Below are positions 1-64,000 of a stretch of DNA of 64,000 nucleotides, piece by piece. The DNA is from Octopus vulgaris (lineage: Eukaryota). Each line of letters opens with the position of its first letter. Within the stretch, counting starts at the first letter, position 1. The DNA lies in the NCBI GenBank assembly GCA_951406725.2, contig OX597814.1:154070001-154134000 (forward strand), in the 5' to 3' direction. The notes under the pieces are model-generated. The model worked only from the letters and a program-made list of their open reading frames with translations. It searched no databases and had not been told where the DNA came from. The translations under genes were made by a program, and so were the position numbers.

Positions 1-501
1 TGTGTGTGTATATTTTAATATAATCGGGGTAAAAAAACCTTGTAGTGTGCTTTCCAAAGCTCTTCCTCTGAAATTCGCTACCAAATGCCATCATACAGTA
101 GGACTTTCTTCTCACAGGACATACACATTGAGAGCCTTAAATATCCATACAGCTTATACAAAAATATTAACAGAAAATGGATTGAATATGCTTTATTACC
201 CCCCCACTTCTAGTGTTTCAATACATCACTAACAGCTGTTCATTACTAAGTATCAAATATGTTATAAATAACACATTGTTCTAATTGTTATTATTCAGCA
301 ATACCAGCAGATGCATTCATAACAGGATTCTTTTTAGTTCCAGAAAATCTCTGTTAAATCAGTCTTTTCTTTCACTCATTATATATCCACACCATTTTCT
401 TTTTTTAGCAATCTAGACAAAAACAAACAGAAAAAAATATCAAAAATAAACATCATACTCATTGAAACATAAACCGCAAGCATATCATTCTTGGCTGGAA
501 T

Positions 502-596
502 TTTATATATATATATATACATACATACATACATACATACATACATACATACATACATACATACATACATACATACATACATACATACATACATAC

Positions 597-649
<53 letters not shown>

Positions 650-664
650 CATATATATATATAT
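502..664. repeat. Compound microsatellite (TA)n-(TACA)n-(CA)n-(TA)n
   Basis: Seen directly. It explains ORFs 379..636 and 462..713. Confidence 0.97.
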
Positions 665-683
665 TAGGAAGTTAAAAGTTATG

Positions 684-744
684 GCCAGCGACCATTGGTT
701 TCACAACCTATAACATGCCTAGCAACTCATCAGACTCAAATGGC
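684..744 (-). ncRNA. Type I hammerhead ribozyme motif (Penelope-like), weak stem II
   Basis: Minus strand reads gagt CUGAUGA guugcuag..auagguugu GAAA CCAAUGG UC|gcug. Core intact, near-palindromic stem III, GUC site; stems I and II eroded. Confidence 0.6.
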
Positions 745-1089
745 TGAAGGCACATAGCCTCTCTAGAAACTGGAAGAAGAAATATGTAATGAGTAGTTGG
801 TTTTGTGAACAAAAAATATTTGTTCATGCTGCAGGTGAGAGAAGGTTAGCAGGACAGGGTTAGTGGGATGGGATTAATGGGACAGGAGTAGCAGGACAGG
901 ATTAGTGGTATGGGGTTATCCCCCTTACATGGTGAATTTGGAGGAGCTCTGGTAGGACTATCCAACGAATGGGGAATCCCAAGTCTGAAGCAGGAAACCT
1001 TTTAGATGTGGGCATTGATTGAATACTTCATTCCTGGAGTTTGAAAAGGTTCCCAGGTCAAGTGATTTTTGTAGAATTCGTGACCTTTT

Positions 1090-1123
<34 letters not shown>

Positions 1124-1125
<2 letters not shown>

Positions 1126-1729
1126 ATTTATATATAGAGGGCATTATTATACATACATGCCACACGCTAAGAGGGACATTAGTCATTTCTACCAAAAATT
1201 TTACTAATCCTACCCAAATGCAATTTTTCAAAGCAAGACATTTAAAAAAATGAATTTAGTCTTGTATTACCTGTGATTTCGTACTTACGTACTCATCAGC
1301 AAGACTGGTTCTGAACGCATCATAGATAAACGACCTGTCTCGTCGAAGCCAAACAGCTAACTGTTCAACCCCAACAAAGCACATGGGGAAGTTTACATAT
1401 AATACATCCGGTAAATGGCAGGCTTCTTCGAATTGCATTTCAGGTAGGAAAAGTTTTTTCGGAATAAAATTAATTAACAATTAAGGATAACTTCTTAATA
1501 AGGAATCTTAACAAGAAAATTAGTAAAATTAGTAAAATTTTTGGTAGAAATGACTAATGTCCCTCTTAGCGTGTGGCATGTATGTATAATAATGCCCTCT
1601 ATATATAAATTAATATGTTCAATAAGAAAGAATTATTTTCGAAATTTTTCTCTTATGAGGTTTTTCACGCTATCTACCTGATAATTTCTTGTTAAGATTC
1701 ATTATTAAGAAGTTATCCTTAATTGTTAA
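1124..1729. mobile_element. Non-autonomous Penelope-like/retrozyme-like fragment with interleaved inverted repeats
   Basis: Inverted repeat A at 1124-1208 and 1528-1612 (85 bp, essentially perfect). Inverted repeat B at 1474-1522 and 1682-1729. Internal HHR; (TA)n on both sides. Confidence 0.7.
1258..1306 (-). ncRNA. Type I hammerhead ribozyme, intact catalytic core
   Basis: Minus strand reads AGUCUUG CUGAUGA GUAC-GUAA-GUAC GAAA UCACAGGUAAUA|CAAGACU. Perfect 7-bp stem I, 4-bp stem II with GNRA loop, all core bases, AUA cleavage triplet. Confidence 0.9.
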
Positions 1730-1731
1730 AG

Positions 1732-1778
<47 letters not shown>

Positions 1779-2028
1779 TAAAGAGAGAGAGAGAGAGAGA
1801 GAGAGAGTAAACAAATGAGATCCACAAATGCTCACTATAGAAGACACTTAGTAGTGCTCAAATGATTTGAACTTACTCCAAAATCTTTACCAAGGACCAA
1901 GTCCATGGGGTTAAAGAGAAGCTAAAAGAGTAATCCAAGTGAGCAAATATGGAGATAATGATGCAAATAAACAAATAAAACTGTATGGGTTAGATATTGA
2001 AAAAAATACACATAAAAATCTATCTGCT

Positions 2029-2155
2029 TGCTCTGAAGATGGAGGCTGGGTTTATCCAATGTTTATATGCTTCCATTACTGATTGCATATATTTCTGAAC
2101 TACATCTGTCAACACCATGAAGTAACTTCAAGCCCCCAGAAACAGCTGTCAGACC
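2029..2155 (+). ncRNA. Type I hammerhead motif with long stem II insertion
   Basis: CUGAAGA (2033-2039), UGGAGGCU...AGCCCCCA stem II around an ~80-nt loop, GAAA (2139-2142), palindromic CAGCUG, GUC site. Stem I is weak. Confidence 0.65.
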
Positions 2156-2834
2156 TTTAACACCATACCTTTTCCCCTTTAATTTTCTGTATCTTTGTAC
2201 TTTGTGTAAGTTTGCCCTGTAAATATATAAATATTCATATATTTATAATTGAATATCCATCGACTGAAAGTTTTCAGTCTTTGCTCTTTCTCTATTTTCA
2301 TGTATACACATATGTGTATATTTTGTATATCAAAAATTTTATTTGTTTATTTGCACCATTATCTTTCTCTCCCTCTCTCTCTCTCTCTCTCCCTATATAT
2401 ATATATATATATGCATATACATACATATATATATATTTGATTCATTCTCAGTCGAAAGACACCTGTTGTTATATTCTTGTTGTTTGTATTTGTAATTGAG
2501 TACCATGTGCTCCATTTTTTGTCTTTGATGCTGAACACATTCGCTTATTTTCTTACAAAAAGGTCTAATACTCTTAGCTTAGACGTTTTTGGAGGCAACC
2601 ATATCGAACTGTCTCAAGTGTAACTGCCTGAAACAGTAAGAACTTCTGGTATACTTGAATGAGGAAAGAAGGCCCATCTTTCTTTGCTTGTTCTTCTAAT
2701 TGTTGTTTCTCCTTTGTATCATCTATCTGTCCAAATGTTTTATTGTCCTCTATTGCGCTTTTGTTCCATTTCATATATATACATACATGCATATATACAT
2801 ATATATATGAATATATATAAATATGTATATATAC

Positions 2835-2870
<36 letters not shown>

Positions 2871-2874
<4 letters not shown>

Positions 2875-3160
2875 AGAAAAAGAAAATGGAGATTGGGAAG
2901 TTAATAATTGCTTATTATTAACAACAAATTAATCATCATCCCCTACAGCTGTTTCAGTTAATACTCAGTAAATATTAATTAAATATTAAATTCATATGCC
3001 CTGAGCATAATATCTTCAGAAGGAAAAAATATATGCTCAGGGCATATGAATTTAATATTTAATTAATTCATTGAGTATTAATTGAAACAGCTGTAAGGAA
3101 TGATGATTGATTTGTTGTTAATAATAAACAACATCCCAATCTCCATTTTCTTTTTCTTCT
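2871..3160. mobile_element. Fold-back (inverted pLTR-like) Penelope-type fragment
   Basis: ~140-bp imperfect inverted arms around a ~20-bp centre at ~3010-3032. Contains an HHR and follows (TA)n. Confidence 0.7.
2939..3025 (-). ncRNA. Type I hammerhead ribozyme with extended AU-rich stem II
   Basis: Minus strand reads UUCCUU CUGAAGA ..AUGCUCAG...CUGAGUAU.. GAAA CAGCUG UA|GGGGA. Palindromic stem III and GUA site. The plus-strand mirror copy (3033-3100) lacks CUGANGA. Confidence 0.75.
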
Positions 3161-3601
3161 TTTATATGAATATAAACTATATGGTTTTATATATATATAC
3201 CTATCATTCTAAGGAAATTAATTCCCCCAAAATACTAGGTATTGAACCAGTATTTCCTTGGATGAAACCATCCCTTTATGAGGTTAACACAACCTCTAAT
3301 TGAATTCATATATATATATATATATATATATAATAGAAGAGTAAAATTTATTAATTAAATTAATTAATTAATCAATTAATTAACAATTTTACCAAGTAGA
3401 TCAGTAAGTTAAAATAACCTTTATAGGTAAAATTATTTATATAATTATAATTAGGGTTCAGCTAACTGCTTCCCCACATACCGAAATTAGAAATAGGAGT
3501 TAAAAAATTCCCTTTCTGCTACTATAAGAATCTCCATGACAATAAACATACTTTTTTATGAAGGCAAAGAGAAAAACAACGAATCAACACGACTAGGATT
3601 A

Positions 3602-3664
3602 ATTATATGCATGTTTCGAGATTAAAGTAATTTAAATTTTATTTACTTCTCTCTTCAGTATAAT
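3602..3664 (-). ncRNA. Type I hammerhead motif with U16.1>C change
   Basis: Minus strand reads AUUAUA CUGAAGA GAGA..UCUC GAAA CAUG CA|UAUAAU. Stems I and II pair, but the triplet is GCA rather than GUH. Confidence 0.65.
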
Positions 3665-3699
3665 ATTTCCAATTTTTATAAAACTTTCAAATTTTATAA

Positions 3700-4050
3700 A
3701 AATGTCTGTTTTGGCTTAGTTTCCATGACTGGATGCCCTTCCTAATGCCAACCATTTGACAGAGCATACTGGGTGCCTTTACACAGCACTGGCATGGGTG
3801 AGTTTACGTGGCACCTGTACAAGTGCTTTTTATATGGCACCAGCACCCATGAGCCCACAAAATTAGGAACGCTCAGCTGGAAGGGGATGCAGGGGCATCC
3901 CTGTATATTAGAACAACTATATTCTTGTTTAGCTTGATTTGTTTTCTCATGCACAGCAGCAAACTGTCAAGAGTTGCAGTCCCTTGTTATCCACTCTGTG
4001 AGAGGCCCAACATCTGAAGATCCTTTCTCACCACTTCATCCCAGGTTTTA
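3700..4050 (-). mobile_element. Diverged RTE 3' end/RTE-tail SINE (family A)
   Basis: ctggatgcccttcctaatgccaacca motif shared with the tail at 15330-15592. Confidence 0.7.
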
Positions 4051-4595
4051 TTCTCTCTATAATTAGAGATTGGCACCTGCACTTATAGAGGGAAAGCTGC
4101 AAGTTTTTATTGTGAATCTAACATGAAAATTATAAGAAGGGTTCACAATGAACTTAATTCCTACTCTGAGTTGTCTGTACAAGGAGCAAGGAAATGAATC
4201 GCCATAAACATCATACAATTTTAGATAAGTTCTTCAGTGTTCGAGTAAATATTGATGATGATGAACTCTAAGATAGTAGGTAATGGTCCTCATTCTCCTA
4301 GTAACTCTCATTTTTCACCCTCACACAGTAGTTATAATCTTTTGTGGTAAGGATGTATCCTATTACCATATTACAATTCTTATTTGTTTCCTTATGAATT
4401 TCTCTTCAAATGTTTTTGTGTATAAATATTATACTATATATATATTTAGAAAATATTTTCATATATAAAAGTGACCGTGTTGCTTGCTTGCTTTGTCTTT
4501 TTGCTGCTTTCTTTTAAAAAAATTGGAATGGATTACTTCTGTAACGTGGAGATTTCTCTGAGTGCACGTGCACACACACACACACAAAACTGAGA

Positions 4596-4652
4596 CTCGT
4601 GACTCAAGTTTCGGTTTCAATAAAAGACAAACATATCCTCTTCAGTATGTAT
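4596..4652 (-). ncRNA. Degenerate hammerhead core
   Basis: Minus strand reads CUGAAGA GG...CC GAAA CUUGAG UC. Stem I does not pair. Confidence 0.4.
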
Positions 4653-5619
4653 TGATCACTTCTCTCTCATCAGATAAATAGCAAAGTATTTATATATCTA
4701 CGTGTGCGTGTGTGTATGTATATATGTATAAATATGTATATATGTGTATATATATGTAATAGATGATATTAATTAGTAAACAATAATATGGGAAGACTAT
4801 AGTCAATACACAGTAGGATAGAATGTAATCTGTAAAGATTGGTTCTTCATTGATTGCCATTATGTAAAGATGAAAGAACAGTGATTGAAGTTGTGAAGAA
4901 AATATTTATTTCCCGTTACATTGAATATAATACCTTGCTTTGACAGGCAGATGATAAAATCTTAGAGTATGCGAAATAAAAAAGTTAATTTTGGCCTGTG
5001 TGTTCCTATTGTAGTAGTAAACCATAGAGAGATATGGTAATGTGCACAGAAGACAAAGTGAGTTAGTAAAAGTGAGAAAGTTTGGGAAGTTGGGTCTCAT
5101 TGCTGCTGACAGTAAATTTCATTTCTCCATTTGACCATTGTCTTTAGTAGCTGCCTTGCTTTGGATCATGATTCTAGCATTCTGCTCCCTTACTGATGGT
5201 AGCTGTCTCTGACTTGAGTTTGTCATTCATTAACTAACTGATTGAGTTGTCACGAGCCGAGCCGACTAACTCAGTTATCACCAAGTCACTAACTGAGTTT
5301 TGCTTGGGGTTCTTGCTTTTATAACTATCCAGAAGGACAGACTTATCGTTGAGAACAATGGATTCAGTTGGTGGTCTTGTTATCTTATTTCTAGCTTTTG
5401 GTAAAATAGAAGAGGTTAGAAAGGTCAAGTGATGATGACATTATTTCGGCCTAGCAAAAGCAATCTGGCAAATGTAAAACTGCTGTCACAGGAAAATTAT
5501 TGTTTTACCGTGAGAAAAATTCTGTTGAAGTGTTAATTTAAATTTGGCTATGATGGATCGAATCCACTTCATGCTTGCAAGATTTATTAGATATATACAC
5601 ACACACACACACACATCCG

Positions 5620-5825
5620 ACAAATGCTGAAAAGTTCCTGGCTTTGGGCAAAAGAAAATACAGGAGGATCAGTTAATTATGACTTTATTCAACATATTTC
5701 CCTCTTGGATTCATACACTTATTGCAGCGGTCGTCCAGTTTTTTCTAAGCCCTGTAAAAAAAAAAAATACTCGGAAGGTAGGGCCTCCAGCCAAGCCTTT
5801 CGCGACACCCTTAAAGCCAGGAATA
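5620..5825. mobile_element. Mariner-type MITE (~215 bp family)
   Basis: TIR core tgctgaaaagttcctggcttt / aaagccaggaa. Same family at 18610, 21382, 54780 and 59144. Confidence 0.8.
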
Positions 5826-6850
5826 TACGCATATACATACGCATGTATATGCATTTATGCATGCACCCACCCACTCACGCACACACACACATACGCGCGC
5901 ACACACACACACATCATTGATGCTCCAAGCAGCATGTTTTAACTAACGTAATATATATATATGTACGATAGTGTATATTCTATACTTTCTTATACGATGA
6001 ACGTTGTCGTGTTAAAGCTGTCGCTGAATTGCGCGATCGAACACACCCGATAAACGTAAACAAATCAGTTTACAATCTCTTCCTGAACAGAAAACGGAGA
6101 TCGGCTCTTATTCTGTTTGTGGAAAGATTGTGAAGATTGATTACATTTGTCCTGTGAGGTTCATCGTCCAACGTAGCAACGGCTAGCATTTGTATTACAC
6201 AGTATATATGTTATTGTATTTGTGAGTTTATAATTTCTTTAGTAGCAGTGATATATTTCGTGTACGAACTTAAAACATTTGGTGCAGTATTGGTTGCGAT
6301 CATGATAGAAGTATACTGGTCGGGAAACAGATGTAGATAGTGCGGAAAGTAGCAATGAGAAAGATATGATCTTTATATATTGTGAGTGAGAGTAAGCGGA
6401 AAATATAAGAGAGGGTGAGAGTGTGTGAGAGTCGATGTAAATATAACATAAAGACAAGAGAAAGACTACGTTGCGAGGAAGGAATCATTTGTTACTATAT
6501 ATGAAGAGGGAGGAGGAAAGAGAGAAAGAGAACAAGTGCTGGGTGTAAGAAGGATACGAAAGACATGAGGGAGGGACAGAGGGGAATAGTGAGAGAGTAA
6601 GCGTAGGGTGTAAGAAAGATATGACAGACAAGAAAAGGGAGGGTGAGTGAGCGGTGTTTAGGCAGCAGGAGTCGTCGCTGCATAGGTTGACAAAAAGATA
6701 GAGCGATTATGAGAGATCTGAAGCAGCTAGGAAGCCATGTAGAGAAAGGGGTAAGTTTATGAGGAGTACACGAGGAGGAAGAAATTAAACATACAGACAA
6801 AGTGAGTACGATTCAATTAACAACAAAACAAAGAGTAAAGCAACGCATAC

Positions 6851-6934
6851 TTCACCAGCCCTTCCAGCGGAAGGCTTAGCGTAGTAAACCCGTGGGAGGT
6901 ACAGAAACATAGACAACATCTTGACTTTTACCAT
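6851..6934 (-). CDS. Candidate first exon of a divergent transcript (MVKVKMLSMFLYLPRVYYAKPSAGRAGE), possibly non-coding
   Basis: ATG at 6934, open for 28 codons to GAA|gtatgc. No homology recognised. Confidence 0.25.
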
Positions 6935-7052
6935 CGGAGTCAGTCGGAAACTAATTCCCGTGTCTTGTCTGTGATGTGAGAACCCTACTCTTAAAAAGTA
7001 TAAATTTGTATTTCTACCTTAGTAACGTTGCTATGAGTACTAATGTTACCCA

Positions 7053-7130
7053 ATGGGATCTCCACAACAGCAGAAACGTGTGGTCAAGAACAGAATGACG
7101 GATAATAATTTAATTGAAGTGAAAAGCAAG
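7053..7130 (+). CDS. Candidate first exon of an unidentified gene (MGSPQQQKRVVKNRMTDNNLIEVKSK)
   Basis: ATG at 7053 (second in-frame ATG at 7095), open to a consensus donor AAG|gtaagt at 7130/7131, inside the CpG island. Confidence 0.5.
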
Positions 7131-9287
7131 GTAAGTTTCTTTTTATTTTGCTCATAAATATGTATGAAATTTATTTAAAATATCTGTTGTTCTGGTCTGG
7201 AGAAAATATAAGTATAAAGTCTTGTTACCGGCCTCTTAATTTTGTAAGACAAAATTTAGAGGGAGTGTTTATGCAATTATTGCGAGGTGAGCCAGGTGCG
7301 AGTAATGTTTCTACACACCCGAAATTCTGACTACCTCCTACATAAGCACACGTTTTTCTTCTTACAATGTCATGTTCGAAGCTGTATTATGGCCCCCATC
7401 CCTTTTTTTCTCGTGTATCATTACCCTAAAATGTGTGTTACCTGAATAAATGTCGGACACTCCTTGATCATAGTAACTTTGCTTTCTTTTACCTTATGCC
7501 TACTCGTCTGTTCTCATTTCACTGCTCTGCATAAATGAAAAATCTTTCGTTAGCTTTATTTCGTCAAAACCTTTCTTTTTTTATATACGTATTGTTATAA
7601 ATTAAAATATTCGAATTTATTATCGGGATAATATTCTGTTTAAAACGTCATAATACACTTTAATTTGTCCACTCTTAACTTATTTTTTAAGATGCTGACT
7701 ATTTGTCTACCTTCGTCAACGATTACTATTATGTAGTTTATTTAATTATACGTGTTATATGCGTATCTTTTTTATGTTTTCACCCCTCTAGATTTCTTTT
7801 CGACAGGCCACCTGTGGTATGTTATATTGGCATGCGAACCGCCTTAAAATATTCCTGTTCAAATACTTGGAATAACAATGTGATTGTGTATCAACGCTAA
7901 GCTTGCTTTAAAATATCTTGTAATATTTGTCTTGAAGCTGTACAACTCCGAAATCACCGATATATATATAAACATGCATACACACGCTAAAAGTGTTAGT
8001 TGTATTGATGAGGCATTCTAATTACCCAAGATAATTATCTGTTTGAAACAGAATATTTACAAAACCACACACAAACATACTGAATATTAGTTTCACTCGA
8101 TGTAGCTGTTTGCTTAAATTTTATCTGGCAAATGAGCCAGAATTTAGAATCTAATCTATCCGCAGGGATTATGTTATCCATTGCAGATTGTTAGTGCGTG
8201 TATTTAACGGCAAAATACAAGACTTGTTACGACTTAACATGAAAGTATTTAGCTGAAGTACTAGAAGTGTTAGCTTATTATTTAATTACAGATTAAATTT
8301 ATCTGTTTTATTTTAGATATCTCTAACTTTTTTAATTGCTTCTTTTGTGTAAGAATTCTAATTTTGTATGTACGATTTTTCTAACTTTTCTAATGTTTAC
8401 TTGCACATCACCTAACATGAGGCACCTTGATAATTTATTTACCGTTGAAAGTGTATTATTATATAGCTTAGTGGCACTTAATGTAGTATGGATGTTGTAA
8501 TTAGATAATTAACCTAACATAATGAAGGCTCTTATATTTAACAAATTACACAGCAATGCTTTTGTTTCTTGGTAACGCCGTAACTACTAATTAAGATACT
8601 TATGTCATCGAGTTTAGTTACTCGGTTGATGGTAACCCGTATGGTTGTAAATTGATACCCGGTTTAAAGAATAGCGAGCTAGATTACTTCAGTAATGATA
8701 TAGGCTGAAATAAACTTGAAAAGGGCAATTTTTTTTTACTTTCCGGTCAAACTTTGAAACATAATAAATTATGAGTAACTGTACGCTGTCAGCGAACCGA
8801 GTCCTGGGTCTTGTTTTGGATTGTCGTTTTTAGCTGTTTCACTTCAGTTCTTTCGTTAATGCCCTTGGGAAAGGCATGACCGTCACGTTTTTCATTCCAC
8901 TTACTATCCAGAACAGCAATTGACTGACATACTTAGTGTATCGTGGAGGTAAATATACTTACTTAACCGAGGTATAAAGTTTATAAAAATAAAGAAAAAC
9001 CACAGTGAAGTTATTTTTGTTCTATGTAAACACTACATGTTTTATAAGACCTGAAACATTTCTATTTTTATTTAAATTGGAATAGTTATACTGCAGAAAG
9101 GTAACTAACTACAACCCACGTCGTTTAGGTGCGCAAGCACCACATTTGACGTTTGTGAAACTGTCATTTGTGAAAGCTAGTTTTCTCTTTTATTTGTACT
9201 TTTTTCTTTCTTTCTTTTTTTTTTTTTTGGTGAATTTCAAGTAAAAAGTAAACTTGTAATTTTTGAGAATTTGTTTTCCTACTTCAG

Positions 9288-9311
9288 AACTTTATCGACC
9301 TTCGTTTGAAA
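9288..9311 (+). CDS. Candidate 24-nt microexon (NFIDLRLK in phase 0)
   Basis: Acceptor ttgttttcctacttcag| and donor |gtgagt. Length divisible by 3 and open in frame with 7053-7130. Confidence 0.4.
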
Positions 9312-9516
9312 GTGAGTGCTGGTGATGGTTGTGCATATGATTTTGTGACACCTGATATTAGGTATGACTCTAAGCTACACCCCGGCAGTGGGACCATGGG
9401 GCCCTGGTTTCGGCGTTTGAGGAATGTGGAAACACCTCTTAGTCACTATTGTTCCCAGATCTACTCTGGTCCGGAGTAGTGGCACCTAGGGTCCCAGCTA
9501 TAGGTTAACTAGCAAA

Positions 9517-9598
9517 TCCTCCTGCGACTGGGGGTGGGGGCGGTGGTAGAATGCAGTTGCCGTATTCCCGGCGTGGCGTAAGAAGCTACTAAAAAGGA
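9517..9598 (+). ncRNA. Candidate pseudoknotted structured RNA resembling non-LTR retrotransposon 5' ends
   Basis: Pairings: tcct/agga, gcgactg/cagttgc, gggggt/attccc and gtggc-gtaagaa-gctac. Confidence 0.4.
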
Positions 9599-9983
9599 CG
9601 GGAGGGAAGGGGCTGGGAATACACTCCTCCTAGTAATTCAGTTTCTTTAAAAAAAAAAAAAAAGATACTTGGCCCCAACTCAGTTTCGGTATATATAGAC
9701 AAGACAATAATTAAATGTGTTCCGACTTCAATCGTTCCACCTCCTTTTTTTTTTTAAATTAGACTAGGTATATTTAATAACACTCCCCCCTTCTCTCACT
9801 CTCTCTCAGCAGTAAGAAGGCTCCGTATGTGGTGCGAAGGAGACTTTTTGGCCGCTATTCCTAGTACGTCGATTGACGACATCATAGAGGCCCTCGATGT
9901 TGGAGGTAAATGGAGACAGAGATTTAATCGCGATTGCTGATGCTAGCGATAGATCTACGTATATATAGATGATACTCACTATG

Positions 9984-10136
9984 GCAGGCATGGGCAACCA
10001 TTTTCGAGATGTGAACCACATGAGACATGGTTCAACACCTGGCGGGCCGCAATATAAAAAAAAAAAAATTGACGGTAATTTTTTGTTAGGCGTGCATGCC
10101 ATTCAGAAAGTTTTGCGGGCCGCAGTTTGCCCATGA
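9984..10136. mobile_element. hAT (Charlie-like) MITE
   Basis: Ends caggcatgggcaac / gtttgcccatg with internal gcgggccgca motifs. Partial related copy at ~53608-53680. Confidence 0.65.
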
Positions 10137-10665
10137 AAGCACTTTGCACTAATTACGATGACGGGTTTGTGTGAAGGTAGAAACTATACAGAACAATGCT
10201 CTGTGTAGAGGTAGGGTGAGCTGAGCGTTAGAATAAAGGTAATCTGAAACTCAGGGAGGAAGAAATTACGAGCTGTTTACAAAGTAGAATAGGTTAAATT
10301 GCCGAAATAGGGAGTCTGATGTTTCTGGAAGGGTTCCACTTCGTGATCTGTATATATTTAATTTATTGACATAGACCATCACCAAATTTCTCGAATTCAG
10401 GTGTTTCACTTTGATAGAAAAAAATAAGCTGTTTATGATTTGCCATACTCGTGTTGTATATCAGTGAAGCCTGGAATGTATATATCAACACAAAGGACCG
10501 GAGTAGGTCGGGAGCAAATTTAACAACTCGAGACTGCTATAGGTCCGCTATACACAAATGACAATAGCATAGTATTGGTAAAACCATGGGTACATTTTTT
10601 TCTGTCTGTAACCCCGTGAGCGACTTTGATAGACTAAAAGAAGCCCCATACATAGGTATACACGC

Positions 10666-10980
10666 ACTCGTGGCTTAGTAGCTAGGTTCATGATCATAAG
10701 GTCATAAGTTTGATTTCTGGCGGCGTGTTGAGTCCTTGAGTGAGACACTTTATTTCACGTTACTCCAGTGCACTTAGCTGGCAAAAAGGAGTTGTAGTAC
10801 CTGTAATTCAAAGGGCCACCCTTATCAAACTGTATGTCATGCTGAATCTTTCTGAGACCTACTAACGTAGGCATGTCTGTAGAGTACTCAGTCACTTGCA
10901 CGTTAATTTCACAAGTTTACTGTTCTGTTGATCAGATCAAATGGAACATTTGTCGTTGTAACCAACGGAGTGCCAGTTAA
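10666..10980 (+). mobile_element. tRNA-derived SINE (family E)
   Basis: A-box tggcttagtag, B-box-like gtttgatttc and body ccttgagtgagacactttatttcacg, shared with the copy at 63180-63552. Confidence 0.7.
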
Positions 10981-11228
10981 AAAGAAAAATATATGTGTGT
11001 GTGTTTGTGTCCATTTTTCATTTCTGTAAAAATCAGTGAGCTACAAGCAGGGATGTTGTTGCATTTTGCCTTCAAAAACATGTGCAATACACAATCCCTT
11101 ACATGAAAAATAAGTTAAGGTTAGCAACAAGGAGGGGGTCCAACTGTAAAATAATTCCTCAAACATACTAGTCTCACCCATGTTTTAGCATTGGGAAGCC
11201 AGACATAAAAGCAAACAAACAATTTTCA

Positions 11229-11520
11229 TCATCATCATCATCATTTATTATCTGTCTTCCATGCTGGCATGTTTGGGTAGGTTGGTTTGATAGGAGCTGC
11301 ACCAGGTTCCATTGTCTGTTTTGGCATGGTTACTACAGCTGGTTACTCTTCCTAATGCCAACCACTTTACAGAGTCCACTGGGTGCTCTTTATGCGGCAC
11401 CAGTACTAGTGCTTTATACATGGCACCAGCACCAACAGGGTCACTAAGAACCTTGCAAAACAAAAATCCCCCTCAACTGGGACAGGGGAGTAGTATTGGG
11501 GGAGTGTGACTTTGTGTCAG
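11229..11520 (-). mobile_element. RTE-tail SINE/3' UTR (family A) with (CAT)n tail
   Basis: (cat)n followed by tccatgctggcatg...cctaatgccaaccac. Confidence 0.75.
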
Positions 11521-12059
11521 TTGAGAGATCTAAGGTATAGAGGGGACAAAGATAGGTGTCTTGCTGTAAGTGAGCTGGAGAGTAAAGTAGTGATAGTGAG
11601 AGATGATAGTGGAGATGAGTCAAAACATGCCCTCAATGGACATTGGGAGTGGTGAGAATAAGTGAGGTGATATAGAGGCTTGGACTGGGTGAATGGGCAG
11701 GAAGGGTGACTGTAACCAGTGATGGAGAGAAATACAGGAGGGGATTCAGGGTGGGAGCTGCATGTAGATATGTGAGGGTGATAGGAGGTAAGAGAGGAGT
11801 TGAAGGTGAGCAGTATAGAGGTGGGGGAGAGAAAGTGCAAAAAGGAGGTGATTGGAAGAGACTGTAGATGGAAGAAAAGTAACTGGAAGGGGAAGTAAAG
11901 ATAACTGAGAAAGCCAGAAAGTGTAGTATGTGCCTAGGGTAACAGGCTTTAGTGGATGAAATGTGGGTGGGGAAGAAGGTTGATGGGGTAGAGCCCCATA
12001 TGGACAAGCATTACCAAGGTGGTTATAGGATATCAATTCTCAAGTACAGCAAAGTACCA

Positions 12060-13600
12060 GATATCTCTCTCCTTTGTCATTTCCTTCATAAGGTTCACTG
12101 TTTTGAGATCAGCTTTCAACACTTTGTCCCATGTCTTTCTGGGTCTCCTTCTTCCATGAGTTCCATCCACAAGTTCCATTCACTTTAAGTGATTAGCACT
12201 TGTTTATGCAACTGTCCTCATCCATATGCACCACACAACGAAACCGGCACAGTCTTCTCTCTTGCACATTGGATCTAATTCCTCTTATGTCTAACTTTTC
12301 TCTCAATACACTAATGCTCTGTTGCACATTACATGTCCAACAGAGCATAGCAACTTCATTCCTCTCTGATTTCACATGTCCTCTGCATTCAGGGCCCATA
12401 TCTCACTACCATGTAGCATTGCTGTTTGTACATATGTATTATGAGAGACTTTTGATTGCTATCAGAGGTAAAATCTCTCTGAACTTTCTCCATCCTATTC
12501 TAGCAATTTACACCTTTTACTACTAATTAGGTCACCTAGATAGCAGAAATTATCTACTACTTCTAGAGAGCCTCTGGGATAATCAGTGTCCCATGTATCT
12601 GTAATCTTTATGGCTCTTGTACATCTTTCACATACAAACACTACTTTCTCAGTTAACCTTCCTACTACTCCACTATACCTTTTCTGTATCCATAGCCTGC
12701 ACTGGGTACACTAGATGGAATTCCTGCCTACACCTTTCCTGCACATCAAGCAGGGCCATTTACCAGAAGTGAGTAGGGCCCTGTCCAATTTCTTGCTTAC
12801 TAGGACCTTGGTCTTTGCTAAGTTAACTTTAAAATCCTTTGATTCCAGGTTTTGCTTCCACACCTGGAACTTCTCTAGTTTTGTTACAGAATCTGCTATG
12901 AGACCAAGAACACCAGCATATAGTAGTTCCTATGGGTTTCCAGTCTTAAATTCCTCTGTTATGACCTAAAAGATGATGATGGATAAGAGGAGGATGAAGA
13001 CTGAGCCTTGGTGAATACCTACCTGTACTCTAAATTTGTCTCTGTACTCATGGTTAATTCTTACCTTAGAAATAGCAACCCTGTACATGGCCTGTACTGC
13101 TTTCATAAGCCATTTATCTACCCCTAGCTTCCTCAGAGACCACCATCTCATAGACTGAGGTACCCTGTCGAAGGCTTTCTCTAGATCAACAAATGCCAAG
13201 TACAACAGCTTATTTTTAGCTAAATGCTTCTGTTGCAGTTGCCTGACTATGAAAATAGCATCGGTAATGTTTCTGCCTGGGACACAGCCAAACTGCATTT
13301 TGTCTAGTCTAATTTTGTTCCTAATTAATTGGGCTATAACGGTTTCCTTAACTTTCATCACCTGGTCCAGCAATTTGATGCCTCTATAATTACTTCTAAA
13401 AAATCCCCCTTACCCTTGTAGCAGCTGACTGTGATGCTGCTATACCAGTCACTGAAGATCATGTCTTCCTAAGTAACCTGATTAACTATACAGGTACTAG
13501 ACCATATCCTACACTACCAGATATTTTAAGCATCTCAGCAGTGAGTCCTGATAGACCATGGGCTTTCCCTATGAAAGATCCTCTGTATGGTTGAACTGAT
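12060..13600 (-). mobile_element. Old RTE-clade LINE fragment (RT domain to C-terminus), stops and frameshifts
   Basis: ORF 12966..13373 carries QFG..PGR..TDAIFIVRQLQ, LAFVDLEKAFDRVP and VGIHQGS. ORF 12193..12399 matches the C-terminus of 13808..14473. Confidence 0.9.
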
Positions 13601-13661
13601 AGAAATAGCCATCAAATTTCTTTCAAACTATACGCTATCATCTGAAAAATGAAATAAATAA

Positions 13662-13691
<30 letters not shown>

Positions 13692-13693
<2 letters not shown>

Positions 13694-15592
13694 GTAGAAA
13701 AGAAAAGGTGTAGGTAGAAACTCTATAAGATGTACCCAGTGTAAGCTATGGACACATAAGAGGTGCAGCAATGTCAAAGGTAGGCTAACTGGGAAGATAG
13801 TTTTTGTATGTGGCAGATGCTCGGGAGCATTAACCTCCGAAAATCTGCAGAAAACAACTTCCGTCACTTTCCAGGGGGAAAACTAGAAGTAGTTGATAGC
13901 TTCCGTTATCTAGGTGACCAAGTCAGTAGTGGGGGTGGGTGCGCTGAAAGTGTAACTGCTAGAATAAGAATAGCCTGGGCAAAGTTTAGGGAGCTCTTAC
14001 CTCTGCTGGTGACTAAAGGCCTCTCGCTCAGAGTAAAAGGCAGACTGTATGATGCGTGTGTACGAACAGCCATGCTACATGGCAGCGAAACATGGGCCGT
14101 GACTGCTGAGGACATGCGTAAGCTCGTGAGGAATGAAGCCAGTATGCTCCGATGGATGTGTAATGTCAGTGTACATACTCGACAGAGCGTTAGCACCTTG
14201 AGAGAAATGTTGTACCTAAGAAGCATCAGTTGTGGTGTGCAAGAGAGACGATTGCGCTGGTATGGTCATGTGGCGAGAATGGATGAAGATAGGTGTGTGA
14301 GAAAGTGCCAATCCCTAGCAGTTGAGGGAACCCGTGGAAGAGGTAGACCCAGGAAAACCTGGGACGAGGTGGTGAAGCACGACCTTCGAACTTTAGGCCT
14401 CACTGAGGAAATGACCAGAGACCGAGACCTTTGGAAATATTCTGTACGTGAGAAGACCAGGCAGGACAAGTGAGCCCAGCCCACTTATGAATGCCTTTCC
14501 TCCCTTGGACACAAAGACCGGTTGAGGCAAGCGAAGTCGATATAGAACCTCATCCGACGACAGACACCCATGCCAACCCCCCATGCTTGCGAAGACATGT
14601 TGGGGCAAGCGAAATCGGAATCGAAACCGAATTGAACCAGCCAGGATCCCTGGCCTGGTGGTACGTAAAAAGCACTATCCGACTCGTGGCCGTGGCACGT
14701 AAAATACTCCAATGCGACCGTACGACAGGCACCCATGCCAACCCCCTTTGCTTGTGAAGACATGTTGGGGCAAGCGAAATCGAAATCGAATTGAACCAGC
14801 CAGGATCCCTGGTCTGATGGTACGTAAAAAGCACTATCCGACTCGTGGCCGTGGCACGTAAAATACTCCAATGCGACCGTACGACAGGCACCCATGCCAA
14901 CCCCCTTTGCTTGTGAAGACATGTTGGGGCAAGCGAAATCGAAATCGAATTGAACCAGCCAGGATCCCTGGTCTGATGGTACGTAAAAAGCACTATCCGA
15001 CTCGTGGCCGTGGCACGTAAAATACTCCAATGCGACCGTACGACAGGCACCCATGCCAACCCCCTTTGCTTGTGAAGACATGTTGGGGCAAGCGAAATCG
15101 AAATCGAATTGAACCAGCCAGGATCCCTGGTCTGATGGTACGTAAAAAGCACTATCCGACTCGTGGCCGTGGCATGTAAAATACTCCAATGCGACCGTAC
15201 GACAGGCACCCTTGCCAACCCCCTTTGCTTGTGAAGACATGTTGGGGCAAGCGAAATCGAAATCGAATTGAACCAGCCAGGATCCCTGGTCTGGTGGTAC
15301 GTAAAAAGCACTATCCGACTCGTGGCCGATGCCAGCACCGCCTCGACTGGCTTCCGTGCCGGTGGCACATAAAATACACCAATCTGACCGTGGCCGTTGC
15401 CAGCCCCGCCTGGCACCTGTGCAGGTGGCACGTAAAAAGCACCCACTACACTCACGGAGTGGTTGGCGTTAGGAAGGGCATCCAGCTGTAGAAACATTGC
15501 CAAATTTAGACTGGAGCCTGGTGCAGCCTTCTGGCTTCCCAGAACCCCGGTCGAACCGTCCAACCCATGCTAGCATGGAGAACGGACGTTAA
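13692..15592 (+). mobile_element. Young 5'-truncated RTE-clade LINE: PHD-like finger, RT thumb/C-terminus and long 3' UTR
   Basis: LEVVDSFRYLG..RIRIAWAKF..HGSETW..RRLRWYGHVARM..RGRGRPRKTW, stop at 14473. CpGs retained; 3' tail ends aacggacgttaaa. Confidence 0.92.
14555..15329 (+). repeat. Tandem array of a 159-bp unit (~4.8 copies) in the LINE 3' UTR
   Basis: catgttggggcaagcg recurs at 14596, 14761, 14920, 15079 and 15238. Copies are near identical. Confidence 0.95.
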
Positions 15593-16677
15593 ATAAATAT
15601 ATATATATATTTAGTAAATACACTGTGCATGTAAAAAAAAACAACCCAAATTGGGGTTACTGGATAGTCATGACTGGAACACGTTTAATTACCGATCAGC
15701 TTAACCAGGACTGACCTGGGGGCTAAATAAATGTGTAAATGCTTGAATCCATAGCTTAACCTTTAGCACACTGTAGGTGCATCATGTCACTATTTGTTTT
15801 CTCTTCTGTAGTAACAGGGCAAGGGAAACAATGCTAGAGAAAATCAGTGTGCTAAAAGTTAAATTCTGAGTTTCAAGACCTTGAACCTCACTTACATAAA
15901 TTGTTCATCAACAGCATGCTGACAAGAATTAATATTTCTCACTATAATTTTATTTTGAATTATTTCTTTCATGAGATCCATTCTCTTCAAATCAATCCTA
16001 ACAGTTTCTACTTAAGTTTTCCTTAGGCTATCTCTACTACAGTTATTTTTTAAACAAGATACCTTCATTCACCATTAATTTGTGAATCCAATCAAAAGTT
16101 TTTTTTATCTAAATCTCTAATACTCTCCTGCTTTAAATCATATGCATTCTATCATTCTTGAAAATTAATATTGATTGTCCTACTTTAATTCATTACCAGT
16201 TGCCATAGATTCTAAACAGTCTCGGCTCTGCCCGCATTTCATTACCCTGCAGCATCATTTCAGCTTCTTGATAGCCAAACCCCTCTACATCTTAGATATA
16301 TCTGTTTAATGAATTCATGTATAAACATAGAATATATCCATGGTTACTTTTATTTAATAGCATATTGTTAAACTCAAATGCATTATTACTTAGGACCTGA
16401 AGCAGACAGGGCATGTCATTGACATGGGGTTGCAAAGGGTGATAAATGGATTTTGACAAACCGAGCTGATTGAAATGATTAATCAAACAATTGATTAGTT
16501 GATTGATGAACTGTTAACTAATAGTAATTAATGACTAATTGACTGATAATAGTTAAAAAAGTGAAATAGACCCAGTGTGTGTGTTTATTATTGGCATAAT
16601 GACCTACTGAGATATATCAAACCAAATACAAAAACGAAGTGAACAAATGCAGATTAAATGCAAGATTTTACTATTAA

Positions 16678-17069
16678 TCTTTCTCTATATAAAGCTGAAG
16701 TTGTCTGTGCATGGCAGGTTTGGTAGCCTTCAACTAACACTATCTCCTCCGAGACCCTGTGGCCCAAGTTGACCAAAATTGAGAGTATGATAGAAGAAGG
16801 CTTGCTCTTCCTTCCATTGAAGAAAAAATTCGAATTGGACCATGTTAACACCAAAAATTATTTACATAAAAAGGGTGCTTTTTTTCTATGAAAATCCCTA
16901 TTTTTTATGATTTTTTGACTGCTGTGTTGCCATTTTTCGGTGTATTTCAACCAGAAAAATGTTCACCTAATGAGAATAACAAGCTACATAATGCAAAATT
17001 TTTACTTTTCAAAAATTCCAGTTCTAAAGGGCTGAAACAAACCTGAGGAATGCTGGGCGATACTGTTAG
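16678..17069 (+). mobile_element. Non-autonomous Helitron-like element
   Basis: Begins A|TC..tctatataaa. Ends with a decayed GC hairpin (cctgaggaatgctggg) and a CTAG-like ttag|T. Confidence 0.55.
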
Positions 17070-17817
17070 TACTTATAAAAAGTGACTACAATTTAGCAAC
17101 AATCACATAAATACCTACTGATATAATTTTCATTCATCCAAATACACTCACCAGATTTATAAATGGAATAAATACATTTTTAATCAAGAATTGAATTGTA
17201 ATAAACTATAACCAAAATTTTTAGCAGTACAAATCTTACATTTTCAATCCAGGTTTTTAATCCAGTTTAAAGCAATACCTATTCTTTTACTGGTGTCAGT
17301 TATTGGGTTGTAGTCATACTAGAGTACTGTCTGTCTTTAAAAAGTTGATTGTATCAACCTGGTACTTATTTGATCCTTCTCTATCAGTGTTTAAGGTACC
17401 TTTTAAATGCAACAATATCATACTGTTTTACATCAGCATTCACAAACACTCAGACACACACACACACAGGCACACACACACGTGTATATTACATGTATTG
17501 TTATATACATTTACTGTGTGTATATAGTTGTTTTTGTTTAAAGTAAAACTACAAGTCAGGGCAAAGTACTCAATATGTAGAGGAAATATTTGCATTAAGT
17601 AAATTAATGACTTTTCTAGGACAAATTCTTTGGAGGAAGAAGCCGTATTTGTTCTGTAAGAATAAGTGCAAATTTATATACACAGGATGTTCATAAATTA
17701 TCTTTACAACTTCCATAATTTATTGTATTGTCTAGATGTGCTGTGTGTTACCAATGGGGCCCACATCGAAGTGTTCTGATGTTTCTAATAATACTTTGCC
17801 AATAAAATCTTCTGGGT

Positions 17818-18010
17818 AAGGTGAGCTGGGCGAAATGCTTAGTGGTATTTCGTCTGTCTTTGTTCTGAGTTCAAATTCCAATGAGGTTGACTTTGCCTTT
17901 CATCCTTTCGGGGTCGATAAATTAAGTACCAGTTCTGTAGTGGGGGTCGATCTAATTGACTGGGCCCCTCCCCCAAAATTTTGAGCCTTGTGCCTAAAAT
18001 AGAAAAGAAT
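17818..18010 (+). mobile_element. SINE family C
   Basis: gttctgagttcaaattcc..gactttgcctttcatcctttcggggtcgataaa. Confidence 0.8.
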
Positions 18011-18117
18011 AAACTCTGCTGGGTTATCCTTATTTTTCATTTTTTTCTCTAAATTTTTCAAAGTGTAAAGGTAATTTATAGACAACCTCTGTGTGTGTGT
18101 GAGTATGTATATATGTA

Positions 18118-18167
<50 letters not shown>

Positions 18168-18170
<3 letters not shown>

Positions 18171-18493
18171 ATCGAAATCGATCAATGGAAATCGATCAAT
18201 GGAAATTGCAGATGTGTTACCAGTGCCGGTGGCATGTAAGAGAACTTTCCGTTTCGCAACCGTTGCCAGCACCGCCCCGTTTCGTGTCCGTTGCCAGCCT
18301 CGCCTGGCCCTCGTGCCGGTGGCACATAAAAAGCACCATCCGTTCGTGGCCGTTTGCCAGCTCTGTCTGGCACCAGTGCGGGTGGCACGTAAAAAGCACC
18401 CACTACACTCACGGAGTGGTTGGCGTTAGGAAGGGCATCCAGCCGTAGAAACACTGCCAGATTTGACTGGGCCTGATGAAGTCTTCTGGCTTC
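18168..18493 (+). mobile_element. Young fragment of RTE 3' UTR/family A, truncated at both ends
   Basis: High identity to 15330-15540; flanked by a long direct duplication. Confidence 0.85.
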
Positions 18494-18559
18494 AAAGTGT
18501 AAAGGTAATTTATAGACAACCTCTATGTGTGTGTGTGAGTATGTATATATGTATGTGTG

Positions 18560-18597
<38 letters not shown>

Positions 18598-18609
18598 TGC
18601 ATACATATA

Positions 18610-18826
18610 CAAGTGGGTGCTGAAAAATTTCTGGATGTGGGTAAAATTAAATACACAAGGATCAGTTAATTATGATTTTATTCAACATATTCCTTTCTCA
18701 GATTCACACACTTATTGCAGCTGTCCTTCAATTTTTCTAAGTCCTGTAAAAGAACTTGAAAGGTTGGGCCTCCAATCAGGCCTTTTGCAATACCCTTAAA
18801 GCCAGAAACTTTTTAGCACCCTCTTG
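18610..18826. mobile_element. Mariner-type MITE
   Basis: TIRs gggtgctgaaaa / tttttagcaccc; inserted in TA/CA microsatellite. Confidence 0.8.
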
Positions 18827-18830
18827 TGTG

Positions 18831-18878
<48 letters not shown>

Positions 18879-21292
18879 GAGTATGTTATGGTCTTCAGAC
18901 TTGTTGGATCCTGTCAAAGTGTCCAGCTCATGCCAACCTAGAAAGCTGATGTCAAATAATGATGCACACACATACACATAATGAGTTTGCACATACTTTC
19001 TTTCTACCAAATTTCTCACACTGACCAACATAAGACTACTTACTAGAAAAAATCACACAAAGTTTTGAGAGTGGGATCAAATCCACATCTACTACACCAT
19101 AGGTCTATACCGTTACCTATATCAAGAATAAACCAAGAATTCTTATACATATCACATTTCTGAAATATATTTCCTGTCACCATCTGTTTTTTTGTGTAGC
19201 TATACAAAGACTTGCTTGATATGTGGCATTTTTAGAAGGCCATATGTCCATTATTACAGTTCACAACACAAAAAACTTCATAAATTAGAAAGAAAAAAAA
19301 TGCTGTTTAATGAAGCTTAGCTGTAATTATTTTATTTTATCTTTTCTTAGAAAGTAATCTGATAATCTGAAGTTAGATTTAGTTAAAACCTGAGAAATTT
19401 TTATTGCATAATATCAATTTCTTTTTAATGATTTATTACGATGTTATTTTTCTTTCTTTTTGAAGAATTAATAGAAGTTATTTGTTTTCTTAAGTGCATC
19501 CTTTGAATACACTTTTATCTCTCTTTCTCATAATTTTAGTAGTTGTAGGTTTACCCTAGTTCATGATGCAGTTTAATCAATTCAAATTGTTGCATGTTTG
19601 TGACTTAATAGCAGGTGCATTAGTAGGTAAAGCTGTCAGTGTGAATTTCTGTGTATGGAGACAGCAGGCAAAGTAACACAGAATGTTGGTCAGGTGATAT
19701 AATCCTAGGACAAGAATGTTGTTTTCAATGCTTCTGTGTTTTGTATTCATGGGAAGAATTTTTTTTATATCTGAATTGATTATCATATTGTGAAAACCCT
19801 ACTTTCTTACGACAATAGATTGTTAATATACTAAGTTCATGAATATACAGACATGTGATGAGATGTCACAATTTTATCACAGATATTGTCATATATAATG
19901 TCTCTTTAATGGGTATCCTATTTTATCATGTTAATATGATAATGACGACCTGCATAAGTAATTCCTATGAGGAAAGAGACTATAGAAAAATTTTATACCT
20001 TTTCTTAGTGATATCTTATAGACAGACTACATCTTTACCGGTAGTCAAAATTAGGTCATGAATTCTTGCTAATGATGATGATATTTAGAGATGAATATTC
20101 ATAAAAATTGTAATTAAATAGATTTCTAGCAGGTCTTTGTCCTGCATTTGAATGAATATGCTAAAGAGTTTTCAACAATATAATTCAATTGCAAGCACTC
20201 CAGATTATCATGACAGAAGAAACATAGAAGAAATATTTAAAATATTCTACTGAATGACACCCAATTTAATTCCCTGTCTCTTATAAATCTCAAACAGTGT
20301 GCTTGTATAGAAAGTGAATAGCAACAACTTAACCTATTTTATCTTTTACATGTTTTAGTCTGTAGACTCTGGCTATGCTGGAGCACTACCTTGGAGGGGT
20401 TAGTTGAACAAATTGATCCCAGTACTAATTTTCTAGTGTAGTACTTACTCTGTCAGTCTCTCTTGTCAAACTGCTAAATTACAGGAGTGTAAACAAACCA
20501 ACTCTGATTGTCAAGCAGTGGTGGGATACAGACATATGGTACACACACACACATGCACATGGAGGGTTCCATAGTCTCTTTTGGTTTGGTTTCTATTACT
20601 GGATGTCCTTCTTAATGTCAGCCACTTTACAGAGTGTACTGGGTGCTTTTTACATAGCACCAGCATCTTTTCTTTTTATGTGGCACCATCACCACTGCTT
20701 TTTACATGGCGACATTAAAAAAAATCCACATCACAATTATTTATCTAGGAGTACCCTAACTCTGAATAAGGTCTGCTAAAAGATAGAATTGTCTAGCCTT
20801 GTCACAGACAATCTCTCTATTACTAGAAAGCATAATAAAGTGTACCCAAAAGACAATGTTAAGTGGTTGTTGATGTGAAGATCTTTCAACCAATGAAAAC
20901 ATTCCAGAATATGGAGGCTGTGCTCAAGATGCAGACATCACAGGTTACATCACAGGCTATCTGTTTAGGAACTACTACAGAGTAGAAAGGACTCAATAGC
21001 CTTGTTGCACACAATCTCAGTACTGAATTTATGATGAGATGTATCCTAGTCAATATTGTAACACATATATCATTAAGGGACAATAGTTTTTCTCTGTTGC
21101 TGTGTGTGCTACATGGTATGAACTGAGATAAGTGACCAAATACAGTGGGACCTATGCAAGCCATGAAAAAAAAAAAATGAATAGATCTGAAGTAAATTAG
21201 ATTACGGTTGGGTTAACTCTGCAGGTGAAATGTAGGTTATTTTACTTTTTGGTAAATATTCCTAGCAATCCAAATCCAAAGAGTCTGTGCAC

Positions 21293-21326
<34 letters not shown>

Positions 21327-21381
21327 ATGTAATATGGATTCATAAAATTGTGTGGCTATTCCAGAAAGTTCCTCCAGCTTT

Positions 21382-21599
21382 ATGAGGAAGTCTTGAAAAG
21401 TTCCTGGCTTTGAGTAAAAGAAAATACAAGAGGATCAGTTAATTATGATTTTATTCAACATATTCCCCTCTCAGATTCACACACTTATCGCAGTGTTCCT
21501 TCAGTTTTCCTAAGCCCTGTAAAAGAACTCAGAGGGTTGGATTTCCAACCAGGCCTTTCATGATGCCCTTAAAGCCAGGAACTTCTCAGCGCCCCTTTA
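21382..21599. mobile_element. Mariner-type MITE
   Basis: Same TIRs and body; TA flanks. Confidence 0.8.
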
Positions 21600-23376
21600 T
21601 GTGTATGTGTGTGTATATATCATCTAAAACCATAGCCTAAGGAGAGTGCATATTAAGATTAATTTCAACAACCAGGTAATCTAATATCACTTGTCTCCTT
21701 TCTAGAATTGTCGGTCATTGGTTTTTCTGAGAGAGTCTCTTCTGCTCTTTGGCAGAAATTTTTTATAAACCGCTGAGTGCCAATAGACTCTACAGTTAGT
21801 AAACTTGTTATCAAAGAAGAGTTTAGTTGCTAGCCTCTTGCTCATAAGGTATGCAGTACTAGATTACATAGTACTAATAGAAAGCCGACCTGATCAAATA
21901 TATATGTGTGTATGTGAGAGACATGAGTATTGCTCCTGAAAACTTATACATTATCTTAAAAATGTTTGAACTAAATAGGCGTAAAACATCCTAATATTAT
22001 CACACAGATTGGTCACCTAACTGAGGTTGTCTAGGAGGATGGCCAATGTTGTAAATTTAGTGTTTTGTGTTTATCTGGGTTAGGCAGAGAAGAAAATTAG
22101 AGATTTTTGGATGATGTAGCAATCTTTCTGAGTTATACTTAAGTACATATTTTAATTTACATGTTGTTTGTCATGGCAAAGTTCACTGTATCAAGAGAGA
22201 CTCATAAAAAAGGTTTGTATGGCATTATCTCAGATGAGACTATAAAATAGTTATTATTCACAAGCATCTAAAATGTGTTTTAATTCTGAAGAAGTGAACT
22301 CTGATAGAGAAAGATGATGGTACTTTGATTATCTATTGAAAAGGAGGTATTTCTTTTATGCACTATAAAAGGTTTTAATACAAAAAAATGTCACCCAACC
22401 AGAGTTAAGGTGACCCAATTTAAAAGAGGTGTAGGGAGTGCGTGATTTAAGCTCCATCTGAATTAATTTCTTACATAATTATGTCTCAGATTTATAGCTT
22501 ATATTGTGTGATGTTAATAATATTTTCAATTTAAATGGTAAGAAATGGCAGGGATTAAACCAGACTGTGAATGTCGGTAATTAGTGGAACTCTCTACAAC
22601 TTTTATATTATGAATTGAAAGTTGCCTCTTTCATCCCTCAGGGGTCAATGAAATAAATACTAGTCAACTGCTCCCTTTTCCATTATGTGTTGCCTTGTGT
22701 TTCTGATGAAAATCCTTATTTCATGTTACCTTCATAGACAAAACTTCTTTTATTGGACTTAATGTTTCTGAAAACAAAATCACTCTTTCCTCATTTTAAT
22801 GATTTATACTTTAATGAAGAATAAATGGGTCAATACCACTTAATGCAATAATTGATAAAGTATTACAAGCAGGAGTTAATGATTATATTCTAAAAGTCAT
22901 TTAATTTAAGAACAATTAGGAAGATCTTCTCTTATTTACAGTATCATTTCTATTCTGCTGCTCCACACTATCAGACTTCACCTACTCTCCCAATTGTGAT
23001 ATATAAAAATATATAAATTCATATCACCAAGTTCATATTCCCAAGATATAGAATAGGTTATATTTTTACACAAAAATGTTTGCAAGGAAATTAACATGAA
23101 ATAGAATATATTTTAAAAGATAATATTGAACAATTTGTGTGTATGAGTCATTGTCTATGAAAATAATATATTCGTTCAATCATTATGAAAGTGTGTGTGC
23201 ATGTGCGTATCAGATGAATATATTTGAGCGTTCATAATTTCGTGTGGAGTGGATTTCTTAAGTAAATAAATATCCAATTTGGTTTGAATGGACAGAAATT
23301 GCTTATTTTATATTTATAGAGAAAAAAATTGACCGACTCAAGTTTTCTGAAACAAATGAATGTGTCCAAAAGTAAA

Positions 23377-23582
23377 CACCGGTTGTCAAGTGGTGGTAGG
23401 GAACAAACACAAACACAGTGGTATACACACACATGACTGGCTTTGTTTAGTTTCCATCTACCAAACCCACTCACAAGACTTCGCTCACCCTGGGGTTATA
23501 GTAGAAAACATTTTCCCAAGGTGCCGCACAGTACGACTGAACCCAGAACCATATGGTTGGGAAGCGAACTGCTTACCACAGT
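23377..23582 (-). mobile_element. tRNA-derived SINE family B, partial
   Basis: cccaaggtgccgcacagt..actgaacccagaaccat..ggttgggaagc. Confidence 0.75.
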
Positions 23583-24119
23583 GTGATGTGGATTTGTTAA
23601 GCAAATTTCCAATTCTGTTCAAATGGACAGTATCTGCTTATCTTTTACTTATAGAGAAAATGATGGATCAACTCAAGCTTTCCGAAACAAACAAACATGT
23701 CAAAAGTAAAGCCACTAATGCAGTCAAGTAATTTTTCTTAAAGTTTTCTGCTACATCTATGAAACTGGGTTGTGTAACCAGCAAAATTTAATGTGTTAAC
23801 TGAATTGAATTTTCTTTTCTTTTCTTATTTTCTTTTTTTTTTTTTGCAAGTAAAATAATCCTTTGAACTTTTTGTTTAGAAACTGTCAACAAGTTGTCAA
23901 AATAGTAGCGGTCACTGATTGGATGGAAATAGAGTCAAGGTGGATCATCCGATCATATATATTATTGAAAACATCAGTAAAGTGGAGTCAGTGAGCTGTG
24001 CAGCTACAATGCAAATATGTCTAAGCTTGAAGAAACCTATATAAATTTGATTTTTACATAAGTTCTGAGTCATATGCTGCAAGTGAAGTAGACATTTAAT
24101 GATTATTATTGTTACTATA

Positions 24120-24332
24120 TTAACCATTTTGTTGCATATTTCTTTTGAAATACACTAGTCTGTTTGAATTTTTTTTTTAGATAATGAAGAAATTAGTAAA
24201 ATAGCTTTGTTATTATTAGATTTGTGTTTGGAACATAGATTAACATGAAATTTTAATGGACGATTTTAATTTAAATTACATTAAAACAGGAACTTTGTGT
24301 GATAGAAGTAGGATTTATATCAAAAGGGTTAA
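24120..24332. mobile_element. piggyBac-type MITE
   Basis: ttaaccattt ... aaaagggttaa ends. Related copy in the opposite orientation at 62947-63177. Confidence 0.6.
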
Positions 24333-24529
24333 ACAATCTTTAGAGCATAGACTGATAGAATTATTACACCATTGGAGAAAAATCCGAGTCTTTAGTTCTT
24401 TCCCTTTAATTTTCTGAGTTCAAATCTTGCTGAGGCCAACTATATTTAGTGTGCTAAAAATAAGTAGCAATCAAGTCCTGGAGTCAATATAATCAACTAT
24501 TCTATCCATCAATATTAGGAGCCTTATTC

Positions 24530-24880
24530 ATCATCATTATACATTGATTTTCCATGCTCTCATGGCTTGGACAGCTTGACAGTATCTGTTAAAACCAAGG
24601 GCCACACTAGGTTCTGTAGTATGTTTTGGCATGGTTTCTATGGCTTGATGCCCTTCCTAACACAACCACTTAATAGAATGTACTGGTTGCTTTTTGCATC
24701 GCACCGGCACCAAGTGCTTTTTACATGGCACTGGCACCAGGTGCTTTTTGCATGGCACCGACACCAAGTGTTTTTTGCATGGCACCAGCACCAAGTGCTT
24801 TTTACATAGCACCGACACCAATGCTTCTTATGTGACACCAGCATCCACACCTATGCTTTTTATGTGGCACCTTGATTTTA
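24530..24880 (-). mobile_element. Family A SINE with an internal ~24-bp subrepeat expanded ~7 times
   Basis: gcaccNgcaccaagtgctttttNcatg tandem units at 24690-24870. Confidence 0.8.
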
Positions 24881-26424
24881 GTATCCACTGGTTTTTAGAT
24901 CATGCTATAGAAATTTGATAAGAATAATATTTTTTTCTTTAATTATTTAAAAAAATACTTTTATGAGGAAAATTCACTTTTTGCTTTTTGTCAGAGCCAA
25001 ATTGTTTCTTTATTTTAACTCCTTGAAGGCTTTCTTTCTAAGCTGTCTCCAAGTTGTTAAATTTTTTTTGTGATTTTTTTTTCCCCCTGAGGACATTTGC
25101 CAAGTTAATCAGCTCAAATTACACTGAACTAGTCACAGATATTCACAAAAACCTAATCAACATGAGGTTTTATATGTAATTAACTTTGTTTCAAATCACT
25201 TTGTTCAATTTATTTACTTTAATTTGGAAAGTATTATCAAACTCTTAATCACCACATTATTTTACTCAACAAACTTCATAATCTCTCTCTGATTTTACTG
25301 TTAGTGAATAAATAGTTCAGTTCATTACTGATAAACAAAATCTATATTAAATTTTTAACCAATCCTAGCACATTGTTAAAAGTGATACTAGTTTACATTG
25401 CCCAAGAAATGTTTTATCACTTTCATCTGAAGAAAAATTTCCTTTTTGCTTGGGGTGGTAGTATTGCGAGAATTTCCTTCCACCCCACCCAGTAACATTT
25501 TATAAGCTGAGTTGAATGTTTTAGGTATTTCAGATAAATAGGATATCTGAATGAATTATCAGGTGTATAGTGTTTCATTGTCAATATACTAATACAAGCA
25601 CTCCACTTAACCTGCTTTCTGTAGTAGGGTCACTTGAAGTAGTTTGGGGTGTTCACTTGACAAAATATGTTTAGAAAGGAGACTTTGTTTTGTCAGCAGT
25701 CATCATCATCATCATCATCTAATGTCCTCCTTCCATGCTGGCATGAGTTGGATGGTTTGACAGGAGCTGGCCAGGCAGAAGGCTGCACTGTTCTTCTCTG
25801 TCTGTTTTGGCATGGTTTTTACAACTGGATGCCCTTCCTAACACCAACCACTCCACAGAGTGGACTGAGTGCTTTTTACATGGCACCAGCACAGGTGGGG
25901 TCAATTTCAGCATAGCTTGATAGATAGGTCATGTAAGTGGCTCATGTGAGCTGTTAAGTCCATGCATGAGTGCTTTAGACTCAGTCCAGATCACATAACC
26001 ATCCAATATAACATCAAATTTGATGTTAGATGTTCATTATAATTCTGTGTTTATCTTTTGCTCTTTGACATCATTGTTTGAGCCAACAATCAGGCCTGCA
26101 CTTGTCAGATGGACCTGTAAGAAATAGATAAATCTGTAAATCATATCTTATTTTCTTCAAAAAAGGAAATATACATGCATTGGCACTTGTGTAATTTTGG
26201 GGCTCAGCCCTACTGTATGGAACCATGAGCAATTTTCTTCTACTATAATCCCATGCTGAACAAAGCCTCATGAGTGGATTTGTTAGAAGGAAGCTGAAAG
26301 AGGCCCATTCTATGTGTGTGTGTGTTTGGGTTTGTTTATGTTCTTGCAATGCAGCAGATCAGAAAAAGAGACTGATGATATATCAGGCTTAAAAAAAATG
26401 TACTGGGGTTGATTTGTTTGAATG

Positions 26425-26885
26425 CAGCCATGGCTGATGCCAGTATTGCATAACCAGCCCATTCAAAAGCACCCTTGAATCGTTGGATGATATGCTGTGC
26501 TTCAGAGGACCTGTTGAGTCAAGTGAAATCATAGTCGTGGCCGATCCCCTGCCGCCTGACTAGCACCTGTGCTGGTGGCACGTAATAAGCACCATTCAAG
26601 TGTGGGTTGATGCCAGTGCCACCTGACTGGCTCCCTGCACTGGTTGCACATAAAAAGCACCATCTGAACGTGGTTGATGCCAGTGCTACCTGACTGGCTC
26701 CCGTACCGGTGGCACGTAAAAAACACTCACTACACTCTGAGTGGTTGGCATTAGGAAGGGCATCCAGCTGTAGAAACCTTGCTAGATAAGATTAGAGCCT
26801 GGTGCAGCCTCCTGGCTTCCCAGTCCTCAGTCAAACTGTCCAACCCATGACAGCATGTAAAACAGACATTAAACGATGATGATGA
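26425..26885 (+). mobile_element. Family A RTE 3' UTR/SINE with (GAT)n tail, nested in a family B SINE
   Basis: ggtggcacgtaaaa subrepeats and ggaagggcatccagctgtagaaac. Family B sequence lies on both sides (26190-26420 and 26886-26945). Confidence 0.8.
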
Positions 26886-27218
26886 ACCTTTCAAAGTGGT
26901 GCCCCCGCATTGACCACAGTCCAATGACTAAATCTAGTAAAAGATAGGCTATGTGCTTAAAAAAGGCCAGATGGTTATGGCTGGAACATTTTTGATTATA
27001 GGTATGTTCACTCCAGGTTGACCTCACACTAAACAATAACAAACAGTGATGTCATAATAATGGTGGAATATTATGACAGTAATGTCATAATAATAACAAT
27101 AAGTGTTTTTAAAACCACTTCAAGTAAGTAGCATGGCTCTTATTACATAAATGTGATGAACATATTTTAGGATTCTTTCTAATTAATTGCAACTGGAAAG
27201 CAAACTTACCTCAGTATT

Positions 27219-27369
27219 CAGGCATGCTGTTTGGTAAGAAGCTTGCTTCCCAATCACATGGTTCTGGGTTCAGTCTTACTGCATAGCACCTTGGGCAAGT
27301 GTCTTCTATTATAGCCTTGGACCGATCAAAGCCCTGTGAGTGAATTTGGTATATGGAAACTGAGAGAAG

Positions 27370-27404
<35 letters not shown>

Positions 27405-27571
27405 TATATGTGTGTGTGTTTGTATAGGTGTTTGTCACCCAACACTGCTTGACAATAGGTGTTGGTGTGTGTACCAGGCTTAGAGAAAAAAAAACTAAGT
27501 ACTGAGGTTGATTCATTTGACTTAAAAATTCTCCAAGGTGGTACCCCACCGAAACAAGTAAAAAATAAAAA
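27219..27571 (+). mobile_element. tRNA-derived SINE family B
   Basis: Head ggtaagaagcttgcttcccaa..ggttcagtc, body ccttgggcaagtgtcttcta, internal microsatellite, tail gaaacaagtaaaa. Confidence 0.8.
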
Positions 27572-28326
27572 GATTCAGAAAACAGTCGAAACCTCAGTCC
27601 TCATGCAAACTAGGTGCTGCAGAACAAGTATACATGCTTTAAAGAAATAAAAAGTGTGTAAGAAGGCTCCTTTTTACCAACACAGCTCATCCTCACTTCT
27701 CTCTGGTATAAGTGTTATAGAATTTCTGGTCTACTGACAGTAAATAATTGTTTCAGAGCCCCTAATTATTATATTTTTCAGAGTTTTTATTGTTATCTTA
27801 GGTGGGGCTGGTGCTAAACAATTGTGGAAGGAAAAGGAGCTTTATGTATTGATAGTAAGGATATAGGTATGTCAGCACTGGAATAGAATTAAAATAGACT
27901 TGCTTTCTTAATGGGCTAATAGGAAAAAATAATGGGTATTTTAAATATAACAAAATAACACTACTTCAGATTTTAGAAATAGCAGCATGGATTCAGGTCT
28001 TGTGTGTGTGTGTGTGTATATAAGGATTCAGGTGAAACAGGCACTTAAATGGTAAGTCATCAGGTTGGGTCAGAATTAAAATGCATACACAGCAACTATA
28101 GGTGAATACAAATATTGGTACCAAAGTACAGGCAGAGAGATATTTAGATTATGTATACAATTAATTGAACCTTACTGACTATGCTATGAGTCCTTGGGTT
28201 AATCCAGAAATGCACATTGTATTGAATATACAGTCCATAATATACTTCAGATTATGCGAGGAGCAGTTTCCGAGAGAGGTGAATTATAAATAAATAAGAA
28301 ATGATGAAAAAGTGTCAATTCATATA

Positions 28327-28357
<31 letters not shown>

Positions 28358-28556
28358 CATCATCATCATCATCATCATCGTTTAGCGTCCGCTTTCCATG
28401 CTAGCATGGGTTGGACGGTTCACCTGGGGTCTGGGAAGCCAGAAGGCTGCACCAGGCCCAGTCTGATCTGGCAATGTTTCTACGACTGGATGCCCTTCCT
28501 AACACCAACCATTCCGTGAGTGTAGTGGGTGCTTTTTATGTGCCACCGGCACAGGT
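28358..28556 (-). mobile_element. Family A SINE, young
   Basis: (cat)n cgtttagcgtccgctttccatgctagcatgggttggacgg. Confidence 0.85.
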
Positions 28557-30439
28557 GATATATAACCATGAACTATAAGCTTTTTTCAGCTTATCGAACT
28601 TCAGTATAGGAAAAGCCTACAACCTTCTACGCCAATAAACTATTATTGTTCCTGAAAGTTGTTTTTTATACCTACCATGGATTGCTCAAAGCTTACTAAC
28701 TACCTACACCTGGATCCTTGGATCTTACAATTCTTACATATCGTTTTATATCATCATCATCGTCGTTTAACGTCCGCTTTCCATGCTAGCATGGGTTGGA
28801 CGGGCTAGCATGGGTATATATATATATATATATGTGTGTGTATTCTTTTACTTGTTTCAATCATTTGACTGCTGCCATGCTGGAGCACTGCCTTTAGTTG
28901 AACAAATTGACCCGAAGACTTATTCTTTGTAAGCCTAGTACTCATTCTATTAGTTGGTTTTGGGATGTAAACACACCAGCATTAGTTGCCAAGCGATGGT
29001 GGGGGGACAAACATAGACACACAAATACATGTATATATATATTTTATCTTTTCTCTTTTATTTGTTTCTCATTAGACTCTGGCCATGCTGGGGTACCACC
29101 TTGAAGGGCTTTTAGTTGAAGGAGTCCCCTCCAGTACTTATTTTTTTTAAAAGTTTGGTACTTATGTTATTGGTCTCATTTGTCAAACCACTAAGAAAGC
29201 TCTATATGGTTGCCTGGCCTTCTAGAAATAACAGCCAAATCTCTCTCAATTCTCATGCAGTCATCATAAGAAAGAAAAACATTGGATAATATTGTTCTCG
29301 ATATACTATTTGAGTAAGTTGTGGTAGTCACAACTGGACTGCCTAATCATAGGCCTACTCAAAGCTGTTCTTGTGTCAAAACCACAACTATGTGTTTTAC
29401 TAATGAAGCTAAAACATTTAGGATGCAGTTATAAAATATTTCCTGATTTTCTCTGCATTTAGCTTATATAATTTAATTTTTGTTTCTTTGTCATTTACAT
29501 TAAATGTACTTCCTCTCTGAAGAGCTTGTAATTTAGTATTATTGCTGAAACATTACTGACACTGGCAATGAACAACCTTGTTCATATGACAGTGAAGCTC
29601 ACTTACAGCCATCATTTGATGTCTAGACAAGGGTTTACACACATATGTGCAGCACCCTGCCACACACCACAGGCTTCTTTCCAGTTTCCATCTACCAAAT
29701 TTTTCCACAAGGCTTTGGTGAGCCTGTAGCTATCGTAGAGGACGCTTGCCCAAGGTGCCATGCTGTGAGACTGAGCCCAAGACCACATAGCTGGGAAGAA
29801 ACCCCTACCTCTTGTTTTATGTAGCCCCAGGTCAGCCTTAAAGGAATTTCAGCTGTGACTATTTCATTTTTGCCCTAGGACACAACACATCGCCCAGAAT
29901 TGAACTGATGACCTTGCAATCATCAGCTGAATATCCTAACCACTAAGCCACTCAATTTCACATATCATTATCATCGTTTAACATCTGCTTTCCATGCTGG
30001 CATGGGTTGTTGTGTCTATTTTTTAAAAAAAGTCAAAAAATCTCTAAAAATGAAGGTGTGAATTTATCTAATGTTTTAGTTTAATTAGTTTTCAGGGTGC
30101 TTGTTAGATTATAAACCTCAGAAGCATTTGTTTTTTTATACATAGTTTTTTTAATATATATATATATATAGAATGTCTGCATAGCTCCATTTCCTAATAC
30201 ATTTTGTTGGTTGGGCCTTTGTTGCTCCAAAATAGTAATTCATAAATATAGCAACCAGGCTTAATTTTGTTTTAGAAATCATCTATAATTACTGTTTTCC
30301 TTGTCTGATTAATTAATCTTATTGTAAAATAAACAAGCTAGATCCGTTTGCTTTTCAATATTATTTTACATTGGGATAATTTACTCATTAGATCATGACT
30401 TTGTAAAGCTTGATGCATTAAAACATGCCTCCACCCTCA

Positions 30440-30760
30440 CCTTCTGAGGTGCTACACAGTCTGGTTCAGTTCCAATGTGTGGTGCCTTCAGCAAGTGTCT
30501 TTTACTATAGCCCCAGGCTGACCAATGCTTTGTGAGTGAATCTGGTAGATGGAAACTGTGTGAAAGCCTGTCATATGTTTGTGTTCATGTTTGTTCTCCC
30601 ATTGCTTGACAACTGGTGTTGGTCTTTTTTTTTCTCTGTAACTTAGTGGTTTACCAAAAGCAACCAATAGAATAAGTACCAAGGTCAATTGGGTTGACTA
30701 AACCCTCCAAGGTGTTGCCCCAGTATGGCCACAGTCCAATGACTGAAAGAAGCAAAAGGT
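30440..30760 (+). mobile_element. SINE family B, diverged
   Basis: gcaagtgtcttttactatagcc..gaataagtacc..ccccagtatggccacagtccaatgactgaaa. Confidence 0.75.
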
Positions 30761-31372
30761 ATAATTACTGTTCTTCATGCCTGTATTGTAAAATAAAATT
30801 AATTCCAGATTTGCATATCTATTTCAATATTATATTATAATGGGGTTAATTTACCCATTAGAGTGTGATTGTAATTAGCTTGTCTCATTAAAATCTGTAT
30901 CCATCCTCTTCCCACATACATACACTGACATCTTTAACTCTGTCTTTGATATGAGAATCTTTGGGCAAAAGTCCAACCAATGACCTTTAATTAATATTAA
31001 GCAATCGAGATTAGAAACTCCTAAATAAGTAACTAAATGGTTGTTTGAACTTCTAATAATCCTTTCTGCTATAAGCACAAGGCCCGAAATTTTGGGAGAG
31101 CAGAGTAATCGATAACATTGACCCTAGGTGCTCAACATATACTTATTTTATCAACCCTGAAAGGATGAAAAGCAAAGTTGACCTTGGTGGAATTTGAACT
31201 CTGAATTATAAAGATTGATGAAATGCTTCTAAGCAGATAAGCAAATGCCCGAGATGGAGGAGTTGATTATAACTGGAATGATTTTGATAAGTCTCTTCAC
31301 TGACTGTCTTGGGACTAAACATCATCATCTTTGTTGTAGTATGTGTTGAGTTACATTGCTGATTACTCTGTT

Positions 31373-31671
31373 TTTTTTTTTGTTTTTCTTCTCTCGCCCT
31401 CTTCAAGCCTGGCCTGGTTTCTATGGCATATGTGTTCACCCCAGCTGGACGGGACGCCAGTCCATCACAGCGTTACTCAAGAAACAGGAAGAAAGAGTGA
31501 GAGAAAGTTGAGGCAAAAGAGTACATCAGGGGTCGCCCCCCCCCTGCCAGACCCTTGTGGAGCTTTAGGTGTTTTCGCTCAATAAACACACACAATGCCC
31601 GATCTGGGAATCGAAACTGCGATCCTCCAACTGCGAGTCCGCTGCCCTAACCACTGGGCCATTGCGCCTCC
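31373..31671 (-). mobile_element. tRNA-derived SINE family D with 12-bp TSD
   Basis: Head ggaggcgcaatggcccagtggttagggcagcggactc with A and B boxes. TSD gattactctgtt at 31361 and 31672. Confidence 0.88.
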
Positions 31672-32329
31672 GATTACTCTGTTAATGCAAGTTATTTAAT
31701 TTGCATTAGTCACCTCTCTTCCGCACACTATTGCAACCTCCAATACTTTTAATGTGGTCTGCACATTTACTCCGAATCAAGACCATTAATATCTCCTGCT
31801 GTAGGACCCTATTCAACAACACTTAAACTCACATGCTACACATCTTAATAAAACATGCTCATTGATATATTTCCTTAACCTGAAAAAAATGCAGCTCAGA
31901 TTATCTTGCATGATACAAAAGCTATGTGTAATATCCTTTTTATAAAGAAAATATTTCATCATGAATGCCCTGAATGTTTTAAATATATATAGAAATTATT
32001 TCCTGTTCAAGCAATTTTTCCCTGGTTCAGTGTAGTGTATATCTGTTAAGGCAAAGTGAGTTAACTACTTCTATGTCTGTCAATGAATATGTACTGATAT
32101 TTGTCACTCTTAACTGGACTCATAGCTACTGATATTAAACAAGTTAGGACTCCTTCCTTTCTGCAAGGTAATCAATATGATTGGTTCATCAATTTTAATT
32201 TTATTCTTTACATTTAAAATATTTTTCTTTATCATTACAAAATTAAACAGATTCAACAACTGAATTTCTTTTTAATAAATTAGATGAATATGAAATAAAT
32301 TTTAATGAAATATCTGGGTAGGATTTTTT

Positions 32330-35071
32330 GAAACATGGGCGCATTCCTTACTCTGTGATGGGGTTTTCAACATCACGGGGTACAACCTCTTCCGTAAGGA
32401 CCGCACTAACCGCCGTGGTGGTGGTGTGATGGTCTACGTTCGTTCAAATTTTTTGGTAATTCCTTGTGCCGATTTGAACGAATCACAAGAAGAAGTTTTT
32501 TTCTGTGACGTACGTATGACCATGTCAACACTCCTGCTTGGCGTTGTTTATCGTCCCCCAAATTACCATCAGGACACACAGCTTTGCAACATCCTCCGAG
32601 CTGCAGCCAGGAAAACAGCCACTTATGTGTTTATTGCAGGCGATTTCAATCATCCTGAGATCGATTGGGAAACCTTCCGTTGGCCACAGAGTGCAAACGA
32701 TTTTGTTGAGCTTGTGCTGGACTCAAACTGGTCACAAGTAGTCACCTCTCCAACAAGAGGCGACAACACCTTGGACCTGCTCTTCACCACAACTCCTGAA
32801 GCGGTTATCAATTGCACTACGGAGGAACCTCTAGGTGACTCTGATCATGCTATGATCATCGCCAATCTGGCTCTTGCGGGCAACCAACACCTGAACCATC
32901 TCCAATCTGCTTCCTTCGATTGGAAGAGAGCAGATTGGAACCTGTACCACACTGAACTACAGCACCCAAATTGGCGTGAATTCTACAACTCTGGAGATGT
33001 GAATACTATACTCCAGAGTATCCTGGACTCAATATGGGCAGCATGTGCAGCATCAGTGCCACGTAAACAAAAAAAGAAGAACCGCCCCAAAAGGGCAATT
33101 TGGGAAACTTCAGCAGTCCGACTTGCCAGGAAGGAACGTCGGACTGCTGAACAGGAATACAAGTTGCATAAATCAGACACCAACAGGAAGAAGCGGAATA
33201 AATCCTCCAACCATCTCAAGCAAGTGACAAAAAATGCAGTGCTTGAATTTGAACAGTGCATAGCAGCCAATCCTGACAGCAAGGTTTTCTGGAAATATGT
33301 GCATTCAAAGCAGAGACCTCACTCTCCAGTGGGCCCTCTTCGCAACCCTCACACGAACCAGATCACTGACGACCCCAAGGAATGCGCAGAACTCATTGCC
33401 GAGTGCTATGCAAACATATTCACTGTCGAAAGTCAAAATGTACCATCTTCACCATCACTAACAGCAAACTCCATAACAACTATGGAATTTACACCTGCAA
33501 TGCTGCGACGTCACCTTCAAAATAAGCGCAACTATGCCTCCCCTGGTCTCGATGGAGTTACATACCTGCTTCTCAAACGTGGCAGGCACTTCCTTTTACA
33601 CCAGCTTTCTATTTTCTTCCAGTACTGTCTCAACAATGGTGCTACTCCGGAGCAGTGGAAAACTGCCAGTGTCATTCCTCTGTTCAAAAAGGGTGACCGC
33701 ACATCACCTGTCAACTATCGCCCAGTCAGTCTCACTAGCTGTATTGCAAAACTGATGGAATCGTGTGTCAGAGAAACACTCTGGAACTTCTGGAGCTCTC
33801 ACAGTCTCATCCGACCCTCACAATATGGATTTGTCCCTAACTCCAGCTGCAGTGACCAGCTTGTCGAGTTCCTTGAGGACATTACTCAGATCACTGACAG
33901 TGGCTCATGGGTGGATGTTGTCTACCTTGACTTTGCTAAGGCTTTCAACTCTGTGCCACACAAAAGGCTTATGGTGAAACTCTCTGCAATGGGTGTGGGG
34001 GATGACCTTTTTAACTGGTTGAAATCCTTCATCCTCAGCCGAAAGGAGGTAGTCACAGTTCTAGGACAGCACTCTACACCATATGAGATGTCATCGGGTG
34101 TACCACAGGGATCTGTCCTTGGTCCCCTCCTGTTTGTGGCATACATTAATGACATAGATGCCAATTTAAAGAATGCCACAGTATTGAAATATGCAGACGA
34201 CATCAAGCTGTACCTTGAAATCAAGAGGACTGATCCTGATGTCTACAACTCTTTCCTGCAATCAGACCTAGACACAATGCAGCAATGGATCACAGACTGG
34301 CAACTGAAACTGGCTGTGGACAAGTGTACCACCATGCATTTTGGGAGAAAAACCCTGCGTCCACATACTCCCTCCACAACACTGATATCAAGAAATCCTC
34401 TTGCGAGCGTGACCTAGGCATCACTGTCAGCAGTGATTTGCGTTGGACAAAGCATATCTCTAAAATTGTCAAGAAGGCCGAGGGTGTCTTGGCATCACTC
34501 AGTAAGACTTTTGTTAGCCGCTCTCCAGCCATCTATTTAAAACTGTATACAGCTATGGTACGACCACACTTGGAATTCGCATCATCAGTTTGGAATCCCT
34601 ATCTTGCTCAGAACATTGACCTCCTGGAATTTGTCCAGAGACGTGCAACCAAACGCATACCCTCCATCAGACACCTACCATATTCTGAGCGCCTTGTTTC
34701 CCTGGGCATGGATTCACTGAAGCTCCGGCATCTAGCGACGGACTTGGTAAACACCCACAAGGTTATCAACCACCTCACCAACAACAACACTGAACACCTT
34801 TTTGATCTCCATGTGTCTAACACACGTGGACATGCCTACAAAGTCAGAAAACAGCACAGCTCCCATGACTTTCGGAAACATTTTTTCACGCTCAGGGTTG
34901 CTGAAGCGTGGAATAAACTGCCTGCATCAGTTGTTGACTGCCATGACACTGCATCCTTTAAGGCCCTCATGCTTCACGAAATCCGTCGAAACTACACCTG
35001 ATTATATATACACTTTAGATGAGTTGTAGTGCACCTGAGCACTGTACACAATTATTATTATTATTATTATA
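32330..35071 (+). mobile_element. 5'-truncated CR1/L2-group LINE: APE endonuclease plus reverse transcriptase, one frameshift
   Basis: In frame from ETW (32330): YRPP, GDFN, LDL, SDH, then NYRPVSLTS, YLDFAKAF, GVPQGSVLGP, YADD. Continues in ORF 34285..35001 (ERDLG..TRGH..AWNKLP). Short 3' UTR and (ATT)n tail. Confidence 0.96.
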
Positions 35072-37391
35072 AATCACCCCTCTTCTATTTTGCCTGACAA
35101 CCAAACAAACCAATCAAATTGATGCTTGTGTTCTTAATTGGTGCTAACCATTTACAAAAGCACTTAATTCTGTGTTAAAACTTTGTTCACATATCTGGGA
35201 TGGTATTAGTGTTATTACTACTACTGTTATCACACACACCCAAACACACCTCCCTGAGCCACTGAAGGAATCTTTGTATGGTCATTCAACTTGCTAGAAA
35301 TAACAACCAAATCTCATTAAATCTCATTACATCCTACTGCCTTAAAAAAGGAGAGATATATCGGATAAAATGAGATGGCTACTGTGTTGTTGAGGGCAAA
35401 TAAAAGGCCATGGTTACCGATCCTCTTTTTTAACTTTTCTTTTTTTGAGTTTACTACTTATTCTGTCGACCTTTTTTATGCTGAACTTTTAAGATACTGG
35501 GATGTAAACAAACCAACACTGCTTGTCAAATGGTGAGTGGGGACAAACACAGGCACATACAGATATATATATATTTATATATGACAAGTTGTTTCTTTCA
35601 GTTTCCATCTATCAAATCTACTCACAAGGCTTTGGTCAGTCTAGGGCTATAGTAGAAGCCAGTAGCTCAAGGTGCCTCACAGTGTGTCTGAATCCAAGGT
35701 CACATGGTTAGGAAGCAAGCTTCTTACACTGCTATGGAGCTTGAGGCTGTTCCCTGATTCATTAAATCCTCTCAAACTGTCCAAATCTTTGCAGCATGGA
35801 AGGCAGACACTGAATGATGATGATGATGATTAAATATATGTTCCGGTACTGTGTAAAAGCACCTGGTACACTCTGTAAAGGGGTTGGTATTAGGAAGGGT
35901 ATCCAGCCATAGAAACTGCTGGTCAGTTCCTGTCAAACTGTCCAACCCATGCTAGCATGGAAAGCGGATGTTAAATAATAATGATGATGGTGGTGGTAGT
36001 GGTGGTGGTGTATGTGCAGGTATGGCTGTAGGCACAGATGTGACTCTGTGGTATGATGTTTGCTTCCCAACCACATAGTTCCAGGTTCAGTTCTTCTGCG
36101 TGGTGCCAGTGTTGTTCTTTCCCAATTATTCTGCAAGAATATATTTGGCTATGGGGGAAATATTACCTCACTTGGAAACAGGTGAGGGTTGGCAACAAGA
36201 AGGGCATCTGGCCACAAAAAATCTGTCTTGATAAACACTAGCTAACCCATGCAAGCATGAATAAGTGGACATTGGAATGATGATGATATGTGTGAGTGTT
36301 TATGTGAAGTTATTGATAAAAGGGTCACTCAGTATTTTTGCATAGTATTCATATATATTAATTTTTATGAAGAAAATGATGGCTTTCAGTTTACCAGTCA
36401 TCATCAATCAGATGATGGCCAGTAACCTGAAATTTTGAAGTTACTATCAACCTTTTCGCTCACACACAACTGAATATGTTATTGGGAAGTTTTAAAATTT
36501 TCAAAAGAAGTCAATGTCTTCAATTCCAGAAGACACTTAAAGGGTACCACGCAAATTTTAGATAAGAAACTTAACAAAAACCGACATGAAATTCTATCTC
36601 CCAAGATACCATATATCTGTTAACTTATGATAAGGTCATATTTTCTCTTTCTTGAAATCAAACCAAGATTTGAGGAAAATTTCATGTTTATTCACATCCT
36701 CTTCCCACTTTTCATGATTTGTGACTGACATAGGTTTAGTAGATATTTGGTTTAATTAATCAATTTTAGATTGGTTAAATGATATTCGCTGTTAGCATTT
36801 TTTGCTATAAGCTCCAGTTACTAGACTAAATATTTAACTACATATAAAAATTAATAGTTTTTGCTATTATTGGTGAACTACCTTAAAACTGAGCAGATGT
36901 ATATGTGGAACTCTAGAATGGAACTGATACTGTTTGGCATATTTGAAGTTAAAGATAAGATAAAGGGAGGTTGCCCTGCATATAGTCTAACTTGTAAGAA
37001 ATTTGCGAGATGGAATGGCTGTGTTGTCTAATATCAAACCTACTTAGCAACCAGGGTTTTCAGTTCGCAAAAACATACTTCTGGGCATCCAATAGGCAGC
37101 TAAACAACTCCATTCATGATGTTTACATTTCACAACTGAAATATTTAGAATGATATCAAATTATGCATTTAATAGACATAAGTACCTATATAAGAGAGAA
37201 GAGAACAATCCCATGGAAGGAATCTAAACCATGTATTGGTGATGTATGATGAATACATCATAGTTCTTTATGTTTTAATGATAATTCTTTCTTTTTTTTA
37301 TGATTGATACATAATATCAAAACAGATCAAGATTTATTTCTTCCTACCTGATGCAAAAATGAAAGCAATATTAGTTTTTATAGTTCTATAT

Positions 37392-37532
37392 TTAAGAGAT
37401 GAAGAATTATGTACATTATTTATATTTGACAGATATTTGTCCTCATCTTCTTTGTTGATATACCCTCCAGCCTTCATCAGGTGTCTTGGGGAAATTTCGA
37501 ACCTGGGTTCTCATTCCTAAGGTATTTTTTGA

Positions 37533-37573
<41 letters not shown>

Positions 37574-37826
37574 TCACTTAACCACTATGGTGTAGTGGTT
37601 AAGAGTGCAGGCTACTAACCCCAAGATTCTAAGTTCGATTCCAGGCAGTGACCTGAATAATAATAATAATGATGATATCGAAAAATACCTTAGGAATGAG
37701 AACCCAGGTTTGAAATTTCCCCAAGACACCTGATGAAGGCTGGAGGGTATATCAGCCAAAACGTTGTGTTAACAACAAAGAAGATGAGGACAAATGTCCG
37801 TTGAACGTAAATAATATAAATAATGA
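37392..37826. mobile_element. Fold-back element: tRNA-derived head, (AAT)n and hammerhead motif, duplicated in inverted orientation
   Basis: 37413-37578 mirrors 37647-37826. A box at 37588-37598, B box at 37632-37642. Confidence 0.8.
37725..37770 (+). ncRNA. Minimal type I hammerhead motif with G12>A
   Basis: GACAC CUGAUGA A GGCUG-gagggUaUaU-CAGCC [A]AAA CGUU|GUGUU. Stem I GACAC/GUGUU, stem II GGCUG/CAGCC, palindromic AACGUU. Confidence 0.75.
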
Positions 37827-38039
37827 ATATTGGTCTTTGTTCTTGTTTTCCTCGCTACATAGTTATTTCTAGTTGACTTTTTAATGCTCCTTGCATTAGA
37901 TATGTACACTAACATAACTATTGCCATTTCATATATAGATGCCATCTCTAAGTTATTTATTCTCAAAACAATTGTATTTCACTGCACCAAACAGTATACC
38001 ATCCTATACATTTACATAGTAGTTCTTCTATTACTACTT

Positions 38040-38622
38040 CAGCATATATGGTGCAAACTATGGTTTGCTCATGAGATCTGTGTGAACAACCATGTTACAC
38101 GACAGTAAGACTGCAGAGGAGACGGGAAAGCATGAAAAAAATGAAGCTAGTATGCTTTGCTGGATGTGCAATATCAGTCTGTATTATATGACAGTGTAAG
38201 CATCTTGAGAGAAAAGTTGGGATAAGAGGTATCAGATGTGGTGTGCAAGAGAGATGACTGTACTGGTGTGGTCATGTGATGCATATTGACAAGGACAGCT
38301 GTGTAAAGAAGTGCCAGTCCTGAACTGTGGAGATAACCTGTGTAAGTGGCAGACCCAGAAAGACATGGGTTTCAGGGAGGCAATGGCAAGTGATCAAGAC
38401 CCTTGGTGATTTGCTGTGCTTGAGAAGACTCGTCAAACCTAGTGAAGATGTAGTTTTGACTGGTGCTGGTGACATGTAAAAGGTACCCATTAAACTCTTG
38501 GAGTGGTTGGCATTAGGAAGGGCATCCAGCTGTAGAAATCATGCCAAACCAGGTTATCAGTTCTATTCAAACTGTCTAACCCATGAACCCATACCAGCAT
38601 GGAAAATTGACACTTAATGATG
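38040..38622 (+). mobile_element. Decayed RTE LINE 3' end with family A tail
   Basis: aatgaagctagtatgctttgctggatgtgcaat..gtgcaagagaga..agacccagaaagacatgg aligns to 14130-14370. Confidence 0.85.
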
Positions 38623-38726
38623 ATGGTGTGCGTGTGTGTGTGTATATATATATATAACCTCTTCGTATTCTTCTTCAAATGATGTGTTAAAGGATTTCTT
38701 TGTCTTATTAATATTTGGATTATATT

Positions 38727-38773
<47 letters not shown>

Positions 38774-39198
38774 TCACATATATATTTATGTATATCATCA
38801 TTTAGTGTCCATTTTACTTGCTGGCATGGGTTGAATGGTTGGTTTGACTGAAAACTGGTACACTGGCGGGGCTGCACCAGGTTCTGATTTGAGTTGACAA
38901 GGGTTCTACGGTTGGATACCCTTCCTAACGTCAATCACTCTGAGAGTGTAGTGGATGATTTTTATGTACCACTGGCATGGGTTCCATTGACCTGACACTG
39001 ACATCGGCCATAACTATGGTCTCACTTGGTTTGACAGGTCTACACAAGCATGGTATATCTCAAGTCACTTGTCACTGCCTCCATGGGGCCCAAAATTTGA
39101 AACCATTATAGTTATGATAATACACATGCCATACAAATTGATATAAAGGCTTACATATGACAAGTGTCGAACATAAGTGGATTATGTTTGCTTTAAAT

Positions 39199-39549
39199 CT
39201 GGGGTTCTCAACCATTTTTTAGCTGTGGGCCCCTCTTTATTACTATTTTATTCTGGTGGACCCCCACAGTTATTCGATGTTTAAAATCTATTTTTATTGA
39301 AATTTCTTTTGAATTCCTATTTTGTTATTCCACACATTAACTTGTGTAGGTTGAACTGTAAAATGTTAGAGAAAGAAATTCAGCTGTTTCTTGCAATATA
39401 TATTCCAATACCTACATCTAAAGTAAAAATTTTTCAGGTACCTTAAAATACTATTGTAGATCCCCATTTTCACTATTTTGCTTGTGTCACCCTCAAAAAT
39501 CTTATATGGATCCCAAGGGACCATATAGACCCCCATTTAAGAACCACTG
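39199..39549. mobile_element. hAT MITE with 8-bp TSD
   Basis: Ends ctggggttctcaa / ttaagaaccactg. Flanks ctttaaat / ttttaaat. Confidence 0.75.
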
Positions 39550-41173
39550 TTTTAAATCATATAAACATTACTTTTTTCTTTTATTACTATGTTCCAACTT
39601 AAGAACAAGTGACTCATCGCTGAATGGGTTTTATATCCTTATACTTGATGAAGACCCTGAAATACTTAACATCTTTTGTGTGTAAAATGTAAATGAGATC
39701 TACTTCCAACATCTTGAAACTGCTAAAAGTATATTATCTACTGCCAGCTGTGAATCAGCATCTTAACTTGACTGACAATTATAATGTTAGTGACAGGCAT
39801 GCATATATATAATTAATTAACCTTTTAGTTGGCCTAAAACATTAATGAGATCTGTTAGCACATGAAAAGACTGTCACATGTGATCTTTTTTTTTTTTGCT
39901 ATGAAAGGGCAGCGTATATATTTTGGTTTTCTATTATTACTATGTTAGTAGTAACTGTATCTATTTTGGTCATTATATATCTATGATCTTTATCAATTTG
40001 TTTTTCTCCTATTTCATGTTATCTGACAGTGTGAACTACATAAAAGAAAATGCAAGTTTTCTGCTTTATGTTTATACATCTCGTCTAAGTAAAGTAGCTT
40101 ATTCATAAATGTTGATTATAATTAGGTTAGAAATAATACAATTAAAATGGTATACTGAGAAAATATCAAACAAATTCTGAAGTTACATTGGTATAACCAT
40201 CATCATCATCATCGTTTAATGTCTGCTTTCCATGCTAGCTTGAGTTGGATGATTTGACTGATGTCTGGCGAACTAGATGGCTGCACCAGACTCCAATCTG
40301 ATCTGGCAGAGTTTCTACAGCTGGATGCCCTTCCTAATGCCAACCACTCCAAGAATGTAGTGGGTGCTTTTATGTGTCACTGGCACAAGGGCCAGTCAGG
40401 TGGTACTAAATAAATAAATAAATAAAATAGGGAATTCAAAGACTCCTTGATAAAATAAGGATGTGCAAGTATTCAGTGAATGACTGTTAATTTTCCAGTT
40501 TAAAGTACAAATTACCTTTTAAAATTAACTTATAAATGACTGGGGTCATTTACATTGTCTCCAGTGCTTAATTTAAACTTGTTTTTTCAACCCTGAAAGG
40601 ATGAAAAGCTAAGTCATTCTCAGCTGAATTTGAACTCAGTACATCAAGAAGAAATTGTCACTAAGCATTTTGTCTGGTGTGATAATGATTCTGCTGGTTT
40701 GCTGTATTAATTGACATTAATAATAAAGAGACATACGTGATGTCAAAGTTGATTTTTTTACTGTTTTATTTTCTTTTGGTTGAATCTTTTTTCAGCATTA
40801 AGAAATATTTTGTTTATTTTGTTATTTCATTATTTTACATATATTATTTACTGTTCTTTCAAAAAAGAGAGTGCTTCCTATTTTATTGTACTTTGTATTC
40901 TCCATAAGAAAATATGCTGTGTGTATATATGTATACACACATGCACGCACATTCTCCTGTGCAATATTTCTATGGGGGTGTCAGTTTTGGATCCTCTTTA
41001 TAAGCCTGTATGGGTGGGTGGGATTTGAGGACTATGAGAGCAAACTCATGGGCTACCACAGGCAGCACACACTAGCTATGTCACTGTTTTCTATGTGATA
41101 TATAGATAGTGATAAACTCTGCCAGATTTACTTGCCCTTAACATGTTAGAGTTAGTCTAACATGTTAAGGACA

Positions 41174-41498
41174 AAGCCTTGTGAGTGGATTTGATAGATG
41201 GAAATTGAAAGAAGCCCATCGTGTGTGTGTATGTATGTATATATATATATATATATATATATAGTTTAGAAATGTGTGTGTGTATGTGTCTGTTCCCCCA
41301 TCCCCCTCAACATCGCTTGACAACCAATGCTGGTGTGTTTACATCCCTGTAACTTAACGGTTCAGCAGAAGGGACTGGTAGAATAAGTACTAAGCTTACA
41401 AAGAAAGAATAAGTCCTGGGGTCGATTTGCATGACTAAAGGAGGTGGTGCTCCAGCATGGGTGCAGTCAAATGACTGAAACGAGTAAAAGAATAAAAG
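41174..41498 (+). mobile_element. SINE family B, 5'-truncated
   Basis: aaagccttgtgagtggatttg..tccagcatgg..gcagtcaaatgactgaaacgagtaaaagaataaaag. Confidence 0.8.
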
Positions 41499-42804
41499 AC
41501 TCAATAAAGAGTAATAATCCTTTTAATAGGAATATGTGTTGTGGTATTCATACATTCCCCATGGGAATGAGTACCAGAAGGGAAGAGAAGTACACCTCCT
41601 TTAAATGAAAACCATAACTTGACATACTGACTGACTTGATTTATCTAGAAATAACTCTGTTGACTGACACTCAGTGACAAAGGCAGAATATTCACTAGAA
41701 AATTTCTCATGTACATCTTGAATATTCATAGTTCGTTCATGTTCATGAATAAATTATGGTTTGTTTTACATTAAAGAATCATTATTAAAATAAGTTCAAT
41801 GGGAAAGAAAAACATTTGCTGTTTTATTGAGTCAGTGAGTGGGAACTTATTCACTACAGTACTTTGATTGTGATGTCACAACATGCTTGAATATCTTTTT
41901 AGTGTGGCTCCTGTGAATATTTGCATACAATTTTTATTTACCTACCCATCTCTTCTGTGGCTACATGCAAATATATCCCCTATTTATACTGACTACTGTA
42001 AAAAAATATTGGAAAACAAACTCTATATTGTGGTTTGACCTGCTAGAAATAATTGTCAAATTTTCCTTAACCCTTTAGCATTCACATTATTCAGTCAAAA
42101 ATACTTATTTATTCACTTTTTGTATTAACCATGCATTATCTCATAATTTCAAGATTTCAATGATGTGATTGTTTTTTGTTTTAGATTGACATTGCAGGGT
42201 AGGTGTGAGAGGCCAGAAACAGCCAATATAAATATAAAACAATAGAATATTTGGGTTGGATATAGCTGATTTAAACACTTTGTTAAATCACATAAGCCAG
42301 GACCATATTAGGTAATGTCCTATATAACCTTAAAATGTCAGGATAGTTGTGGGTGGAATTCTGTGATCACAGGTCTAGTTCTACTCAATGACGTTTAAAC
42401 TAGAGTTAAACAGCAACAAGAAGTACAAGAGTAAACTGAAGCTAGACATGTAAAACAAGCTTATCTAATGCTAGCAAACCTACTCCCATACATCAATAAA
42501 TGTGTCAAACACGTACATGATTATTTCATAGTATTGGTATGGAGTGTGTTTCTTTAATATTCCATGACGAAATGTATTATATGGGACATTTATAGATGTT
42601 GAGCATAGGATAATAGAAAACATTGTTTTTTAATGGCATTGCCAAAAGTCTTCAATGAAAAGATACTAAAATTGAGTGAATGCCATACAAAGCTTATGAC
42701 TAATATTTTAATATAGTATATATATATAGGTGTGTGTGTGGGTGATGCATATCCATATATGTATGTAGATATGAGTTTATTCACATATAAATATTTAAGT
42801 ATTT

Positions 42805-43037
42805 ATTTCTTTATTGCTCAATTGGTGGCTAAACATAGAGGAGACAAACAAAAACGGACAAAGGGATTAAGTCAATTACATTGACCCCCAGTCTGTAACT
42901 GGTACTTATTTAATTGACTCCAAAAGGATGAAAGGCAAAATCAATCTTTACAAAATTTGAACTGAGAACATAACAGCAGACAAAATGCCGCAAAACATTT
43001 CACCTAGGATGCTAACGATTCTGCCAGCTTGCCACCC
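42805..43037 (-). mobile_element. SINE family C with TSD tatttaagtatt
   Basis: Family body; the 12-mer is repeated at ~42792 and ~43038. Confidence 0.8.
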
Positions 43038-43207
43038 TATTTAAGTATTGGTTATGTTCCTATTAGTTAACCTTTGAAGCATGTTCACTGCCTATGGCTA
43101 CCTGATGTCATCCATGGTATTTACACAATTGTTGCTGGATCTACCTCAGGGATTCTTCAATATTCAATGAGTATATTCCATTTTCCATCTGTATAATTTG
43201 TTTTCAA

Positions 43208-43578
43208 GCATGGCTGTGTGGCAAGAAGCTTGCTTCCTAACCACATTGTTCTGGGTTCAGTCTCACTGCATGGCATCTTGTGCATGTGTCTTCTACTATA
43301 GCCTTGGGTCAACCCAAGCCTTGTGAGTGTATTTGGTAGATGGAAACTGAAAAAGCCCATTGTGTGTGTTTATGTCTGTTTGTCCGCCTCTACCACTTGA
43401 CTACCTGTGCTGGTGTGTTTACATCCCCATAACTTAGTCTTTCAGTAAGGAGACCAATAAAATATGCACCAGGTTTTTAAAAAAAATCATCCTGAGATTG
43501 ATTTGCTGGGCTAAAACCCTTCAAGGCAGTGCCCCAGCATGGTCACAGTCGAATGACCGAAACAAGTACAAGATAAAT
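43208..43578 (+). mobile_element. SINE family B, full length
   Basis: gcatggctgtgtggcaagaagcttgcttcc head through gaaacaagta tail. Confidence 0.8.
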
Positions 43579-43789
43579 GATTGTCCCACCCATGCCAGCA
43601 TGGAAGGCAGATGTTAAATGATGATATATATATATATATATATATATTATATTGTTGATGTTATAAGAACTATATTAACCTTTGAGAAAGTATGAAATAA
43701 TTCTTTTTTGGAATAGTGTATCTTGAAGCACACATAAAGCTGTATATAATGGTATGTAAATATTGAGGTGAAAAGCCCTTTTGGATAGA

Positions 43790-44958
43790 AAAACTTGAAG
43801 GTTGCTTGGCAGGGCTTGAACCTTCATCTGTAGAAATGATAATCTTCAAACACCTCCTTAATCTTGGTTACTATTCAACATTGGTGTTGCAGGAAGAGTG
43901 TTTGATGTCTTTCTCAACTGTGTACCACATGTAGTAACCCATGAGGTTACAATCAAGGGAATTGGGAGGCCAGAAATTAGGACTGGTGAAGTTGTAGAAA
44001 TTCTCTGACAACCACTTCTGACTTTTTCCAGAGGTATGGCAAGAAGCTGAATCCTGCTACCACACATTTGGCCTTCCAGTTGCAACTCTCTCCTGCTAAA
44101 GTTTGACCATAGTCTCCAGCAGCCTCACATAGCCATCTGAATTGAGCCTGTTCAAAGGCTCCGTTCAAAGATGTGGGTCAGTATGACATGACCTTCACTG
44201 GAGACACACCCAAAGATTGTCACAGTTTGGGGGAACTTGATTTTCATGATGATTGTGTCATGTATTACAGCCTTTATAGGATTCACAGAACATTGAGCAG
44301 CAACAGCAGTGGGGAGCAATGGCCCAGTGGTTAGGGCAGTGGACTCGCGGTCGGAGGATCGTGGTTTCGATTCCCAGACAGGGCGTTGTGTGTGTTTATT
44401 GAGAGAAAACACCTAAAGCTCCAAGAGGCTCTGGCAGGGTGGGGGGGCGACCCCTGTTGTACTCTTTCGCTCCAACTTTCTCTCACTCTTTCTTCCTGTT
44501 TCTTGTCCCCGACTTCTTACGCAACCGCTGAGCCTGGATGCGCATTCATCCATCCGTCGATGCTCTCGGTGTCGGGGGTTGACCTGCTTTCTCTTCTGCA
44601 GGTCTTACAAATAACAAAGGACCACATTTCGGACTTCTCCCACTACAGATTATCCTGAGGCGCAATCTGGGACGAAGACCGCTTTGCTCAACAAACAAAC
44701 AAACAAACAAACAAACAAAGCAGTAACAGCAGCAGTTGTGATGTTGGTATTTTGATACCCAGTGTGAATCATCAACATACAGCTAACTCTCTTCCAATAT
44801 TCAGATCACTTCTAAACCTCCATGTCAGCTAATTTTTTTTTCAACTACAACTATAAAATCTTTATGCTTTCCATTGCCCTTGACTATTCACCAATACATG
44901 AAGCTGTTCCTGAAAAAAGAAGTTATTAAAAAAATCTACAAATTTAGCCTGAACGCCC

Positions 44959-44960
<2 letters not shown>
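43790..44960 (-). mobile_element. Decayed Tc1/mariner transposon (DD37D/maT-like), interrupted by a SINE
   Basis: Translated pieces KFPQTVTIFGCVSSEG, QDSASCHTS and FWPPNSLDCNLMGYYMW (cf. WPPNSPDLNPLDY). Terminal cagggcgttc at 44960. Confidence 0.75.
44311..44718 (+). mobile_element. tRNA-derived SINE family D with (CAAA)n tail
   Basis: A box tggcccagtgg, B box gtttcgattcc. TSD-like gcagcaacagcag / gcagtaacagcag. Confidence 0.88.
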
Positions 44961-45015
<55 letters not shown>

Positions 45016-45304
45016 ACTTCATTTCATGTTCCTATCTACTCAACTGTAAATGACTACCAGCCTAGCGCTGGTGCAGCTCTCCCTCTCCCTTCAGCTACTA
45101 CATCCTCAGTATTTTGCTACTTCAAGGGTGGGAAGGCTGAGAGGTTGTTTGCTTATAACTATGTAGGCATCAAAAGCAATTAGCAAAAGTGTGATACAAG
45201 CTACCATGTCATGCTTGCTTGCAAGTGACAGCTAAGCATTTATATATATATATGCCCATTAGTATGCATATATACATTTGTGTACATACATAAATGTGTG
45301 TGTG

Positions 45305-45368
<64 letters not shown>

Positions 45369-45371
<3 letters not shown>

Positions 45372-45952
45372 TGACCGGTAAATTCCACCAGGTAATTTTC
45401 ACCATAGGTAAATTCCACCATGGTAAATTTCACCATAGGTGAAATTATTAATATTATTATCATCATAATTATTATATCATATGGGTTAGGATATTATGGA
45501 AATAAAAGAAGAATGCATAAAAAATAATATTAATGTCAGTGAATACAAAAAAAAAAAACAAGGGAGAAAATATAAATTGAGGAACAATCACACGGTGAAT
45601 TACGGGTGTGTGCTAAAATTTAATCTTTTTCTTTCTTTATCCCAAATGACATTATTTTTAAAATTTTGTGATGAGTTTTTTCATAGATTCTTGCATGATG
45701 GGAGAGCATTAAAGTGTTCCCGTCTCAATTCAAGTAGATTATAAAGATTATTTTCTGCCTCACCTTCAAACTCTCTCTCTCAAGACTTGAGAGACAGACA
45801 GATTAAATAACAGGTATTGACCCACAGTCTAGAGAAACTGACCACAATGATTATTAGTGGGAGCAGCTTATATAAGTCTGTCCATGGGTGGAATATACCA
45901 TGGTGGAATTTACTTATGGTGAAATTTATCTGGTGGAATTTACCTGGAACCT
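45369..45952. mobile_element. Foldback-type DNA element with TIRs built of 15-16-bp subrepeats
   Basis: (ggtaaattccacca)n at 45377-45436 mirrored at 45888-45946; (TA)n on both sides. Confidence 0.7.
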
Positions 45953-45967
45953 TACATATATATATAT

Positions 45968-46018
<51 letters not shown>

Positions 46019-46252
46019 ATTTTTGGCATACTACTTGCTGTGCACACTTTTTTTTGTATGCATGTGTTTACATGTTGTCCATCTCTTATTCCCCTCGTTT
46101 CATTTGTACTTTTTCACCCATATATTGGTATACATATGTGTGTGTATTTGCAAATCTACATATGTTTATGATTATATGTATGCCTATGTATATATACCTC
46201 TCTATATATGTATGTATGTGAGTGTATGTGTGTATGTATATATATGTATATA

Positions 46253-47095
46253 GTCATTCATTTGGTTCTCATTGTGCCTTGTGGCACTTGAGATGACAGC
46301 AAGATCATTCCACCTTCTAACACTGACTGAAAGCCTCCTTGACAGCTTGTCCCATTGTGAACCCTCTGCTTTTAAGATCTTTTGTTATTGTTCTCTGCCA
46401 TGTTTCCTTTGGTCAGCCAAGTCTTTTTTTTACTTTGTGGAACCCATTGCAAAGTAATCCCAACAACTGAGCTCAGTTTATAGCAGCAAACTCAACCCAG
46501 CCATTTCCATCTCCTTGCTTCAATAGTTTCTCTTATTGGTTCCATTTTACCCTTGGTGTGTAGTTGGCTATTCAAGATCATATTCAATCAGTAGACCTTT
46601 GAAATTTTTCATAAACATTTATTTTGAAACACCTCCAATTTCTTTTTAGTACTTTTGGTTGTTTTCCAACATTCGGATCCGTAGAGGAGGATGTTAAAAG
46701 TATGTTGCTTTTGTAAAATCGTATTTTAGGGCTTTGCTGAGTATTGATGATTAGCATATTGAGTTTTAATATACCGAATGATTGGTTGGTTTTGCTGATT
46801 CTTGTATTTGTTTCATGAATGCAGTTTCCCACCATTGTTATTTTGGTGCCTAGATAGTTAAATTCTTTAATATTTGCGATTGACTGGTCAATCAAAAATC
46901 ACATGGTCAGCATCTATTACATTTTTGCAAAGAGTGTACGTTTTCTTCTTGTTGATTTTCAGACTTGTGGTGTTGGCTACTTGTCCTAAGTCTTTCAGAT
47001 TTGTCTTGTAATTCTTGAGGCATGTATGAGAACAAACAAATATCATCTGCATAATCTAAATCTTCTACTTGTTGTGTGCCATTCTGTACCTCGTT
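46253..47095 (-). mobile_element. Decayed RTE-clade LINE fragment (second RTE family)
   Basis: DLDYADDICL, FNYLG..NTRISK, KIR.YKSNI..LYGSECW; (AATG)n-like tail. Confidence 0.85.
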
Positions 47096-47324
47096 CATAT
47101 TCTTCTGTCATATATGAAATGTATATATATGCATAAGGGTAGTACAATTTTACATTGTATAATTGACCTATCCACCTGTTTTGTTGTGAAGGGTAGGAAG
47201 CTTTTATAATGACATCACAGTTAGTCCTCCAGCCTGACATGTCTGTAGGTGAAATGTTTGTTCAAGATTTTTATAAGTATTTTTTGTCTTTCAACTGCAT
47301 TCCTCTGTTTTTGTTTTTTTCATT

Positions 47325-47494
47325 TTTTGTTCTTCCCTCTCTCTTTCTCCTGCTCTCTTTCTTTCTCTCCCTATCTCTTTCTCCCCCTCTCTCTTTCTCC
47401 CCCATCTCTTTCTCCCCCTCTTTCTTTCTCTCCCTCTCTCTTTCTCCCCCTCTCCTTCTTTCTCTCCCTCTCTCTTTCTCTCCCTCTCTCTCCC
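47325..47494. repeat. Degenerate (CT)-rich polypyrimidine tract
   Basis: Seen directly. Confidence 0.9.
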
Positions 47495-48637
47495 TGCTGG
47501 TGAAAGTTGTCACCTCACTAAGAGATTTTCCACAATGTCATCCTAATGTTATGGCTACATATCCTCTCCATTACTAATCTTCAGAATGTGTTCATAAGTG
47601 AAGGGCTTTCAGATTAAGTGCCAGTTAAAATAGGATCATGCTTCCCTTCCAAAAGCTAGAAATTTCATGAATAACACAAGTTTGTTGTTTGTCCCCCAAC
47701 AATGCTTGACAATTAGTGATGGTTTGATTATGTCTCCATACCTTAGCGGTTCAGCAAAAGTGACTGATAGAATAAGGGTCATTTAAAATAAATACTGGGA
47801 TCAATTCGTGTGATTAAACCTTTAAGGCAGTTCACTGCCTGGCTGCAGTCCAAAGATGGAAATAAATAAAAGATAAAAAAAAAATTGGTTAGGATTTTGC
47901 TAAGTTTTGAGTTGTTGTATAATCTGGTATTTCATATTGATAAAAACAGTAAAAAATGTTTCAGAAACATCTATTGAAGCAAGGACTGTTGAAATTGAAA
48001 CTCAAACTGAAATTCAATTCAGTATAAAAAAACACTTGTTTTTCATTTGAATTTTAGTTTTAATTGAATTTAAAATTTGGTTAAATTTAATTTTACAAAT
48101 AGCACTCTGTATATAATACTTAATGTAGATATACTGTAGAAGTCACAGAACTGCAGTATTAGTCTCAAGAAAGCATCTTGTATAAATGCGTTTTGTTGTT
48201 TTCTATAATATACCCATGTTAAGTAAGATATACAGAATTCTATTTTGAACTAATACTACTTCCATCACAAATCATGAATTTTTACAGATATTCTCATTAC
48301 CAACTTCTCTCCATTTTGATGGAGGAAAACTTCTTCATTATCAAACACAAATTTTGTGAAAGATAAATAAATAAATAAAAATTCTTGAATAAAATAAAAT
48401 CATGGTATTTTTTTATTTTGAACATGTTTTTATGTATATCTTGAGACTAACATAGATTCTATCCAGAGTCTGTAGTTTAAGAAGGTTATTGGTGCACTGT
48501 GAGAGATAAAACCCCCCTTTTCTGTTTTTCCCAGTCATCAACCAACCAAGTACAAAGTAATCTAGTAATGATATTGAGTCACTTTTCATATAGTGCTTGA
48601 ACAAACAGATGATGATGATGATCATCATCATCATCAT

Positions 48638-50705
48638 TTAACTCTTTTAAAATGGTTGACATAAATTTACGTACACAATGTATATGCTTTAAATTGGTCA
48701 ATGTAATTATATGCCGCCTTACTTAGAACCTGTTAGCTGAGTTAGTACTGCTCCATCTGCCAACTGATAGGTTGATTAAATGTTTCATGTAAATATTTGC
48801 AACCCCGATAGGCTGGTTCTGCCACTCCAGCTCTGTCAACTTCATCATCGTGTCCTGTTTCATCGAATTTATGGTTGTGATTTCTACCGCTCCAACTCCA
48901 TCAATTTTGTCATTGTGTCCTGTTTTGTCAAATTTATGGTCGTTGTGCGAAGCTCCACCACCTCACCAGTCATTTCTTTTGGCTTGGACAATGATTCGGA
49001 GAGTGAGTATTTTCCTAGTTCATAATCAGATGATTCCTATAGTAATGATAATATTTCGATGAATCAAAGGTACAGAAGGGCAGCAGTGAATGGCCCTGGA
49101 CAACAGAATGTTGTGTGATGAACGAGAGACAGTTCTGTCCGACGGCATGGGTTTACTGGTATGTCTGGCATAAAGGCAAACCTTGAACATGGAAGTTCGC
49201 CAATGGAAATCTTCTATGAGTTTTTGATGGATGAAATGTTCCAATATATAGCGAAAGAAACGAATGACTATACTGAAAACCATCCCCTGCATGTCAGACC
49301 TGGGCATGGCATTGATTGGTTTCCAACCATAGGGAACAAAATCAAAGTTCCTCTTGCCCTGCTGATACTGATGGACATTGTGAAGAAACTGACCCTGGTG
49401 TCATATTGGAATTGGGATCCAGCCATGTTGACACCTTTCTTTCTGGAAGTGATGCTATGTGATTGATTTTTGTGCTTCTTTGAAATCTACATTTCAACTC
49501 AGGTGAGAACCAGGATGACAGGCTGCACAAAATATGTCCTGTCATTGACGAAGTGGCTGAAAATTTCAGAACAGTGCATGTCCGCAAACAGGACATTTGT
49601 ACAGATGAGTTTGTGAAAATTCAAGCGAAGGCTCTGATTCAAACAATACAACCCTACCAAATGTACCCGCTTTGGAGTCATGATTTATAAAGTATGCCAG
49701 TCAAATGGCAGGGCCTGTGGGTACACATAGAATTACAAAGTCTATACTAGTCAGGACAGATTGGATCTTCCAGCATTTACTCTGGTGTCAACTGATATTG
49801 ATTGTGTTGTTGCTGAATGAAAACTTGTTTGACAAAGGCTACAATATTTATATGGACAACTGGTTTTCCAGTCCAGACCCTTCCTACTGCTGCAGGCGAG
49901 GAGAACTAATACCTGTGGGACTGTGAGGATGCACAGGAAAAACATGTTGCCTGATCTTCACAAGATAAAACTTTGAAAGAGGGGAAACAGCGTACTGATG
50001 CACCGACATAGGCATTCTCGCTCTAGTGTGGTGTGACAAAAAAAAAAATTCCTGCATGTTATCCACAATGCATTCTGCAAGCATGAAGGACACTAGGAAA
50101 CAAGATGCAGGCAGTAAGGAAACCGAGTGTAGTTATTTCATACAATGAAGTGACAGGTGAGGTTGATCACTCAGATCAGCTGGCGACAACACAAAAATCA
50201 GTGAAAAAATTTGTGAAATGGTACAAAAAAATTTTCTTGTACATAGTTGATATGTGTGTTGTGAACTCACATTTGATTTGGCAGATGCTTGGCGGTGTGG
50301 GAGATGGATTGACATTCAGGAACCAGACCTGCCAAAGTACAGAATGCATGGACATCCCCGTGCCAGATGCTCTCCTCACTGCATGGGATGTGGACATTTT
50401 CCACAACTGTTCCCCACCCCCACTGCCAAAATGACAAATGCTTTGAAGAGATGCATAATATATAAAGCAAAAGGGAAACATAAGGAAACTAGATATCATT
50501 GTTCACAATGTGATTTGTCTCTGTGTGTGGTACCCAGTTTTAAACTCTATCACAGTAAAGTCAATTTTTGAAATCATATGATTGTAAATACATGAAGTTC
50601 ATCTGACTTGTGCTGTCAAGTGATCTTATTCAGGAATAATACTGCATGAGAATCCTGCACAGGGGTATAGTTTAGATAAATAAACTACTTGCACTAAAGG
50701 GGTGA
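48638..50705 (+). mobile_element. Decayed piggyBac transposon (PGBD4-like transposase pseudogene)
   Basis: Fragments IAKETNDY, DRLHKICPVI, GYNIYMDNWFSSP, KPSVVISYN..GEVDHSDQ, KWYKKIFLY and a C-terminal Cys-rich domain RC..ETRYHCSQCDLSLCVVPSFKLYH. Many stops and frameshifts; ends uncertain. Confidence 0.9.
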
Positions 50706-50879
50706 TGTAAAAATACGCTGAATGTTGTTTCCCCCTGAGTGCTGATCTCAATTGGCAGGATTACCATTGATGTAAATATACACTGAACCACTGACGTGCA
50801 CTAATTGTTGATCTCAACCGAGATGATTACCGTCAATGCAACCTAGTTGATAGATAAAAAGAAAACATTGTCATAGAGT

Positions 50880-51160
50880 TAAAGTCTGGATAGTTTGACT
50901 GGAGCTGGTAAACTGGAGAGCTGCACCAGTCATCTGTTTTGGCTTGGTGTCTACAGCTGGATGCCTTTCCTAATGCCAACCACTCTACAGAGTGTACTGG
51001 GCGTCTTTTATGTGTCTCTGGCACTAGTGCCCTTTTATGTGTCATTGGCATGGTTGCCTTTCATGTTTTACTAGTACAGGTGCCTCTTATAGGCACAGGT
51101 GCCTTTTTATGTGTCACTGGCATTGGCCTCTCCAGGTTCGGCTGGTTGTTGGTTTTTCTA
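50880..51160 (-). mobile_element. Family A SINE, diverged, with 24-bp subrepeats
   Basis: ctacagctggatgcctttcctaatgccaaccac. Confidence 0.75.
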
Positions 51161-51511
51161 TGAGAAGCATTTCTACCTTTCCATAGGTTTAATTTTTAAT
51201 TATGCTGGATGCCTACACACCTTTCTCACCTAGTAAGCTGGTTTAGTCTTTTGGCCTGTCGACTGTGTTATTTGGGTTGATTTGTTCGACTAAAGGCAGT
51301 GCTCTGGCATGGACGCAGTCAAATGACTGGAACAAGTAAAAGAATTTAAAAAATATATATAGATATGTATAATATGTAAGGATAAAATCTATATAAGAGT
51401 TTATCAAGTAGCTAGTGTGAAAAACCAGTTCAGGAAAAAGTTAATGCAAAATATATAATTTTTCCCTTTAAATAAATAAATACTTTCATTATATTAAGGG
51501 CTATTATATAA

Positions 51512-51580
<69 letters not shown>

Positions 51581-52665
51581 GTATGTATTCAACTGTAAAT
51601 GTCTATTTATAAATTTTGTATATAAATTTTGGGGAATGGCTGTAATAAGACATTACTGAAAATGAAGGTTTAGTAAAAGAAACTACACCATTTAAGTTCA
51701 TTTTTCCCACTGTCTCCACAGTGGTAATGGTCTTTTTTTATTCTATTTTATTATTTTTTTTCAGTTTATTTTATTTTTATGCAAAGAAAATAATGACCTC
51801 TCCAGTGAGTGTGTATTTATATTGCATTAATGAGGTTAGTCTGGAGTATCACATATCTATTAATGAGACTTTGGTGTCACTCCAGCCATTCCTTTCTGCC
51901 ACTAACCAGCCCATTTATCAAAAATAGGACATGAACATTGCTAAGAACCTACTCAAATATGTCCAATAGTGCTTTTGATTACCTTCCCAACTTTAAGGCT
52001 GTTGATATCAACAATCTCTTGTATGTGTGTTTGTGGTTTCATATCTACTTGTGTATTTGGTTGCATTCATGTGTATTCTTGTTATTTGTGTGTGTATATC
52101 TGCAATTAGTTGTATATTTGTTGCATATCATTGGTAGTGTGTTAGGGTTGTGAGTACTATGTATATAGTAGAAGCAATTTGTATATTTATATACATGCAT
52201 CCAGTGTTATTACATTAAAAAAAAATTAAATTAAACAATGTTTTCTTAAATAAATTGTTAAGTATTGAGAAAAAGTTTGAAAAGATATTTTATTTCATTT
52301 TTATTTTTTACTAGAATTAAATTGGCATTAAAGTATTCTTTTCTTTTTCCTACCCAGTCTTAATACTTCAAGCAGGCAAGCCAATGAGGATGCCTCTATG
52401 TTGTTCTCTCTCAACAAACTAGAAATAGCAACCAAATTTCCTCTAAAACCACACACTACCAGCTTAAAAAAAATAAAAGTATATATTAGACACAGACACA
52501 CACACATGTATATATGTATATATATGTATACAAACGAACAAGCAAAAAGTATAGAAAATCATAGTAAAGATCTATCACCAGAGCTAAGCAACAGTACATT
52601 ATAACAGGGTTGATGTGCATAGCATAAACAGTCCAATAAATGGTTTCTTTCTCCTTAAGCAAATA

Positions 52666-52769
52666 GGCTGTGAATTAAGGGAGATTTGGTTGCTGTTCCA
52701 GGTTGTGAATTGAGGGAGATTTGGTTGCTATTCCAGGTTGTGAATTGAGGGAGAGTTGGTGACTATTCC
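52666..52769. repeat. 35-bp tandem repeat, 3 copies
   Basis: tgtgaatt at 52669, 52704 and 52739. The unit derives from a dispersed old repeat (gagatttggctgctatt). Confidence 0.9.
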
Positions 52770-53309
52770 TCATGCATCAAGAAATCACATTGACATTTTT
52801 TGTAGGTTCATTCATATAATATATATCAACTTTGTTGAACACATTCTTATTTGAGCTATAATCACAGAAGTTGAAATCAATGTTCTTAGCAAGCTAATGA
52901 AGCTTGCATTAATTTGCCTTAAGAGCACTGATTTACTGATAAGGAACATTTTAGTGTAAATTGTTCCTGAGCACTGTCACATTACAATGCATATGACAAG
53001 GTACAAATCTCATAACTTCATATAGTTAATGGCCTTTGTAGACTTGGTTATCCACACACTCTATGTTCAGTGCACCTGCTTATAAAACTAGAAATAGCTG
53101 CCAAATATTTCTCAGATAATATCCAACTCCTTGCAAATGGGTGGACATTGTGAATTATATAGCTCTGCATATACAAAATGAAAGGGATAGTTACAACTGG
53201 AATGTCTTTCATTGTAGAGTTGATAAATGTCAACAGGTGTCATGGAAATGCATAAGTTATAACTGTCAGTAGTGAGGGAAAAGTGTGACTTACATCAACA
53301 CATGACCAA

Positions 53310-53394
53310 AAAATAGTATAAGGAATGGTCCAAGATAGAATAGTGTAAGGAATGGTCCAAGATAAAATAGTGTAAGGAATGGTCCAAGATAAAA
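53310..53394. repeat. 27-bp tandem repeat, 3 copies
   Basis: aaaatagtgtaaggaatggtccaagat. Confidence 0.92.
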
Positions 53395-53909
53395 CTGGAT
53401 GAAAGGAAGCAAATTCAATATTCATAAAGTGAGGCAAAACTAAATACTGTTTCACATCTAAACAATTGTTACAGAAACTAGCACTCTGTCAGTAAACTTT
53501 AGTATAATCAATGGCTTATTATTTCTGCTATTTCCCCCTATTCAACTTTGTTAACTAAGTCTGGAACTAAAACAAAATGTTTAGCCAATTTTAGCAAGCC
53601 TCTAACCCAAGCATGGGCGATGTTTTTCAAGAAATAGACCACATGAGACATGGTGCATCATCAGGCAGTATGCTACTAAAAAAATTCAAGTTAAGTTTCC
53701 ATTGGCATACCATTCAGAAAGTTCTATGGTTCAAAGTTTGTCCATAACTGCTACAGCAGATTGGGTCAATGTCAGTGTCATTGAATGTTTCCTTGCTCTC
53801 AAAACTATATTCTCCAGAAGTTTGAAATTTGCACTGCAAACACAAATGAAACACTCTTTAATTTTCCAGTGTTGTAATTGCTTACAGAAAGGAGTTTATC
53901 TATTTACAA

Positions 53910-54180
53910 ATATTCTGTTGTGTCTGGGGAGAGTCATTTTCTTTTTGTGCCTTATAATTTAACACACTCACCGGTAAAATTTCCACTTATTTCTTATTTT
54001 TATTCCTTATTTTTATTTTCCTAAAATAGTCTTGAGAGTCAAGACTATTAAAAAGGTTGCAAGATGCAACAAAAATTTTAAGAAAATAAAAATAAGAAAT
54101 AAGTAGAAATTTTACCGGTGAGTGTGTTAAATTATAAGGCACAAAAAGAAAATGACTCTCCCCAGACACAACAGAATATG
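53910..54180. mobile_element. Fold-back Penelope-type fragment with decayed hammerhead
   Basis: 53910-54028 mirrors 54073-54179. Centre has the hairpin aatagtcttga/tcaagactatt and a gttgc-aagat-gcaac stem between eroded core motifs. Confidence 0.65.
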
Positions 54181-55544
54181 CTTCAACACATGAACTCACA
54201 TAAAGAATCTTGCAAACCAAATCCCAAAACGAAATATTTACAAATAAATATAGTAAAATATAACAAAGTTAACACAGTGCAAGCAAGATGCAAACTAATG
54301 ACATCTTAGTCCCTATCTTAACAATGTAGCCAATTCATGTACTTAATTTGTACTCACATAAGTGATGATAAAAAGGCAAAAATCTAAATAGGATTTTAGA
54401 AAATAAAAAAGTAAAATAATTACTTTTATAAATTAATTTACATTCAGATTCTTAACAGATAGCAAGTACTGCAATTAACTTGAAGACAATTGTTAAAAAT
54501 ATTTTATCTATGAAGGCTATCTACATCCACCTTTTAGTGATATAATGTGATTGTTTAACTCAGGTCAGCCTTAACCCTGTTAATCTACAATCAAAGATAC
54601 ACCACATTGACCATCATGTTTTTGTACAACATGTTTATTAGTAAGAATTAGGTGCCATTCCAGTCATTCCCTTCCAGCATCAACCAACCAACCATTTATC
54701 TAAAACAGGATGTGAACATGACTAAGAACCTATTCAAACATATCCCCCAGTTATGTGCTTTTGAATATTTTCGAACTTCTTTTACAGGGCTTAGCAAAAC
54801 TGAAGGACCATTGCAATAAGTGTGTGAATTTGAGAGAGGAATATGTTGAATAAAATCATAATTAACTGATCTGCCTGTATTTTTTTTTTTAACCCAAAGC
54901 CAGGAACTTTTCAGCACTCCCTCATATATAGCCATTATTGTTAACTCTGATTCCCCTCTAGTTGATGTCAAAGTGACAACTGAGCTACAATGGCAACATA
55001 CTACGTGCTACACACTCTCACTGAGTCAGGAGAGTAGTGGGAAAGAGCAAAAGAAACAAGTTGCCGGCTAGGAATTACGAGCATTTAAAAAATTTGGGGG
55101 TGACAAAACATCCCATGTGACTAACGCAGGATTAAGGCAGTTCATATCTACAATCTGTTCTCTCTTTGTGTGTGTGTGTGTGTGTGTGTATTTTTATGTA
55201 TACTTGTGTTTTGCCATGTTCATGAGCATGTGTGTGCATGATATGATTCTTTGTGCATATCATTGCATATGAGTATAACTGCAGTTAGTTGCATATTGTG
55301 AGTTGTGCTTTAGGATTGTGAGGAATGAATAGTGTATGCATAACAAGAGACAATTACATACTTTCAGGCAAGCATCAACAGCCAGCCACATTTTATATTT
55401 TTTTAATGAAATTAAACATTTTTCCCCTCTCAGATAAACTAGCAACTATTAAGGAAAGAATTTCAAATTATATATTTAGTTCCCTTTTTTTTTGTTTGTT
55501 TTTAGTAGAATTAAATTAGCACCAAATAGAAGTATATGACTTTG

Positions 55545-55910
55545 GTAAATGTTGCTTTCAAGTTTTTGCTAACCACATGGTTTCAGGTTCAGTCCCACTG
55601 CGTGGCACCTCAGGCAAGTGTCTTTTACTATAGCCTTGGGCCAACCAAAGCCTTGTGAGTGGATTTGATAGACGGAAATTAAAAGAAGCCTGTCATATAC
55701 ATATATACATATGTGTGTGTGTATTTGTATTTGTCCACCCACCATCACTTGACAATTGGTGTTGGTGTGTCTATATCTCCCTAACTTAGTGGTTCAGCAA
55801 AAGAGACCAGTAGAATAAGTACTAGGCTTACAAAGAATAAGTCCTGGGGCCAATTTGTTTGACTAAAGGTAGTGCTCCAGCATGGCCACAATCAAATGAC
55901 TGAAATAAAG
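55545..55910 (+). mobile_element. SINE family B
   Basis: Family head, body and tail. Confidence 0.8.
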
Positions 55911-56275
55911 GAATATGAGTATTACCGACTGAGTTTTATCTCTCCAAGAATATGGAGTACAAATAATAAATTGGTGTTAATTTAATTTGGTTAACTGTAC
56001 TATTTAACACAAAAATATTTGGTAAATTGAATTGGTTTGAGTAAGTATTTAATGGCTGGAATGGATACCCTTCTTCCTGATAGCTTCCTGATTCTCTTCT
56101 TCCTGATGGATGCTCTTCCTGATTGACCAATGAAAGCATTGTTGCTGCTTGTGCCAAAGTTAGTCATAAGTGAGTACATCTATGTATTAGTCAAATGTGT
56201 TCTAGCTGTGAGCATTCTGTCCTCCCCAACATCATTATCTCCAGTACTACATCATGTATTTCTTGTAGTTATAGT

Positions 56276-56516
56276 GGTAGGGTCTAATTTAAGTAAAATT
56301 CTGCTGGTATTTCTTGTAGATCTGAGTGACCACACAGATGCTTATTCCCTTACTTGTGTATTGAAGACAATGCTTAGCTCCAAGGAGACATTGGTAGGGT
56401 CTAATTTAAATGAAATTTTGCTGTTATTTCTGATAGATCTGAGTGACCACATATATGTTTATTCATTTGCCTGTGTATTGAAGGCATTGTTTAGCTCTGA
56501 TGAGACATTAAGGTAG
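56276..56516. repeat. Diverged 117-bp tandem duplication
   Basis: ggtagggtctaatttaa at 56276 and 56393. Confidence 0.85.
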
Positions 56517-58864
56517 TTCTAAAGCATATCTGAATAAGAAAAGAAATTAGATGGTCATGGCTGGAACATGTTTGATCATTGGTTTGTTCAATAAGAGCTG
56601 ACTTAAAAATTCAACAAGATTTTTTTTAGTACATCTGAAATGTTATCAGGGTATGGGTAGTTAGAGCGGGAAACATCAGCCAGTTCCCATTCTGTAACCT
56701 ATATAAAGACGTTTATAAACCTGTTCATATTTTAATGTTTATTTCATAGATATTCATGTATCCAGGTAACATTTCTTTTAACTACAATGTATATAAATTC
56801 CATAGTGTCATGCACTCTCCCCATTCAACGTCTTATTATCAAATTCCCATGCTTCTTTCTTTTCAGTATGAAGAAGAGTAAGTATGCTTCTATCATTCTG
56901 AATATACTTCTCCCCAATAACATTTCAGTTTACTGTGGCACACTATCCTGTAGTCCACAACACTGTCTGTGAAATGGATATCTAATACAATCAATTTGCT
57001 AAAAATAGCAACCAAAACAGTCAAACCTCCAACAAATTACAACCCGCTGTCTTAAAAATAGACACTGAAGGCTGTGGCCCTGGATACAATCTGGAAATAA
57101 AAGCAAGAAGCCTTTGACCATAGGTGTGCTTAATTGGTATTGATCTGGAGCTCTCTCTCCCACCAAAATACAAATTAAAACAAAACAAGGAAACCTAATT
57201 CCTCTGGTGTGGCTTGGTCGTGCTACAGTGCTTACATAAATATAATATGTTAGTACTGGTATGTGCTTGTTAGTGCATGATGTGTTCAGAGTAGATAAAA
57301 TCTGCCAACCATGTTGGAAGCCAGTGGCAGTAAGTTAATGTCTATGGTTGCAGGGAAATTTCAATGTGATAGTAAAATAAGTCTTTAAGACTGATAGATG
57401 TGTTTAATGTGTTCCATGGTTTATAAGCAAACACAAAATTGTCTGCTCTGATAGCTATTGTTCAGCTATTCTTACAATCTGTTGGCTTAATTGGTATTTA
57501 GCATATTTAGTACATGGGTCATATTTAGCTTTTAGCATATTTAGTAACATAAACTATATATAAACGAGCAGTGAGAAAAATATATCAATGAATAAAATAT
57601 ATTTTCTGTTGTTTTTTATTAAAAAATTTTTTTTTTATGAGCATGTGATAACTCAAGGCATGTCTCTGCCTTTTTCTTGATTCCTCTTCTCTGTAGCTTG
57701 CCAAATAAGTATGAACACATCATTAATTAGACAAACAGAAATATATATATTAGCTGTGAGAAAGCCTGTGTGTGGTTGTTGTTGATTAGCTTTTGATCAC
57801 TTTTGATAGAGCAAACTTGATCACAAGCATTGCAGTCGTAACTGTCAACCCATTTAGGGTTATGTAGGAGAAAATTTTGCGTGTCTCTTTTCCTTATTTA
57901 AGACGGTAGGGTATTGATTGAAGACATGACTGCTGTTTCTTGCAGAACAAGTGATCATGTAGATTTTCCTTTATTGGCCCATTTTTCCTCTCTGTGTGGT
58001 TGGTTGACTAGCTATAAATAGCAGCCAAATTTTCTCTGATATCAACCTTTAGTGTTTGAAAAGAGAAAGGGTTGCTTGCCCACTGCCTGATGAGAAAAGA
58101 AAAGAAAAAAAGGAAAAGAAAAGACAGGTTTGTTACTACACTATTTAAAATACTTTCGGTTGAAAGTTGATTCACTCAGAGCTGACCTGGGTCTAAACAA
58201 CGACATCAGAAATATGTATTTGTTGGTGTGGGAATAGAGAACTGTTTAGAAACCGAATGATTCAGAGACATCATCTCCTCGACAAAATAAATAAATAATA
58301 AAATAAAAATAAAATAGAATAATGAAAAAAAGCAATGGGTAAACGGGTGTTAGCATATTTAATACATTGGCCATTAAAATTTTAAATGTGAACTAATTAT
58401 ATAGTGAGAGAAGAAAAAAAACATTAGTCCATGACTAATGTTTTTCATTTTTCTTGAAGGTATAGAAGACATGAGCAAGTTTATTCAAATAATATATACA
58501 TTGAGTTGAATATGTTTTTTTTTTCCTTTAATCATATCCTTTCATGAGATTCATTAGACTGTGACCAGGCTGGGGCACTACTTTCAACAGTTTTACTCTA
58601 TCATATCAACTGCAGTACTTATTTCAGTGTGGAACTTACTTCATTAATCTTTAGTCATAGACATGACTATGTGGTTCAAAAGTTTGCTTCCCAACCACAT
58701 AGTTATGGGTTCAAACTTATTGTGATACCTTGAGCAAGTGTCTTCGACTTTGGCCCCAGGCTGTCAAAAGCCTAGTGAGTGAATTTGGTAGTTAGAAACT
58801 GAAAGAAGCCTGTCATATGGGTGTGGATATGCACATGTGTGTGTGTATATATATATATATATAT

Positions 58865-59094
58865 TTCTTTACTACCCACAAGGGGCTAAACACAGAGAGG
58901 ACAAACAAGGACAGACAAACGGATTAAGTCGATTACATCGACCCCAGTGCGCAACTGGTACTTAATTTATCGACCCCGAAAGGATGAAAGGCAAAGTCGA
59001 CCTCGGCGAAATTTGAACTCAGAACGTAACGGCAGACAAAAAATGGCCACGCATTTCGCCCGGCGTGCTAACGTTTCTGCCAGCTCGCCGCCTT
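58865..59094 (-). mobile_element. SINE family C, near pristine, inserted in the microsatellite of a family B SINE
   Basis: Head ggcggcgagctggcagaaacgttagc; CpGs intact. Confidence 0.88.
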
Positions 59095-59143
59095 AATATA
59101 TATATATGTGTGTGTGTGTGTACATACATATATATATATATAT

Positions 59144-59361
59144 ATGAAGGGGTGCTAAAAAGTTCCTGGCTTTAAGGGTATTGTGAAAGGCCTGGCTGGA
59201 GGCCCAACCTTCCAAGCTCTTTTATGGAGCATAGAAAAACTGAAGGACCACTGCAATAAGTGTGTGAACCTGAGAGGGGGATATGTTGAATAAAATCATA
59301 ATTAACTGATCCTCCTATATTTTCTTTTACCCAAAGCCAGGAACTTTTCAGCACCCCCGTG
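59144..59361. mobile_element. Mariner-type MITE with well preserved ~30-bp TIRs
   Basis: ggggtgctaaaaagttcctggcttt / aaagccaggaacttttcagcacccc. Confidence 0.85.
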
Positions 59362-60645
59362 TGTGTGTGTGTCTCATTTTGACATTGTGTAATTGTGAAT
59401 GAATGTCACTCATTTTCAATGTCCTGCAAAAGCATGTCTGGCCATTGGGAAACATTGCCTTGTTTGGAAACAGGTATAGGTAGGCAACAGAAAGGGCATC
59501 CAGCCATAGAAAATCTGTCTCAATAAACTCCATCCAACCCACACAAGCATGAAAAAGGGAACATTAAAATGATATTTATTTGCTAAGTTATGCTCTCAAA
59601 GAAAGTGGCATAACACTGGTTTAACCCAGTAAAACAGACACTTTTTTTGTTTTCATTTTTGTGTCCATTTTTATTATACCAGCTTGGGTTCGATGAGACC
59701 TATTGAGGTTGTATTCTGCAGCCAGATGTCCTTCTAGATGTCAACCCATGTGTTCAAATAATGGTTGGCATCAAGTAGATTATTCCACATTTTTATGACA
59801 CTGAACCCTGGGCAGCCAAAATTTCTGTTTATGTAGGACAAAGTCATGTTACTGCTGGTCAAGCTCCAACACAAGGTCCAATCCTTTTTATGGTTTGGTG
59901 GCTTGTGTGCCTCAATGACCCTGTGAGGTGTGTCAACAGAGAGCAAGCTGTTGGTAGGGCCTCTCATGATGGACAGGTTAAAGGATATAGGCCAGACTAA
60001 TATGGACCACTTCTTGCTAGAGGTAAAAATGGGTTTGCATTGGGCCTATAGTCATACCTTGAAAAAAGCAAAGTTACAGAAGCATTGATGACAATTCAAA
60101 CCAACAAGACTTGTAAGAAGAAAGCCTTGCCTCAGGGAAAGGTGCTATATGGAGGTAGAACAGAAAAAAGCATTGATACAATTAGAGGAAAGTATAAAAG
60201 ACAGCCCAGAGTCAAGAACAGGAGAGAAAAATTGTTGATGGCCTATCTTCCATAAGGAGTGAAAGGCTTAAGTACTGCCCAAGCAATATCAATGTGAATA
60301 GGTGAAGAATTCACATACATATATGTGTGTGGGCTATTATGGAAAAATGAAATTAAAATGAACAAACAATTATATATGATGCACTTCGGTTCAGTTTGCT
60401 ATTTACCAAATTTTTACTCTCATGTCAACCGGAACTGAGAATAACACACTTTACCATGATGACTTGAGTAGGATTGAACCTGAAATCATGTGGTTGCATA
60501 GCAAAAGTACTTTAAAGAATTGCCACTAATTTTATTGATTATCACCTTAAGTGTCTGAAGTCTTTCCTCAGAAGCACCAGATTATCTTCTTTAACATGCA
60601 ATATCTCTGCTAATATTCCAATAATTATTTTTGTAATTTAATCTT

Positions 60646-61050
60646 TTATTCTTTTACTTGTTTCAGTCATTTGACTGTGGCCATGCTGAAGCACTGCCTT
60701 TAGTTGAACAAATAAATCCCAGGACTTATTTTTTGTAAGCCGGTACTTATTCTATCGGTGTCGTTTACTAAACCACTAAGTTATGGGGACGTAAACGCAC
60801 CAGCATCAGTTGTCAAGTGATAGTGATGGTGGTGGTGGTGGTGGTGGTGGGAGTGGGGCAATTACACACACACACACACATATATATATATGATGGACTT
60901 CTTTCAGTTTCTGTCTACCAAATCCACTCAAGGCTTTGGTCAGCCTGAAGCTATAGTAGAAGACACTTGCCCAAGGTGCCATGCAATGGGACTGAACCCG
61001 GAATGTCATTGGGAAGCAAGCTTCTTAACACTCAATCACACCTGCACCTA
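60646..61050 (-). mobile_element. SINE family B with TSD aatcttttatt
   Basis: Full-length body; flanking 11-mer duplicated. Confidence 0.8.
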
Positions 61051-62039
61051 AATCTTTTATTTCTTTTTTTTTTGTCTAGGATTAATGTATCCATTTCTGG
61101 AAAATTCTCTACTTCTGCATGAGCCTTGATGAGAAATAACCAATTTAATCAATAATGATTTGTAACATTGGCACAAATCTTAAAATTTATTGGAGGACAA
61201 GTATGGTTGATTAGACTGACCTAACCTCTCCTCCAATATTTGAATAATCATACATATTTTATAGACTTTTAATTAACAATCAAGCAAAATTGAATGTCTT
61301 TACTTCTGTTAAACCTTGACTTGTTAGATTTAATAGAAGAAAGTCAGCTAAAGCTTGGAGATTAACTGTAGCTCTGAAGATTATTTCAAGTAAGCTATTA
61401 AACTAATGTGATAATTAGTAAACTGGTAAGTTTCTGAAATAGACACGTAATAGGATGTTAGTCTTGTTGCTTAAATTACATAATAGATTAGGTGCAGTCA
61501 ATTTAGTATAAATGATAGTAAGTCCTTCAACTGGTTGTTTTTTAACCTCAAGTCATCCCTGATCTAGAATAATTAAAAACATTCCATGCATGACTCTTTC
61601 ATTCTAGGACTGTATTGTATAGTATGTCTTGTCATTTTTAAAACAATAGGATGTGGTTTGAAAGATAGAGAAAGAGAGAGGGAAAGAGCTGATTGTTAAT
61701 TCTAGCTGGTCAAGTGACAATGTAGAGGTTCCCTTGATGGCTCCTTTATATTGTTGAGTAAACTCAGGTCAGTCATCAAGCAGACTCATGGCACATTAGT
61801 AGTCAGCTGTATGAGGACACACGAACCTAACAATCAACTTCCCGGTTATATTGTATGTGAATGATGAATTATTATGCATTATCATATGAGATGCAGTACA
61901 GTCTGGAGGTTTTACTCCCTTTCTCTACTGTCCAATATATTTCTGTATGCTTCCAGATTCTGGTGATGGCCACAATGGAAGTGAGTAAAATGAATTTGGT
62001 CAGAGTGCAACAGTTACTATTGTTATATTTTGGCATATA

Positions 62040-62436
62040 CTCTTTTACTTGTTTCAGTCATTTGACTGTGGCCATGCTGGAGCACTGCCTTTAGTCAAGC
62101 AAATCGATACCAGGACTTATTCTTTGTAAGCCTATCGGTCTCTTTTGCTGAACCGCTAAGTTACGGGGACGTAAACACACCAGCATCGGTTGTCAAGTGA
62201 TGTTGGGGAGACAAACACAGATACACAAATATATACACACACACATACACACACATATATATACATATATACGACAGGCTGCTTTCAGTTTCAGTCTACC
62301 AAATCCACTCACAAGGCTTTGGTTGGCCCGAGGTTATAGTAGAAGACACTTGCCCAAGGTGCCACACAGTGGGACTGAACCCAGAACCATGTGGTTCGTA
62401 AGCAAGCTACTTACCACACAGCCAGTCCTATGCCTG
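62040..62436 (-). mobile_element. SINE family B
   Basis: Full-length body; explains ORF 62197..62637. Confidence 0.82.
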
Positions 62437-62649
62437 GTTATTTTTCTTTGCCAAATAAACATGTGCACTGTATATTCATTCTTCACTTGTTTATTACTGT
62501 TCTTATCTGAAATTATTGTTGATGGTTTGTATCTTAGCACTGTGTTGGGACAAGTGAAGCTATTGATACTGCTACTACTTCACAAACATTCTTATACTGG
62601 TAAGAACAAAATCCACAAGGATCTAAACCATCACTGAAAAACATCAACT

Positions 62650-62770
62650 ATAGAGTTTGAATGATGCAGATACTGATGGAGATGGTAAAATATTATTCGA
62701 AGAATTCTATCCATAGAGTTTGAATGATACAAATACTGATGGTAAAATATCATTCAAAGAATTCTATAGT
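62650..62770 (+). pseudogene. Tandemly duplicated EF-hand coding fragment
   Basis: Translates LNDADTDGDGKILFEEFY then, 63 bp later, LNDTNTDGKISFKEFY. An in-frame TAG precedes each unit. Confidence 0.5.
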
Positions 62771-62946
62771 TGCTGGGGGTCATATAAAAAGGGTGCCAGG
62801 CACAAGAATGGCGAAATAGATCTTTTGCTCTGAACTTATAAAGGTGCCAAAAATATGCTATTATGACTGCATCAAGAATATAATATTGTTATTCAATGTC
62901 CAGTGTAACACTGAAGAAAAGATAACTGAAGATTATAAGAGGGTTA

Positions 62947-63177
62947 TCAACCCTTTTGATACCAACTTGCCTGAAACCATATTTGGCTCCATAATACAAA
63001 TTTACTGTTTTAAAGCGATCTAAATTAAAACCTTCCATCAAAATTTCATGTTAATTCCATGTTCTAAACACCAGTTTAATAATGGTAATGTTATTTTCCT
63101 AAATTATTCACCATTTTCAAAATTAATTGTAATAGAGGTAATGTATTTCATCAGAAATATGGTAACAAGAGGGTTAA
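62947..63177. mobile_element. piggyBac-type MITE
   Basis: tcaacccttt ... agagggttaa ends. Confidence 0.6.
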
Positions 63178-63179
63178 AG

Positions 63180-63552
63180 ACCATAAGAACTGGAGATAAG
63201 CATACAATGAAGGAACTGAGACCCCCTTCGGTCATGATTGACTGTGGGATTGCACCTAGAAAGTTACCCTCCCAGGCACCAGTCTGGGCAAAGTTGTTTA
63301 TGGAAGACCAGCAGTCGCCCATGCATACCGGCCTCCCCTCTCCACACCACCAGTGTTATCCAAGGGAAAGACAACGGCCAATACAGCTTGGCACCTGTGA
63401 TATTGCAACTCATTTCTGCAGCTGAGTGAACTGGAGCAACGTGAAATAAAGTGTTTTGCTCAAGAACACAACATGCAGCCCAGTCTGGGATTCAAACTCA
63501 CAACCTCATGATCGTAAGCTCGACGCTCTAACTCTGAGCCATGTGCCTTCAC
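63180..63552 (-). mobile_element. tRNA-derived SINE (family E head)
   Basis: Minus strand tggctcagagttagagcgtcgagcttacgatcatgaggttgtgagtttgaatccc. Confidence 0.78.
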
Positions 63553-63589
63553 AGTGAAGGAACCATTACTGCAAATTGTATTTCATATT

Positions 63590-63803
63590 CTTTTCTACTC
63601 TAGGCACAAGGCCTGAAATTTTTGGGGAGGGGGGGCAGTCAGTTAGATCGACCCAGTATGTAACTGGTACTTAATTTATCAACTCTGAAAGGATAAAAGG
63701 CAAAGTCAGCCTCGGCGGAATTTGAACTCAGAATGTAGCGGCAGATGAAATACCACTAAGCATTTTGCCTGGCATGCTAACATTTCTGCTAGCTCACTGC
63801 CTT
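63590..63803 (-). mobile_element. SINE family C with ~15-bp TSD
   Basis: attgtatttcatatt / attgtattttatatt flanks. Confidence 0.8.
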
Positions 63804-64000
63804 ACATTGTATTTTATATTAAGAAGCTGAAGAAAAGAAAGAAATCAACTACATTTCCTGGCACAAAGACCAGCTCTGAAACTTCACTGTTGATTTGGTA
63901 ACCTATAAGTCATTTCAGAGGGTAGAGAATAGATTCTTGTAACATGGGAATATCCATGCTGCTGGTGGTGGTGGGGGGGGGGGCTTAAAAATATCCTCAG

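What the first reader, a model, noticed from the sequence alone, without database searches (positions are those of the whole stretch)
225..4652. Cluster of seven distinct hammerhead ribozyme motifs in 4.4 kb beside (TA)n microsatellites
Seen: CUGANGA-stem II-GAAA-short, often palindromic stem III-UH motifs at 684-744(-), 1258-1306(-), 2029-2155(+), 2939-3025(-), 3602-3664(-) and 4596-4652(-), plus a decayed one at ~225-315(-). Their stems are unrelated, most lie in or near AT-rich segments bounded by (TA)n, and two carry inverted duplications. Established: minimal type I HHRs with palindromic stem III mark Penelope-like element pseudo-LTRs and retrozymes, and some Penelope clades insert at microsatellites. 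Inference: several non-coding ribozyme retroelement families have repeatedly hit this locus, and they are invisible to ORF-based annotation.
Basis: partly seen in the sequence, partly recalled or inferred. Interest (0 to 1): 0.8.

Follow-up and report, generated by a model that had tools for sequence, protein, structure and literature searches.

The report
Penelope retroelement ribozyme pile-up at microsatellites
Six mostly decayed hammerhead (self-cutting RNA) motifs lie between TA repeats in 4 kb of animal DNA, one of them just behind the likely broken end of a Penelope-type jumping gene, so this is likely a pile of separate insertions of a known kind of retroelement and not a new system.

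Summary
Mostly confirmed, and explained by known biology. Six of the seven motifs have both hammerhead core boxes. As a group they far exceed chance (5 hits at score ≥8 against 0.024 per shuffle, maximum 1 in 1000). Singly, only 1265-1299 is strong (covariance model E 5e-5). The 225-315 motif has two core defects and no helix I.

New here: 225 nt upstream of the 690-733 motif, on the same strand, a reading frame ends like the endonuclease of Hydra-clade Penelope-like elements (PLEs). It ranked 1 of 2145 ORFs, E 0.0045; an earlier profile gave E 0.58. It has 16 of 35 identities to the published octopus Hydra-1_Obim end. That clade is published as hammerhead-bearing and (TA)n-targeting.

The units share no clear sequence, and three have inverted arms of unequal divergence. 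The best reading is repeated, independent, 5'-truncated PLE insertions into one TA-rich spot (0.75). Copy number, expression and cleavage could not be tested. One young unit (1124-1732) could be a 466-nt retrozyme monomer (about 0.25). Known kind, modest interest.

The parts
665..1089 (-). Unit 1: likely 5'-truncated 3' end of a Hydra-clade PLE (end of ORF, 3' UTR with a 14-nt tandem repeat at 846-905, hammerhead, 25-nt tail), between (TA)n/(CA)n tracts
958..1089 (-). 43 open codons plus stop (958-960) with the Hydra-type N-x-R-x-E-x4-C-x-H end of the GIY-YIG domain
   Evidence: rank 1 of 2145 ORFs, E 0.0045; rank 2, E 0.58 with an earlier profile; 16 of 35 identities without gaps to Hydra-1_Obim as printed in PMC8557442 Fig. 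S7 (counted by eye)
690..733 (-). Hammerhead 1, decayed: helix III ACCAAUGGU identical to that of Hydra-1_Obim, helix I 3 bp, helix II poor next to the core
   Evidence: covariance model E 8.4
1124..1732 (.). Unit 2: young head-to-head pair. Minus copy reads C-B-A (1518 to 1124), plus copy reads A-D-C (1528 to 1729); arms 85/85 and 44/45 identical; the ring A-D-C-B is 466 nt
1265..1299 (-). Hammerhead 2, the best preserved: helix I 7 bp, helix II GUAC-GUAA-GUAC, one mismatch in helix III
   Evidence: E 4.6e-5; z -2.4; 21 of 23 nt identical to Hydra-type hammerheads in fetched loci, the two differences forming one compensatory pair
1808..2372 (+). Unit 3: older unit with an inverted repeat (1953-2014 / 2311-2364, 49 of 53 aligned columns, with gaps); ends approximate
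2033..2150 (+). Hammerhead 3: 97-nt helix II/loop 2, palindromic helix III, helix I only 2 bp
   Evidence: not reported by the covariance model
2872..3160 (.). Unit 4: head-to-head pair. The minus arm holds a whole hammerhead; the plus arm starts inside helix II and holds only GAAA, helix III and the cleavage triplet (3084-3095). Arms 126 of 135 aligned columns, with gaps
2944..3019 (-). Hammerhead 4: helix I 5 bp, long AU-rich helix II, palindromic helix III
   Evidence: E 1
3333..3703 (-). Unit 5 with hammerhead 5 (3604-3658): helix II 4 bp plus extension; helix III and helix I cannot both be in register, so likely inactive; ends approximate
   Evidence: not reported by the covariance model
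3704..4045 (-). Unrelated dispersed repeat with the coding tail of an RTE-type LINE (family label recalled); its coding DNA supplies the CUGAAGA of the chance hit at 4014-4106(+)
   Evidence: many copies in the window; peptide KTWDEVV shared with the LINE ORF at 13784-14473
4589..4690 (-). Unit 6 with hammerhead 6 (4601-4645), decayed: helix III 3 of 4 palindromic, helix I absent; a second CUGAUGA at 4667-4673
   Evidence: E 0.85
231..298 (-). Doubtful seventh motif: two core defects, no helix I

Best explanation
Six hammerhead motifs of unrelated sequence lie in short units between (TA)n tracts, and they are likely the 3' ends of several Penelope-like retroelement (PLE) families that inserted one after another into the same TA-rich spot and then decayed. 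Likely mechanism: the element's GIY-YIG endonuclease nicks TA-rich DNA, its reverse transcriptase starts some tens to a few hundred bases downstream of the ribozyme and usually stops early, so only the ribozyme-bearing end is left. Priming from both target strands gives the head-to-head pairs. Each insertion splits the tract and leaves fresh (TA)n on both sides, which would feed the next insertion. Shown here: the motifs, their excess over chance, the unit layout, the unequal arm divergence, and a Hydra-type protein end in unit 1. Taken from the literature: AT-rich nicking of both strands, internal priming, (TA)n preference of the Hydra clade. Inferred: PLE origin of units 2-6, separate insertion times, the feedback. 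The ribozymes are predicted to be mostly dead; hammerhead 2 is the one that could still cleave, likely only as a dimer or with the PLE protein.
For: Group excess over shuffles. Unit 1 has the order ORF end, 225 nt, hammerhead, 25 nt, (TA)n; in 32 of 55 fetched Hydra-type motif matches with room, a hammerhead follows the stop by 29-509 nt, median 184 (many are near-identical copies). Profile of 103 Hydra-type C-termini ranks the unit 1 frame 1 of 2145, E 0.0045. Helix III of motif 1 equals that of Hydra-1_Obim. Motif 2 matches a model built from outside loci, E 4.6e-5, whose helices covary (8 of 11 pairs change on both sides, 0 of 500 shuffles as high; that is evidence for the outside family, not for the window's copies). 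Head-to-head pairs are typical of PLEs (PMC8557442; PMC4209133) and occur in locus L105. No clear similarity between units: 4 of 66 pairwise comparisons exceeded the best of 30 shuffles, each by only 3-5 points. Arm identity 100% and 98% in unit 2 against 92-93% plus gaps in units 3 and 4; CpG observed/expected 0.88 in unit 2 against 0.07 and 0.0. Octopus vulgaris has 31 recently active PLE families (PMC13282606).
Against: Only one of six motifs is significant alone, and 0 of 7 pass the strictest descriptor. My scorers let through at least one chance hit (4014-4106). The protein match is short: E 0.58 with the first C-terminal profile, no hit with a full-length profile, not in the top 8 of an ungapped matrix, no true hit in three database searches. 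No coding remnant was found for units 2-6. Only 2 of the 32 outside hammerheads had a (TA)4 within 500 nt downstream, so my own loci do not confirm the (TA)n preference. (TA)n density alone does not fully explain the clustering (6 of 7 in the region, p 0.003 given its 12 of 42 tracts; with 3 of 4, p 0.07). No other genomic copy of any unit was seen.
Confidence: 0.75

Rival explanations
1. Most units are non-autonomous, non-coding retrozyme-like elements (short circles or tandem monomers) moved by PLE enzymes; unit 2 would be a 466-nt monomer.
For: Unit 2 reads C-B-A on one strand and A-D-C on the other, which closes into a 466-nt ring with one good hammerhead. No coding remnant in units 2-6. 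Published monomers span 51-972 nt, and solo monomers are common (bioRxiv 10.64898/2026.07.22.740005).
Against: No tandem array with two hammerheads. Unit 1 keeps a likely ORF end. The A-D junction can also arise by a template jump to a second 5'-truncated copy followed by loss of its 3' part (inference). Only about 290 nt upstream of hammerhead 2 are present, within the 29-509 nt UTR range of autonomous relatives.
Confidence: 0.12
2. The 4.4 kb is one composite, multi-ribozyme mobile unit or chain (Terminon-like) that moved as a block.
For: 5 of 6 whole motifs are on the minus strand (p 0.22); the density is higher than (TA)n share alone predicts.
Against: Units differ in arm divergence and CpG decay; each is bounded by microsatellite; no telomeric repeats in the region (4 one-mismatch matches in the window against 4.3 expected, none below 11 kb); no large ORF.
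Confidence: 0.05
3. Only one or two motifs are real; the others are chance matches in AT-rich, hairpin-rich DNA.
For: Five of six are not significant alone; a chance hit scored as high as real ones.
Against: 5 hits at ≥8 against a maximum of 1 in 1000 shuffles and 1 in the other 59.3 kb; perfect 8-9-nt palindromes directly after GAAA in motifs 1, 3 and 4; motif 1 sits where a Hydra hammerhead should; motif 4 sits in a head-to-head pair.
Confidence: 0.08

Closest known systems
Hydra clade of C-terminal EN+ Penelope-like elements, especially Hydra-1_Obim of Octopus bimaculoides (Craig et al. 2021, PMC8557442)
   Same: C-terminal N-x-R-x-E-x4-C-x-H end (CPH form, as in Obim), type I hammerhead near the 3' end with the same helix III as motif 1, short tail, (TA)n flanks
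   Different: Unit 1 is a different family (16 of 35 identical residues, different UTR and helices I and II), is only about 420 nt long, and its ribozyme is decayed; RT motifs cannot be seen
Minimal type I hammerheads of metazoan PLE pseudo-LTRs (Cervera and de la Pena 2014, PMC4209133)
   Same: Intact core boxes, short palindromic helix III, variable long helix II, many unrelated sequence families per genome, mostly solo copies, pairs 100-700 nt apart on opposite strands
   Different: Six families within 4 kb; I found no report of such a cluster or of a hammerhead survey in cephalopods
Non-LTR retrozymes of animals (Cervera and de la Pena 2020, PMC7229834; Li, Clavereau and Pollet 2026 preprint)
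   Same: Short, low-GC, apparently non-coding units with a type I hammerhead; unit 2 closes into a 466-nt ring
   Different: No head-to-tail array with two or more hammerheads; no circular RNA shown
Terminons / Athena EN-minus PLEs of bdelloid rotifers (review PMC6431247)
   Same: Several hammerheads in one stretch, head-to-tail bias
   Different: No telomeric repeat after the ribozymes, no large ORFs, (TA)n flanks instead

Membership tests
Type I hammerhead ribozyme | Core boxes CUGANGA and GAAA with U-H cleavage site | tested here: met
   6 of 7 motifs; not met for 231-298
Type I hammerhead ribozyme | Helices I, II and III all formable in register | tested here: inconclusive
   Near complete in motifs 2 and 4; one helix weak or absent in 1, 3, 5, 6; 0 of 7 pass the contiguous 3/3/2 descriptor
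Type I hammerhead ribozyme | Covariation among copies of each family | not testable with these tools
   No genome held; one compensatory pair between motif 2 and outside loci
Type I hammerhead ribozyme | Self-cleavage | not testable with these tools
   Needs an in vitro assay
Hydra-clade PLE (unit 1) | CxH motif after the conserved E and N at the endonuclease C-terminus | tested here: met
   Only match in the window; 0 in 1000 shuffles of 1-4700 (pattern written after the match was seen); profile E 0.0045, E 0.58
Hydra-clade PLE (unit 1) | Hammerhead downstream of the ORF, near the 3' end | tested here: met
   225 nt after the stop, 25 nt before (TA)n; range in relatives 29-509 nt
Hydra-clade PLE (unit 1) | Insertion into (TA)n | tested here: met
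   (TA)n at 637-664 and (CA)n/(TA)n at about 1090-1124
Hydra-clade PLE (unit 1) | RWK and DKT motifs, CxCx5C linker, CxxC before the conserved E, RT phylogeny | not testable with these tools
   These parts are absent from the truncated copy; full-length profile found nothing
PLE of any clade (units 2-6) | RT and GIY-YIG ORF upstream of the hammerhead | tested here: inconclusive
   None found; only Hydra-type proteins were on hand as queries, and 5' truncation would remove it
PLE of any clade (units 2-6) | Inverted 5'-truncated copy next to the insertion | tested here: met
   Units 2 and 4 head-to-head; unit 3 has an inverted repeat with converging arms; none seen for 5 and 6
Non-LTR retrozyme | Tandem repeats with a hammerhead in at least two consecutive units | tested here: not met
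Non-LTR retrozyme | Accumulates as a small circular RNA | not testable with these tools
   No RNA data could be laid
Terminon / EN-minus telomeric PLE | Reverse-complement telomeric repeats directly after the hammerhead | tested here: not met
   (TTAGGG as the telomeric unit is recalled)
Naiad PLE | Lacks canonical hammerhead; endonuclease N-terminal | tested here: not met
   Complete motifs are present; none of five window motifs searched for matched a Naiad consensus in the paper's supplement

The most novel reading that the evidence does not exclude
The locus is a self-reinforcing landing pad that traps many unrelated PLE families, beyond what microsatellite density explains, and unit 2 is a young 466-nt circular retrozyme of a cephalopod, inserted from a circular or tandem template by priming on both strands of a (TA)n target. 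It would give a dated, single-locus record of PLE-mediated retrozyme insertion and a still-cleaving ribozyme to test.
Probability: 0.2. Interest if true: 0.5.

Novelty: new member of a known kind. Interest (0 to 1): 0.3.

Why it matters
Thousands of minimal hammerheads from truncated PLEs are already known in animal genomes, and a (TA)n-targeting, hammerhead-bearing Hydra element is published for octopus, so the basic finding is expected. What adds value: Rfam misses this whole class (10 of 10 controls), so such loci are invisible in routine annotation; the local density suggests that PLE insertions beget further insertions; and unit 2 is a young, nearly intact candidate for testing whether PLE enzymes insert short ribozyme circles.

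Tried and rejected
No whole genome is held, so copy number and consensus building were not possible. Rfam: no hammerhead in the window or in 10 control loci. Pfam on six frames of 1-9300 with X at stops: 0 families; on 132 of the window's longer ORFs: two LINE RTs and piggyBac-type pieces, no PLE domain and no host gene. A frameshift reading of unit 1 as a Neptune-like end was dropped: the open frame fits Hydra without any shift. Protein searches with the 43-residue piece: nothing, eight hits that are repeat artefacts, no atlas hit. ORF 2577-2774(-): no homologue. A CxxC-like stretch at 3525-3602(-) scored E 0.1 and 0.37 but lies downstream of motif 5; inconclusive. By-eye resemblances of 4050-4430(-) and 1890-1930(+) to PLE endonuclease ends got no support. 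The hit at 4014-4106(+) was rejected as LINE coding DNA. Pfam on locus L034 and ORF listing of L044 gave nothing; Pfam also does not recognise a full-length Hydra-type protein. Earlier scan notes held nothing on this genome or look-alikes. The paper search for 'hammerhead' and 'cephalopod' was swamped by sharks (129 papers, 15 listed).
Full report
1. Setting. The window is AT-rich animal DNA full of microsatellites and dispersed repeats. Pfam finds two LINE reverse transcriptases and piggyBac-type pieces and no host gene among 132 longer ORFs. I take it to be an octopus or close relative. That is an inference from repeat families recalled from memory and from the closeness to a published octopus element; no call named the organism. 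No genome is held.

3. Anatomy. Each motif sits in a short unit between microsatellites. (TA)n tracts are five times denser here (12 in 4.8 kb against 30 in 59.2 kb). The units show no clear similarity to each other (4 of 66 comparisons just above the best of 30 shuffles). Units 2 and 4 are head-to-head pairs, and unit 3 has a converging inverted repeat. Arm identity is 85/85 and 44/45 in unit 2, 126/135 in unit 4 and 49/53 in unit 3, the last two with gaps. CpG is kept in unit 2 and lost in units 3 and 4. These point to different ages. An unrelated LINE tail (3704-4045) interrupts the region and produces the false hit at 4014.

4. What unit 1 is. The supplement of Craig et al. 2021 lists the Hydra clade of PLEs: 26 of 27 families insert into (TA)n, nearly all carry a type I hammerhead near the 3' end, and one, Hydra-1_Obim, is from Octopus bimaculoides. 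Its helix III equals that of motif 1. On the same strand, 225 nt upstream of motif 1, 43 open codons end in a stop. They align without gaps to the Obim C-terminus with 16 identities in 35 residues (by eye), including the clade's CxH motif. For an independent test I pulled 121 Hydra-type loci from metagenome contigs and 120 related proteins. A profile of 103 C-termini ranks this frame first of 2145, E 0.0045. Results against: an earlier profile from the motif-selected loci gave rank 2, E 0.58; a full-length profile gave nothing; an ungapped matrix did not place it in the top 8; direct database searches failed. In the outside loci, 32 of 55 motif matches with room had a hammerhead 29-509 nt after the stop, which brackets unit 1, but only 2 of the 32 showed (TA)4 downstream. 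Together I put unit 1 as a Hydra-clade 3' fragment at about 0.9.

5. The other units. Motif 2 is 21 of 23 nt identical to hammerheads of the outside Hydra-type loci, and the two differences form one compensatory pair. No coding remnant was found for units 2-6, but I had only Hydra-type queries. Unit 2 reads C-B-A on the minus strand and A-D-C on the plus strand, which closes into a 466-nt ring. A circular or tandem template (retrozyme) explains this; so does a template jump between two truncated copies with later loss. One locus cannot separate them. I put the retrozyme reading of unit 2 at about 0.25. An earlier scan note (e1-7810660, not checked here) describes a similar permuted unit in TA tracts in another genome.

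6. Mechanism. In vitro, the anole PLE protein nicks AT-rich DNA on both strands, extends both, and starts reverse transcription at internal RNA sites downstream of its hammerhead; the ribozyme cleaves only with protein and is not needed for insertion (PMC11167929). Minimal PLE hammerheads cleave weakly and as dimers, occur by the thousand as solo remnants, and pair on opposite strands 100-700 nt apart (PMC4209133). PLE insertions are mostly 5'-truncated, often with an inverted copy at the 5' end (PMC8557442). Applied here (inference): several families hit one TA-rich spot, each leaving its ribozyme end and new (TA)n. With the extra motif at 37.7 kb, 6 of 7 credible hammerheads lie in the region that has 12 of 42 tracts (p 0.003); if only 3 of 4 are counted, p is 0.07. 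So there is a hint of a hotspot beyond tract density, not a proof.

7. Rivals. Retrozyme families: the defining tandem array is absent. One composite element or Terminon: no telomeric repeats, unequal ages, strand bias not significant. Chance: excluded for the group, possible for single motifs 3, 5 and 6.

8. Novelty. Hammerheads in PLE ends, their (TA)n targeting and their presence in octopus are published, and O. vulgaris has 31 recently active PLE families (PMC13282606). In five searches I found no report of a multi-family hammerhead cluster or of a cephalopod retrozyme; the library lacks most subscription papers. Verdict: new members of a known kind, interest 0.3.

9. What I saw of each paper. 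PMC8557442: passages, section 11, supplement parts 1, 2 and 58 of 59 and two searches in it. PMC4209133: parts 1-2 of 4. bioRxiv 10.64898/2026.07.22.740005: parts 1-3 of 5, supplements not seen. PMC7229834: passages. PMC11167929: parts 1-2 of 4. PMC13282606: parts 1-2 of 3; its repeat library, not seen, may already hold these families. PMC6431247: passages.

Noticed in passing
window 37444-37800: An eighth, minimal hammerhead (37730-37765, +; helix I 5 bp, helix II 6 bp, helix III ACGU, G12 changed to A) lies behind a tRNA-like head with A- and B-box-like words (about 37575-37645; read by eye, ARAGORN found no tRNA) and has an inverted, truncated partner (95 of 99 identical). It looks like a tRNA-headed, SINE-like element with a hammerhead in PLE-type head-to-head layout.
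   Followed up: partly
window 5900-10500: CpG-rich island (observed/expected 0.90 against 0.29 downstream) right beside the cluster; possibly an unmethylated promoter region; no gene identified.
   Followed up: no
window 45370-45950: Element with 16-nt tandem subrepeats in long terminal inverted repeats, set between two long (TA)n tracts; no hammerhead seen; likely a microsatellite-targeting MITE or DNA transposon.
   Followed up: no
window 53892-54197: 113-nt inverted repeat, 93% complementary, 80 nt apart; no hammerhead seen.
   Followed up: no
window 32309-35001: Nearly intact endonuclease-RT LINE ORF in two overlapping frames.
   Followed up: no
window 49122-50571: Broken piggyBac-type transposase pieces (PF13843, PF13842).
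   Followed up: no
window 14557-15328: 159-nt tandem array, 4.8 copies, 97% alike, directly behind a LINE tail; no hammerhead hit there.
   Followed up: no
L001-L121: A 36-nt motif pulls about 160 Hydra-type PLE ends from metagenome contigs, with 72 hammerhead matches in 100 loci searched; Pfam and Rfam recognise neither the protein nor the ribozyme.
   Followed up: partly
window 1808 and 2372-2390: Unit 3 is flanked on both sides by inward-facing (GA)n next to (TA)n, and its inverted arms converge instead of diverging; unexplained.
   Followed up: no
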